From: Perkinsela sp. CCAP 1560/9
Lineage: Eukaryota > Protista > Euglenozoa: Kinetoplastea
Assembly (NCBI GenBank): GCA_965644495.1
Contig: CBFFSA010000011.1
Span: 124,001-188,000, forward strand
Direction of reading: 5' to 3'
Length of the DNA: 64,000 bases
Shown here: one piece after another, positions 1 through 64,000 of the stretch
Position numbering within the stretch: position 1 is the stretch's first letter
Layout of the letters: every line of letters begins with the position of its first letter
Made by a program: the position numbers and the translations under genes
The notes under the pieces: generated by a model
The model's input: the letters and a program-made list of their open reading frames with translations, nothing else
The model's database searches: none
Told to the model about the DNA's origin: nothing

Positions 1-2160
1 CCGTTGTGGGATTTCACTTTGCACACGTAACACCTTTTATCCATCGATTGGAGCGTTCGAATTTCCCGATCCAATTTCTCAAGGATACCCCCATTCGATA
101 GATTGTTATACCCAATGATTCGCCGTCGTAGACGAGTATGATGGAAGAAATTCCATACATAGAACGAATCGGTGTGTATGACAACTGTTTGAGCCTCATT
201 AGGTATCCTTTCCAGCGCTTCCCTCAGCGATTCAACCTCAGCTCTCTCAGCTGAGCCAGCATCCAATGCTATGGAATAGTATTTTTCTTCTGTTCCACTC
301 ATTCTCAGAACTATTCCCGCACCGGATCTTTGTTCCTTGGACCCCCGCAACTGCCGAACAGAGCCATCAATATACATATGAACCTCACCCTCACTCATGG
401 GGAACGGATCCGAGCCTTCCTCCACAAATTGTAGCTCATAAGAGCTTTTGCTTTTGACCGCTTGAGTGTGTTTAGTTTTCCACCTTGGAGACCTTAATAC
501 CTCATACATCGGAAGTGGTTCAAGTTTCTGCCTGAGCTCATCGCATAGCTTTTGCCAGTGTATCCGATCCTGCGAGTAAACAAGCGCCTGCTCCAGAGTG
601 ACCCCTAGATCATTAAAACTTGCTTCGCTAGGAGAAATATTTCTTGTTTTTTCCGTGCTATTCCATTGAACGAGCTCGCGAAACGTAGAGGAGTGCCTGA
701 GCATGTGGCCAACGATTTTCGCACGGGCAACACGATGCACGGTCGAAAATCGAGGCGTACCACAATACAAGGACTCTAATGGGTAGCAGTGTCCGAAATC
801 GTCAAGCTTTGCTGAGTTACAAGCGAATCTCCTCATCATATTTACCTCAACCTCCGTTTTTCGAAGCATTTTGTTAGAAAGAGAAAGACAGGCTGCACCA
901 AACGTTAAAATAGGGTAGATCAAGCAGTCAAACAGGCGTATTTTCGTGGCAGCACTCAGAGGAGAAGCCCAAATGCCACTGAGTTTACGAAATGCTGCCC
1001 ATGTGAGCCTTAGCCTGTCCTTGATGGGGGATGATGCTGTAGCATCTTGAAGATGACCAAGATGCCGGTAGGAATCCACAAGAGGAATCTTGCCAAGCGA
1101 TCCTGCTCGAAGTTCTCGCGTCCCCCCCGGAACTTTCCCAAAGGCCATCCACGCAGTCTTGGTTTTCCCCACGGCAATCCTCAGATTAGCTGGTTTTGCC
1201 TCATTTGCCGTAGCTTCGATCATTTGCGATATTTCATGTTTCGTGGAAGCTAAAAGTGCTATGTCGTCTGCGTAGTCGATGTCCTTTAGTCTAAATTCTT
1301 GAATTCCCCTGCTTTTCGTCCCGCTGCTCCTTAGAAGAATCCCGAGCGGCTTGTTATCGAGTGCTTTGTTGAGAATCCTATCGATTACAAGCACAAAGAG
1401 ATAAGGAGCAAGCACGTCCCCTTGAAGAATTCCTGTTTTAATGGGAAAAGAATCCGTATTTCCGTATGGTGTGCGGACTATTCCTTTTAAATTCGAGTAC
1501 AAGGACATTACCATCCTAGTAAGCGCGGGTCCGACATGAAAGGCATTCAATGCAGCACGGATCGCATGAAACGATACCGAGGGGAATGCTTTTGCGAAGT
1601 CCATGAATGCCACTGCAATGCCTTTTTTGCCCCTGGTCGCACGAACTCTTGCATCATTCAAAATGATTTGCGCCCCTGCCGTGGACCTTTCTGGCCGAAA
1701 ACCAAATTGACTGTCGCGAAGGAGCGGCTCGATGGATGGTCTGATTCTTTTCAGGATCATTGCATTCATCAATTTAACCGCACTGTTCACGAGACAGATT
1801 GGCCGCCAATTCGCTATTTGTGTCAGGTCGCCTTTTTTTGGAATAGGCACCTGAAGGACAATTTTCCAGGACGCAGGCGAAACCCCTGTTCGATGAACCT
1901 CGTTTACAATATGTAATAAGGATTTTCTCAGCTCAGCATGTTCTGTGATCATTCTGAGTGCCTCCGCCGGAATTTGGTCTATTCCAGGTGCCTTGTTGCG
2001 CGCTAGTCTACTGATGCCGTCCTCGAGCTCTTCTGCAGTGAAACTTTCATCGTTGATTGGTACTTTCGGGCTGACTACTTTGTCAAATTTTATATCTTTA
2101 TCTCCGCGATCATCGGACCCCATACGAGCAAAGAAATCTTTAACAATGTTAAGAGTTTTC
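1..2160 (-). mobile_element. Non-LTR retrotransposon (RTE/RTEX-like), RT + C-terminal RNase H, 5'-truncated, runs off window start
   Basis: Minus-strand frame read from ~2115 to 1: NKAPGIDQIP, PIPKKGDL, NWRPICL, QFGFRP, DFAKAF, GILQGDVLAPYLF, DYADD, then RNase H motifs YIDGS, HTDS, KVKSHNG. Close paralogue of 24866..27922. Confidence 0.92.
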
Positions 2161-2529
2161 CCAGTCAAAGTAAAGGAATATTGCATAAGTAAAGGAATAA
2201 TGCACACTGTGACCCCCCCCCTTTAATACGGACAGATTTTTGGACATTGTCCGTATTAAAGGGGGGAAATACCAGGCATTGCATCTGTTTTGAAAATGGA
2301 TAAATATTAGAGTGGTATTCTATTTGTATAAGCATATGCTAACATATTCTCAGATTTTTCATTCATTGTGCTTTCCAATTTTTTCCTCATCAGTTTGCGT
2401 AAATCTGTGTTTTTTTTGGGGGCTATATGAAAAGATTGCTTGAAAAAATTACGGTTCTCCCTCAAGGACGCTGAAGGCTCTGAATACTGGTGCCTATTGA
2501 TGGTATTGGTTCAAGATTTCCGGAAGAGT

Positions 2530-4586
2530 TTGAACGTGTGTATGGATCTGCTATTCGCTGTCAGGTAGATGCCCATGATATTTTGAGGTTTGGCAGTGCA
2601 GGAATCTTTTGCATCCACTTGTTTGCTGTAAAATTTGTACTAGCACGTCTCTGAAGTGCCATTGCTGCTGGCGCGTTGTCTACGTGCAGTAGTACAGTAG
2701 TGTTCAGCCTCTTTTACCCCCCCCCTACAGGTCTTGTATTTTGTTCGATTTTGGAAACATTTTGTATGGGACTGATTTTCGACCCAATCGTTCCGAATCC
2801 GAGGTCCTTTTCACTCGTGGACACCTGTATCATACCTAAACCGGAAAAAAACTGCAAAAAAGTCGATTTTTTTTCCACAGAGTACATTTTTTTTTAAAAT
2901 TGGCACATTTGTTGGTGATTCATGACGAAGAAGCACCTGGCTAGGGGGGGTAGGGGGTCGCTCGAGTGAAAAGGGCCTCGGATTCGGAACGATTGGGTCG
3001 AAAAACGGTGGTATACCAAATATTTCGAAAATCGGACAAAATACAAGACCTGTAGGGGGGGGGGTAAAAGACGCTGAACACCACTGTACGTGCTTATAGT
3101 TTCTGCGGACTGCAACCATGATGCCGCCGAGTGCAGCGCTGAGTTCGGAGTAAAAAATATGTGCTCCTGGTTTCGTGTACCCTTGTTTACCTGCCTCCAA
3201 AATTCCTTCGTTGAACAATAAGATCGCCCACGCTACTGAGCTGGCGTCTGTCCAAACATCTACGCGCGGACATCTTGTTACGTGTTCTACTTTAGATTGC
3301 CATGCGTTGATTCTCAAATTTTCAAATGAGTCCGATAGTTCGCTTAATAAGTCTTCTACAGGCGAAAATGTAATGTTCCAAGATTTCTTTTCGTGAACTA
3401 TTCGGGCTACTTTACCTAAGGTCTGGAGTAAATGGGCAAACGAGAAAAGTGGAATCTTCAAGACGCTGGCTCGCCACATCAGAAGGCCGGAGATCGTATA
3501 CAGTTCGATGGCTGTCCACGCTTCATTTCGTACGATGCCGTCGTACTGCGTGCATGCTTTGATCGTCCATTGTGATGACATGCGATATCTTTTTTCCGAG
3601 AGGTCAAATTCTATGCCCAGGACGCATGCCTCCCGCGTGGGCTCCATGGAAAGATCGTCAATTTTCAGTTTCACTGATTCTACCCGGGAGAGAAACTCGT
3701 TTGTCCTTTAGCTCTGGCTTCGTTTTTCCGAGTAGAATATAGTTATCTACCCATGCCATGCCTAAATCTCTCACGATGAAACTCCTTGTGCTATCGCCGG
3801 CGCCCATGACCATCCCATGGGCATAGACGTAAACTGCACAGTGTCCGTTTTTCCCCTTGCATTACCCAGAACAGCACCAAAGTAAGGCCGTATCTCTGCG
3901 GCCAATGGAAATTGATAAAAAAAGCTTTTTGCGTCAGCGTGAGCCATCCATTCAGAGGCCAAGATTGCATCTGTTATGTTGTTAATCGAAGGCAGATGCA
4001 TTGCGGGGGGGCATGCGAAAGCTCGGTTCAGCTTTCTGCAATCACATATTAGACGCAAACTCCCATCCTTTTTTGGAACAGTGAAGGAGCGATGTACAGC
4101 GACGGGTTGCTGGGTCTTTTCCACTACCCCCAGGCGTATTAGATCATGTAAATGTTGTCTCATAAAACGAGACACTGGGCGTTTGCCCTTGACGTTTGCT
4201 AGCAAGTATGATTGAAAGACTTTTACGTTCTGTAAGAGTTCTAGGTAATCGAGTGTACCGTCGTCATTCATATTTCGGAGGGCCTTGTACGACAGTCTCG
4301 AAGATGCAATAGTACCAATCGTACCTTGGTTTCTGTGGGTGCAAATGCTGGGCGGGCGCGTAAGTCGTCCACGATCAAGTTCATGTCCTTTCACGTCCTT
4401 AAAGTTTTTTGTAGCAACAGTTGTGATATCCGAAGAATTGTGCACGAAAACCGGTTCTGGATTAGGCTCGCCATTTATATTGTCACTGTCCCACGTTTCT
4501 CGACCAATGTGCAAGGGAAACTTACCGTGTAACTGTCCTTTTAGTAAGTATAGCGCCGACTGATTTACATTGTGCCCTTTCTTCAT
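2530..4586 (-). pseudogene. DIRS-type reverse transcriptase-RNase H, frameshifted and MITE-interrupted
   Basis: FTVPKKDGSLRLICDCR, DAKSFFYQF, MPMGWSWAPAIAQ, WVDN, then WTDASSVAW. The frame resumes HVDNAPAAMAL after removing the MITE at 2695-3086. Confidence 0.88.
2695..3086. mobile_element. MITE, Tc1/mariner type
   Basis: Long TIRs CAGT(A/G)GTGTTCAGC..., TA duplicated at 2693-94 and 3087-88; related copy at 46105-46865. Confidence 0.9.
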
Positions 4587-6185
4587 AGAAGCTTTGTAGC
4601 GTCATGCAACCCCAGGGACAGTGCTACTTCCATCCGGGGAAGATAAATCCACAAAGTCTCTAGATCTTTGTGCTTGGCCAGCAGTTGTATTACAGACAGA
4701 GGTACACCGTCTTTCAGGAGAGAAACCAGTGATCCGCGTTTCACTGAGTGTGCTGACAGATTGGAACTGACTCTTTTCAAGACCGCGGTTGCTCTCATCG
4801 TACTCAAAGTCGTAAATTTCTCTCCTTCCGTGATGTTCTCCAGTCGGTTTATGAACAGGTTCCATTCGTTGAACGAGCAGCTGATCGGTATTGCTGTCCC
4901 TATTCTGAAAGGGTCTCCCTTGTGTATTGGGAATGTAACGCCGAGTATTCGTTTTTCGTGGTCTATGATCTGGACATCCTGCCTCCTTAAATGTCGAACG
5001 TCGTCGATGCAACTGCACGTCTTCCAAGCTAACATCATTCCGGCCGCTTCGTCCGTGACCAGCCACTCGCACGCCTCGACGATTTGGTCCTTCGTTGCTC
5101 AATCCAATCCAAATCATTCCGGATTGCTCCGGATGGTCACTGGCAAGCCAGACACTTCACAGACAGATTTGGAAGTTCCGAGGCCGACGTCCTCTACCAG
5201 ATTCCGCTTGTCCAAGGCGGCACCAACGTGCTGTTGCCAACACGCTGCGTCGACAAACTGTACGTCAACACGGCTTACCCCCAAGAGGTGTAAGCCGGGT
5301 AAGGGAGCTGGTTCCCTGAGGGGAGTCCGGGACGGTCCTCCGAGTACTGGGCCTAGTCAGTTATCAGCCCAGCCCCTTAGAGTGAGGCCGCCGGGAATAT
5401 TGCCGCCGGGAATATTTCCTTCGTTGCTGGAGGAGCTTGATTTTCCGGCACTAACGCTCCCTGGCGCTGGAGTGATTTCATATACATGTAGATGCTCATT
5501 TGATGATTATCATATACATGTATGCTGTTACCGCTGTTTTCTCCATCATTCCTCCCGAGCGGTAAATGATTTGCACGAGATTTTTGGCGTACGTATGTGC
5601 CGTTTGAACGCTGATGATTCCTTTCTTGGTTTCCGGATTGATAAATCTGAGCTTCGCTTCCAGGAAGCATATGATACACCACTCCTCGCTGGGAAGGTCG
5701 TCTCCGAGACTTTGTTTCCACACGGTGTATTGTTTGTATACGCTGGACAGATGGTTCCAACGCGACTCCGATTTTTCCTGTAACATACGCTGCCTTCCCT
5801 GTTCCAGAACCTCCCTTACACCCGTTGTCGGAATGAGCGCTCCGGTCTCCCTGTTTCCTTCTATTCGGTCTAGGAAAAGATCCTCCACTTCCAGCCGATT
5901 TTTCTCTCGAGATCTCGTCACTATGCCGGTGACGGTTTTCGTGCTTCGCGACGGTTCTTTGTACGAACTGGTTATTGTGCGACTCAAGTCCGGATTTGCT
6001 CTTTGCAGTTCTATTCCTTCCTCTTCCGTTGTCTCTTTGCCTTCTTGCCCTTGGAGTAAGTTTGTATTGCCCCTTATTATGTATATTTCTAGAATAATTT
6101 TCACTGTAAAAATTATTGCCCCTAACGTTGATAATTCTACTATATTGTCCCTTATAAAATTTATTGTTTCTTGAATTATTTTCAC
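4583..6185 (-). pseudogene. Tyrosine recombinase, interrupted by two small insertions
   Basis: LAWKTCSC (catalytic Arg position now Cys), HSVKRG, LAKHKD, LWIYL. Removing 5100-5416 and 5491-5509 with their duplications rejoins ...QGALVPENQAPPATKDQIV... Confidence 0.85.
5100..5416 (-). mobile_element. 5'-truncated LINE 3' end
   Basis: 12-bp duplication TCCTTCGTTGCT (5088-5099, 5417-5428). Minus-strand end has a TCCGGA-GCAA-TCCGGA hairpin then a GATT(T)G repeat tail. Confidence 0.7.
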
Positions 6186-6198
6186 GTCGACGTACTAG

Positions 6199-6924
6199 TC
6201 AAAATTTCTTCACGGACGGTTTTGACGGCGGGCCCGCGCTTCGCCCCGGTCGATCGTTTTTTGAATCCATAGCCTTCAACATTGCCGGGAAAAGTTTTCC
6301 ACGCAGCCCTCCACTTACTTTCGCCTCCTCAAGAGCCTGAGCATAGACCCGGCAATCTCCATGCAGGGCACGGACTTTATAGGCCACTAAGGCTGCCAGA
6401 ATGTTCTCTCCCACCAGCATATTACCGTCGGACTTCCAGAGGACACCCATCTTCATAGAATTTCGAGCCCATGCTAGGAAAGCTAAGAGAAGATCATTTT
6501 TTTTATGCTCATCCTGATGATACCGAGGGACGTTCCGCTCTGCAGCACCCACCCCAAAGTACCGCCGCAAATGAGAATCTAGTTCGACCAGACTTCGATC
6601 TCTCGTTTCTGCGTTTCCTTCCAGGAACATCGCATAGGTGGCCAAATCCAGAGGTTCGAAGGTCCCCGCCTCGCGTCCCTCCACCCGCTCGATCGCCGCC
6701 GAATAGGGATCTGAAGGCAGTTTATCCAGCATGTGCACTTTGACGTTCGACGGTGGGAAAGTCAGTTCTCCGTATTTCCCAAAGTCGATTATCATGAACA
6801 CTTTTTCCTCATCGATTTTCTTTACCACTCCCTTCCATATTTTCCCCGAGGTACCTTGTCTGAGGACCACAGAAGTCGGATAGCGTCCCCGATTTTGCTC
6901 TCGGCCACAAACTCTCGGCCACAC
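6199..6924 (-). CDS. gag-like ORF1 of YR retroelement
   Basis: 241-aa ORF immediately upstream of the YR ORF; assignment is positional. Confidence 0.55.
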   Translation of the reverse strand: MWPRVCGREQNRGRYPTSVVLRQGTSGKIWKGVVKKIDEEKVFMIIDFGKYGELTFPPSNVKVHMLDKLPSDPYSAAIERVEGREAGTFEPLDLATYAMFLEGNAETRDRSLVELDSHLRRYFGVGAAERNVPRYHQDEHKKNDLLLAFLAWARNSMKMGVLWKSDGNMLVGENILAALVAYKVRALHGDCRVYAQALEEAKVSGGLRGKLFPAMLKAMDSKNDRPGRSAGPPSKPSVKKF

Positions 6925-7519
6925 GTGAGTCTGATATAAGAGGGGGTAGATCGTTCATTGGGCGAAATATGTTACATAATTATTAAATATGGGGCATTTC
7001 CAAAATTTTTCATAACTGAAAAAATCGATTGCTTTTTTTCGTACGTCCCACTTGGGGATTGACATCCCACACGGGTTGGGTACTAAAGATAAGAAAATGA
7101 CCCTGTTTTTAAGCTAAAAAATGCGACAAAAAAAGTTTCGCGCCACTTTGCCGCGCCTGTTTTTTTTGATGAAATAGGTGAAGGGGGGTGATCTGTAGGG
7201 AAAATCAATTTTACGAGCACAACCCAGACTAAAACGGACGAGGGAGATACTAAACCACAGTCCGGTTTAACATTCCGGGGAGAATGTTAAGTAGCTACAG
7301 GAACATTAACTTTTTTTTGAGTTTGGTAATCATATTCTTCAAAACAATGATGGCATAAAAGGGTTAAACTGAACTAATATTCGCAATTTTACAAATTTTC
7401 AAAAAGAAAATCCTTTTTTTCCCGTACTTTAAACTTTTCTCAACTTGTACATGCTTACTTCTTACAAATGAACTCATGCACGGCCTTGCTTCAAATTTAC
7501 TAAAACTTGAAACAATGCA

Positions 7520-7880
7520 TCACCCCCATTACACTTAAAACTTCCGGTGCATACCTCTGCTTATGCTTCTATTCGGTACCCTTCTTTTTCAGCTTCCGAC
7601 CTGGAACAATACTGTCCCGCTTCGGACGCTTTTTGGCCATGGAGTTAGCGCACTCCATAGTGCTCGTGTCCACGCCTTCAGTTGTAATCCACTGTCTTTG
7701 GTGGCTAACACTTTCGCGTAGAGATAAATTGTGACGGGTGTCAGATAGAATGAATTTTTATGCGACTTCCTGAAGCAAAATTCTCGATCTTTGGAGAAGA
7801 GGATTCTTGAACGTTCTATTCGGACCAGAGTCCATGCAGATAATTTGTGGTTCTTCTATTATCTCAATGGTTCTAGTAAC
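7520..7880 (-). pseudogene. Merlin/ISXO2-like transposase remnant (C-terminal part)
   Basis: Translation SVSHQRQWITTEGVDTSTMECANSMAKKR resembles the ISXO2 VNH...GVHTNxIExxNSxxKR motif. Confidence 0.5.
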
Positions 7881-8129
7881 ATATCGCCTTTTTCCGATAT
7901 ACCGTAGACCCACCAGTAATAGGCCCCCCAGTAACAAGGATTTGGCTCGGGAGGGTGGCTCAAGGGGGGAGGGGGATTTGGGCGGGGTGAGGGCGGTTGC
8001 GCGGGAGCGAGTGTTCTTCTTTTACCCTAAATGGGTTGCCCGGGCTGCTCCGATTTTTCATGCACTGATAAGTGGTCCAATACTTTGCGTTATATGGCAA
8101 CGGAAGACAGCATCATATTCCGGATAAAA

Positions 8130-8400
8130 ATCATGCTCTTATGTATGAGGCCGTTACTTGTTCGAAAGGTCATGAGCCACGGGTACGTACTCTTAAGGAA
8201 GATCATTGGTTATGCTTCGATATAAAGTGCCGCGGTAAAACTTATTTTTGGGAACCTCTTCTGACGGCCACACATGAGCGCACCGCAAACCAGATTTTTA
8301 AAGTCTTATACGGCATCACTTCTGTAGCCGGCTACTGATCTCAACGAAGAGTGGACTTGGGGCAAAAGCGATCACTCGGCTGACAAACATCCCTTTGAGT
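8130..8400 (+). pseudogene. Possible Merlin-like transposase N-terminal remnant
   Basis: HWLCFDIKCR..EPL..FKVLYGI, homologous to the remnant at 14030-14280. Confidence 0.35.
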
Positions 8401-8512
8401 CGTGCCCTCGAACAATGAAAATCGAAAAAATAAAAATCGAAAATTTTCTTTCCAAAAAACTTCAAAAAATTCCATATTAAATGGGGGGGATCAGGGGGGT
8501 CCGCATTAAAGG

Positions 8513-9566
8513 GGTCAAAGTAAAGGACTTTTGCATAAGTCAAGGACTTTTGCAGAAGTCAATTTTTAGCAGGGACCCCCTTTATATGAGTTGGTCCATT
8601 GCGACTCATGTATAGCACCATCATACAAATCTGTCATTATACTACCGAATTACCCCCTGGTTTGGGTCCTGGGGAGAATATTTGGAGGCAACAATGTGCA
8701 TGACATTTTGCCAAAAAAATACCTTTTTCGGCGATGTTGACCTTACGATGTCTCTGTACTGCGCGTAATGTTGAAAAGGGATCACATAGGGCCTTCTTCA
8801 GGTCTTAAGCTGTTCGTGTGTACTCACAAAACTTTGAATGAGCGGTTTTCATATAAGGGGTAACCCCTTGAAAATCGCAAAAAATGACCATTTTTGGGCA
8901 ATTTCGTGAAAAATGGTCGTTTTTCGCCGTTTTCGCCCATTTTACGAGGGTCACCCCTTGTGCAGGCATGCAGATTCTTCAAAAAGTATATTGCCAAAAA
9001 CTACTTTGCGAGCTACGCTACTATTATATACTGTATACTCATAAGCTAGCTCACGGACCGGGCTTACTTGGCGCATGGAAAATGAAAATCAAAAAAAAAT
9101 CTTTGGTGTTCCACAAAAGTCCTTGACTTATGCAAAAGTCCTTGACTTACAAACGGAAGCAAAAATCATGCAATTATTCTACGTGTGCTTCTCTCTAGAT
9201 TCGTGGGAAGCAATTTGCGAAGCCTAACTACCTTGATAACAAATTTTAGTACCCATTCGTGTGAAGCAATTTGCGAAGCCCAACTACCTTGATAACAAAC
9301 TTTAGTACCCATTTTGGCCGCGCGGGGGTGCGCGCGGCCGCGAAACGGCGAGGGCCCGCGTGAGCCTGTACCCCGCGTAGGATTCCCCTGTGCGTCGTTA
9401 GTGGGATGCAATTTGCGAAGCTCACTGAATTTCGTAGTTTTCGCTACGTTGTCAACGTATGTTAGTGAAGTGTAGGATACTGAACGCACGGAAAATGAAA
9501 ATCAAAAAAAAATCTTGGGTGTTCCACAAAAGTCCTTGACTTATGCAAAAGTCCTTGACTTCCACC
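8513..9566. mobile_element. Non-autonomous TIR element with 9-bp TSD and 20-bp subterminal repeats (Merlin- or Mutator-like)
   Basis: Ends GGTCAAAGTAAAGGAC and GGTGGAAGTCAAGGAC (rc). TSD CATTAAAGG at 8504-8512 and 9567-9575. Repeats of GACTTTTGCATAAGTCAAG. Confidence 0.85.
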
Positions 9567-9843
9567 CATTAAAGGGGGGGTCACAGTAAGTAAAGGAATA
9601 ATGCAGAAGTGAAATTTTGACCCCCGACCCCTTTATATGAGATCTCTGATTCTGAAAAATAAATAGAAGCCATGTGGAGATCTACACTTATACTACCTAA
9701 GAGCCCTGTATTTTTCAAGTTTATGAACAAAGTTTGGCCAGACTGGAGACGAGACATTTGTTCCAAAAAAAATCATTTTGGAAAATGGTGCGGTATACTA
9801 TGCCTGGTTACCGATTGTAAAATTAAAGTAAATATACTTTAAT

Positions 9844-10731
9844 ATTGCGGTGGTTGTAAAACTACCGCTCTACACTCGATTATTGAAAAAAAAGTGAACA
9901 AAAACAGTGAAAATATAAAGGGGAACACAGTAATATAATAGAAGAAAAAAATATAAAAGGGGGCTCCGGTGATCCAAAACTGAAAAAAAAATTTGAAAAA
10001 AATTGGGGGTCCATGGGGGGGGTCCAGGGCGGGGGGCATGGTCGAGCAAATTTTTTCGAAAAAATTAGTTTTCGAAAAAAAACCGCAGAAAGGGTAGCCG
10101 GGGTCTTGGCGCGCATTTTCCACCCCCCTACCCGGGGGTGACCCCCCCGCGTATCCGCAGGACGGGTCCGCCAAGTTGGGATTTTTTCGGAAAAAAAAAT
10201 TTGAAAAAAAATTCAACTTGGCGAAAAAAATGGCAAAAAACATATTTTTCCAAAATGGTTTCCCCTATTGTATTTTGATAGTTTGGGACCTACACTAGCT
10301 TTCTCCGCAGTTGTTTTCTCAAGGTATCACTTCTTCGAACCGTGGTGAGCCCCTAAAAATGACCCGTTTTTGACTAAAAAAGGTGAAAAAGTATTTTTCG
10401 GACCTAAAGGGGCATTTTTGTGTCGAAAGAATGGTATGGTTGGAGTCGCATTCTCTACCCAATACGTTCGGTAGGCTTTCATTCATGCCTACGAGTGATT
10501 TCCCATGCGCAAATGTCGGATTTAGTGCTCTGAGAGCAAAAATACGCGAAAATCACCCCATTTTTACCCGAAATTCGGCTATTTTTGGCTATAATCTTTC
10601 CGTTTTCCAGGCTAAATTTTCTTTTTTAGGCTCTTCGTTAAACGCGGTGGTAGTTTTCAACGCGAAGCGCGCAGCATGAGTGACTTCTAAGTTGAAAACA
10701 ACCACCGCGTTTAACGAAGAGCCTAAAAAAG
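9844..10731. repeat. ~890-bp dispersed repeat with terminal 41-bp palindrome, copy 1
   Basis: Near-identical to 21145-22060; inverted arms at 10621-10661 and 10691-10731. Confidence 0.9.
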
Positions 10732-11212
10732 TTGCGGTCAATACGGGTAATATATATTACCCGGGTAATATATATTACATATACGGGTTAGCTGGGTTCT
10801 AAATCTGTCACTATGCACTAGTTTTACATACAAGTAAGACTTTTCATATAGAGGGTAGGTCCGCCAAAACAGCGAATAACGGTCATTTTGGGCGATTTTC
10901 TCGAGAAATGCTCATTTTGGCCCGTTTTAGGCCACTTTTGGAGGGTCACCCCTTATATCAAAGTGATGATTTTTGGAAAATCTCATACTTCGCACCCTTC
11001 ACAATCAATATCTGGACACATACATCAACATACGCCTACTACTTTCTTCGGGGAGAAAATTCAAAAGTTCAAAATTTTCTAGAGGTAGTGCACAATATTC
11101 CTTTAGTTATGCATTATTCCTTTACTTATGCATTATTCCTTCACTTATGCATTATTCCTTATGCAATATTCCTTTACTTACGCATTATTCCTGTGCTTGT
11201 GGATTATGTCCT

Positions 11213-11480
11213 AGGGCCGAACGGACGGAGGGGCCGGCCGGGCCAATGAGAACCTAGATCTTGTTTACCCGTCTGCGACACAAACCGGCTGATAAATTAA
11301 CCTTTGCTCCCGGTGAGGCCCCGGAGTTGCGAGAGGCCTCCATACCCCACAACTACCACCTTCCCTCCCTATTTAGCGGGGATCGCGCGAGCGACCTCTG
11401 ATAAATGGGGGGAAGGTGGTAGTTGTTTTGGGGGAAATGAGAGGCCGAACGCACGGAGGGGCCGGCCGGGACAATGAGTC
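11213..11480 (+). repeat. Dispersed copy of the 225-bp hairpin module
   Basis: Reverse-complement match to the tandem array at 33813-34590. Confidence 0.9.
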
Positions 11481-11868
11481 AGGGAAGACTTAGCTAGGCC
11501 CGAATCTATGTCTGCCACTTCCGCAGGATTGTGTATTTGTTTTCCTATACTGCGACACCTACCTGTAGTTTACGCGGGTGGAAGTCAAGGACTTTTGCAT
11601 AAGTCAAGGACTTTTGTGGAACACCAAAGAATTTTTTTTGATTTTCATTTTCCGTGCGTTCAGTATCCTACACTTCACTACATACGTTGACTATGCGTGC
11701 GTAGCGGAAACTACGAAATTCGGTGAGCTTCGCAAATTGCATCCCACTAACGACGCACAGGGGAATCCTACGCGGGGTACAGGCTCACGCGGGCCCTCGC
11801 CGTTTCGCGGCCGCGCGCACCCCCGCTCACGCGGGGGCCTCCGCGCGGCCAAAATGGGTACTAAAATT

Positions 11869-13100
11869 CAGGGTTCGCAGAAACTATAAAACTATCAATA
11901 TAGTACTATATAGTTACTATAAACTTTTTTCGAAAACTATAAAAAACTATATTTTTTTGTTTCACATTTTAGGCACTCCGAAGCTCACCAACACGCCATA
12001 AATACACGGCGAGTTCATTTGTGTACGATTTTTCTTATTTTTAAACCCGAAAATTGATGCCCGAAATTAAAGTTACGAGGGGTAGTTTCTGCAAAGATTA
12101 TTTTATTGAACTGCTGCACACGGAGGGAAGTAAACAAGCGGTTGAATGTAACTTGTGTCAGGAGGGGACGTACCCCAGTCCCATCGCGTGGCCTTGACAG
12201 ATTGCCTTGTGCGAATCTTGCGTCCCGAACATCTTCTCACTGCATCGCTGTCGCCGCGCTTTGGCTGGAGCCACCGACGTTATGTCTTGGGACTGAATAA
12301 CTGCTGCTCACAATTCCATGAGTTTGAATAAATACAATCATATGAGTCTGAATAAAGTACGCGGTGTGTTGTCGAGTGGAGACAGTTTCTGTACCTTGTT
12401 GTTAATCCTTTCTTTCCCCGGCAACGGGCATACTCTTACTGTATTTTCATGCCCGTTGCCGGCCGGCACTAAGGTCGGAACTGTCCCTCTTGTCGCTGAA
12501 GCAGGGGACGCGCTTTCACCCCTTCACCCCTCCCCGACTCACTCCCCTGGAGTGAGTGTGCTTCCCCCTCTCGGCTTTTTTCGACTTGTCTTTTTCCTCT
12601 CCGAGAGGGCCATGCGTCACGGTGGCCTCCCTTGAGGACCACTAGGCGTGTCCTCCGCCGACGAGACTCGGTTCTCTGCACCTGGGGGTCGCCCAGCTCT
12701 CTGCACCTCGGCTCTGTCGCAGCTCTCTGCACCCGGATTGCCCCCGAAACTGTAATATGGGGATTACGCATCCGGCTCTCTGCACCTGGGACGCCAGCTC
12801 TCCGCACCCGCACACCTCCGGCGAGGACGAAACCTCACATGATCCACCCGTCGTATGCGGGATAAGGACATGGTGAGTAAATCTCTGCACTATAAGTGCA
12901 TGATAAAACAATTGTACTTCCTATCGTCACTCCTTTCGCATGCGTTTCATTGCTATTTCCGAGGAGATGACACACTAGTTGATGATATTTTTCGGCGGTG
13001 ATGGAATCGCGGGGAAGAGGGAGGATGTTTCGATAGCTATGTAACCCAGGATAAAGTGGACGAGGGAGGTTCTAAAAGCACCTTTAAACCACCACAAAAA
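11869..13100 (+). mobile_element. Truncated copy of hAT-type MITE
   Basis: Starts CAGGGTTCGCAGAAACTATA; colinear with 34880-35585. Confidence 0.88.
12383..12911 (+). mobile_element. ~530-bp non-coding insertion headed by a spliced-leader exon sequence
   Basis: Absent from the sister MITE (empty site GGAGAGTTTGTACTTCC at ~35390). Starts (A)CAGTTTCTGTACCTTGTTG, has internal CTCTCTGCACC repeats and ends GATAAAACAA. Confidence 0.8.
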
Positions 13101-13754
13101 TTTGTTTGTAAGTCAAGGACTTTTGCATAAGTCAAGGACTTTTGTGGAACACCAAAGATTTTTTTTGATTTTCATTTTCCATGCGCCAAGCAAGCCCGGT
13201 CCGTGAGCTAGCTTATGAGTATACAGTATATAATAGTAGCGTAGCTCGCAAAGTAGTTTTTGGCAATATACTTTTTGAAGAATCTGCATGCCTGCACAAG
13301 GGGTGACCCTCGTAAAATGGGCGAAAACGGCGAAAAACGACCATTTTTCACGAAATTGCCCAAAAATGGTCATTTTTTGCGATTTTCAAGGGGTTACTCC
13401 TTATATGAAAACCGCTCATTCAAAGTTTTGTGAGTACACACGAACAGCTTAAGACCTAAAGAAGGCCTTATGTGATTCCTTTTCAACATTACGCACAGTA
13501 CAGAGATATCGTAAGGTCAACATCGCCGAAAAAAGTATTTTTTTGGCAAAATGTCATGCACATTGTTGCCTCCAAATATTCTCCCCAGGACCCAAACCAG
13601 GGGGTAATTCGGTAGTATAATGACAGATCTGTATGATGGTGCTATACATGAGTCGCAATGGACCAACTCATATAAAGGGGGTCCCTGCTAAAAATTGACT
13701 TCCGCAAAAGTCCTTGACTTATGCAAAAGTCCTTTACTTTGACCGTTTACGCGT

Positions 13755-13900
13755 CTAGAGGCAAGGCCCAAGTGTGAGCGAAGCCCACTTCTACGAGCAA
13801 GGCCCCAGTTTGCGAGCAAGGCCCAACTGTGAGCGAAGCCCACTTCTGGAAGCATAAGCCCCCGTTTGCGAGCAAGGCCCAACTGTGAGCGTAGCCCTGG
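13755..13900. repeat. Degenerate 18-19-bp tandem repeats
   Basis: Recurring GAGC(A/G)A(G/A)GCCC units. Confidence 0.7.
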
Positions 13901-14029
13901 GACAAAATTATATTTTTTGGCGCGCTGGAGCGCGCGGGTCGCGAACTGAGAACCTATGTCTGCCGCTTCCGCAGGAGTGGCTGTATGACTTACTTTACGT
14001 GTCTAGAGGCAAGGCCCAACTGTCAGTGA

Positions 14030-14280
14030 ATGAAGCATCCTGAAATATGCATGTCTCGTGAACCGTGTCATGAATCTCAAATAAGTGGATCAACTTGACT
14101 ATCGTTATGCGACTCAAAGTACATTCGCGCGCCACTTCCTGCAGAGACAGGCCTTGAATCACACCATACAAAACTTTGAGTGTATCCTTAATGCTTCTTT
14201 TCGTTTTGAAGTTAAACAAGGGTTCCATTGCACTGTAGCGCTCTCTGCATTCTACTGAATCCATATAAGGATAGAAATCC
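14030..14280 (-). pseudogene. Possible Merlin-like transposase N-terminal (HTH) remnant
   Basis: EPLF..LKVLYGVIQGLSLQEVARECTLSRITIVKL (HTH-like). Confidence 0.4.
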
Positions 14281-15463
14281 ACGCCGAGGGGCTCCCTGGA
14301 AACATGTACATGAAAACATACATGTATATGAATAAACAAACATATATAAATAAACAAGTATGAATAATCCAATCTTACTCTCAAATTGTACCAAAACATA
14401 TCGTAGATAATTCACACGCACAAACACAGATAAAAGGAAACACGCCTGCATAGAACAAAAACAATCAATGTCACGTTGTTAACGGGGTTCCCCCCCACCG
14501 GAACCCTCGGCCAACCTGCCCACACACACGTCACACAATCAAATATAAATGACAAAAGAAATGCCCATTCACATAGTAAGATTGCTTCAAACTTCCCAGA
14601 ACTCATAAAAGGATAACGATAGCAATAGATGACCAGTCCACTGCCACGCCCTCTACAAGCTCACACGAGCTAAACAGGTTACGCTTTCAACCTCTGCCCA
14701 TGCACCAACTTGGGACCTAGAAGTGTGGAGCAACTAGGCGTGGTGTACGGCCGTGTCAACAGTGACGCGGCTAAAAAACATTAAGGCGCTAATCGTAGAG
14801 TAAAGGAAACCTTTACTCATCTTTACCTCACATTGGGGAACCTTGCTTCCGAAAAGGAAACAAGGCGTGAGAATAAAGCCTGTTAACATCCATAACCTTC
14901 CAAAATTATAGGGACAACCTCCATACCCCAGGACCCCGTCAGCTTTTTTCTTTTTCTTTTTTTCTTGTCTTTTTTTTTGTATTTGGTGATCCTGTCCCCT
15001 AGGGTTTTTCCTCAAAATGACTGTCTACCTTACCACTGTGATTATGATTAATGTATTTCTCGATCGTTCCTCTATATCTCTCCACCTTCTCCTTCTCAAC
15101 CTCCTTCCCACGACTGACAACATCCGCCGGGTTCTCATCCGTGGATATGTACGCTGCCTTCACGCAAATACCTTTCTCCTCTGTCAGTCGCAGGACTTCG
15201 CGCAATTCCATCGAAACCCCCTCTGACTTGGAGATCCTCCTGTTCAGTGCAGCCTGACAGGAGGTGTTATCAACAAAAACATCCAAGCAGGTTCCACGGG
15301 GGCAATGCGCGGAAAACTTCTCGAGGGCTAAGCGGACTGCTGCAGCTTCCGCACGATTCACCTCATACGAGGAGGACTCAGGCCACGCCTCTCCCGTAAT
15401 CAAAACCTCTCCGCTGTCTAAATACATAATCGCTCCCCATCCTTTCACCGAGGCATCGGTGTA

Positions 15464-18134
15464 CAACCCCGTTCCAGTGGTTTTGGGACTATCCCCACAT
15501 TCATGTATATGAGAGAAAGGGCAAAAGAACGGTGTATTCGTGCAGATCTAGTTGAGGGTATCACCGGAAAAATGCTTGTAGACAAAACAAATATATAATA
15601 TTACCTTAAAAAGTACCCTGAAAAGTCAAAATTCCCTTTAAAAAATGAACTTTTCTGAGTATAATTTTTAGCAATGGTCTAAAAATATCATAAGACAAAG
15701 GTGTTTTAATATCGAATTTTATGTCCATCGGCAGCAATACACATTTCTAAACGTTTTTTAAATGTGTTATGCAACTTCTTGGCCGTCGCCCTACCCTCAA
15801 GAGAGAGAAAATAACTTTGAGACACTCTTTTTATCCCAGACGTGCGAGGAAACGTCTGGTTCTTTGCATGCCGAATTCTTGCCCAAAAGTTTTCAATGGG
15901 ATTTAGATCCGGGGAGTCTGCGGGCCACCGGAAAGGATTTACGTCCTCTACGCCAGACATGTACCGCAAACATTGTGCGTAATGTCCGGAAGCAACATGC
16001 CTTTTCCACCACAGCTGTGTCTTCTTACTCGTATGCGGCGAGGCTCCATCATCCATGTAAACCGCGGTGGGGTTTACCTCACAGTATCGAACCCACTCTG
16101 CATCAAGAATTTCGCGACGATAATATAGGCTCCCGAGTTTTAGTTGATCAGGAAGCGTTTCACGCTTTTCCCCAGGCTGCACAGGGCGGCTTATCTCGTT
16201 CGCATAAAAGGACGCGAAATTGTCACACCAGTGAAATATAAAATTGCCTTGATTGTCGATACCTCCCCATATCATGACCTTAATGGGGTGAAAGTCTCTG
16301 TTACGCGCAACTCGATCATATCGACTTTGCCAGGTAGACGTGGAAGAATCCCCTTCACAGACGAATGTCTCATCAGTAAAGACGAGTTTCTCAAAGAACT
16401 GGCCTTCAGTTCGTTCATTTTCTTGTAGCATCGCCTTACAAAAATTAACGCGGGCCTCCCGCTTGCGAGCAGTGAGATGCAAAGTTCGTTTTTTTGATCC
16501 ATAAGAATAGTCATAATAGTAAAGTAACGCACGCATTCTGTGGCGCGAAACCTGGATAGACCCCTCGCTTTGTTTTTCCATAGCCCTGCGTAGATAATTG
16601 AGGGAACGATGTACTGGATTCTCGGCCATAACGCGGGCAAAAAGTTTCTTCGCCTCGTCGGCGCTGCCCCACTCTGATATAGTTCGACGCACTGTCTCAA
16701 TTTTTTGGAGGCGCAGCGTGACATTTATAGATTGACCGTCAATTTTTCTAATCAAGCGACTGCACGTTTGCTTCGGCAAGATAAACATATAGCAAAGATC
16801 CGCTTGACAGAACAAACCTGTTTGATATAAACCTTTCAAAAGAAACAACCCAGATTCAGTTAAACTGCCAGGCTGTTTGAAAAGAACAGTTAGATAGCGT
16901 TTTCTTTCATTTTTCTTTTTCATCGGACGACCTCTTTTCTTTCCAACGCTTCGCTCTTTTTTTTCAAGCAGTGATGCGCGACGGAACTCGCTTACTATTT
17001 TAAGTGTTTTCTGCCGCTCGCACATTAAGTGATTGAAACGTTTTTTCAGGTCCTGACACTCTGTGCGAGCGCTTGCGTTGTCCCTTTTTAATGTTTCCAC
17101 TTTGATCTCCATTTCTGTTTTCCGCTTTTCGGTCTCCAAAAAGTCTTCCTTCTGCTTACTTCCACGCTTTTCAAGAGTCTTCACTTTGCGTTTAGTCTTG
17201 CAAAGTTTGTTGCGCAGCCTCTTGATAACTGCATCCTTGGCACTGATTTTTTTCTCCAAAGATTTTAATTGATCATCTCTTGGATCTGGAATTAACTGAT
17301 TGGTTGGTTGTTTGGAATCTGGTTCTTCCATTTCAGGGGGTAAACTATCAGAGAAGGTGTTGTCAACAGCTGGGTGGGATATATCGGAGCGAACGTCCTT
17401 AATATCACGTATCGCTTCCAACAGCTTGGCATCAAATCCTGGAGACAACGATCCACTTCTTTGAAAACGGTCTGGTGAAAAAGATGGAATGCGAGAGCGG
17501 GTCGAAGAGCAAACACGGCGTGCAGGAGAAAGTAAGAGAGGGGAAAGTGGGAGAGGGGAGGAAACGTTACTTTCGCTAGCAGAAGAATACGAAGATTCCG
17601 AAGAAGAATACGAAGATTCCGAAGAAGAAGAAGAATACGAAGATTCCGAGCCACTGGAAGTTGAGTAGCTGGATGAACTAGACAATACACGTACGTCGTC
17701 GTGCGGCGAATCATATCCTAGAGAAGCACACGAACCATTCGACGAAAAAGAAGACGATTCTTGTGATTCAGAGAAATCTGAGTCCATTTCATCTGATGGG
17801 TTCCAATCAGAATCATTTTCATCCGAAAGAGTGACCCCGCTCGACAGCTCTTCGCTATCGCTAGAATTCATATGTCGTTAAAGGAAAAAGATCGGGAGTA
17901 ATGTTAAAAACTGGTTAAATTTTCTCAATAATTCTTACGAAAACTCTAAAAGTCACATTAAATGCACAAAAAAGAGGATAAAATACAAATAATTAAAATA
18001 TTAGTCTTTTGCGCCTTTCGACACTATTTTTGCGGTCTTCTCTGTAGTAATGTGAGGAAGCCTGAAAAAAAATTATCAAAAAACAAGACGCGTAGCTCTC
18101 TAAAGGTTAGTCCCATTTTTGATGAACGGGGTTG
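15464..18134 (-). mobile_element. IS630/Tc1/mariner-type DNA transposon, apparently complete
   Basis: TIRs CAACCCCGTTC......TGGGACTA; TA duplicated at 15462-63 and 18135-36. Excision restores HKHRLYTDASVKGWG of the host RT-RNase H. Confidence 0.95.
15706..17871 (-). CDS. DDE transposase, 721 aa, DD51E spacing, long Ser-rich/coiled-coil N-terminus
   Basis: VFTDET, VMIWGGI, MDDGASPH, WPADSPDLNPIENFW; uninterrupted ORF. Confidence 0.93.
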   Translation of the reverse strand: MNSSDSEELSSGVTLSDENDSDWNPSDEMDSDFSESQESSSFSSNGSCASLGYDSPHDDVRVLSSSSSYSTSSGSESSYSSSSSESSYSSSESSYSSASESNVSSPLPLSPLLLSPARRVCSSTRSRIPSFSPDRFQRSGSLSPGFDAKLLEAIRDIKDVRSDISHPAVDNTFSDSLPPEMEEPDSKQPTNQLIPDPRDDQLKSLEKKISAKDAVIKRLRNKLCKTKRKVKTLEKRGSKQKEDFLETEKRKTEMEIKVETLKRDNASARTECQDLKKRFNHLMCERQKTLKIVSEFRRASLLEKKERSVGKKRGRPMKKKNERKRYLTVLFKQPGSLTESGLFLLKGLYQTGLFCQADLCYMFILPKQTCSRLIRKIDGQSINVTLRLQKIETVRRTISEWGSADEAKKLFARVMAENPVHRSLNYLRRAMEKQSEGSIQVSRHRMRALLYYYDYSYGSKKRTLHLTARKREARVNFCKAMLQENERTEGQFFEKLVFTDETFVCEGDSSTSTWQSRYDRVARNRDFHPIKVMIWGGIDNQGNFIFHWCDNFASFYANEISRPVQPGEKRETLPDQLKLGSLYYRREILDAEWVRYCEVNPTAVYMDDGASPHTSKKTQLWWKRHVASGHYAQCLRYMSGVEDVNPFRWPADSPDLNPIENFWARIRHAKNQTFPRTSGIKRVSQSYFLSLEGRATAKKLHNTFKKRLEMCIAADGHKIRY

Positions 18135-21100
18135 TAGAGACGATGCTTGTGTGGAACAACATCGGGATGGGGAGGTGGAGACCGTGGAACATTTTCCAGC
18201 AACTCGTTTCTCCACTCTGCTAGCATGGAGCGAGTGACGACAGGGAGTGCGACCGGACGGTCACATAACTTCGGGCAACGGTTCAACAAGTTGATACGCC
18301 GTTGCGCCACCTTCAAAGCGAAATAAAATCGCGGCATATTGAGTCGGAGAACTGCGGAGCCATAAATGAGGCTCCCCACCACCGCCTCTAGGTCAACAAA
18401 GGAAATGTTGAAGAAAGAGTCGGCTCGCAGTTTCCTGATCACTCGCGGTCCCAGGCAGACCGTATGCGCGTTATGGTCGAACGCCACCCCATTAAACACG
18501 TACTGTGCTACAGGGGGCTGACCCTGATCTTTAAAAAGACCGTTCGCCTTGTCGCAACGCTCGTCGATGAACTGAGCGTACGTGGTGGCCTCGGAGTTGG
18601 TTCCTGCAAACCGAACTCCGTCAACATAAACGTCGATAGCGCCTCGGTGAAACGAGTAGCGCTGAGAACAAATCGACGCCTCGCCAGCAATCGCGGCGGT
18701 AACAGTGTGCATAACCTCCGGTGCACACCTATGGCCCATCGGGAGGACGTTCATCTCATACACGTCTCCACTGTTCGTTCTAAGGCGGAATTTGGGCCGC
18801 GCCCTCTTTGGGATACCAATCTGGTAAAACCCCCACGTGAAGTCCCGCTTCACAGCCATCGGCTCGTGCGCCGTATTTGGAGGGATGATATAATGGGACC
18901 TTTGGTTCATATGCTTTAAGTCTGTCATTGTCGTCCCGTGTCCACGAAATAAACCTTCTGCGCTGATTGCCCTCATCATCGGTCTCCACAGCCGTGAAGG
19001 GAATCATGAACTGCATCGATGGGCGCTTTCTCAACTCCTGCACCTTATCTATGACGTCTCAGCTTCTTTAGAAGAAGTGGCGTGATTGGTAGCATCTGCC
19101 GCGTGGGTTCTAGCCCCCCTGCGCCTGCAGGGCCTTTACGTAGAGACTCAATGGGGTACCTTCGATTCCCATGAGCTCGAACAGAGTCCTCAATGCCCCT
19201 GCGTATCCCATGCGCGTCGAGGTAGCGAGAGGCAGAGTCTCCAGGAAGAGCACCGCGTTTGCAGGATTTGCGGTGATTCCCTTCGCCTGGCAATACTCGC
19301 GCAGGCGGAACCACAATCGCTCCCTTGTGGCCCACGTGGCCACCGCCCACATGGGCTGGAGCGCCTCGTTCATCTGGGTTGCACGTGGGTCCTCGGGGGG
19401 CATTTGAAGAATGGCCCCCAGTAACTCTTGGCGGCGTTTCCCGGGCGGTTGTATGGCGGCGGCTGTATGGCGGCGGTTACGGCGGGAACGGGGGTTCGGG
19501 GGAGAAGACGAGCCGGGAGGGAGACACTGCGGCGACGGAGGCGCATTGGCGAGGACTGGCACGGAGGAGTATTGCCACGCACGCGTGGCCGTCTTTCTCG
19601 TTGGCGGAGGAGCCGGGAGGGAGCGGGGGTAGGAATATCCACCCGTCGTCGCCTGGGACGACGGGCACGAGAAGTAACTGGGGTGGGGAGCATTTCCTAG
19701 TGGAAAGCCCGCGATGCGCCGTAACGGTTGGCGCCGCCCACCACCCCGCCGCGAAAATCCTGTTGCGGGGCGCGTTGGGTACGGAACTGCCCCCCCTGCT
19801 GTTGGGACGCTTGGGGGCAGTTCGATCCAAAACAGAAAGGTCCCTGGCTGCGTCGACGAGGAGCACGCTGCGCAGTCCGGCCCCTCAGTTGCTCGTCGAC
19901 CACAAGCTGACCGTAACGGTCCTGAGGGTCGTCGTCACGGTGCAACCGCTGTTGCACACGTTCGACAGCAACGCCCGCCGCAGCCCAATAATGGTTGCGA
20001 AGCTCTTCGATGATGAGAAGGGCTACGGCGAGGTTGTGCTTCTCGAGCCAAACCTCCGTATTGCGCGCAGCGTATACCCATTCAGTCAACATCTTGAACA
20101 GGCGCTCACGCTGCGGCGGAGGGTTGAAGCGTACCCCAAGCTGCGGAGCTTCGCGCAGCTCACGAATGAGTTCACGTGGCTTGAACAAATCATCCGTGTC
20201 GATCCACGGTTGCCAAGTAAGTAGGGGGAGAAGCTTTTCGGGTCCGTAACACGGACGCGTTCAAACGTGGGGATCAGATCTTCAACTGGTTTCCCACCCG
20301 GCATCTGCGCCCGAACATGGGCCAGTTCCAAGGAGTGGTAATTGATATCGGGATGGGGAAAACGGTAGGCTGTATTCGCGTCCCCATCCCATTCTGTAAA
20401 CAACTCAGTTGATTCCGGGTCATTAGGATGCGTCATATGCACCCGCCCTATATAGCCGTCTGCCGTAGGCCATCTCGGGGAAGAGACCATACAGCTTCGA
20501 CGGTGACCTCATAGCGTTTGCGCAGAAGGTCAATCACTTTCATGACAAACTCTTCCTTGCCTTGGCTGGTCATGATTCCTCGGGCATCAAGGCGTGAACG
20601 CTGAGGCACCTCGACGTGGTCAATGTCGAGGGCATCGTATCGACGAGGTGAACGGGAAGCCTCAACCTGGTCAGGGTTAAGGGTTCCCTTGCGACGTATC
20701 GGGACTTCCGGAGCATCGAGTGGAATGGGATAAGGGCTATTAAAGGAGCTTGCAGGAAGACTGGGGAGATTACTCAGGAGCGGGCTCGGCGGTTCGCGGG
20801 CGGGCCTCAACGCTCTACCAGATGGACGTACCTTCCGCCGCGCCGGGCCTGGGGTACGGGGAATCTGAGTAGGTTTCGCGGTTACCTGCAGAGCTGCCTG
20901 CGTGGGGAGAGGGGGAAGAGGGGGGCGAACGGGAGGGCACGACAGGGATTGGCGCTTAGAACGAGCAAAGGAAGAGGTCTCAATCGGTGTCGGTGCCCGG
21001 TCTCGTTTTGGGGAGCGATCACGGTCCTGGCTCGACTCCTGTGGAGCCCGCAAACGTTGGGATCTCATCGTATCACAAAAGCTTAAACGTAGTAGAAACA

Positions 21101-21144
21101 ACAACCTAACAAGGATATATAAGAAATAGTAAAATATCCATGCA

Positions 21145-22060
21145 ATTGCGGTGGTTGTAAAACTACCGCTCTACACTCGATTATTGAAAAAAAAGTGAAC
21201 AAAAACAGTGAAAATATAAAGAGGAACACAGTAATATAATAGAAGAAAAAAATATAAAAGGGGGCTCCGGTGGTCCAAAACTGAAAAAAAAATTTGAAAA
21301 AAATGGGGGGTCCATGAGGGGGGTCCAGGGGGGGGGTCCAGGGGGGGGGTCCAGGGGGGGGGGGGCATGGTCGAGCAAATTTTTTCGAAAAAATTAGTTT
21401 TCGAAAAAAAAACGCAGAAAGGGTAGCCGGGGTCTTGGCGCGCATTTTCCATCCCCCTACCCGGGGGTGACCCCCCCGCGTATCCGCAGGACGGGTCCGC
21501 CAAGTTGGGATTTTTTCGGAAAAAAATTTTTGAAAAAAATTTCAACTTGGCGAAAAAAATGACAAAAAAAATATTTTTCCAAAATCGTTTCCCCTATTGT
21601 ATTTTGATAGTTTGGGACCTACACTAGCTTTCTACGCAGTTGTTTTCGCAAGGTATCACTTCTTCGAACTGTGGTGCGCCCCCCAAAATGACCCATTTTT
21701 GACTAAAAAAGGTGAAAAAGTATTTTTCGGACCTAAAGGAGCATTTTTGTGTCGAAAGAATGGTATGGTTGGAGTCGCATTCTCTACCCAATACGTTCGG
21801 TAGGCTTTCATTCATGCCTGCGAGTGATTTCCCATGCGCAAATGTCGGATTTAGTGCTCTGAGAGCAAAAATATGCTAAAATGACCCCATTTGTACCCGA
21901 AATTCGGCTATTTTTCGCTATAATCTTTCCGTTTTCCAGGCTAAATTTTCTTTTTTAGGCTCTTCGTTAAACGCGGTGGTGGTTTTCAACTCGGAGAGCG
22001 TAGCATGAGTGACTTCTAAGTTGAAAACAACCACCGCGTTTAACGAAGAGCCTAAAAAAG
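21145..22060. repeat. ~900-bp dispersed repeat with terminal palindrome, copy 2
   Basis: Direct copy of 9844-10731; a diverged partial inverted copy lies at ~23890-24040. Confidence 0.9.
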
Positions 22061-22371
22061 AAATTATAGAACACAAATCATAATTTGAAGAAATTATGTG
22101 CCCCGAAGGGCCAGCAGGCAAATACATAACAGCCCCTCGGCTAAATTTCAAAACGTGGACTATTAGTACCAGTATTCACCTTCATGCACACACATAATTT
22201 CTTTCGTGTCATGGTGCTTTATCTTATGGCACCACACTCGTTGTGCACCCAATTTGTGAGTGCTTCGGAACAGCACATTCACATGCATAAAATTTTAGGC
22301 ACGGATTTCAACTTTTTCTAAAAGTTGGTGCGGGGTGCTATGGAAGCTCACCTTTGCTCCCGGTGAGGCCC

Positions 22372-22453
22372 GGTGGAAGTATAGGAATATTGCATAAGTA
22401 TAGGAATATTGCATAAGTATAGGAATATTGCATAAGTATAGGAATATTGCATA
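22372..22453. repeat. Element end GGTGGAAGT followed by ~20-bp tandem repeats
   Basis: (AAGTATAGGAATATTGCAT)x4. Confidence 0.8.
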
Positions 22454-22614
22454 GCCGTCTAATCATGTCACAAAATACTGTGAATTGGTTTAGTATAGGT
22501 TTAGTTTTTGGGTATCACACTTTCACGTGACTCAGTGGCCCGGCCGGCCCCTCCGTGCGTTCGGTCTCTCATTTCCCCCAAAACAAATACCATCTTCCCC
22601 CCCTATTTAGCGGG

Positions 22615-22862
22615 GGACCACTCGCACACTGATAATGCATAAAACTCGCACACTGATAATGCATAAAACTCGCACACTGATAATGCATATTGGCACACTG
22701 ATAATGCATATTGATAATGCATATGTGAATGTGCTAATATGCATCTGAATGTGCTATATGCATTATCAATGTGCTATATGCAATATCAATGTGCTATATG
22801 CATTATCAGTGTGCTATATGCATTATCAATGTGCCGCTTAGTATGCATTATCAATGTGCGGG
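22615..22862. repeat. Fold-back array of GCACACTGATAATGCATA repeats (mini TIR element)
   Basis: Direct repeats 22620-22720 mirrored by inverted repeats 22740-22860. Confidence 0.75.
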
Positions 22863-23007
22863 CGCCTTCTGGACCTCTTTGCGAAAATCATTTCGCCAAG
22901 TCGGATCTCCGTAGAAGTTTACTGGGAGCGCCCGGGCGGGAGCCACCCCCCTAAGTAAGAACTAAGTAAGAAACTAAGTAAGACTAGAAAGAAAACTACA
23001 ACGCCGA

Positions 23008-23275
23008 AAAAGTTTCCACCAGTGGGGGCCATGTTCAACAGGACGGGAAGTTCACCGTGTTCTGCCAACCCAGTGCGGCGGCACTTGTGAGCTGCTCCGT
23101 TTCCGGCCTGGCCCGGTTCAGTGCACGTTACACGCAGGGCAACCTCTGCGCTACCGCAGATTCTCCCCGGTACCACACTGTAAGGGAGGCGGCGAACTTC
23201 CCGTCCATTAAGAACAGGTGCCACGGCGAATCCTTATTTCGCTGCCCAAAGGGTGACAGGTTTGGAACCCCAGCG
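23008..23275 (-). ncRNA. 7SL: 7SL (SRP) RNA
   Basis: Helix-8 motif GAACCGGGCCAGGCCGGAAACGGAGCAG; compact Alu 5' domain CGCTG..TGTCA..CAGCG; long GGACGGGAAGTTC/GAACTTCCCGTCC stem; T5 terminator; ~95 bp from a divergent tRNA-Lys. Confidence 0.92.
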
Positions 23276-23369
23276 AGCTCGATAGCAATTTCGCCGTGTT
23301 TATTACTATTCAATAATTGTTGATTTCCCTTGCAAATTTCCATATATAGGTTGGCAGTAGTGATCACGT

Positions 23370-23441
23370 GCCCGTTTAGCTCAGTGGAAGAGCGCCAGAC
23401 TTTTAATCTGGTGGCCGTGGGTTCGATCCCCACAGCGGGTG
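23370..23441 (+). tRNA. tRNA-Lys(UUU)
   Basis: Cloverleaf, anticodon arm CCAGA-CTTTTAA-TCTGG, GTTCGAT T-loop, TTTT terminator. Confidence 0.97.
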
Positions 23442-23500
23442 TTTTAGGAGATTGTAAGCTGCACCGGATTTTATCCTGAACAAAATTTGAATCATGAAAA

Positions 23501-23572
23501 TGGACGGGTGGGGGATCGAACCCCAGGCCTTTCGAATGCAAATCGAACGCTCTACCACTGAGCTACACGCCC
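23501..23572 (-). tRNA. tRNA-Ala(UGC)
   Basis: GGGCGTG acceptor with G3:U70, anticodon TGC, one acceptor mismatch (U6/C67). Confidence 0.96.
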
Positions 23573-23644
23573 GACTTCGATCTATCGTTTTCGAAAGTAT
23601 TCGATCAAGATTGACACACACGCCCGCTATATTGCCTGCATAGC

Positions 23645-23716
23645 GCTCCTATAGTGTAGCGGTAATCACATCGGACTCTGAATCCGATAACCCTGGTTCG
23701 AGTCCAGGTAGGAGTG
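23645..23716 (+). tRNA. tRNA-Gln(CUG)
   Basis: Anticodon arm TCGGA-CTCTGAA-TCCGA, GGTTCGAGTCC. Confidence 0.96.
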
Positions 23717-23771
23717 TTTTCAAGACACAGAAGCAATTTGACTTGCCCAGTACTTTGCGTGTTCCCAAGTC

Positions 23772-23844
23772 AGCACGGTGGCGCAGCGGTCAGCGCGGTG
23801 GGCTCATAACCCACAGGTCGTAGGATCGAAACCTACCCGTGCTA
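23772..23844 (+). tRNA. Initiator tRNA-Met(CAU)
   Basis: A1:U72, three G:C pairs closing the anticodon stem, GATCGAAA T-loop (A54/A60). Confidence 0.96.
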
Positions 23845-24325
23845 CTTTTGAGCGTCAAAAGTTCTGCCTTTTCTGCCCTTTCTGCCTTTCGCCTCGTTAA
23901 ACACGGTGGTTGTTTTCAACTTAGAAGTCACACATGCTGCGCGCCTCGCCTTGAAAGCTAGCTCCGCGCTTAACGAAGCGACTAAACAAGAAAAAGTAGC
24001 TTCGAAACCGGAAGGTTTTGAGCCAAAATTAGCCGATTTTCGTTAAGTTGGATGAGTACTCATCGAAACGACTACAGTAAACGTCACTATTATCAGAATG
24101 CTCAGTTGTACGTTAACACACACAAAGCGGCTTTCTTGTCGTTTTTCGTCACTATTCTCAGAATTGGTCTGTTGAACGTTGACAGGCACTTATTTATGAG
24201 GTCATATCATAATTCTCATTTTTTAAAAAAAGTTTTTTAATGCAATCCCACTCGCACCCTTATCTGTCATAAACGCGGCACCCTTATCTGTCATAGAAAC
24301 TCGCACCCTTATCTGTCATACAGCA

Positions 24326-24624
24326 TGCCTGGCATGCCAGAGGTAGCAAGGACCCCTAAGACCAGTGCCAATTGCCGCCGCGGTAGTCTACGGGACGGGA
24401 ATCAAACAGCCCAAACAAAGCGTCGCCCCCGCTAGAAACCACGAAATGCGGCCACCTACCAGGGCAAGCGAACACTGAGCTGTATGCAGTGGGGAATGTA
24501 TTGGGGGGAAATTTCCACTTGAAAAACAAGTTGTTCGAAAGTGATATGAGGAAATTTAAGAATGAATATAGATAAATACTTAACTAACTCTATAGAGTTA
24601 GTGTAGAGTGAGTGAGTCAGTGAG
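24326..24624 (+). mobile_element. 5'-truncated LINE 3' end
   Basis: 12-bp TSD TGTCATACAGCA (24314-25, 24625-36); 3' hairpin plus (GTGA)n tail like 51536-51600; inserted in a GCACCCTTATCTGTCATA repeat array. Confidence 0.8.
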
Positions 24625-24839
24625 TGTCATACAGCACCCTTATCTGTCATATAAGCCGCACCCTTATCTGTCATAAACCGATTTAAAAAAAGTCGACCCC
24701 TTAAAAAAATTTCAAGGCCTAAAACAGATTTCAACCCCTAAAAAAAAATTGACCCCTAAAAAAATATTTCAACCCCTTCCAAAAATTTACAATTTTGCTA
24801 CACAGTTAACATAAAAAATAGGTAACCTCAATTGTGGTC

Positions 24840-27800
24840 CCTATCCTATCCTAAAACACTGGTTATTAAAACCAGTTAAGAAAACAACCTTTTCTTACTT
24901 TGTAACAACTTCGGATCCTTAGTAGTTTCATCCTTACCCCCCCCCCCCCAGATTCTTCCATTACCTGTTGAAGTTCTTTTTTGGTCCCTTTATGCTGCTT
25001 CTTTTTGACTTTATGAGTATTACTGGAACCTAAGTACTCATTCTTTTCCGAAGGGAGTTCCACGGAACTTACACCTACCTTGAGAGGCGGTGTACCATCC
25101 TCAACCGCACATCGCTTAGCCACAGACAACGTTTTAGTCTCACCAGACAAAATCGATGTTTGTACTTTTTGTGAGCTCAGAGTTCGAGCTGTGACTACAC
25201 CTGGCGTCTTTTTTCTCCTCTTTGGTTCTGAGGTATGAAGAGTCTTGCGTGTTCCTGAAACGGCCAGCGCATCAGCCTTCTCATTATATGTGTTCCCATT
25301 ATGGGACCTCACTTTGCACATGAATACTTCAACGTTCTCAGCTTGCATTGACCGAATTTTCCTGTCCAATAAGGGCAGAAGATCCCCATTTGGTACTTTA
25401 TTATACCCAATAACACGGCGCCGAAATCTCATTAAATGAAAGAAATTCCATACGTAGAAGGAATCAGTGTGTAATATTAGCTTCTTTGCTCCTTCAGGTA
25501 TAATGTTTAGTGCTTGTTGTAGGGATTCCATCCCTGCTCTCTCTGGTGTGTCAGCATTTAATCGTATGGAATAGTGTTGATCATTCTGGTTAGTCTGCTT
25601 TATGACGATTCCTGCGCCGCCTCTGCCTTCATTGGTGCCTCTAACGGTGCGAACGGAACCATCAATATACATATGTACTTCCTCTTCCCCTATCGGAAAG
25701 GGGTCGGGTCCTTCTTCAACAAACTGTAGCCCGTAACATTCGCCTCTGATTGCATTCCTGTGTTTGGCCTTCCATTGTGATGATTGTAATCTAATATAAT
25801 CTGGTAGTGGCTCAAGGTTTTGCCTGAGTTCTTCGCATAACTTTTGCCAGTGTGTTTGATCCGATGAATAAACAAGAGCTTCCTCAAGGGTTATTCCTAA
25901 ATCTTTGAAGCACGCTTCACTTGGAGAAGATTGTCGGGCCGTTTCTTTAGATTTCCATTGTACGAGTTCTCGATAGACTGGCAAGTGTCGCAGCATGTGC
26001 CCGATGAGTTTCGCCCTACTGACACGATGTACAGTGGAAAATCTCGGGGTCCCGCAGTAGAGAGATTCCAAAGAGAAGCAGTGACCGAAATCATCTAGCT
26101 TCGCGCAGTTGCAGGCAAATCGTCGCATCATGTTGATCTCCACCTCCACTCTTTTCAAAACAGCATTAGAGATAAACAGTGCCCCGGCTCCGAATGTCAG
26201 AATTGGGTACACCAAACAGTCGAATAGTCTTAATTTGGTTGCTGCGGCTAAAGGAGAAATCCAAATTTCTCGCATTCTACGGAATGCAGCCCACGTGAGT
26301 CGTAGTCTATCCTTGATTGGTGCTGAAGCCGTTGCATCCTGCATGTGCCCAAGGTGTCGGTATGAGTCTACCAAAGGGATTTTCCCAAGAGATTCTGATC
26401 TAAGTTCTCTTGAACCTCCAGGTACCTTTCCGAATGCCATCCAAGCTGTCTTAGTCCTACCAAGAGCAAGAGACAAATTTGCGGGACGTGCTTCCTGTGC
26501 CGTCGTAGAGGACAAGAGTGCAATATCGTCAGCATAGTCAATATCCGTGAGCCTGACTTCTTGAATACCTCTACTTTTCGTACCAGTACTCTTTAAAAGA
26601 ATTCCCTGAGGCTTTTTATCGAGAGCACGATGAAGGATACGATCAATTACAAGTACAAAAAGATATGGCGCAAGAACATCACCCTGAAGAATTCCAGTCG
26701 TAATCGGAAAAGTCTGCGTGTTCCCGTACGGTGTGCGCACTATCCCCTGAAGATCAGTGTAAAGAGACATGATTGTGCGAGTCATCGCAGGACCGACGCG
26801 AAAGGCATCAAGAGCGGAACGAATAGCATGATAAGAAACGGAGGGGAACGCCTTGGCAAAGTCAATGAATGCTACTAATATGCCTCGTTTGTCTCTTGTT
26901 GCGCGTGTGGTTAAGTCATTCAATAGTAATTGAGCACCTGCGGTGGACCTGTCCGGGCGAAACCCAAATTGACTATCACGCAGCAACCCCTCTATTGATG
27001 GCCGTATACGACGCAAAATCATGCAGTTCATTAATTTTACTACACTATTAACTAGACAAATAGGGCGCCAATTAGAAATTTGAGATAGATCACCTTTTTT
27101 GGGAATCGGAACTTGTATAACAAGTTTCCAGCACTCTGGCGACTCTCCTGTTTGATGGATTTTGTCCATAATTTGCAAGAGAGAGGATCGTATTTCAGGA
27201 TGTCTTGTGATAGACCTTAAAGCTTCGGCAGGAATGTTATCTATACCCGGAGCTTTGTGTCTAGCAAGTCTTTCAGCGCTCTCTGCGAGCTCTTCACCAG
27301 TAAATGGACCGTCAAAAATGGTGTTTCTCGGAACTGGAACCTGATCAAAGTTTATATTGGGGTCGCCGCGGTCGTCTCCACCAATTCCAGCAAAGAATTG
27401 TTGAATAATTCTAAGTGATTCTCGTTTTGATCTCGCTTCAATTTTGAGAGATTCCCGGTATATCCCGCATATTCTTCTCAAAGTTCGCCAAGGATTAGAC
27501 CTATTTTGCCGTAGTTCAGACTCGATTTCTTCGCACTCACGTCTGATCTCTGCTTCAATTTCGTCGCCATGCCGCTCAACAACGTTTTTGAAATGCTCCG
27601 GATTACGGCTCTGAATAAATATGTCACGGAAACGTGTCTTTGAAGTCTGGTCTGTCTGTTGGGTCATGGTTTCTGTCTCGAGATTTGGGGATTCGGGGTC
27701 TTCTTTGTCGGATGGCTTACAGGCTAATTTATTTGCTCCGTCTACCATGATTTTAGAAAGCTGTTCCCATGTAATGTCTTCCTTTTTCTGTGCAGCGGAA

Positions 27801-29330
27801 AAAACTAGTTCTTGGAATTCTTTTTCTTGTTTTGGGTCCCCGAAAAAGGCCAGATTACGCCACTGCTTCCCTTTTTGTTCTCGCATTTCCATTTGATCTT
27901 CAAATTTACAATTACAGCACAATGTGTAGTTGGGATCGGTGATTTAAGAACCTTATGTCTACTTATGCTTGAAGAAAAACGTTCACTCACTAATATGTGA
28001 TCAAGTTGCCTGCATACGTTTTTGCCTTTTATCTTCGTGGGCAATTCGCACGTCCACTTTCTCCGGCTGGGGCAGAGGGAGTGTGCTGATCTACATTCAA
28101 TGGAGCAGAGAAGGCCTCTCATTCTCGATACCGCCGGTAAATCCATGCGATAATTTGATACCATTGTCAATGGTGCATTAAAGTCGCCCATAACAATTGT
28201 TGGTCGCTTACGACCTTTTGCACTAACCTCCTTGCACGCATGTTCGACATCCCCCAAAAACTCAGCATGAGCGGTCTCTGAGGAATCTCTAATTGGCGCG
28301 TAGACGTTAATTAAGGTACCAGTCCCTTGCTCTAGGGAGCATTCTGCTCCCATCACTCTGGGGCTCACTTCTCTTACGTTTTGTAAATGCATCTGGCTTA
28401 CGATAGCCAAACCGTTATAAGCATCTTTCGCGCGTGCAGATTGAAGATGATGTCAATAATTTCTGTAATTTGGATTGCAAAAGACAATTAGTAACCACAG
28501 TGCCCCCCGTTCCGACTAATAACAATTTCACAACGCTTCCTGAAACTCTTCAACGTTTTCTGAACCGTTGCAGAGTGGGTCTGTTTCAATTTAAGGAAAG
28601 ACCCCTCAATGGCGGCTTCCAGTTGCTGTCGATTTCGGGGTCGAAGAAGATTTTTGTCTGTGTCCATCACAGACCACAAATATAAATAATTTGTGCGCCG
28701 TAGCGGAGTACGATCCTGTGCGCTCGTATTCCGCCACCAAAAGCATGCGGTGACTCTCTTTGACGGGGGCGGGGGAAGAATACGATCTATCGCTCAGTAC
28801 TCCACGGGAAGTCCTCGAGCGAGCGCGCTTTTGGGGCATTTTCTAGTAAAAAATGTAATTCCTGCGAGGGAAAAAAGCGAAATGTGGTATCAAAAAATAT
28901 GTACGTTAAAATCACAGGATTTTAATGCGCCTAAAACATACAACTCTGTGAGAGCTATCCAATGCGCTATTATTTTCCAAAATTGGACAACTTTTACGAA
29001 TTTTAGACCCCCCCACCTTTAGACCCGCACCCCTGTATATGTGGTACTGCCCCCCTAGGTGTTCCACCTGTCGATAAATAATCACATTTACACTGTCCTT
29101 TGGTGAAAAAGTGTACCTGGTTTCCTGCAAACACATAACGTCAATCCCCTTACGCTGCATAAAAGAAAGAACCTCAATAAGACACGTACACCTTCTGAGT
29201 GAGAATTCGTCATCTCCTTCAAGTTTCAAAGTTGTCACATTTAGTGTGCCAAAAGTTGTTTTCTCCTTCTCAGCGGAACGTTCAACGTTCTCCGAGTCGT
29301 GTTGGGCATGTTTGCCACGCGATGCCCATG
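24840..29330 (-). mobile_element. Near full-length LINE (APE endonuclease-RT-RNase H), one frameshift and one insertion
   Basis: APE motifs GTLNV, CLQET (29036-29260), NVYAP, MGDFNA, LDHILV (27805-28449). RT/RNase H ORF 24866-27922 with DYADD, YIDGS, KVRSHNGNTYNEKADALA. (GATAG)n tail at ~24840. Confidence 0.93.
28450..29035 (-). mobile_element. Internally deleted Tc1-like element, one TIR remaining
   Basis: TIR ending ...CACCCCTG+TA at 29035; MPQKRARSRTSR N-terminus homologous to 36172..37263; splits the LINE APE sequence YHIY/LQSARAKDAYNG. Confidence 0.85.
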
Positions 29331-29371
29331 GTATAGTACGTCATGGTACGAGGACATGTCCAATTCTCTAA

Positions 29372-30415
29372 TTGTCACACTGTCATGGTAATGTCACGTC
29401 ATGGTACGAGAAGCATCGCCAGCTTCTTGCTCAGGGACCGAAATTGATTAGTGCTTTGCAAGTAGCGCGTGAAACTGAGGGTATCGAAACTCCGAAGCTC
29501 GGAGGTGTGACGCGCTGGTGTCAGGATAAGTTTACATGTATGCAATTTTTGGCGAAGAATATGGACACAGTATCGGCATTTGTGTACAGCGAAAGTGAAA
29601 AGGCACGGGCGTCAAAGTCCATTATTAAGTGTAAGCGTTTGCTGGACCGGTACGGAGCTTCGGAAATTAAAGCAAGCTGCTTTACATTTCTTGAACAATG
29701 CAGCGTTTTGCATTCAGCACTGAACAAATTTTCAGACATGTCGGGGAAACCGATGGCAACTCATGTCGAAACTACGCTGCAGCTCTTGTTCGAACATAGC
29801 GAAAGTGACGAAGCGCCCTCGCGAATGCGAGAAGCACTTCTTTATCACAAGACTCGTCTACAAAAATATCATAATATGCGCTTTTGGAACGATGTTCTCT
29901 GGTTCCGTCCCGGATGGATCGTTCAGTTCGCTCGTCCTTGTGGTCTTCTCCCCATCTCGGTAGCTCGAGCAAATAATGTTTTTGACAAAAATGCGGACGG
30001 TCCGTCGGCCGAGCAGCCGATCTTTCGTATTTCATCCGATGAGTGGGAAAAATACTTAGCATGCCTCGATTTCAGTTGGGATCCGTCTAAGTTCAGCAAC
30101 GAATACGAATGGTGGTGTGGTCCTGGGTGTGAAATGTTCCCAGCGATTTACGAAGCTGCCGTACACTACGTTTGGACGCCACCCCTGGTCAACAGGTGCG
30201 ACTCCTGGCTTTCCGTGCTTGGATATACATGGTATGTAGGGAGCTATACTGGTATGTATAGCTCACGCCAGGCCTCCCTTGCTCCCGATGTTGTATCGCA
30301 CCAGATATTCGTGCGAGGAAATTGCGACAAGCTAGGATATATGACTCAAGGTGATGCTGATTCGCTGGAAAATGATAGTGAGCTTGAATCATTGTCAGAT
30401 ACAGAACATAACTGA
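29372..30415 (+). pseudogene. hAT-like transposase, C-terminal half
   Basis: VTRW motif and dimerisation-domain pattern WW..FPAIYEAAVHYVWTP..CDSWLS..RQASL. Confidence 0.65.
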
Positions 30416-31172
30416 CTTAACATTATGTGGATTGTACGCAGTAGTTGTATTTGATTTTAGTACAGTGATTACTATACAGTATAGTATTAGTACTGTATGA
30501 AGCGGGGATAAGCCCGCCAGATCAAGAAAAAAAAGGATTGTTTGGTTTAGGGGATAGGAAAGGGGGGAAACCGAATGAAAGACGGATTTTTCCTTCTATG
30601 GATTGAGATACTGTTTCTGTAGCGACAACTTGCTCAGCAAAGTTGGCACAGTCATCGAGCTTTATTCTAGTACGGGATCGTATGGTTGGTTGGTAAATCT
30701 GGGTGAAAGCGGGTAAATGGGTCAATGACCCGGGTAAATTACCCGCGTTTGCCACCACGTGGGTAATTACACATTTACCCGGCAGGGGTATGTATAAACG
30801 AGGTTAATAGTACTACAAATTTTCTTGAATCACTATAAACTATCTATAAATAGTTTTAGGGACCTCTGCTTTTAAAAGTCTCATAGTCTCGCCCTTAAAA
30901 ACATTTCTGTACAAAAGATCAAGCCCGGAGCAATGGTCCAGATTTCCCCCCCGAAAAAGCATACACCCCAGTAAGAGAGATTTGGTCATTTTGACCCAAA
31001 ATTTATTCTCTTACTGGGGGGGTATACGGTAAGTATCCAAGAAGTGGGCGCGTCTTCCATTCCGAGGGCCCCATAAGATTGCATGAAAAAAAAATCGGCG
31101 TTGACTGCTCGCTTCTCAAAATTCGCAAGCTGGACGCCTAAGGCGACGCCCCTGTACTTGCCTTGCTTTGCA

Positions 31173-32212
31173 CTAGTTTAGTAGTGCTCCGGAGTAGAAT
31201 GCATTGCAGAAGGAACGCCAAAGTCGAAAAATAGGCTTGTTTTCGTAATCCTTTAATATCTGTTTCGCAATGTTGTTAAGCACGTGTCCTACGCAGCTCG
31301 ACAAAGTTATCTTAGGCAGCCTCTCTCGTACCCCGAGTTGAATGTTGATGCGATCGGTGGAACCGATGTCTTGAATTTTCCCATAAAACTCAGCTAAATT
31401 TCCTATGTATTCTTTGCATTCAATGCGAGCAACGTGATTCACAGTTGAGCCATCGACTTGTAAAAATCGTAGCTTGTAGACGCGATCTTCGTGAAGCACT
31501 CCGGCCAAAGAATTTATGAGAGTATGTGCTGCTTCTTTCCCGTCAAAGGCAGCGTGTTTTCTACCATACATTGGAGGTAGAAGAATCTGTGCACTCCCAA
31601 CGTACAACACTTCGATCAGAACATACTCATGCAGTATGCGATCAATTCCCGCATCCAGAGCAATTCCGAAGAAGCTTTCAGAATCACCCTTCGATCTTAC
31701 ATACGGGGTTACATACGGGGGGTTACATACGGGGTTACATACGGGGGTACATATGGGCCCACAGCTCATCAGCCAACTCTGCTTCCCATTTATGCAATTT
31801 TGTTGAGTGGTTCGGAAGCCGTGGCGCAATAACATGCGGTGGAAGGTTCAGACGGAAATCTTCATATGCTCGCAGTAACCACATGGCCCTTGAGGCAGAC
31901 CAATTGGTGGAGGACAGCAAACATGGTAAAACCTTTCTAGTAAAGATGCTCACAGAATCAATTTTCTTGATTTATCGATTTTTCAGGCCCTTTACATTCG
32001 ACGCGATGTTTGTAATATACGATGTTTGTACGCGAGAAGAACAATGTTTACATTGAAAGTGTCTGGTCGAAACTATTCCTGAGAATCTCATCAGTATTGC
32101 GCTGAGCATAGGCCTTGCATTTTTCATTGCGGGAGCTGTCAGGAGATCCACAACACTGTTCCAGCTTGAAATGTTCAGGCAAAATTCTTTCCGACATTCG
32201 ATGTCGTGACCT
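31173..32212 (-). pseudogene. hAT-like transposase, N-terminal half
   Basis: FQCKHC (BED-like), IALDAG, LQVDGSTVN, SCVGHVLNN (CxxH); broken by a stop and a TTACATACGGGG x4 expansion at ~31697-31752. Confidence 0.65.
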
Positions 32213-32383
32213 GGCACCCGCACCATTATCTTGCATAAAAAGTGGCACTTTATACTGCATGAATTCACCTTTATCTGGCATAATGCACCTTTATATTGCA
32301 TAAGGCACCTTAATATTGCATAATTCACCTTGAAATTGCATATTCAGCGACACCTTTATATTGCATATTAAGCTGCACCTTTA

Positions 32384-33710
32384 AACCCCTCGACACGAAT
32401 AAAGCACCCCCCTTTATTTTTTGCGTGCGGGGACCCATGGGGGTTGCAGCACCACTTTATCGTCCAGAATTTTGAGATCTGCACGTTCCCGTGGTTTTTA
32501 GCTTCATTTAAAACTTTTAAAAAAATCAGTTTCAGAAATATTTTCTTTCTAAAATTTCATGGTAAAATCCAAGTACCGTCCCCCAAAGGGGGGGATGACC
32601 CCTATAGGTAAGACATTATTGCGCCTGAGGTTCGAGGACGGTGTCCCAAAGAAGCAACTTGCACGAGAATTTAATATTTCTGTAAAATATGTGAGGCAAT
32701 ATCTGAAAGCAAAAGAAACCAATAAAACCAAAATATTTACACCGAAAAAAAATATCTTACGTCGCAGAAAAAAAATAGTAACCATTATTTCACCAAAAGA
32801 CCTTGCTGGAGTGCCGAAACACAGCAGCGCTAGATGCATTGCGGGGAGATTGAGTAAAAAGGGGGTACATGTCACAAAACGCACTGTTCAACGTGACTTA
32901 AAAGCAATGAAATATACTTATTCCCCACGCCCGGTTACTATGGCGTTGACCGAACGTCAGAAGGCTAAAAGGGTTGAGTTTGCCTTTGCATGGAATGGGG
33001 ATTCACGCATAATTGTATTTTCTGATGAAAAAATCTTTGATACTAATGATATGCGTAAAAAAATGTGGGTTGCCCCGGGCGAAAAGGCTACTCCAAGGCA
33101 GAAAATGCGTTGGGCCCCAAAGTGCCATGTGTGGGGTGCCATTGGAGTTGGGTGGCGTTATCTAGCTATTCTTCCCAATGACAGCTCAATTACGAGCGAA
33201 ACGTATATTAAAACCCTGCGTAAGACTCCTTTCCCCCGTAATTTTATTTTTCAACAAGATGGAGCAGGCGCACACACTGCAAAAATGACAAAGTCTTATC
33301 TTTTTGAATCAGAAATTCAGTATATCAAAAATTGGCCTGCCAACTCACCTGACCTCAATCCTATAGAAAATGTATGGGAAATGATACAGCAACGAGTATG
33401 TGGAATGAACCCCTCGAGTACTACTTCGCTTATTAGGTGTGTAAAAAAAGCATTTAAAGAAATCCCCCGAAGGGAAATAAATAAAACTGTTTTAAGCTTC
33501 GATCGTCGACTAGAAGCCTGCGTAAAGTGCAAGGGAGAAAAAGTGAAAAAGTGGTAATCGTCTACTTATATTTTACCTTATTCACCCCAGGACAATTTTA
33601 CAAGGTGCGCAAAGTCTATTCACTGAGATCTGCAAAATGCCACAAGAATTAGCTCAAACGGACTTACCATACAAATTTTAGAGGGGGGTGCTTTATTGTG
33701 TCGAGGGGGT
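32384..33710 (+). mobile_element. Tc1-like transposon, complete
   Basis: TIR A(A/C)CCCCTCGACAC..AATAAAGCACCCCCCT, TA duplicated. Confidence 0.95.
32559..33557 (+). CDS. Tc1-like transposase, DD35E, intact 332 aa
   Basis: HTH N-terminus, FSDEK, QQDGAGAH, WPANSPDLNPIENVW. Confidence 0.95.
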   Translation: MVKSKYRPPKGGMTPIGKTLLRLRFEDGVPKKQLAREFNISVKYVRQYLKAKETNKTKIFTPKKNILRRRKKIVTIISPKDLAGVPKHSSARCIAGRLSKKGVHVTKRTVQRDLKAMKYTYSPRPVTMALTERQKAKRVEFAFAWNGDSRIIVFSDEKIFDTNDMRKKMWVAPGEKATPRQKMRWAPKCHVWGAIGVGWRYLAILPNDSSITSETYIKTLRKTPFPRNFIFQQDGAGAHTAKMTKSYLFESEIQYIKNWPANSPDLNPIENVWEMIQQRVCGMNPSSTTSLIRCVKKAFKEIPRREINKTVLSFDRRLEACVKCKGEKVKKW

Positions 33711-33812
33711 TATATTGCATAATCACCTTGATATTGCATAGTGCACCTTCATATTGCATAATCACCTTTATATTGCATAATCACCTTTATATTGCATAAT
33801 CACCTTTATATC

Positions 33813-34590
33813 GTCGCTCGCGCGACCCCCGCTAAATAGGGGGGGAAGGTGGTAGTTGTGGGGTATGGAGGCCTCTCGCAACTCGGGGCCTCACCGGGAG
33901 CAAAGGTGAATTTATTAGCCGGTTTATTTCGCAGACGGGTAAACAAGGTCTAGGTTCATTGGCCCGGCCGGCCCCTCCGTGCGTTCGGCCTCTCATTTCC
34001 CCCAAAACAGCTACCACCTTCCCCCCATTTATCTGGGGTCGCTCGCGCGACCCCCGCTAAATAGGGGGGGAAGGTGGTAGTTGTGGGGTATGGAGGCCTC
34101 TCGCAACTCGGGGCCTCACCGGGAGCAAAGGTGAATTTATTAGCCGGTTTATTTCGCAGACGGGTAAACAAGGTCTAGGTTCATTGGCCCGGCCGGCCCC
34201 TCCGTGCGTTCGGCCTCTCATTTCCCCCAAAACAGCTACCACCTTCCCCCCATTTATCTGGGGTCGCTCGCGCGACCCCCGCTAAATAGGGCGGGAAGGT
34301 GGTAGTTGTGGGGTACGGAGGCCTCTCGCAACTCCGGGGCCTCACCGGGAGCAAAGGTGAATTTATTAGCCGGTTTATTTCGCAGACGGGTAAACAAGGT
34401 CTAGGTTCATTGGCCCGGCCGGCCCCTCCGTGCGTTCGGCCTCTCATTTCCCCCAAAACAGCTACCACCTTCCCCCCATTTATCTGGGGTCGCTCGCGCG
34501 ACCCCCGCTAAATAGGGGGGGAAGGTGGTAGTTGTGGGGTATGGAGGACTCTCGCAACTCCGGGGCCTCACCGGGAGGAAAAGTGAATTT
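33813..34590. repeat. Tandem array, ~3.4 x 225-226-bp GC-rich hairpin unit
   Basis: Units start at 33813, 34038, 34263 and 34489; near-identical; long internal inverted repeat. Confidence 0.97.
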
Positions 34591-34879
34591 ATTTAATTCC
34601 ATTTTTTGGCAATGTTAAGAACCTAAAATTTCTAGTCAACCTCAAATTTCGCGAACACCAACCAAAAATGATCATATTTTTTAAGGCATCAATTTTTTTT
34701 TAATGGGTCAAAAAATTTTTAAGGGCTCGAAAAAAATTGAAGGGCTCGATTTTTTTTTCAAGTTTTATGCCAGATAAAGGTGCAGAATTTATGCAATATA
34801 AAGGTGCAGCTTAATAAGCCATATAAAAGTGCATTATGCAATATAAAGGTGAATTGTGCAATATAAAGGTGAATTATGC

Positions 34880-35956
34880 CAGGGTTCGCAGAAACTATAA
34901 AACTATCAATATAGTACTATATAGTTACTGTAAACATTTTTCGAAAACTATAAAAAACTATATTTTTTTGTTTCACATTTTAGGCACTCCGAAGCTCACC
35001 AACACGCCATAAATACACGGCAAATTCATTTGTGTACGATTTTTCTTATTTTTAAACCCGAAAATTGATGCCCGAAATTAAAGTTACGAGGGGTAGTTTC
35101 TGCAAAGATTATTTTATTGAACTGCTGCACACGGAGGGAAGTAAACAAGCGGTTGAATGTAACTTGTGTCAGGAGGGGACGTACCCCAGTCCCATCGCGT
35201 GGCCTTGGCAGATTGCATTGTGCGAATCTTGCTTCCCGAACATCTTCTCACTGCATCGCTGTCGCCGCGCGTTGGCTGGAGCCACCGACGTTATGTCTTG
35301 GGACTGAACAACTGCTGCTCACAATTCTATGAGTTTGAATAAATACAATCATATGAGTCTGAATAAATTACGCGGTGTGTTGTCGAGTGGAGAGTTTGTA
35401 CTTCCTATCGTCACTCCTTTCGCATGCGTTTCATTGCTATTTCCGAGGAAATGACACACTAGTTGATGATATTTTTCGGCGGTGATGGAATCGCGGGGAA
35501 GAGGGAGGATGTTTCGATAGCTATGTAACCCAGGATAAAGTGGACGAGGGAGGTTTTAAAAGCACCTTTAAACCACCACAAAAATGGAATGATTTCTCCC
35601 GGTTTGTAAAGGATTCCGACGTGCCAAAAGAATCTTTAAGGGACATACCCTTCCATTTTTATGGTGGTTTGCCAAAGGTGCTTTTAGTATCTCCCTCGTC
35701 CACTTTAGCTTGGGTTACATTTTTTTCAGAATTTCTTGTCATATTATACGTATGTAAGCGTGTAAGAACGCATGTAGAGGCGTGTGTATGTCCTTCACAA
35801 GCGGAGAGGACTCAAAAAATATCACTTGTAAAGTGAAAAAAACTTTATAGTTTTCTTATAGTTTTATAGTAAAATATAGTACATATAGTACTATATATTA
35901 ACTATATTCAATGAAAAAAACTATATTTTACTATATTATAGTTTCTGCGAACCCTG
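34880..35956. mobile_element. hAT-type MITE
   Basis: TIR CAGGGTTCGCAGAAACTATA, 8-bp TSD AATTATGC (34872-79, 35957-64); contains a nested ACCCA..AAAGTGGACGAGGGAG MITE at ~35528-35715. Confidence 0.93.
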
Positions 35957-35995
35957 AATTATGCAATATATAGGTGCAGCTTAGTATGCAATATA

Positions 35996-37460
35996 TATGG
36001 GTGGGCACCTTCAGAGTGGGGGGGTCTAAAATTCGTAAAACTTGTTCAATTTTGGAAAGTAATAGCGCATTCGAGAGCTCTCAAATAGTCTGGTGTAATC
36101 GTAAAAAGCACTCTGCGAAAGTTTACGGGAATCAAAGAAAGCTAGAATGGTCCCAAACACGAATTGCAACTTTATTTTTTAAGCGAAAAAGTCCTTTTTT
36201 TCCAAAAAAAAAAGGTTTGAAGTGCCTCGTATGCACTCTCGATAGAAGAGAGGAGATCTGCGCGATTGCGTGGTCGCATGCGATCCTTGTGCTGATCCAT
36301 GATATTCCACAAGTTTTCGATGGGGTTGAGATCCGGCGACTTTGCGGGCCAGGGGAGCGTTCGCACGTTTTGCTGCTGAAAAGTACGCCTTGCCAAGTTG
36401 TGCGCAGGGCAATTGTCCATAGCAACAACTGCACGGTGCCTGTGTAGGTAGTTCAAAAGACCATTACGCTTGGTCATGGCAGCTTCGAAAACAGCCCCGT
36501 TCACAGTAACTCTATTTCCCTGCTCATCTCTATTAGGAAAAATGTGCAGATGAAATCCATGCTTTATGCTTACCCCCATCCACACCATTATACCATCGCC
36601 CCCTACCCACGCTTCCAGCTCACCTAGCTGCTCTTTTACAGGGTCGGACCGTCGGCAAAGGTAGGTGTTTTTGGTAGACTTCTTGCAGGTAAACTTTTTC
36701 TCATCACACCAAATAATATTATCAAGCTGGTGTTCGCTCCAACCCGACATGTCCTTACAGAATCGGACTCTAACGTCTTTATGCTGTTGGGTTAGTCGTG
36801 GTTTACGCTGAACTACGCGGAGGATAATATCGGGCTTCAAAGCTCGATCCAAAGTGCGTCTGGAACACTGAAACCCTCTGGATAGAAGTTCGCGATGTAG
36901 AGCGCACCATGATTCCACACCATAAGGAAGATCCCGTGTACCCTCATCTACTATGCGGAGTGCTTCTCCGATAAACAGTGATGTCCTAACTGTAAAATTC
37001 AGAAGTCTGGGAATGCTTTCGACATCACCAGTTTCGCTGTAACGAATGACCCATCGCTTCACAGTGCTCTTCGCTACTTCAAAGTGGCGTGCTGTAGCAT
37101 TGTAGGACCCAGAACGAAAGTAATGGTCTACGAGAAGCATGCGATGCGACGGCCTTACCTTCCCAGGTGGTGAATAAGCATCTCTCTGGAAGGGAAACCG
37201 TGATGTTCGCGATCGTACACGTTTCTGAGGCATTAACGGCGCAAAAAAACTAAAAAAAGCCAAAAAAACTGAAAAATTGCATCTTCGGGGAAAAATAAAT
37301 TCCGTGTTTTTCTATCATTTATCTCGAATGTCTAAAAACGGGAAACGGATGTTGCCATTACACCAGACTATTTGAGAGCTCTCGAATGCGCTATTACTTT
37401 CCAAAATTGGTCAAGTTTTACGAATTTTAGACCCCCCCACTCTGAAGGCGCCCACCCCTG
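35996..37460 (-). mobile_element. Tc1-like transposon with ~105-bp TIRs; transposase 36172..37233, DD32E, C-terminal frameshift
   Basis: WCDEK, AMDNCPAH, WPAKSPDLNPIENLW; TIRs at 35996-36100 and 37357-37460; TA flanks. Confidence 0.92.
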
Positions 37461-39091
37461 TAAGTGGCCACTTTTTATGCCAGATAAAGGTGCGAGTGGG
37501 CCTTCGTTCTGGTGTAGGAATGATGCAATTTGAAATTCTCTGTTCTACGGGGGTTGGTTGCGGAGCTCCTATTGCAATACGAAGAGACGTGCGTTCTTCG
37601 CTCTGCTCCGAGACACTCAGATATGTGCCGATGAAGTTCCTGTTGTAGACTCATTCTCCTCCGTTGGCTGTGAATTCGTCTGTGTGTCTCCGCGTCTGCT
37701 TACGCGAGATCGCTTTCCCATAAAGCAAAAAGAGAAATGAAAGTCAGGAAAGAATGTAATCAGATGAAATACTATATTAAATTTGACTAGTTTCGTTTGG
37801 TAAGTACATATTATGATTATTTTGCTTTGCACCTGTTGCAAAACGGGTTACCAAAAAAGTGTGCAAGTGGCTAACTTACACGTGTACGTACACACTTACA
37901 CGCGGAAGGTATGTTCGTAGATAACGGTGTGCACCTTGAGACAAGAAGCGGAAACAGACGTGGAACGAGACGGTGATGCAAGATTTTGACTGAGCAGTTT
38001 CTTGGGACCAGCCGGTAATAAGAGATGAAAAATCTTCAGTGGTGTCACTTTAGTCGGTGCTATAACCGGACGAGCAAGAAATTTCATCGTCCGGATCCCA
38101 AGCGGAATCATCACCCATTGAGCCCGTGGTGATGTCTGAAGTAGCGAATAAGCAAGAATGTTCGGGTGATCCCCTAGCCGAGAAATCGGACTCACTATCC
38201 AGCTTAAAGCTAATACTCATGGAGGTGTAATGTTGGCTAAAAAGAAAAAAATCTATAAAAAATGTGATCAAGTAGCAAAGCAGAGCTAAATTATGTATTA
38301 TTAACGGACTAAGCACGTGATGCGTAAACCAAAAACTTTGCGTAATTTTGCACTACATATTACAAGAATACGAGAAACCTAGAAAAAACTGCATCTGAAA
38401 AACTCATTTTATACTTCCTAAAAGTTTGTTGCAAGGATTCGAAACGGGACTGTAAAATCCAATACAAGTGGGATCTTGCCAGGAGAAATGTTTCAAAAGT
38501 TAAAAAAACTTTAGAGGGACTCTGCAATATTCCTATACCTTATGCAATACAGGGGGGAAATTAAGTTACTGTACCCCCCCGTTTATATAGCCTCGCTTTT
38601 GCTCAAATGAACCTATAAAGGGGGGGCGATTAAAAGTTGGCACGGAAATCACCCTACATTTCATAGCTTGGACTAGTAAACTAGTAATTACTATAGTAAT
38701 TACTAAAGTTACTACTTAAAAAGTAGGAATTACTACTTTTTTTCCCTTAAGACTAGCTTAGACCAAGTAGTTAATTATTGATCTTCCAGCTTTGTACAGG
38801 GGTGTGGCATTACTTTTGGGGCCTTTAGACGAGATAATAGAAGCTTATACTACAAGAATGTTATCATATTGTGTGTCTTCACACGTAAATTTTGCGTACA
38901 ATGTATATTTAATGCGAAGAAAATAGGGGGAGGGGGGGCGTTCGATGAATGGTCATGGAACGGGCAGTCCGTTCGATGAATATTCATCGAACAGGACGTC
39001 CTGTTCGATGAACGAATTTTCGCTCCTGAAAATGCGAATTTTCGCTCAAACACCTTGATTCTCAGAAAAGCACGTTGTGGTGCGTCGAGAT

Positions 39092-39114
39092 GTACAGAAA
39101 CAGTATCTTTATCG
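39092..39114 (-). other. Spliced-leader exon relic
   Basis: CGATAAAGATACTGTTTCTGTAC, 22/23 identical to 59943-59965. Confidence 0.65.
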
Positions 39115-39599
39115 CAAAAGGAATAATTCCCTGCATGGATGTTTGTTCAGCGCCCAGAACGATTCTTTTTTATTTCTTTTTTTGTTTTTTTTTTGTTTTT
39201 TTCAGCCAGTCAGGTTTAGTCCTGAGTCCCAGCAAAACAATTTTGAAAACGGAAACCTATGTAATATAATGTCAAGTTGACGACGCCTCGTATTTCGTCT
39301 CTTCATCGGTCTTCCTGCCCCTTTCTTATGTGTGTACATTTTTATAAATACTGTCCCCCCTCCCCTTAAGCGCAAAGTGCCCCTTTCTTATGTGTGTACA
39401 TTTTTATAAATACTGTCCCCCCTCCCCTTAAGCGCACCCGGTCAGACCCCCCCGTTTAAGCACACATAGAGTTGAGGTGCGGACTCCGGCGTCGCGAAGC
39501 GGCGCCAAATTGTTTTTTACGTACTGATTCAGACCCCCCGTTTAAGCGCACTTTTCACGGAAAACGAGGTGCGCTTAAAAGGGGGGGACAGTAACTTCC

Positions 39600-39775
39600 A
39601 GTATCTGAGTACCGGCGTTGTGGGGTTCCCAACCAGCTGAATGTGTTGATAGGACCCTACGTCTTCCGGGCACCAGTAACGGTACCAAGCACGTCGCCCT
39701 GGAGAATTCCTGTTTCATTTCGGAAAGAATCCGTATTGCCGTACGGTGTTCGGACTATGCCTTGTAAATTGGAGC
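39600..39775 (-). pseudogene. LINE RT fragment
   Basis: GIVRTPYGNTDSF..TGILQGDVL. Confidence 0.75.
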
Positions 39776-40419
39776 ACTATGACGTTTTTCACTCTTAAGT
39801 TAAGAGTCCGAGGGGTACCTCCTCGTGGGACCCCCTTGTGGTCTTTCCTGGCGCTGCTATCTTACCGATAGCACAGACGATTTTCAATAAAGAAAAAAAG
39901 GAAACCGGCAAAATTGAAATAGAAGAAGAGAAATATATGCGGATTTAGAGTCCAAATGTCCAAAGAGAGTGTGTGTCGACTTACATCTAAAATGGCATAC
40001 TGTGACCACACGGCTCGTCAGACCACACACCCCACAACTCCAGCACTTCTATCCGAATCTTTCCCTCCACCATCTGCGTGGACTCGTTGGGCTCGTCTTT
40101 CCAACGAAAAACCGCACGTACTCTTACCACTGGTCGTTCGCCTGTCGCAATCATCAAATTTTTTCTAACGACTGTAGACAACTGTTTTAAAGCTTGGGTG
40201 GGCAACGGCTCGGTAGGCGCGAGGTCGTCTGCACCTGGTGTTACACTTCAAGGGTTACGCAAGGATCCTCATCCGCCCTCGTGTCCACGTATTTTACAGT
40301 CTAGATTTTTTTGCCGTATTATGAGAAAAATTTCACACCCTTTTTTCATCACCCCCCCCTATATTATGGACAAAAGCTGAAAAAGTGTCCATAATAAAGG
40401 GACACAGTAATAGCTCGCT

Positions 40420-40900
40420 GGAGGATCTCCGACCGCTCGAGACCGCGGAGGATACTCAGCTGCCATGACCCTGTTCCGTATAATCCCGCATAGAGGCATA
40501 GATATTGAACAAAGTGCCGGTCACCTCCTCCAGGGGATACTCAGCTCCCATCACCCTATTGCTCACCATCCAAACTTTCTGAAACGCCTGCCGACCAACT
40601 ACATACACGGCGTGTATAGTCATGCCGTTATACGAACCACGTCCGTCGGTCGACTGCAGATAGAGGCGAAAGCACTCTCCTAGGATTTCAACTTTTCTGT
40701 AGAGGATTCCATCATGGTTCAACCTTCGTATTTTGCTTTCCAGAAAATTTGCCTCGTTTCCTGCAGGCACATAACACCAACCACCTTTTCGTGTGTGAAG
40801 GTAAGCACCTCATTCAGATGGGCGTTCGTCTTCCCCTTCTACAACCTATAGAAATTAAACGCTGTAACGTTTAATTCCTTGCGAACACGCTTGCTCTGAT
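40420..40900 (-). pseudogene. LINE APE endonuclease fragment
   Basis: CLQETR-like motif, VSNRVMGAE, TLFNIYA; homologous to 27805-29260. Confidence 0.65.
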
Positions 40901-41437
40901 TGCGTCTAGAAATTTTGATACGCAAGGCACAGGTTTCGTCTTTTTGCATTTACACAACCGTCCCCTTTTCCGGTCCCCATCGCCGATCGTGTATTACCGC
41001 GATGATTCCTTCGAATAGGATTCCTTCGAATTCCACAAATTTTATTACGCACTTACGGGATAATAAGTCCCGTATAATAATAATAATATTATAGGGGACT
41101 ACAGGCTATAGTTCAAAGTTATCTCTGGCGATTTCAGAGTCGAAGTTTCAGACCCTCATATGATCTACCCGTGTCGTGTGGTTAAGGGCATTGTGAGGCA
41201 ACCTTGTTCACTATGCGTAAAACGCAATATGAAAAAGAAAAGTACAATTTAATATTAATTTTTCTTTGAGGCGCGACAATCTTACACCATTGATTGTCAT
41301 GCATCCCTCTTTGGCGAAAAAGATTATGACTTAACAAATATATTGTAGCACTGTAATATTTTAATTTTTCACTGTACTTTTTGTTGCCTTAGTACCTATC
41401 GTGTACTATAATTTCTTAATTGATTCTTAGTCATCCG

Positions 41438-42214
41438 ATGCCTCCAAAATCAACCCCGAGTGTAAAGCAGTTACAGAAAAAGCAAGACAAAATGGTGGAG
41501 GATAAAACATTTGGACTTAAGAATAAAAACCGATCCAAGACTGTTCAGAAATACATTTCCTCCATTTCTCAGAATGTGAAAGGTTCTAACAACCCGGAGA
41601 TCAAGAGAAAACTCGCAGAAGCTGACGCCAGAAAAAGAGCGAAAGAGGAAAAGGGGCGCAAAGAGCAGGAAATGGCTCGCCTTTTTCAAGATATTAAAAT
41701 GCAGAAAGAAAAGAAAACCGAAGACAATACACAGGAGCTCCCAAAAGTTTACAACGAAGAAACGGGTGAGTACATGTGGCAACCAGAAGATTTTACAGCA
41801 GTGGAACATGATAGCCGTAGGTTAGAAGAACAACTCGAAACGGAGCTCGAACAGGTGCGTGCGATGCCACTAGATACAAGAACTCCCGTCACCGCAGAAA
41901 GTTTCCAGGAGTGGAAGCGATTAAAAAAGAAGGAGGAAGGAGATAAGGCCTCTCGTGCATTGAAGAAAGATTTGAAGGAGTATGAAAAGAAGGGTCATGG
42001 TATTACGGGTCGCAATTTATGGCAGCATGATGCTGCATTGTTTGTTGACGATGAGAACGCGGCCAGTGTCGTAGATTATGAAAATGAGGAGGAATATTTG
42101 GCAAATGAGAGTGATATGTGCGCGAAAATGCGTCAGAATGTGAGAGAAAACGCTCATGTCGGAAGCTTTGACAGTTCTCTTTTCGACGGTTCGGAAGTCC
42201 TACCGGAAGAGTAG
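41438..42214 (+). CDS. Tma46/ZC3H15 (DFRP1)-like DRG family regulatory protein
   Basis: N-terminal MPPK..KMVEDKTFGLKNKNRSKTVQKYI and C-terminal TPVTAESFQEWK..GITGRNLW..DDE; no CCCH fingers visible. Confidence 0.85.
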   Translation: MPPKSTPSVKQLQKKQDKMVEDKTFGLKNKNRSKTVQKYISSISQNVKGSNNPEIKRKLAEADARKRAKEEKGRKEQEMARLFQDIKMQKEKKTEDNTQELPKVYNEETGEYMWQPEDFTAVEHDSRRLEEQLETELEQVRAMPLDTRTPVTAESFQEWKRLKKKEEGDKASRALKKDLKEYEKKGHGITGRNLWQHDAALFVDDENAASVVDYENEEEYLANESDMCAKMRQNVRENAHVGSFDSSLFDGSEVLPEE

Positions 42215-43264
42215 TCCATATGAATCGACAGTGCGAACAGGTACATCATTTTCAACACAGCCACCGTATTCACTTTGTAAACCAGATTTTCCTAATTTTG
42301 TTTACCTTCTACATACCGCCGTGTGATACGTGCTAGACGTACGGATTGTTAATTACATGCAGTATGAAGCCATACGCTTCTTTGTAGTAGAACTTAGTTC
42401 CCGAAATCAAAGTTTAATCCTGTGTGTTCTATTCTTTTAAATATTTTCCTCAGAATTCGTATTATTTTTAAACTTTCTTAGACTTCGTATTCACGTGCCA
42501 CAATGTAATGCATGTCTTATTCAAACATTCTACGATTTTGTGAGCGAGGTTGCGCCTGGTATATGGTCTTGGTAACCAACCTCGACGGTACGGATGCGTC
42601 GATGTGGCTACTATAGATTCCACTGGATTGAATTTCGAAGTGCCGGTCTCAGAACTACCCTCGGTACGGGATTCTCTGTATCTAGCGAAAGGCCACTTGC
42701 GAGGCTGCTGCAACGAGGTCGTCCCATAGATGTCTGGTCTCCCAGTTTCCGTACTTGTATGGAACACTTTTCAAAGATATCGCGGGGCTCTGTGTGGACC
42801 AGCTCTATGTGGACCAGTTCTTTTTCCTTAAAACAAAAGGGGGCGCTAAATGGCCTAAATGGGGGCGCTACTTATGGCTGACACTTTACATACAATACGT
42901 AATTGTATTTTTTCGTGCGAATCGGTGACAATTACGTAGGGGGATACAGTATGCTTAATTTATTTATTCATTTCGTTTATTACTTTTACATTGTATATAT
43001 TACTTGGATCTGAAATTAATTGTGGAACGGGTGCTTCCTTTTGAGGGGACAAAGAGTCAAGGCTGGTATCGTCATCAGCTCCGCACGATACATCGGAGTT
43101 AAGACTCTTTATTTCCCCTACCGCTTCTAAAGCCTTTGCATCTACCCCAAGCGACAATGGTCCATTTCCTTGCGCTTCGGCACTATTTTTCCGGTGTTCT
43201 CTGGGAATCTGAGTATGCCTGAAAAACAATTAACTAAAAACAAGTCTCGCAGCTCTTTCAAGGT

Positions 43265-43291
43265 TGGTCCCATTTTTCGTAAACGGGGTTG
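43265..43291. repeat. Solo TIR related to the DD51E element
   Basis: GTCCCATTTTT....AACGGGGTTG+TA, matching 18111-18136. Confidence 0.6.
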
Positions 43292-44335
43292 TACAAAAAA
43301 AAATCGGCGCCGCTTCGCGGCGCCAATTTCTACGAAGCTTTGAATTTAAACACTAAATAGGAGGGACAAGGTACTAAATAGTAAATAGGGGGGAGACGGT
43401 ACATGTATTTATTATTTAGACATGGATACTTATGCGGTAGTATTACTTTTTCTACTAGAAAAATCGATGGGGGACGATAAAGTACGCGCGAATATGGTAA
43501 ACGAGATATCACTTTTCTATGTGGCTACTTTGCAGGCTATCGGATGTGAAAGCGGAAAAGACACGAAACAAACCAATGAACGACTCAAGAAAACAAACTA
43601 TTCCTTAGTTCGTCCAAAAATAGAGAAGCACGTAAAGACAAATTAATAAGTATGATGCACATTTTTTACAGTGAATTGTACATACAAGCAGGCTTTAATA
43701 AGTGTTATTTTTCTAATCTTGCCGTTGAGTTTTTATTTGACTTGCCTTCCATATACGTACAGAGATCGCATTAAGTATCCGTTGGCGACATCCTTTTCGA
43801 GCGGATCATGTGCTGTTGAAATGGGCCGTCGCGTCACTGGTCTTGTCTTTGCCCATCAACCTCGACGAGCGCATAAACATCAAAATTCTCCCCATTTTCT
43901 ATTGAATGCTCTACCCCCCCTTTTGTTTAGAGTTTTTGGTAGTGTTGTTTTGGTTTTTTGAGCGGAGGGAGGAATTCGTTTTTAAGAAATCTGTTCTTGC
44001 CCTGTTAGTCTCACTAATAAAGGGCATCAAAATCTATGATTTTTCTAGGGTGGCAAAAAGCTTCCTTTAAAAAAATCGTTTTTACTTTTACAAAACATTG
44101 TAAGGTACCTCACAAAACATGTAAGGTGTCGGAACAAACCAAGGTCGCTCGACTGAAAAGAACAACAGACTCGAGACGATTGCGTCGAAAAACGGTGGTA
44201 TGTAAAATATTCCCAAAATTGAATAACAAGGGAATGAAGCCGCCCTGGGTACGTACCTTACTACTATTAGGGATGCTACTCATTTAGTAGTACTAAAGCA
44301 AATAGTTTTTTTAGATTTCTAAAGCGGACGAAAAA

Positions 44336-45375
44336 GTGAAACTCATGCACAGTATAGATCGGGCACTCGGATGTGAGCATCAACAAAAACCCTCTAAGGT
44401 GCACAAGGCTTTTCTCGCTCAGGAATTTTATTTGGCCCGATTAGTGACCAATATAACCAATCCACACTTTTCTTGGGTAGTGGATAATCCCGTTTGTAAG
44501 TGGGACGGAGTTTTAGTGAGCAAAAACGGTGACATCGACAAGATCTTATGGAGTTTTCGTGCTCTGCAAGGACATATGAATTTTGCATACCTTCCTAAAA
44601 CACTGCGATCAGTAGAACTGAGAAAGAATCTGCTTGTAGGACGCTTAAATCTGGGACGTGAAGCGGATCATCTCGAAAGAATCATCTCGATTTGGATCAC
44701 AATAGCTTGGACAGCGAATTAGCTTTGGGAGCGCTTCCACGCAAACTCCGGAGCTTCTGGGCGCAATTCAACCAACTTCATGGGGGACTAGACTTGACAG
44801 CCTTGCCCCAAATGCTCACAGAACTGATGTTAGACCGGAATAAGTTCTCTGGAGCAGTTTTCTTCGGCGCGCTGCCCTCTACCTTGTCGCAACTATGGCT
44901 TGGTCACAATAACTTGGAAGGCTGTCTGGATCTAAGCGTCCTTCCGGATTCTCTAGACACCCTGCAATTACACAATAACTCTTTTACTGGACGGTTAGAT
45001 TTTTCTCGTGTTCCCTCATCCATCAAGCAGCTAGCCTTGGCAAGAAACAAATTTGAGGGTGAAGTTGATATCTCCCAGCTAACGGACTCAGTCTACTTTA
45101 TATCAATTTTTGATAATCACGTCACGCTTTACGTCGACAAAGAATGCGCGCCGCACGACCTTAAAAAGATTTGCGTCTATGATCCACCGAGAAAGAACCT
45201 ACAAATTAGTAAACTTCCAACGCGGTTTGCGAAATGGGATACAGAAAATCACGTGTGGTACGCCTATCATGGAGTCCTACCCCAAGTGTGCGAAGAGGCT
45301 GCGACAGGAGTGATTTCAAGTGATCGATGGTGGAAACCACTTGACGTGAGTCATTGGAAGAGCTTCGATGTATGA
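44336..45375 (+). pseudogene. Leucine-rich repeat protein, frameshifted at ~44690
   Basis: Cap CKWDGV plus LxxNxLxGxLDLxxLP repeats split over two ORFs. Confidence 0.8.
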
Positions 45376-45706
45376 TAGGTCAGATGCAGTCATACCCTCC
45401 ACATGCAGGAGTGAAAATTTCCATCTGGGAGGGGTCTAAAAATTGTAAGAATTGTGCAATTATGGAAAATAATAGCGCATTCGAGAGCTATCGCAGAGAT
45501 AGCTAGCAAGGAAGAACGAAGAACCTTGCTGTCTGTCTAGCGAACTACTCTTTCGGAGCCGATGCGCCATAGCTTCGCTGCGTAGAGAAACCTATAAAAA
45601 GGCGATGCTTCGAAAAGCTAAAAGACAGTTCAAAGTACCGCCCTAGACAATTTCGGAAAACGTTTTTTTTTTTGCAAAGAATCAAAAGCAACACCATAAA
45701 CTAATA

Positions 45707-46018
45707 CCGTATACCCTCCAGTAAGAGAATCGGTTTTGGGTCGAAATGGCGAAATCTCTTTTACTGGGGGGGGGGGTTCTTTTTTGGCCAGTTTCCTCTT
45801 TTCTCCCAACGTTTTTGACTATTTTTTCTATTTTGTGTTCTGAAAACGTGTTAAAACGCTTCTTTGGGTTACCCCGAGTCCCCCAACATGCAGACACCCC
45901 CTACCCCCTATACGCCTCCTGTGGGGTTTCCGAGCCAAATCTCTCTTACTGGGGGTCAGCCCAAAAAGGGTCAAATCCCTCTTACTGGGGGGTACCTTAC
46001 TGGGGGGGGGGTATACGG
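45707..46018. mobile_element. MITE with TA TSD
   Basis: TIR CCGTATACCC(T/C)CCAGTAAG; related end at 30960-31030. Confidence 0.8.
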
Positions 46019-46104
46019 TAGTTTTAAGGAAGAAAAATGTATCTTTTGGACCACTCGAGACCCCCTTCTTTGGAAGCTAATTGTAAATCCCAATTTGCCA
46101 TACA

Positions 46105-46865
46105 CAGTGGTGTTCAGAGTCTTTTACCCCCCCTACAGGTCTTGTATTTTGTTCGATTTTGAAAAAAAAAATGTCTGGGACTGCTTTTCGACCCAATGGT
46201 TCCGAATCCGAGGTCCTTTCCTCTCGTGGGCACCTGTATCATTCCTAAACTGAAAAAAAAAGCTGCAAAAAACTCGATATTTTTTACAGAGCACATTTTT
46301 TTCAAGATCTATACATTTTTTGGTAATTCATGACGAAGTAGCACCACCCCCTGTGTTTACCTTACTCTCGCGTGCGCCCCGAGATGAGCACGGCACTCGT
46401 GATCGAATACAAGCGACTTAAGTCCTATAAGGCAGTCGCAAAACTCCATAAATTTAACCCCGGGTCCATCATTGAAACTTTTCGTTTTTTTTCTGAAGAT
46501 CAACAGGAAACGTTTAAGAATATCTTCCGGGACTATCGTAAGCGTTTACTTTTGGTCAAGGAGGCCAAAGGGTATATGACTAAATACTAGAAGTCACTTT
46601 GCACTCCTTTTCCGCATCTTCTGACTTACTTTACTACTTTGTACTACTGTTCTTCATCCGAAACATTCGAAAACGTACACCCAAAAAAGTTGTAATTAGC
46701 TATTTTGACCCCTACCTGGCTAGGGGGGGTAGGGGGTCGCTCGAGTGAAAAGGACCTCGGATTCGGAACGATTGGGTCGAAAAACGGTGGTAGACCAAAT
46801 ATTTCAAAAATCGGACAAAATACAAGACCTGTAGGGGGGGGGGTAAAAGACGCTGATCACCACTG
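46105..46865. mobile_element. Tc1-type deletion derivative (family of 2695-3086)
   Basis: TIR CAGTGGTG(T/A)TCAG; internal HTH-like remnant 46372-46590. Confidence 0.85.
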
Positions 46866-46976
46866 TATGCTTTTTTCAAATGGAAGTTTGGGGTACGCAA
46901 GACCGTAGAGGAAGGAGGAGTCCTAGGGAGCTGTCCTAGGGAAGGAGGGTCCTAGGGAACATGTTTTTACTATGTG

Positions 46977-47158
46977 ACCCAGGCTAAAGTGGACGCGGGA
47001 AATACCAATAGTGTAGGTGCGGCAGTTTCCCACAGGAAATATGGGTTCTCCCTTGCAGCATGAAGACAGGCGCATGCAAAGGTGGAGATGCCGTTTTTCC
47101 TGTGGGAAACTGCCGCACCTGTACTATTGGTATCTCGCTCGTCCACTTTAGCCTGGGT
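46977..47158. mobile_element. Palindromic MITE
   Basis: ~65-bp inverted arms ACCCAGGCTAAAGTGGACG... Confidence 0.8.
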
Positions 47159-47618
47159 TTATGTCGAATTACACCTTGTGATAACCAAAAAATGGGAAAC
47201 GAGGTCGTCTCAGACGCAAATATGAATTTTAAAAAAATCCCTTTTTAGCGTACATTTTGACTGCGTTTCACCCATTTTTTTGTATACCACGTTCCAGGAT
47301 AGGCATGCTAGTAGGCATACTAAATGTGTATGATATACTAAGTAAGTCTTCACTACGCCAGAGTGGACTTCGTGGGCTTTGCCAGGTTTTGCCTTTCATA
47401 GGTTTCAACCCTTTAAGTGGGTATTCTACTAGTGTTGAGGGGGGTAGGTACATTAAGCGGCCTTGGAACACATAGTATACCTACTAGGTATCCTAAGTGG
47501 GCGTGGGTATACTATCCTAGAACATGATTTCGTATGAAAATATTATTCCACGGTTCATTACGAATATCACCCATACGCTGCAGTAAATTTTAAATTGATC
47601 TGTCCACCACATTGATTC

Positions 47619-49706
47619 ATGTCACATCCCACATCATGTATTCGCTTGCGATGGCGTTCCCTCCTTAGTGAAAAGGTAGGCCGAAATGCGTCCTTCTCTA
47701 ACTCAATACTTGCACCTCCTTTTTCTACACGCGTGCGGACCGACAACTCCTCAGCTGGAGAAGCCGCGCCCAAAGAGTCTCTATCTCTTCTTCGTGCTTG
47801 TTCTACCTCTCTAGACAACAAAGCACTCATTGCCTCTCATCCTTTCCCCAACACATGTACCCACAACCTTTCCTTTCCCGGCTTGTACGCCCCTTCTCGG
47901 CGCTTTGCCAGCACGTCTAAAAAATCGACCGTCAAAAAAACTAAAACATCCACGTCCGAAAAAGGAACTGAACCGAAGACGCCCGCAAAAGAGACTGAGA
48001 CCAAAAAGTCCGAAAAAGGAACCGATACCAAAACGTCCGAAAAGTCCAAACCGAAGACTAAGAAGCCCAAGTCCCTCAAAGAGACCAAGAAAAAGGATAC
48101 CCAAGAGGCTTCTTCTCCTCCCCCCTCCGAAACCCCTTCCCACCCGTCCGACCCCTCTGACCTCCACACCACCGGACTCGAAGACATTACCATGCCACTT
48201 GAGGACACGAACGAGGGTGATTTTCAGCCCCCATCTTCAACCCCCCTAACTACCCCACCCCACCATGAGGCTCCTGCACCTCCAAACGATCCCTCCACTC
48301 CCTCTTCAACAACCCTTCCTTCCTCAACCCCCTCTTCAGAAAGCACTTCTGCGGACCCTTTGATGAGTACCTCTGCCTCTTCTTCTTCTTCAACCCCCTC
48401 TTCAGAAAGCACTTCTGCGGACCCTTTGACGCGTTCGTCCACCGCTTCTACCGCTTCTCCCTCTTCATCCAGCGCCTCTTCGGACCCTTTTACGACCACC
48501 TCTGCTTCCTCTACCTCTCCTCCCTCTTCATCCTCTGCGGATCCCTTTACGGGTGCCTCTACCTCTTCTACCTCCTCTACCGACCCGCCTCTCGTCGCCC
48601 TCACCCCCTGCCCCTCCCCCCCTCCCCGCTTCGAGCTCTACCGCGGGACCTCCGCCTTCTCCTGGACCACCACCGCGCGCTACGGCCGCCGCCTCATCGG
48701 CCCCATGAGCGAGTGGGCGGAGGAGCTGCGGTACCGCACCGGGGTGCTCACCCAGTGGGAGCCGCGCTTCCCGGAGAAGATCTACGCGAACCGGTACGGG
48801 TCGCGGGATGAGGTGGAGGTGGTGGTGTACGTGTTCGGGAGCGAGCGCGCGGTGCGGGGGGCGGTGGGGCTGATGCAGGAGATGGTGGGGCAGGAGCCGG
48901 TGTACGTGCGGTGTGGGGTGTACAGGGGAGGGGGGAAGGGGATGGGGGGGAAGGGGAGGGGGGGGAGTGGTGGGAGGGGGGGGAGTGGGATGGGGGGGAG
49001 TGGGATGGGGGGGAGTGGGATGGGGGGGAGTGGAGGGAATGGGATGGGGGGGAGTGGAGGGAATGGGATGGGGGGGAGTGGAGGGAATGGGATGGGGGGG
49101 AGTGGAGAGGGAAGACCACAAGGGGAGGCAGAGGAGAGGGGAGGGGATGGGGGGGAGAGAACAGGGATGATGACCCGGGTGAGGAGTCCCCCGCTGTGGT
49201 TAACCTTGCGACGGGTGAATTCGGATGCGCGACCGGCGGATATTCCCCCGATTAGTTTGAAAACCCCCGGGAAGTGGACGTTGCTTTTTGAGAATAAAAA
49301 GGAGGCGGTGGTGCGGACGGTGTTTGAGGAGACGGGGATACGGCTGGAGGAGGAGGCGCTGACCCCGACGGGGTGTTTTGATAACATGCCCCCGGAGTTC
49401 TTTTGGCGGGTTCCGGTGTATTACTATGTAGCGGAGATCCCGGAGAGTGCGGAGGTGGTGGGGCCTCGGACCGCGGTCCAGGATTACTTCCTGGAGTGGG
49501 ATTCGAATATTCTGCGACAGAGTCCGGATCCGATTGATCGGACCTGGGCGAATTACGCGGATCCGCGGACCGGGTGCGCTTGGCTCCCGGCGAGTACGAT
49601 TGACACGCTGCAGCAGCCGCTGAAAGGGGAGAATTACATGGCGCAGCGGTATTTGGTAGGGGAGCATCTGCCGGAGCTCAGGGAATCCACAGGGATTATG
49701 GAGTAG
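47619..49706 (+). CDS. MERS1: Mitochondrial edited mRNA stability factor 1 (NUDIX hydrolase), with low-complexity expansions
   Basis: GPMSEWAEELRYRTGV, VYVFGSER, DIPPISLKTPGKWTLL, Nudix box EAVVRTVFEETGI, LRQSPDPIDRTWA, TGCAW, LQQPLKGENYM match trypanosomatid MERS1 as recalled. Confidence 0.92.
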   Translation: MSHPTSCIRLRWRSLLSEKVGRNASFSNSILAPPFSTRVRTDNSSAGEAAPKESLSLLRACSTSLDNKALIASHPFPNTCTHNLSFPGLYAPSRRFASTSKKSTVKKTKTSTSEKGTEPKTPAKETETKKSEKGTDTKTSEKSKPKTKKPKSLKETKKKDTQEASSPPPSETPSHPSDPSDLHTTGLEDITMPLEDTNEGDFQPPSSTPLTTPPHHEAPAPPNDPSTPSSTTLPSSTPSSESTSADPLMSTSASSSSSTPSSESTSADPLTRSSTASTASPSSSSASSDPFTTTSASSTSPPSSSSADPFTGASTSSTSSTDPPLVALTPCPSPPPRFELYRGTSAFSWTTTARYGRRLIGPMSEWAEELRYRTGVLTQWEPRFPEKIYANRYGSRDEVEVVVYVFGSERAVRGAVGLMQEMVGQEPVYVRCGVYRGGGKGMGGKGRGGSGGRGGSGMGGSGMGGSGMGGSGGNGMGGSGGNGMGGSGGNGMGGSGEGRPQGEAEERGGDGGERTGMMTRVRSPPLWLTLRRVNSDARPADIPPISLKTPGKWTLLFENKKEAVVRTVFEETGIRLEEEALTPTGCFDNMPPEFFWRVPVYYYVAEIPESAEVVGPRTAVQDYFLEWDSNILRQSPDPIDRTWANYADPRTGCAWLPASTIDTLQQPLKGENYMAQRYLVGEHLPELRESTGIME

Positions 49707-50093
49707 GGGTGCAAAACAGATGCGGGGATTCGGAGAATAAGCGTTAGAGGCGAGCAGACAATGACTCGTCCAATAAGTAAAATATTTGTTGTTGTTTACT
49801 AAATCGAGCGAGGCTGGATACTGTTGTCACGTGAAGGGAACCGTGCCATTTCCACCTGAAAGGAAAGCAACTCGTCTTTGATGTGTTCTTGTACGTTAGA
49901 CTACTTGGACTTTGATAAACTGTAACGTTCTACCTTTTTGAGTTACATAAAAAGCAGAACGTGTGTATACTTAGAATATCTGTCTATTTAGAGATAACGT
50001 TGGTTTTTTTAACTTGCATTTTTTTCGAGCCGAGGCATGTTGGATTCATAAAGTATTGCACAACATTGAATATTCCTTAATTCCCCACTTCCT

Positions 50094-50462
50094 ATGTCAC
50101 AACGCTTCTCCCACTGGCCATGGCCCACTCTCGTGCCTTGGGCGCGAGACAAAATATTTCCTCCTCTACGTGCAACCCATAGCATTGCCCAGGAGGTACG
50201 AATGGCGACCATTGTCGGTGACACGGCCGTAGGTGTGCTGCTAGGCTATGGAACCTACCGCTTTATTCGCCATCTCTTTGCCGGCGACTACGCCACACTG
50301 CGGTATCACACCTCCGACATGCCTCCCGCGCTGCTCGCGGAAAAGTTTGATTTCGAGGACGTAGCGCAAAATCGTACCCTTCCACGTGAGGAGCTGGAAA
50401 AGTATCGAGCCGAGGTCAGTCAGCATAAAGGCCCTGTGGAGGATATTATTTTTAAGTATTGA
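50094..50462 (+). CDS. Hypothetical 122-aa protein with one hydrophobic segment
   Basis: Clean ATG-TGA ORF, coding-like composition, same strand as neighbouring host genes. Confidence 0.7.
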   Translation: MSQRFSHWPWPTLVPWARDKIFPPLRATHSIAQEVRMATIVGDTAVGVLLGYGTYRFIRHLFAGDYATLRYHTSDMPPALLAEKFDFEDVAQNRTLPREELEKYRAEVSQHKGPVEDIIFKY

Positions 50463-51535
50463 AACGGAGGATCCTGTGTATGCGGATACAAGTACAGCAA
50501 ATCAGATACGAAACAGTTCGCTAGCTCGTCATCTTATGTAGCGCTTACTATTTTAATGTTCTTTGCATTGGTGTTACTCTTCGAAAGATACGTTCACGAA
50601 AGTTATCCAATGACTATCCCGTCATCAAAAATTGTACCACATACTGCATCAAAATTAAAGAGAGAAGGTGTACATAAAAGGTAAATGTAACATGCGCTTA
50701 CACAGATGTAAGAAAATATGTTGGTTATCTATTCTAAGTATTAAAAAATGATCCACACAACCATTTCTAACATAGCATCCACCGCCGACGTCCAGGAAAA
50801 CGGAACGTCCAGGAAAAGTATCTTTTCTATTGGCACCCCGAGAAGAACTTGTCAGTTCTTCGATTCGAAGATGTTAGAGCAACATTCGAGTAATGTAGAG
50901 TAAATTACATCGCTTTTGGAATTATCTCAGCACATAATAATGCACGTAAGGATTTTTACGCATAAATAGCTTTTAGAACGAATGATTTACAGCGCTCTTC
51001 CCAGCCTGGTTTACATGGCGGACACAATCTTCATCCAATCGTCGAGGCAAAGTATCTACTCTATTGGCACCCCAAGAAGAACTCATGTCAGTACTAATAT
51101 GTAACCTTACGCATCATCCTTCCTCGTGGGTACGTCAAAAATGTAATTTCTTCGGTCGACTTCGTGAAGTTTCGCCCTGTACATGGAAAGGCATCCTTTG
51201 TGACTCGTGCGCAAACGTGCTGGACATTCGTTGGTTTGGAAATCCGAATCAGAACTTTTTGCGGGGAAGTTTAATGTGGAATTATTTATCCCCCCACGTT
51301 GCAAAGATGCTACGTAAGAAATCACGGACAACACCTCAAAGATACTCTCCCGCTTGATCAACTCCCTCAAGCGTTGACACACCTTGATGTGGGTCTCAAC
51401 GGACTAAGCGGATCGCTTGTACTGAATGCTCTTCCAGAAAAACTCTTCCTCCTAAATGCGGAAGCTAACCATTTTCATGGTACGCTATGTTTATTGAATC
51501 TCCCGCCTTTGTTAGCAGAACTCACTTTGAATAAT

Positions 51536-53670
51536 CACTCACTCACTCACTTTACACTAAGCCCCGGAATAGGGCGTTAGTTAAATATCTATCTGTATTT
51601 ACGCTCAATACATTCATCATCTAACTCTCCAACTGATTTCGTTTTCACGTCGATTGCCTCGTACTCGGTGCGCTTCGAAAGCGAAACACAGCACCTTGCG
51701 TACACTGGATTTTATGGTCCCATCTTGGTTTCCGTCAAAGGGGATATTTTTCCGCGTTTGAGGTCGCGTCTCGTGGTCTACCTTTCTTGGTGCGGTTCGC
51801 GGCGGTACTTAATTGTGAGCCAGGCGCGGGGCAATGCTGTGATAAGTGCCGTTCTAGTGTAGTAGCCGAGGTCTTGCGCCTTTTCTCTGAAAGAGCGCCG
51901 AAAAGAGCTGTCTTTGCCAACGTGTCACACTGATCGTTGTATGGGTTGCCGCAATGCCCCTTTACTTTAATCACGTAGAATTTGACGCCATTCTCCTCTA
52001 AGGTCTTTATTGCACCACCTAAATCCCAATAAATGTCGCTGTTTGGAAGGCCATTGTATCCTATTAGGTAATACTTTCGTCGCGTATTGCGAATAAAATG
52101 CCATACTATCCACGAATCCGTATGCAGTACGATTGTACCCTCAACTTTGGGTGCTCTCTGAATAGCTAGTAATGCCGCATAAAATTCCGCTCTTTCTGGC
52201 GATGGTGTGCCAAGAATCTCCTTACAAACAGTAGAACTAGCCACTTCATGGCCACACTGAACTTCAACAATCCCAATTCCAATCTTTCCGATGTAACCAG
52301 AACTAACTGAGGCGTCGGTATAAAGGTGTAGAACGTTGTTGTCACTTGAGAAAGGTGTTGGACCTTCTTCAGCGTACTGCAGGGCTGAAAGATCATTTTC
52401 CCGCTGTGCAGCAGCTGCAATGCGGTGCCAACCGCTTGATCTATAACCAATGTACATTTTAGGATTCTCTAGCCCCATTTGAAGTTTTTCAACATGTTTT
52501 TTCCAACATTTTCTATCCTCCGCATATACCAGGGCTTCCTCGACCACTAGTTCCATATCCCCGGTGCAAGCTTCGGATGGAGAACGAATTCGACTCTTTT
52601 CTTTAACGCGCCACTGCATCAGTTCCGAATATATCTCTGAATGCCGTATTAAGTGTCCTACAAGACGAGCCCGGTTAACTTTGTGCAGTGTGGAAAAAAG
52701 TGGGGTGTCTATATATAAGGCGGATATTGGCACACTTTTCCCAGAATGATCCAGTTTCGGACACTTACAAATAATGCGACACATCTTATTTACCTGTACA
52801 TCTACCCATTTCAATGTGGTTTCGCTCAACGCTAGTGTGCCCGAGTTGTAATTTAGGATAGGGTATACGAGGGCATCGAACAAACGAAGTTTTGTCTTGA
52901 CGCTCAAGGGCGATACCCATATGCCCCGAAATTTTGAGAAACCTGCCCAGGTAAGTCGCAACCTGTCCCTAATACATGCCAATGGTTCAGTTTCATGGAA
53001 AAGATGTCCCAGATACCTATAGGAAAGTACTTTGGGCACCGTCCCCAAAGGATCGGATATCATTTCATCGGGGCCTCGTTGCCTTCCTAGTTGCATCCAC
53101 GCTGTTTTAGCAGGGCCTACTCCTATTCTTAGGTTCGCGGAGAGGGCTTGTTCCGCTGTATCCTCAATCATACTCTGTAGATCAGCCTTGTTATCTGAAA
53201 AGAAAAGGAGATCATCAGCATAATTTAGATCCGTAAGACGTGTTTCCCTCAGGCCTCTGCTCTTGGTACCTTATAGAAGGATGCCATGGGATTTTGAATC
53301 AATAGCTTTGCTTAATATACGATCCAGAACCATTACGAAGAGGTAGGGAGCGAGGACATCCCCTTGAAGAATGCCGGTTGTAATGGGGAATGTTTCTGTT
53401 AAACCTTATGGTGTTCGCACGACCCCTCGCATATTCCGATATACTGACATAATCATTTCTCGCAATTTCGGTCCAATGTGAAACGCCACTAGGGATGCAT
53501 GAATGACACAATGAAACGGATGGAAAAGCTTTCGCAAAATCTACAAAACCAATGCACATCCCGTTTCCTCTCAATGCTTTTACTCGTGCTTCGTTGAGAA
53601 TCGCCTGGGCTTGCATTGTCGAACGGTCAGGTCTGAACCCATATTGATTATGGCGAAGCACAGGTCAAAC
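51536..53670 (-). mobile_element. 5'-truncated LINE (RT-RNase H)
   Basis: QYGFRP, DFAKAF, NYADD, LYTDAS, KVKGHCGNPYNDQCD; hairpin plus (GTGA)n tail at 51536-51580. Confidence 0.92.
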
Positions 53671-53760
53671 AGAGCACCCCGACCTAACGTGGACCTAACC
53701 AGAAGGTTAATAATTCCTAGCTGTGCAGGCCCGGACGCCTCCGCCATATTTTTGAAAATA

Positions 53761-54215
53761 TTCAAAAAAACAAAGGTCTTCAGAAAAACAAAGGTCTTCA
53801 AAAAAACAAAGCTTTTCAAAAAAACAAAGGTCTTCAAAAAAACAAAGGTCTTCAAAAAAGCAAAGGTCTTCAAAAAAACAAAGGTCTTCAAAAAAACAAA
53901 GGTCTTCAAAAAAACAAAGGTCTTCAAAAAAACAAAGGTCTTCAAAAAAACAAAGGTCTTCAAAAAAACAAAAGTCTTCAAAAAAACAAAGGTCTTCAAA
54001 AAAACAAAAGTCTTCAAAAAAACAAAGGTCTTCAAAAAAACAAAGGTCTTCAAAAAAACAAAAGTCTTCAAAAAAACAAAGGTCTTCAAAAAAACAAAGG
54101 TCTTCAAAAAAACAAAGGTCTTCAAAAAAAAACAAAGGTCTTCAAAAAAACAAAGGTCTTCAAAAAAACAAAGGTCTTCAAAAAAGCAAAGGTCTTCAAA
54201 AAAACAAAGGTCTTC
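53761..54215. repeat. Minisatellite (TTCAAAAAAACAAAGGTC) x ~25
   Basis: Direct reading; few variant units. Confidence 0.98.
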
Positions 54216-54874
54216 AATGCACTTCCAGAAAAACTCTTCCTTCTAAATGCGGAAGCCAACCATTTTCATGGTACGCTATGTTTATTGAATCTCCCGCCTT
54301 TGTTAGCAGAACTCACTTTGAATAATAACATATTTAAAGGTCCTTTAAATCTTAGCAGTCTACCGCTCACTCTTACGTCTTTAAATTTGAACGGCAACCT
54401 CCTCAATGGTATTGTTGATCTCACACCTGTTCTAGGTGAATCGCGGAAGGGCGCCCCTCTGCTGCTTCTCCAGCTTTACGGAAATGAGTTTGAATCGTAT
54501 TTGCTGCCTCCTTCTATTGCTCATTTACCAGAAACCGTTCAGTACAACGAGCCTATGGCTCTCCCGGGCATGTACATGATGGGATAACGTGAAATAGCGC
54601 CTGCAAGGCCTTTACACTTAGAGTAAAGTGCTCTACAGAAGGGCTAGCTTGGAACTGTATATGCACTGTATATTACAGAGAAATTGATAAAGCTTAATTA
54701 CCTTCATTTTTTATTCTGTATAAAAAGTTAGGGTAACTGGCACTACAAATGTAGGTCAAAATCCACTTTTTTCTGATGATTTTTTTTTATAAATTATAGC
54801 TCGATCATTTTTAGCTTCGCTTATAAAGCCTTTTTTTTCTTTAGAGAAATCTTAGAAATATTATAACAATATTA

Positions 54875-56216
54875 AACTCCCGCTCACGAAAAGTGACCCC
54901 CCTCTTTTTTTTTGTACAAATGTCCGTTTGAGCTGATTTTTGTTGCATTTTGCAGATCTCAACACAAGGACTTTGCGGGTGAAGAAATGAGACAAAAAGA
55001 AACGAATACGCACAATTTACAGAAGAATTACCATTTTGTCACTTTTTCGCCCTTCAATCTTATACACGCTTTAAGTCGAGAATCAAAACTTAATACTGTT
55101 TTGTCGATCACTTTTTGAGTTAAAGAAGATCATGCTTTACGTACACATCGGATAAGTGAAGGTTTGTCCGATGGCGTTTGTTCGTCTACCGCCTCTTGGA
55201 CCATAGACCAGACGTTTTCTATGGGGGAAAGGTCGGGCGAGTTGGGGGGCCAGTTTCTTAGAACATCACTCATTCGATTCTCAATATACTCTTTGGAGGC
55301 ACGGGCAGTATGTGCCGTTGCCCCATCCTGTTGAAATACACTATTAGGGGGGAAATCTACCTGTTTTAATGTTTCTATGTACGTCTCACTTGTAATAGAT
55401 GTGTCATTTCGTAGAATAACCAAATACCTCCACCCCACTCCTACAGCACCCCAAACTTGGCATCTTGGTGCCCAAAGTACTTTTTGACGCAGGGCTGCTT
55501 TTTGACTGCGCTTTACCCACATGTGTCTTCTGCTATCGTTGGTATCAAATATCTTTTCGTCCGTAAAAATAACATGGGCAGTATCCAATTTGTAACTCAA
55601 AGCAAATTGTACTCTTTTTTGCTTTTGTCGTTCGGTAAGCCCTTGGCATACTGGCCTAGCGGCATAATTGTAATCCAGCGATGCTAGATCTCGCTTTACA
55701 GTGCTTTGCGAAACTTGTATCCCTTTTTTACACAGTTGGCCTTTTATACGCCTTGAAGAATTGAATTTTGGTACCCCAGCGGGGTCGAGAGGAACCAATA
55801 TCTTTTCAATTTTCTTTTTGCGAGATTCGATTTTTTTAGTGGTCACAGGACTCAAAGTGTATTCCCCGCTAGATTTTTTTTCGTTCAGATATTTTTTGAT
55901 TATCCTTCTAGAGACGTTAAAATCACGGGATAATTGTTTTATCGGAACACCTTCTCCCTGTCTCATCTTCAAAAGAACCTTACCACTATCCGTAAGCCCC
56001 CCTTTTGGGAGCCAATATGGTGATTTGGTCATTTTTGGAAAAAAAAGTTGAAAAACCAATTATTTTTTCTTTACTAAATTTTAAAATTTTAAAATGAGCT
56101 AAAAACAGCGGGAACGTACAGATCTCGAAATTTTGAACGAAAAAGTGGTATGATAACCCACCCACGCCCCCCTGTGCTAAAAATAAGAGGGGGTCACTTA
56201 TTCGTGAGCGGGGGTT
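54875..56216 (-). mobile_element. Tc1-like transposon, DD35E transposase 55130..56032 with a premature stop near the C-terminus
   Basis: TIR AAC(T/C)CCCGCTCACGAA..AGTGACCCCC, TA flanks; FTDEK, QQDGATAH, SPDLSPIEN; frame continues past the TGA to EKVTKW. Confidence 0.93.
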
Positions 56217-56538
56217 TATAACAAAAATTATAACAAAAATGAGCCAAAAAGGGTAAAAATAAGACTCCTTCCTTCCTGACGCAATTTATTATACAGTTTA
56301 TGATATAGATTATCCGTGTACCAGACTCAAAAGAATTTTGGGTCAAATGAGCATATTTTTGTACTCTACAATTTTTTCAATCAAAATTCACCCCGACAAG
56401 TAAAACAAAGTCCTTAAACAAGTTCTTACCAAAGCCATTTTATCATTCCTCATTAATACGGTACAGAAAGAGTACAAATTTACCCACACCTTAATCCCTG
56501 GTCTACTTTACTTTGCGTACTTGTGGACTCTCCCCTGC

Positions 56539-57153
56539 ATGTCCGGATCCCTCACCTGTCGACGGCTCTCCTCCGCGGACTCAGCCCCCACGTCCTCTCG
56601 ACGCGGTCGTGTCCGCGGGGCGACGCTCCCCCACGAGTACGCGCTCGCCCAGTTCATCCAAGGCATTGAAAACCCCCACCCCTCATGGACCCCATCCAAC
56701 CCCGCGGAGGAGTGGTCGGGTGTGGAGTGTAATAAAAGGGGGGAAGTGGTGGCGATCCGCTGGGGAGGGCGACGCCTGCGGGGGTGCGTGCAGTGGCGGA
56801 GTCTCCCCCCGACCCTACGAACGCTTTTACTTCCCAGTAATGCGTTGACGGGGACGCTGGAGACGCAGGAACTGCCGCCGGAACTGCAGATTTTTTCCGT
56901 GTCGCAGAATCAGCTCTCGGGGGTTCCGGATATGACAAGGCTACCGGATACTTTGGAGGTGGCGTGTTTGTCGTCCAACCTATTTGAGGGTGAGGTAAAA
57001 CTGAATGCTCTTCCTGGAACGCTCCGAACGCTTGTGATGAGCAATATGAGAAAGCTTCGAGGCGAGGTGTATTATGCCGAGTTACCATGCCCACTTAGAG
57101 ATTACATTAGCGTTAGTGGGACGTCAATCAGAGTTCTTCCAGAACGAAAATGA
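56539..57153 (+). CDS. Leucine-rich repeat protein
   Basis: RGRVRGATLPHEY, WSGVEC cap, LPxxLxxLxLxxNxLxG repeats. Confidence 0.85.
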   Translation: MSGSLTCRRLSSADSAPTSSRRGRVRGATLPHEYALAQFIQGIENPHPSWTPSNPAEEWSGVECNKRGEVVAIRWGGRRLRGCVQWRSLPPTLRTLLLPSNALTGTLETQELPPELQIFSVSQNQLSGVPDMTRLPDTLEVACLSSNLFEGEVKLNALPGTLRTLVMSNMRKLRGEVYYAELPCPLRDYISVSGTSIRVLPERK

Positions 57154-57426
57154 GTACGCCTTCCTGATACCCAACAAAGCTGTAAAAGAGTTGTTGTGGA
57201 TGCGTAAACTCTGTTTCATAACCGATTCTGCAACTTATTAGCTACTCAATGTACATGTACAAGAGCACACAGAACCGGGTATAAATACTGTTCGTTCCCC
57301 CTCATCAATATTTACCATCTCACTAATTACCTCCATCTCACTAATTACCTCCATCTCATTAATCCATAAGTTGTTATAAAGTAAATATCCGTAAGGTGTT
57401 AAAGACCATACTTTTTAAACATACAG

Positions 57427-58383
57427 ATGTTTTACTGCATTTGCGCGGGAATTGGAATGCTCATTGGAGTACAACGTAATAGGCTTTTTCTGCAGATGCA
57501 TTACACGAGACTCTCGGAGAGTCCCCCGCACAAACGACGCCGAATCGCAAATTCAGCGTTACCGGAGAATTCTTTATTAACATCGAACATAATACGCGGC
57601 AAGGTACGTGGGGCTGTCTTGCCACAGGAATATATTCTGGCTCAATTTACACGCAATATGACTTTTGCTGAACACACATGGAAGACAGAAAATCCCGCAT
57701 GTGGGTGGGCTGGAGTGCAGTGCCAGAACGGAGAAGACGTCTCAAATATTCAATGGGAAGGACGTTCACTGCGAGGAGTGCCCGAGTGGCGAGAATTAAC
57801 TCTGCCGCAGTTGCTTTACCTAGAGCTTGGGACGTATTTTACCGGAAACCAGCTCTCGGGGAATATCACGTGGTCATGGCTTCCCAAATCTCTTTTGGTA
57901 TTTGTGGTAGACAACAACGAATTTACAGGAAGCGTTGAAACAAGCTGTCTTCCTTCCGCTCTGCAGACCTTTTCCTTGAATCTTAACCAGTTCGTTGGTA
58001 CGGTAAATTTCAGTGGTTTGCCGAAGTCCATTGTACGAGCACAATTTGAAAGCAATAAGTTTACTGGAAGCGTTGCCCTCGAGGCCCTCCCGCTAAATTT
58101 ACAATGTCTCTATGCTGATAGAAATAATTTTTCTGGTACGGTCGATCTTACTCGGCTTCCAATAAACACGCGGTCGATGTACCTGTCTCATAATGCTTTT
58201 CACGGGGAACTTGATCTTACTTTGTTGCCGCTGGACTTACGATTTCTGACGCTGCAGAACAATTCCTTTACGGGAACAGTCGACTTCAGTCACCTTCCTC
58301 CCGATTTGATCAGTCTCAATTTAGAACATAATCTCCTGACTAGTGTGTCTCCGAACCATATTCCTCAGTGTGTGATCATGTAG
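57427..58383 (+). CDS. Leucine-rich repeat protein (start may be 57497)
   Basis: RGKVRGAVLPQEY, ACGWAGVQC cap, ~8 24-aa LRRs. Confidence 0.9.
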   Translation: MFYCICAGIGMLIGVQRNRLFLQMHYTRLSESPPHKRRRIANSALPENSLLTSNIIRGKVRGAVLPQEYILAQFTRNMTFAEHTWKTENPACGWAGVQCQNGEDVSNIQWEGRSLRGVPEWRELTLPQLLYLELGTYFTGNQLSGNITWSWLPKSLLVFVVDNNEFTGSVETSCLPSALQTFSLNLNQFVGTVNFSGLPKSIVRAQFESNKFTGSVALEALPLNLQCLYADRNNFSGTVDLTRLPINTRSMYLSHNAFHGELDLTLLPLDLRFLTLQNNSFTGTVDFSHLPPDLISLNLEHNLLTSVSPNHIPQCVIM

Positions 58384-58910
58384 GCTGCACAAAAGGTAGG
58401 CCGATTTATCTTCTTTGTTAGATGTGACGGTAGTTCTCAACATGAAATTTATTGCTGGAGTTACTGCAATTGTCGCTTCGCGTTGAAAACTACACCCATT
58501 TTTAAAGATACGATCATTCCGTTTTTAATGCCTTTAGTCTTTTGTTAAATTTGTGCTGTACAAAAAAAAATATCACAGTTGTTTGCTGCGTTGCTAGGTG
58601 CCCTCCGGCTGCGCAAAGAGGTGGTGAGCTGCCTGGACCCCCTCTACCGACAGAGTCCATGTCAAACCCCCTTGGCGACATCCCAAGTGGATTCCGTGAC
58701 GATCATATCGGCCATCGCACTACGGATTTAATCTCTGCACCAATGAGCGCATGATCATCAAACTACGACTTGAAGGCCAATATGTGTCAGCAGGGCAACC
58801 TCTATGTGCTGCAAGATGTACAGATGTAAGTTAATCTGACCAGATTTAGGTGAATAGTTAGTGAGTACAAGATGAATTTAATAGTTCGTACTTAAATCGT
58901 GCAAGTAGAA

Positions 58911-59944
58911 GGTGGCGTTAGCACATTTACAATGCATATTAACTGCACGTTTATAATGCATACTAAGCGGCACATTCAAATGCATATAGCACATTCACAT
59001 GCATAACAGCACATTCACATGCATAACAGCACATTCACATGCATAACAGCACATTCACATGCATAACAGCACATTCACATGCATACTAAGCGGTACTTTC
59101 ACTTGCATAAATCCGGCACATTCACATGCATAACAGTACATTCACATGCATAATGCACGTTCACATGCATACTAAGCGGTACATTCACTTGCATAAATCT
59201 GGCACATTCACATGCATATAGCACACTCACATGCATAACAGCACATTCAAATTAAAAAAAAAATAGGTACAGATTTCAACTTTTTCCAAAAGTTCGTGCG
59301 AGGTACTATGGGAGCTCACCTTTGCTCCCGGTGAGTCCCCGGAGTTGCGAGAGGCCTCCATACCCCGCAACTACCTCCTTCCCCCAGATAAATGGGGGGA
59401 AGATGGTAGTTGTTTTGGGGGAAATGAGAGGCCGAACACACGGAGGGGCCGGCCGGGCCACAGAGCCACGTGAAAGTGTGACACCCAAAAACTAAACCTA
59501 AATATTGTTTACCCGTCTGCAAAACAGAACCGTGAAATGCCACGTATAGATTGTTGGCCGAGGTACCTAATAAGTTCACCTTTGCTTCCGGTGAGGCCAC
59601 GGAGTTGCGTGAAGGCCTCCATACCCCACAACTACCACCTTCCCCCCCTATTTAGCGGGGGTCGCGCGAGCCTGTAATATCTACACGTTTTTTCTTGTCT
59701 ACACCTGAGCCTGAAATATCTACACGTTTTTCGGATTTTGTGATTAAAAGGGAAGAATGAACAAAATTGAGAAATATGCATGTGAATGTGCTATGTGCAC
59801 TATCAATGTGCTACATGCATGTGAATGTGCTGTTACGCATGTGAATGTGCCGCTTAGTATGCATTATCAATGTGCAGTAAATATGCATTTGGGTGTGCTA
59901 TATGCATGTGAATGTGCTGTTATGCCTATGAATGTGCTTTAACG
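58911..59944. mobile_element. Non-autonomous element with inverted 20-bp repeat arrays enclosing hairpin-module copies
   Basis: Left end GGTGGCGTTAGCACATT; GCACATTCACATGCATAACA repeats 58920-59250, inverted at 59775-59938; right terminus replaced at TAACG. Confidence 0.75.
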
Positions 59945-62860
59945 ATAAAGATACAGTTTCTGTACCTTCTTGTTGTTTATATTTATGTTTCTTTTATATT
60001 CTCTATAGAAAATACATGCGTCTGTAGCCCCTAACATGGCAAGCTCAGACGTTCCTACTCGAGCCGCACGTGGTGATAGGCACATCCGTTTACGTCGCAC
60101 GAACCGTACAGCTTGGAGCTACTTCCGCAGCATCAAAGCCGCCGCTAACAGTGACGTGGTTCGCGAAATATACAAGAACCCGGATACCGCGCGTGCTTTA
60201 ATCGCCAGAGCGTTCGACCAAAACAAGCCGGTCAAGGGCCTTATTATAGAATCTTTCAGTCTACCTCCGCAATATCGGACCCGACGTGCTGGCTCTACCG
60301 ATCAACGGACATACCACCAGACCATGGCCGACATGCACGAACTCCTGTTTGCCCCCACTTATGCCCGCCCGTACACCCTATCACGCGAGCTATCTGCACG
60401 TTGGGATAGCGCAGGAAGAGCCACTCTGCACGAGTTCGAAGTACAAGTTTGAAGTACACAACTCGGAACCGACGTCCCAGGATATGGTGAGTCCAACGCC
60501 ACAAATGAAGCCCAACAAACGCCAGATACGAACCCCCGCCAGGAATGCGGACACATATGTAGGGATAAACGTAATTGCGCCCACGACTGCTGCAAACGTC
60601 ATTTGCAGCCTCTAGATAGCGAACCAACACGAATTGAGACCTCCCAACGCAATTCGGCAACTACGCACCGCTTCCCCCCCACTTGCACGGTCACGCTCCT
60701 CCCCTGGGCCACGCTCTAACCCTCCGGACATAGCTTCCTCTACCCTAAATCAGAACCCTATCACACAAGAGTGCAAGCACGCCTGTAAAGATAAACTTCA
60801 TTGTTTACATCCTTGCTGCAAACGCCATCTGCCCATGACCACATCTCACCCGAACCCCGTTGCACAGGAAACGGGAAGTCCCACGGTGCCTCCTTCGCTA
60901 CCACCCCCTCTCCCAGTTCCACTGAAGCTAACGCCTGCCCCACGTAAACACGTATGTAAAGACAAACTGCTGTGCGCTCACCTGTGCTGTAAGAGACACT
61001 TACAGACAACGTCCTCGACTCAATTTGAACGGACAGAGAGTGAATCATTGGGTAATATGCCCCCTCGACGGCTGGTCAGCCGAACAGGACACAGTCAGGA
61101 CCCTGTCAACACGACCCGGCGAAGATCCCTCTCATCCGCGGTAAGTTCTGACATTGGTCTGCTTGCACGGACCACATACCGTGCAGCGCAGGAACTGTAT
61201 CTCCTTCCTCCACCACCCATAACACAGCAAGGTGAATGCGGACATAAATGTCATAACAAAACAGAGTGTCTCCACTCGTGTTGCAAGCGGCATTTACGAC
61301 CCCAGAGCCAGACTGAAACAGAACCAGACATCAGCCACAACCAATCGGAGCGCATTGACAACAACCCTGGACATGCCGAAAACAGTCAACAATCTCCAAA
61401 TGAAGAATTACCCGATATAGCGCCTGCTCAACATGGGGAAACGGTAGGGCATAATGAAAGTACACAACCACAAGGAAATACCGAAGTCGATTCCGACAAC
61501 GCCCAAAGCTGTAATCACCGCTGCGCGAACAGGTTCACGTGCAAACACGCTTGCTGTAAAAGAAATCTCAACCTTCCTGAATCTAAGAGTGCACTATTGG
61601 CTGCGGCTTCAGGTCTTAGGGGGTCGCGCATGAATCTTAAACTGACCCACGCCGTCTGGGAGTTAGCTGACAAGCTCAGCAATGAACTATTCCAACGATA
61701 CAAAGAACAAAATATTTGTAGCGCAACCGCAGCGGAAGACAACATCGCTACCCTCACGGCGTGTATAGTGGTTAGCTGCGCCGTAGCAGCAACCAGAGAA
61801 CATGGGGATCGCGGTGTCACAATTCGCTCTACAGCACCCCCTCAACGACTACACCGCCGACCCACATCGAATGAAAATGCTTGCAAGCACCTCCGAACCG
61901 AAACGAAGTTGCTCAGAGGAAAAGAACGCCACGCACCACGCGATACCCGTGTACAATTACATCGACAGGCCCGCAACGCTGAGGTTCTCGTCTCAAAATT
62001 CGCCAATGAAGCAGAACTTCTAGAAATACGGCGAGAGCAGAAGGAAGCAACCCTGCGCTTCTCGAAAAACGCATGGGCTGCAGCCACGGAAACATTAGAA
62101 AGACCGACTGACACTTCGTCCACACACCCGTACCCAACGTGCGAAACATTTGAGGTCGTAGAACACTTCTCAAAAATACTGCAACCACCTCTCTCTACCG
62201 CTAACCTACCAGACGAATCACAACTAACCAGCCAAAAGTGAACCCTCAAACCTGGGATGACATAACCCCTCAAGAGGTCACGCGCTTCCCTAGCGCGAAG
62301 AAATCATCCTCCGCTCCGGTACGAGACGCCATTCAAAACACATCACTGAAAAAGCTGAAGTCGCTGCACGAAGGAATTGCGAAATACTTCAATGACCTAT
62401 TACGTTGGAATGTCTGTCCAAAGGAGTGGAAAGCAGCAGTGGTCAAGCTCTTGCACAAGGGGGGGAACCGAATTCTCCGCAGAACTGGCGGCCGATAGCC
62501 CTAACATCGTGCCTCGGGAAACTACTACATACAATCATCGCCGCGAGAATAACTGAATACGCCACCACGGAAGGCATTATGGACACAACTATACAGAAAG
62601 GCTTCTTACCAAAGCTAGCCGGGTGTGTTGAACACACCGCTGCACTCAGTCACTGCATCCGGCACCCAAAGAAGAATCGTAAGCCTCTCTGTATGGTTCA
62701 ATACGACCTGGCAAACGCCTTCGGTTCCGTCCCACATGAAATAATTATCGCAGTACTAAAAAGGGCGCATATCGACCCAGTTATTATCCATTACATCCGA
62801 AAGCTCTATGAGAATGCAGAAATACAGCTCAAGCTGGAATCCGGACTTACAGAATCAATC
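59940..62860 (+). mobile_element. SL-headed R2-group (NeSL/Hero-like) non-LTR retrotransposon, degraded, interrupted within RT
   Basis: SL-like 59940-59972; five Cys/His repeats; RT motifs NWRPIALTSCLGKL, QKGFLPKLAGCVEH, DLANAFGSVPH. Confidence 0.8.
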
Positions 62861-62861
62861 G

Positions 62862-64000
62862 TTAACCAATCGTTGAATCCTTTTTCTCTTTTCTACCTCT
62901 ACTCTCTCTCTCCCCGGCGCAAGCCCATGACCAGACGTCGGCGTGGCCACCGGGGATCCAAGGATTCCGATACTGGGATTAACACCCCATCATCCTCGAC
63001 CTCAGGTAGACCTGCTACCACCCCTCTCAGGCGAGGCTCCAGCCCCCACCCCTCCGTAGAGGTGGAGGGGCTGCGCCAGCTCTCCATCGAGGAGCTGAAG
63101 AAGGCGAGCCCGGACTTGGTCGTCCGGGTCAAGGAGCAGCACAAGTCATGTGCCTGCGACTTCTGTGGCCTCCCTTTCGTGCCAACCAGGCGGGACAACC
63201 GCCTGTGTGAGGAGTGCGTTACCCTGCGCTCTCGGCACAGGAACGACGTTAGAGTGCGTGCCTCGACGCAAGCCTCAGGGACCCCTCCACCCAGTCCCAC
63301 GTCTTCCTCTCGATCCTCCCGAGCCAACTCCACAGCCCGCAGGATCCCACGTTCTTCTTCCTCTCGGGGGAGATCCCGGAGCTTTGACCGTACATTTACT
63401 ACGGTCGCCCCCACCCCTATCCTGAGGAAAGCAGCCAACGTTTCCTTCGCTCCTCTCCCCACCCCCGACAGTCGGAGCACGTCATACGCCCGCATCTCGA
63501 CGCCTGGCCTGGCGACCGCCCCCTCCCCCGATCACGTCGGACGCGATGTACAGCGACGCCCCCGCCCCGACGGAGCGTCCGCTGAAACTCCCCACGCTGG
63601 CGCAACAATTCAAGGAGATGGACGCTGTGCGCTTCAAACTCCTTCCCTCCCCTTCTAGCTCGGGGCTCCCTCTAGCCCAAACTGGAAGATGATCTGTCTC
63701 TCTGCGTCTCCTCTCGGCCCTACACGCGGAGCACGAGAGGATCTCCCTTGAGGAAATGGAGGCCCGGGCACGCCGTAAGCTGACCCTGGAGGCTGTCAGT
63801 GGTCTGCACGCGGCCCAGAAAGCCATCGAGGATCGCTTTCTTCTGATCAATGCGGGCCATTTGGTCTGCATTGAATGTGGGGTAGCCCAACTCCACCATG
63901 TAGCCCTACAGGCGCACCTAGTAAAGGTGCACGGTCCCAAGTGGCTAAGGAAAGCATATATTGCCCTGCTAAAGGAGCATGCCCCGGAAGCCCTCCTGAT
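62862..64000 (+). mobile_element. 5' part of a second element (CRE/SLACS-like?) inserted in the RT; ORF from ATG 62927
   Basis: Abrupt end of RT similarity, pyrimidine tract, CDFC..CEEC knuckle, then a C2H2 finger CIEC-x12-HLVKVH in a shifted frame. Confidence 0.5.

What the first reader, a model, noticed from the sequence alone, without database searches (positions are those of the whole stretch)
59940..62860. Retrotransposon whose 5' end is an intron-less spliced-leader exon
Seen: TAACGATAAAGATACAGTTTCTGTACCTTCTTG lies ~65 bp upstream of the first ATG of an R2-group-like element. It is joined to the host element through TAACG microhomology (expected host end AATGTGCTAACGCCACC) and has no GT donor after TTG. 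Known: the kinetoplastid SL exon begins AACTAACG and ends ACAGTTTCTGTAC-N4-TTG; the SL-associated elements of trypanosomatids are CRE-clade (SLACS/CZAR/CRE), and NeSL targets nematode SL1. Inference: either the element RNA is trans-spliced and retroposed with its SL, or this is a non-CRE lineage that targets SL genes and carries the upstream exon along. It also predicts a short (~36-nt) SL for this species.
Basis: partly seen in the sequence, partly recalled or inferred. Interest (0 to 1): 0.82.

Follow-up and report, generated by a model that had tools for sequence, protein, structure and literature searches.

The report
Retrotransposon headed by spliced-leader relic
A broken jumping gene in this kinetoplastid-type protist begins with a DNA copy of the short leader that the cell splices onto its messenger RNAs, as do several hundred other retroelement copies in the genome, which indicates that these elements multiply through trans-spliced RNA rather than by landing in leader genes.

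Summary
The sequence is there. Window 59937-59972 holds positions 3-38 of the organism's 38-nt spliced-leader (SL) exon, with one mismatch and no intron, 63 nt upstream of the ORF of a degenerate non-LTR retrotransposon that carries a restriction-like endonuclease (RLE), i.e. R2-group.

The true SL RNA gene (exon, then GTATGAG intron) lies elsewhere, beside a 5S rRNA gene.

- All three independent loci that keep this family's 5' end are SL-headed, and so is a 43%-identical sister family.
- Genome-wide, 372 SL copies are followed by something other than the intron, against 8 SL RNA genes.
- They head at least 11 different repeat families and show variable 5' truncation.
- Ten places carry tandem relics joined exactly after the AG dinucleotides inside the SL. 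This is the recycling signature known from dinoflagellate retrogenes.

The second alternative, SL-gene targeting, is rejected, because copies sit in (GT)n, (GTAT)n and minisatellite DNA. The proposed TAACG microhomology does not hold.

No RNA data could be laid, so expression is untested, and how the same junction is renewed each round remains open. The RT clade (CRE, NeSL, Hero or R4) could not be assigned.

The scan had already noted this phenomenon on other pieces of the same genome. Published parallels are dinoflagellate SL relics and a brief note on Perkinsela.

The parts
58911..59936 (.). Host: foldback-like repeat unit. The left arm (58911-59252) and right arm (59757-59936) are inverted arrays of a ~20-bp repeat, and the centre is 59253-59756. 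The element abuts the truncated outer end of the right arm.
   Evidence: the repeat finder families D1-D3 and inverted pairs I1-I25; sequence; left terminus found at 58911-58927 on the minus strand
59937..59972 (+). SL relic: positions 3-38 of the 38-nt SL exon, with one mismatch (CTTCTTG where the gene has CTTGTTG) and no intron
   Evidence: Comparison with the SL RNA gene exon in L041. The variant is shared only with the tandem duplicate at C11:200345.
59973..60035 (+). T-rich 5' UTR of element A. It holds two mini-uORFs, a TCTCTATAG acceptor-like site, and the block ATGCGTCTGTAGCCCCTAAC that is conserved in the family.
   Evidence: Sequence. The conserved block is found at only 4 places in the genome, all SL-headed.
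60036..60668 (+). N-terminal coding piece of element A. It is homologous to residues 1-199 of the intact relative B; the ORF stops at 60452 and the frame then breaks.
   Evidence: tblastn of B, 37% identity; ORF list
60544..61570 (+). Five copies of a Cys/His module, C-x-H-x-C-x5-C-x-H-x-C-C-K-R-H/N-L. This is a presumed nucleic-acid-binding region with no Pfam, PDB or Atlas match.
   Evidence: Sequence; motif positions in B; no hits
61234..62241 (+). Central coding piece (frame 2), corresponding to B residues 407-733. It ends at a stop at 62239-62241. A frame change at about the same point is also present in the C1 copy.
62205..62860 (+). N-terminal half of the reverse transcriptase (NWRPI motif and onward), with one further frameshift near 62460. 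It is cut at 62860 by an insertion.
   Evidence: Pfam RVT_1 E=1.4e-10, profile positions 6-112; tblastn; junction compared with uninterrupted copies
62851..62860 (+). Left copy of the 10-bp target-site duplication (AGAATCAATC) of the nested insertion. The right copy (AGAACCAATC) lies at C11:194682, beyond the window.
62861..64000 (+). Start of a nested 7.8-kb element that runs off the window. It is a second, unrelated RLE-type LINE with an A-rich tail, and it keeps only GTTG of the SL at its head. It is not part of element A.

Best explanation
Window 59937-59972 is a DNA relic of the cell's own spliced leader. Element A is a (TG)n/simple-repeat-associated, RLE-bearing non-LTR retrotransposon.

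Proposed mechanism:
1. The element was transcribed as part of a longer RNA, as is usual in kinetoplastid-type organisms (inferred).
2. The RNA was capped by trans-splicing of the 38-nt SL onto an acceptor upstream of the element's 5' UTR.
3. [quoted passage not shown]

The new copy therefore starts with the SL exon, ends it exactly at the exon boundary, and has no intron.

Shown by sequence:
- the relic's identity to the SL exon;
- the exact exon boundary;
- its location outside SL genes;
- its recurrence in sister copies and in unrelated families;
- re-splicing into encoded relics at their internal AGs.

Inferred: read-through transcription, the acceptor used, and that trans-splicing is repeated at each round.

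The window copy itself is dead. It has three frame breaks, a 7.8-kb nested insertion and internal deletions, it has lost the RLE core, and it sits in a 16.4-kb tandem duplication.
For: (1) True SL gene. The exon AACTTTAACG..CCTTGTTG is followed by GTATGAGAAG, a ~70-nt structured intron and a T-run. The gene is tandem at 297 bp and lies beside a 5S rRNA gene. The window relic matches the exon at 35 of 36 positions.

(2) Family test. The family's conserved 5' block occurs at 4 places: C11 twice (a duplicate), C1:3065002 and C19:31525. All are preceded by the SL 3' end.
- The C1 copy (B) is an intact 1501-aa ORF with a 23-27-nt relic inside (GT)n.
- A 43%-identical sister family (P0002) is also SL-headed.

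(3) Genome census.
- 522 hits to the SL 3' half.
- 372 exact SL 20-mers are followed by a base other than G.
- Only 8 are followed by the intron.
- 29 unique contexts that I could read belong to at least 11 downstream families, each with a short T/C-rich UTR and an ATG. Relic length varies from 20 to 36 nt, as expected for 5' truncation of LINEs.

(4) Splicing rather than random joining.
- 8 places read SL|TTTCTGTACCTTGTTG and 2 read SL|ATACAG... These are a new SL joined exactly after the ACAG or AAAG of an encoded relic. Controls gave 0.
- A SINE-like family shows alternative junctions, one of them after an internal TTTAG.

(5) The relic is refreshed, not merely inherited. A and B share only 37-65% protein identity and their UTRs next to the SL cannot be aligned, yet both carry the SL with 0-1 mismatch.

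(6) LINE behaviour. There are 5'-truncated copies at C1:3070504 and C1:663752. Subfamilies share the 3' end CACTATGATWAAATGA.
Against: - There is no RNA evidence. The only RNA-labelled run (X5) laid no contig on the intact copy. So SL addition to ordinary mRNAs and to element RNA in this organism is inferred from DNA alone.
- The acceptor that produced the SL|UTR junction is not seen. In family F1, 16 of 16 copies with the UTR start are SL-headed, and none of 40 shows splicing at the AG nearest the ATG. Renewal of the same junction would therefore need either a non-AG (TG) acceptor at the relic's end or a few unseen master copies.
- One subfamily copy (L034) lacks the SL, although this is compatible with 5' truncation.
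- Two thirds of long relics read T where the two readable full-length SL genes read A at position 2. This is unexplained.
Confidence: 0.85

Rival explanations
1. SL-gene targeting. The element inserts site-specifically just downstream of the SL exon in SL RNA genes, as SLACS/CZAR/CRE or NeSL-1 do, and carries the upstream exon along when transcribed from the SL promoter.
For: - An RLE-type LINE is the kind of element that targets SL genes in trypanosomatids and nematodes (PMC4640811).
- One 5'-truncated copy lies about 2 kb from the SL/5S locus on C1.
Against: - No copy is inside an SL RNA gene.
- The 8 intron-bearing SL genes are uninterrupted at the exon/intron border.
- Upstream flanks are a foldback repeat, (GT)n or (GTAT)n, not the SL promoter region.
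- The relic's 5' extent varies.
- The same SL heads many unrelated families, including elements with A-rich tails.
- The copy near the SL locus is separated from it by a 5S gene and other repeats, and it is 5'-truncated at element position 3707.
Confidence: 0.03
2. Template switching. At the end of reverse transcription the RT jumps from the 5' end of an unspliced element RNA onto an SL RNA, a free SL exon intermediate or another SL-bearing mRNA. The SL would then be added during cDNA synthesis, not by splicing of the element RNA.
For: - R2-type RTs are known for end-to-end template jumps (my own knowledge).
- Some loci show an extra partial SL upstream of a full one (CTTTAACGATAAGATAC-AT-CTTTAACG..., loci L015-L019). 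This looks like a jump.
Against: - Jumps onto SL RNA or mRNAs would give junctions at variable points, or would include intron or mRNA sequence. Every junction read ends exactly at the exon's last G.
- Tandem relics are joined exactly after AG, which is a spliceosomal signature.
- A free-exon jump cannot be excluded for individual copies.
Confidence: 0.07
3. One-time capture. An ancestor of each family acquired the SL once, and the relic has since been inherited as ordinary element sequence. Transcription would start upstream or from an internal or flanking promoter such as the GT-rich flank, with no further trans-splicing.
For: - All full-length copies of a family share the same SL|UTR junction.
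- No SL-less master with an AG acceptor was found.
Against: - The relic stays identical to the SL gene while the adjacent UTR has diverged beyond alignment between subfamilies A and B.
- Many independent insertions begin at the same SL position. This points to an RNA 5' end at the SL's 5' end, not to read-through.
- Tandem relics show that encoded relics are transcribed and spliced again.
Confidence: 0.05

Closest known systems
DinoSL relics (DinoRL) of dinoflagellate retrogenes (PMC12014239, PMC6050394, PMC5585692)
   Same: - A DNA-encoded spliced leader sits at the 5' end of retroposed sequences.
- Relics are truncated at an AG inside the leader when a new leader is spliced on. Here that gives SL|TTTCTG.. 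and SL|ATACAG...
- The relic serves as a tag of RNA-mediated copying.
   Different: - The tagged sequences here are mainly the retrotransposons themselves (autonomous RLE-type and other LINEs, and a SINE-like element), not host retrogenes.
- Most copies carry a single, near-complete leader rather than stacked truncated relics.
- The lineage is Euglenozoa-type, with a 38-nt kinetoplastid-like SL.
Perkinsela sp. 'SL RNA gene fragments' (Tanifuji et al. 2017, PMC5601477, Supplementary Note 1.3)
   Same: - A kinetoplastid with a 38-bp mini-exon, one intact SL gene and more than 500 dispersed SL-like pieces.
- 24 of those pieces lie next to retrotransposon-like sequences.
   Different: - There the pieces were read as decaying SL genes or retroposed introns, and the association was called 'reminiscent of SLACS'. 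SL-headed element 5' ends were not described.
- The stand-alone pieces there include 20 nt of intron. Here the relic stops exactly at the exon end.
- Whether this genome is a relative of Perkinsela is unknown.
CRE clade: SLACS, CZAR, CRE1/CRE2 of trypanosomatids; NeSL-1 of nematodes
   Same: RLE-bearing non-LTR elements of SL-trans-splicing organisms that are physically associated with SL sequence.
   Different: - Those elements insert into SL RNA genes at a fixed site and are flanked by SL gene sequence on both sides.
- This family is outside SL genes. It carries the exon only at its head, has no poly(A) tail, and lacks detectable C2H2 fingers or a Ulp1 protease.
- The RT-tree position is untested.
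R2 elements with solved structures (vertebrate R2 9nl3, R2Tg 9dou; R2Bm 8gh6)
   Same: - Best PDB matches, E=1e-35.
- The alignment covers the RT and thumb, and separately the C-terminal C..C..H..C finger and the PD..(D/E)xT..K..KY endonuclease core.
   Different: - Not in rDNA.
- The N-terminus has five novel Cys/His modules instead of C2H2 plus Myb.
- Identity is only ~25-30%.
Microsatellite-specific RLE LINEs: Togen ((TG)n, fish), some HERO families, Dong ((TAA)n) (PMC4640811)
   Same: - Copies lie in or beside (GT)n or (GTAT)n.
- The 3' end is followed by (TG)n or (TA)n.
   Different: - Only 4-5 informative copies were seen.
- The window copy sits in a 20-bp minisatellite arm instead.
- Relationship to these families is untested.

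Membership tests
RLE-bearing (R2-group) non-LTR retrotransposons | Reverse transcriptase domain of LINE type | tested here: met
   Pfam RVT_1 in the window copy (E=1.4e-10) and in the C1 copy (E=2e-19). PDB R2 and L1 RTs match at E=1e-35 to 1e-25.
RLE-bearing (R2-group) non-LTR retrotransposons | C-terminal CCHC finger followed by a PD-(D/E)-K restriction-like endonuclease; no APE domain | tested here: met
   Family copies have CPIC..H..C, then RPD-x14-E-L-T and ERKRAKY, aligned to the same motifs of R2. There is no Exo_endo_phos hit. The window copy itself has lost this part: its homology stops at B residue 1387, just before RPD.
RLE-bearing (R2-group) non-LTR retrotransposons | N-terminal C2H2 zinc finger(s), with or without a Myb DNA-binding motif | tested here: not met
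   No Pfam, PDB or Atlas hit for the N-terminal 560-700 residues. Five C-x-H-x-C-x5-C-x-H-x-C-C-K-R modules are present instead.
CRE clade (SLACS/CZAR/CRE1/CRE2) | Site-specific insertion inside the SL exon of SL RNA genes | tested here: not met
   Copies lie in a foldback repeat, (GT)n, (GTAT)n and other DNA. The intron-bearing SL genes are intact at the exon/intron border.
CRE clade (SLACS/CZAR/CRE1/CRE2) | Grouping with CRE elements in an RT phylogeny | not testable with these tools
   No named CRE, NeSL, Hero or R4 sequences could be obtained. The best 150 of 466 strong hits are unnamed, and the 10 clusters looked up were unnamed or sponge 'uncharacterized protein'.
NeSL clade | Insertion in SL1 genes; Ulp1-like protease domain in the nematode members | tested here: not met
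   No copy lies in an SL gene (see the CRE row above). No Peptidase_C48 hit in the element's ORFs.
SL-relic retrocopies (as defined for dinoflagellate DinoRL) | A DNA-encoded leader identical to the SL exon, ending at the exon boundary, without intron, outside SL genes | tested here: met
   35 of 36 positions match; the next bases are TTGTTT where the gene has GTATGAG; the flank is a foldback repeat.
SL-relic retrocopies (as defined for dinoflagellate DinoRL) | Re-splicing onto an AG inside an encoded relic, giving tandem truncated relics | tested here: met
   8 and 2 places in the genome, controls 0. This is not seen in the window copy itself.
SL-relic retrocopies (as defined for dinoflagellate DinoRL) | Transcripts of the organism carry this leader at their 5' ends | not testable with these tools
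   No RNA run held the stretch. X5 (RNA by guess only) laid 0 contigs.
Microsatellite-specific RLE LINEs (Togen-like) | Consistent insertion into one simple repeat | tested here: inconclusive
   - B lies between (GT)n tracts.
- The C1 copy of A follows (TG)n and is followed by (TA)n.
- Subfamily C follows (GTAT)n.
- The window copy and the C1:663752 copy follow 17-20-bp tandem repeats.
There are too few copies to decide.

The most novel reading that the evidence does not exclude
In this lineage, SL trans-splicing is the regular way that whole superfamilies of retrotransposons make their capped 5' end, which removes the need for a promoter of their own. The encoded relic itself would then be the reusable acceptor. 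Its pyrimidine-rich 3' half and terminal TG would let a new SL replace the old one at exactly the same junction each round.

This would explain three things:
- why every full-length copy is SL-headed with a single relic;
- why stacked relics are rare;
- possibly why Perkinsela appeared to use TG acceptors in a quarter of its genes (PMC5601477).

The systematic A-to-T reading at SL position 2 would then be a genomic record of how the RT reads the modified cap-proximal nucleotides.
Probability: 0.3. Interest if true: 0.8.

Novelty: new variant of a known kind. Interest (0 to 1): 0.6.

Why it matters
Kinetoplastid-type organisms transcribe genes polycistronically and lack ordinary gene promoters, so how a mobile element obtains a capped, translatable and copyable RNA there is a real problem. 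Trypanosomatid LINEs are reported to solve it with an internal promoter that gives unspliced transcripts (Pr77 of L1Tc, PMC1874656) or by sitting in SL genes (SLACS, CZAR, CRE).

The DNA here points to a third solution: borrow the host's SL and carry it along.

- The relics give a built-in tag for RNA-mediated copies.
- They allow insertions and splice-site use to be studied from DNA alone.
- They may preserve a trace of cap-proximal RNA modification.
- They warn that dispersed 'SL gene fragments' in such genomes, and acceptor dinucleotides scored next to them, can be retroelement heads rather than decayed SL genes.

Tried and rejected
- **RNA evidence.** The look-up of sequencing runs found four DNA-type runs from one study and one run guessed to be RNA. 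Laying them on the intact copy (4.8 kb, under the operators' 6-kb limit) gave no RNA contig. The DNA contigs only confirmed further SL-headed 5' variants.
- **Rfam.** There is no SL RNA family hit at the SL locus; only the 5S rRNA was found.
- **Clade assignment.** The word search, the exhaustive HMMER search, one cluster look-up and the Atlas gave no named CRE, NeSL, Hero or R4 reference, so no RT tree was built.
- **N-terminal region.** Pfam, PDB and Atlas all gave nothing.
- **Literature.** The SL sequence appears in no paper in the library. No report of SL-headed mobile elements in kinetoplastids or diplonemids was found. The Diplonema genome paper could not be queried because of a term-length slip, and I did not return to it.
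- **Search for an SL-less master copy with an AG acceptor (family F1).** None was found: 16 of 16 copies are SL-headed.
- **Search for copies spliced at the AG next to the ATG.** None of 40.
- **Nested 7.8-kb element.** Its UTR start is found only in the two duplicates, so whether its family is SL-headed was not settled.
- **Genome letters.** The family census rests on 29 unique contexts.
- **Rejected readings.** SL-gene targeting and the TAACG microhomology join.
Full report
**Observation.**
It is followed by TTGTTT, not by a GT donor. The ATG of the main ORF is at 60036, 63 nt downstream, after two mini-uORFs.

The 13-nt core ACAGTTTCTGTAC occurs three times in the window against 0.08 expected. 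The window is G000:C11:124001-188000, in a 21-Mb assembly of 110 contigs.

**The organism's real spliced leader.**
At C1:661.3 kb there are two tandem units, 297 bp apart. They read AACTTTAACG...CCTTGTTG, then GTATGAGAAG, then a structured ~70-nt tail ending in a T-run. They lie next to a 5S rRNA gene with 99 bits to Rfam RF00001. This is the usual build of a kinetoplastid-type SL RNA gene, with a 38-nt exon.

Only 8 places in the genome have the exon followed by this intron. The window sequence matches exon positions 3-38 at 35 of 36 bases. Position 3 is the common 5' limit of 286 relics in the genome.

So the proposed join by 'TAACG microhomology' does not hold; at most CT is shared with the host repeat. 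The host is a foldback-like unit (58911-59936) whose arms are inverted arrays of a 20-bp repeat.

**The element.**
Element A (59937-62860, continuing beyond the window) is a degenerate member of a family whose intact relative B lies at C1:3064942-3069640. B has a single ORF of 1501 aa (L031:1021-5523, identical to P0001).

B has the following parts:
- an N-terminal region with five C-x-H-x-C-x5-C-x-H-x-C-C-K-R-H/N-L modules, which have no Pfam, PDB or Atlas match;
- a LINE-type RT with NWRPI, QGDTLSP and FADD motifs;
- a C-terminal C..C..H..C finger;
- an RPD-x14-E..K..KY restriction-like endonuclease.

RT and endonuclease both align to solved R2 proteins, E=1e-35, with a separate second alignment over the finger and nuclease. 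No APE domain is present. 'R2-group-like' is therefore correct.

A and B are 37-65% identical in protein.

The window copy is dead:
- It has three frame breaks.
- A 7.8-kb nested insertion sits at 62860, with a 10-bp target duplication and an A-rich tail.
- There are deletions in its 3' part.
- Everything from the RPD motif onward is lost, at the junction of a 16,395-bp tandem duplication that is 99.99% identical.

The only other exact copy of the window's SL variant (C11:200345) is this duplicate, not an independent insertion.

Other A copies are 5'-truncated, as LINE copies usually are. The copy at C1:3070504 starts at element position ~1011, after (TG)n. The copy at C1:663752 starts at position ~3768, after a 17-bp tandem repeat. 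Subfamilies A, B and C share the 3' end CACTATGATWAAATGA without poly(A). It is followed by (TA)n, (TG)n or unique DNA.

**Do other full-length copies carry the SL?**
The family's conserved 5' block (GCGTCTGTAGCCCCTAAYATGGCAAGCTCAG) occurs at four places: the two C11 duplicates, C1:3065002 (B) and C19:31525. All are SL-headed.
- B has a 23-nt relic in this assembly and a 27-nt relic in an independent ENA assembly of the same sample. In both it sits directly after (GT)n.
- C19 reads ..TCTGTACCTTGTTG|TACTATG.. 9 nt before the block. The same form appears as a loose end in contigs of two DNA runs.
- A sister family 43% identical in RT-RLE (P0002, locus L045, and copies in L025 and L029) is also SL-headed.
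- A third subfamily copy (L034) lacks the SL and starts inside the UTR after (GTAT)n. This fits 5' truncation.

**Genome-wide pattern.**
- The SL 3' half has 522 hits, with reversed-pattern controls at 0.
- 372 exact 20-mers are followed by a base other than G.
- In the 29 unique contexts I could read, the SL ends at its last G every time. It is followed by at least 11 different short T/C-rich leaders with an ATG 23-63 nt on.
- Relic length runs from 20 to 36 nt. The upstream flank is often the A-rich tail of a preceding element, or unique DNA.
- One SINE-like family shows several junctions. One of them (window 12382) is placed just after an internal ..TTTAG of the longer form, i.e. an alternative AG acceptor.

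**Evidence for splicing.**
If encoded relics are transcribed and spliced again at the AGs inside the SL (AAAG at positions 13-16, ACAG at 19-22), the products should be SL|ATACAG.. and SL|TTTCTG... Both exist, at 2 and 8 places on different contigs, with 0 in controls.

This is the recycling signature described for dinoflagellate DinoSL relics (PMC12014239). It is hard to obtain from template jumps or from SL-gene targeting.

The relic also stays identical to the SL gene in subfamilies whose neighbouring UTR has diverged beyond alignment. This argues for repeated addition rather than a single ancient capture.

**What is rejected.**
SL-gene targeting is rejected. No copy is in an SL gene, the flanks are simple or tandem repeats, and the intron-bearing genes are intact at the exon border. 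The copy 2 kb from the SL/5S locus is a 5'-truncated fragment separated from it by other sequence.

**What stays open.**
- No RNA could be laid, so SL addition is inferred from DNA only.
- The acceptor that yields the inherited SL|UTR junction is not visible. In family F1 all 16 copies with the UTR start are SL-headed. None of 40 copies shows a junction at the AG next to the ATG. Either the relic's own end (..CCTTGTTG) serves as a non-AG acceptor, or a few master copies escaped the assembly. The Perkinsela paper reports TG acceptors in 26% of cases (PMC5601477), which makes the first idea worth testing.
- Of the first 98 long relics outside SL genes, 66 read T and 23 read A at SL position 2. 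The two full-length SL gene copies on C1, the only ones whose 5' end I could read, have A there. This could be misreading of a modified nucleotide, untemplated addition or an unseen SL gene variant. I could not tell which.
- The RT clade could not be assigned. The exhaustive search gave 466 hits below 1e-30, but the best were unnamed or sponge 'uncharacterized' proteins.
- A preference for TG/TA-type simple repeats, as in the (TG)n-specific Togen families (PMC4640811), is suggested by four or five copies only.

**Comparison with what is known.**
- The mechanism is that of dinoflagellate SL-relic retrogenes, applied to the retrotransposons themselves in a kinetoplastid-type genome.
- The Perkinsela genome paper saw more than 500 dispersed SL pieces, 24 of them next to retrotransposon-like sequences. 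It read them as decaying SL genes and as 'reminiscent of SLACS'.
- I found no paper describing SL-headed mobile elements in kinetoplastids or diplonemids in the searchable library.
- The scan's own earlier notes reach the same reading on other pieces of this genome. They are not independent evidence. One of them said that some copies were spliced and copied more than once, and I tested that here.

**Verdict.**
This is a new variant of a known kind of phenomenon. It is moderately to highly interesting, and RNA data are the decisive missing piece.

Noticed in passing
window 58911-59936: Foldback-like unit. Two inverted arrays of a ~20-bp repeat flank a 500-bp centre. A related centre with different arm repeats lies just upstream of the 5'-truncated copy at C1:663752, so two of the family's copies abut this kind of unit.
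   Followed up: partly
window 62861-64000, continuing to C11:194681 (L042 861-8681): Nested 7.8-kb element.
- It is a second, unrelated RLE-type LINE (YLDD RT; CxC..H..C finger; GPD..DVT..K) with an A-rich tail and a 10-bp target duplication.
- It carries a DDE_Tnp_4 transposase ORF on the opposite strand.
- Its head keeps only GTTG of the SL, after an odd 11-nt partial repeat of the target.
   Followed up: partly
window 55305-64000 and on to C11:195699, repeated from C11:195700: Tandem duplication of a 16,395-bp unit at 99.99% identity. Its junction cuts element A just before the nuclease RPD motif. It could be very recent or an assembly duplication.
   Followed up: partly
window 12382-12401: A SINE-like, ~580-bp SL-headed element with a 20-nt relic, joined after an internal TTTAG of the longer family form. 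It carries a strong hairpin (CCGGCAACGGGCAT...ATGCCCGTTGCCGG). Many copies occur elsewhere, and several follow the 3' end of RLE elements.
   Followed up: partly
window 39092-39104 (minus strand): An SL piece (GCGATAAAGATACTGTTTCTGTAC) that lacks the last 13 nt of the exon and is followed by unrelated sequence. This is a 3'-truncated relic that the retroposition model does not predict.
   Followed up: no
genome-wide: 286 relics reach SL position 3. In two thirds of the first 98 of these outside SL genes, the base at position 2 is T (..ATCTTTAACG), whereas the two SL genes on C1 have A (AACTTTAACG).
   Followed up: partly
window 60544-61570; P0001 residues 154-514: Five copies of a C-x-H-x-C-x5-C-x-H-x-C-C-K-R-H/N-L module with no match in Pfam, PDB or the ESM Atlas. 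This may be a new nucleic-acid-binding module of retroelements.
   Followed up: partly
window 1-58000: The window is almost all mobile DNA. It holds several Tc1/mariner-like DDE_3 transposase ORFs (15706-17871, 32559-33557, 36172-37263, 55130-56059), RT plus RNase H LINE ORFs (24866-27922, 51735-53171), and an LRR-like ORF at 57427-58383.
   Followed up: no
L015-L019 (C1:1.47-1.50 Mb): Repeated units in which a full SL-headed element is preceded by an extra 17-nt SL piece (CTTTAACGATAAGATAC) plus AT, after a poly(A) tract. This looks like a template jump at the end of reverse transcription.
   Followed up: no
L041 (C1:659001-668000): The SL RNA gene pair lies beside a 5S rRNA gene. The inter-repeat spacer contains a tRNA-like stretch (GGGAATCGAACC...) on the opposite strand. 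Only 8 intron-bearing SL genes are in the assembly, and at least two of them (C1:410099, C2:801598) lack the exon's proper 5' end.
   Followed up: partly
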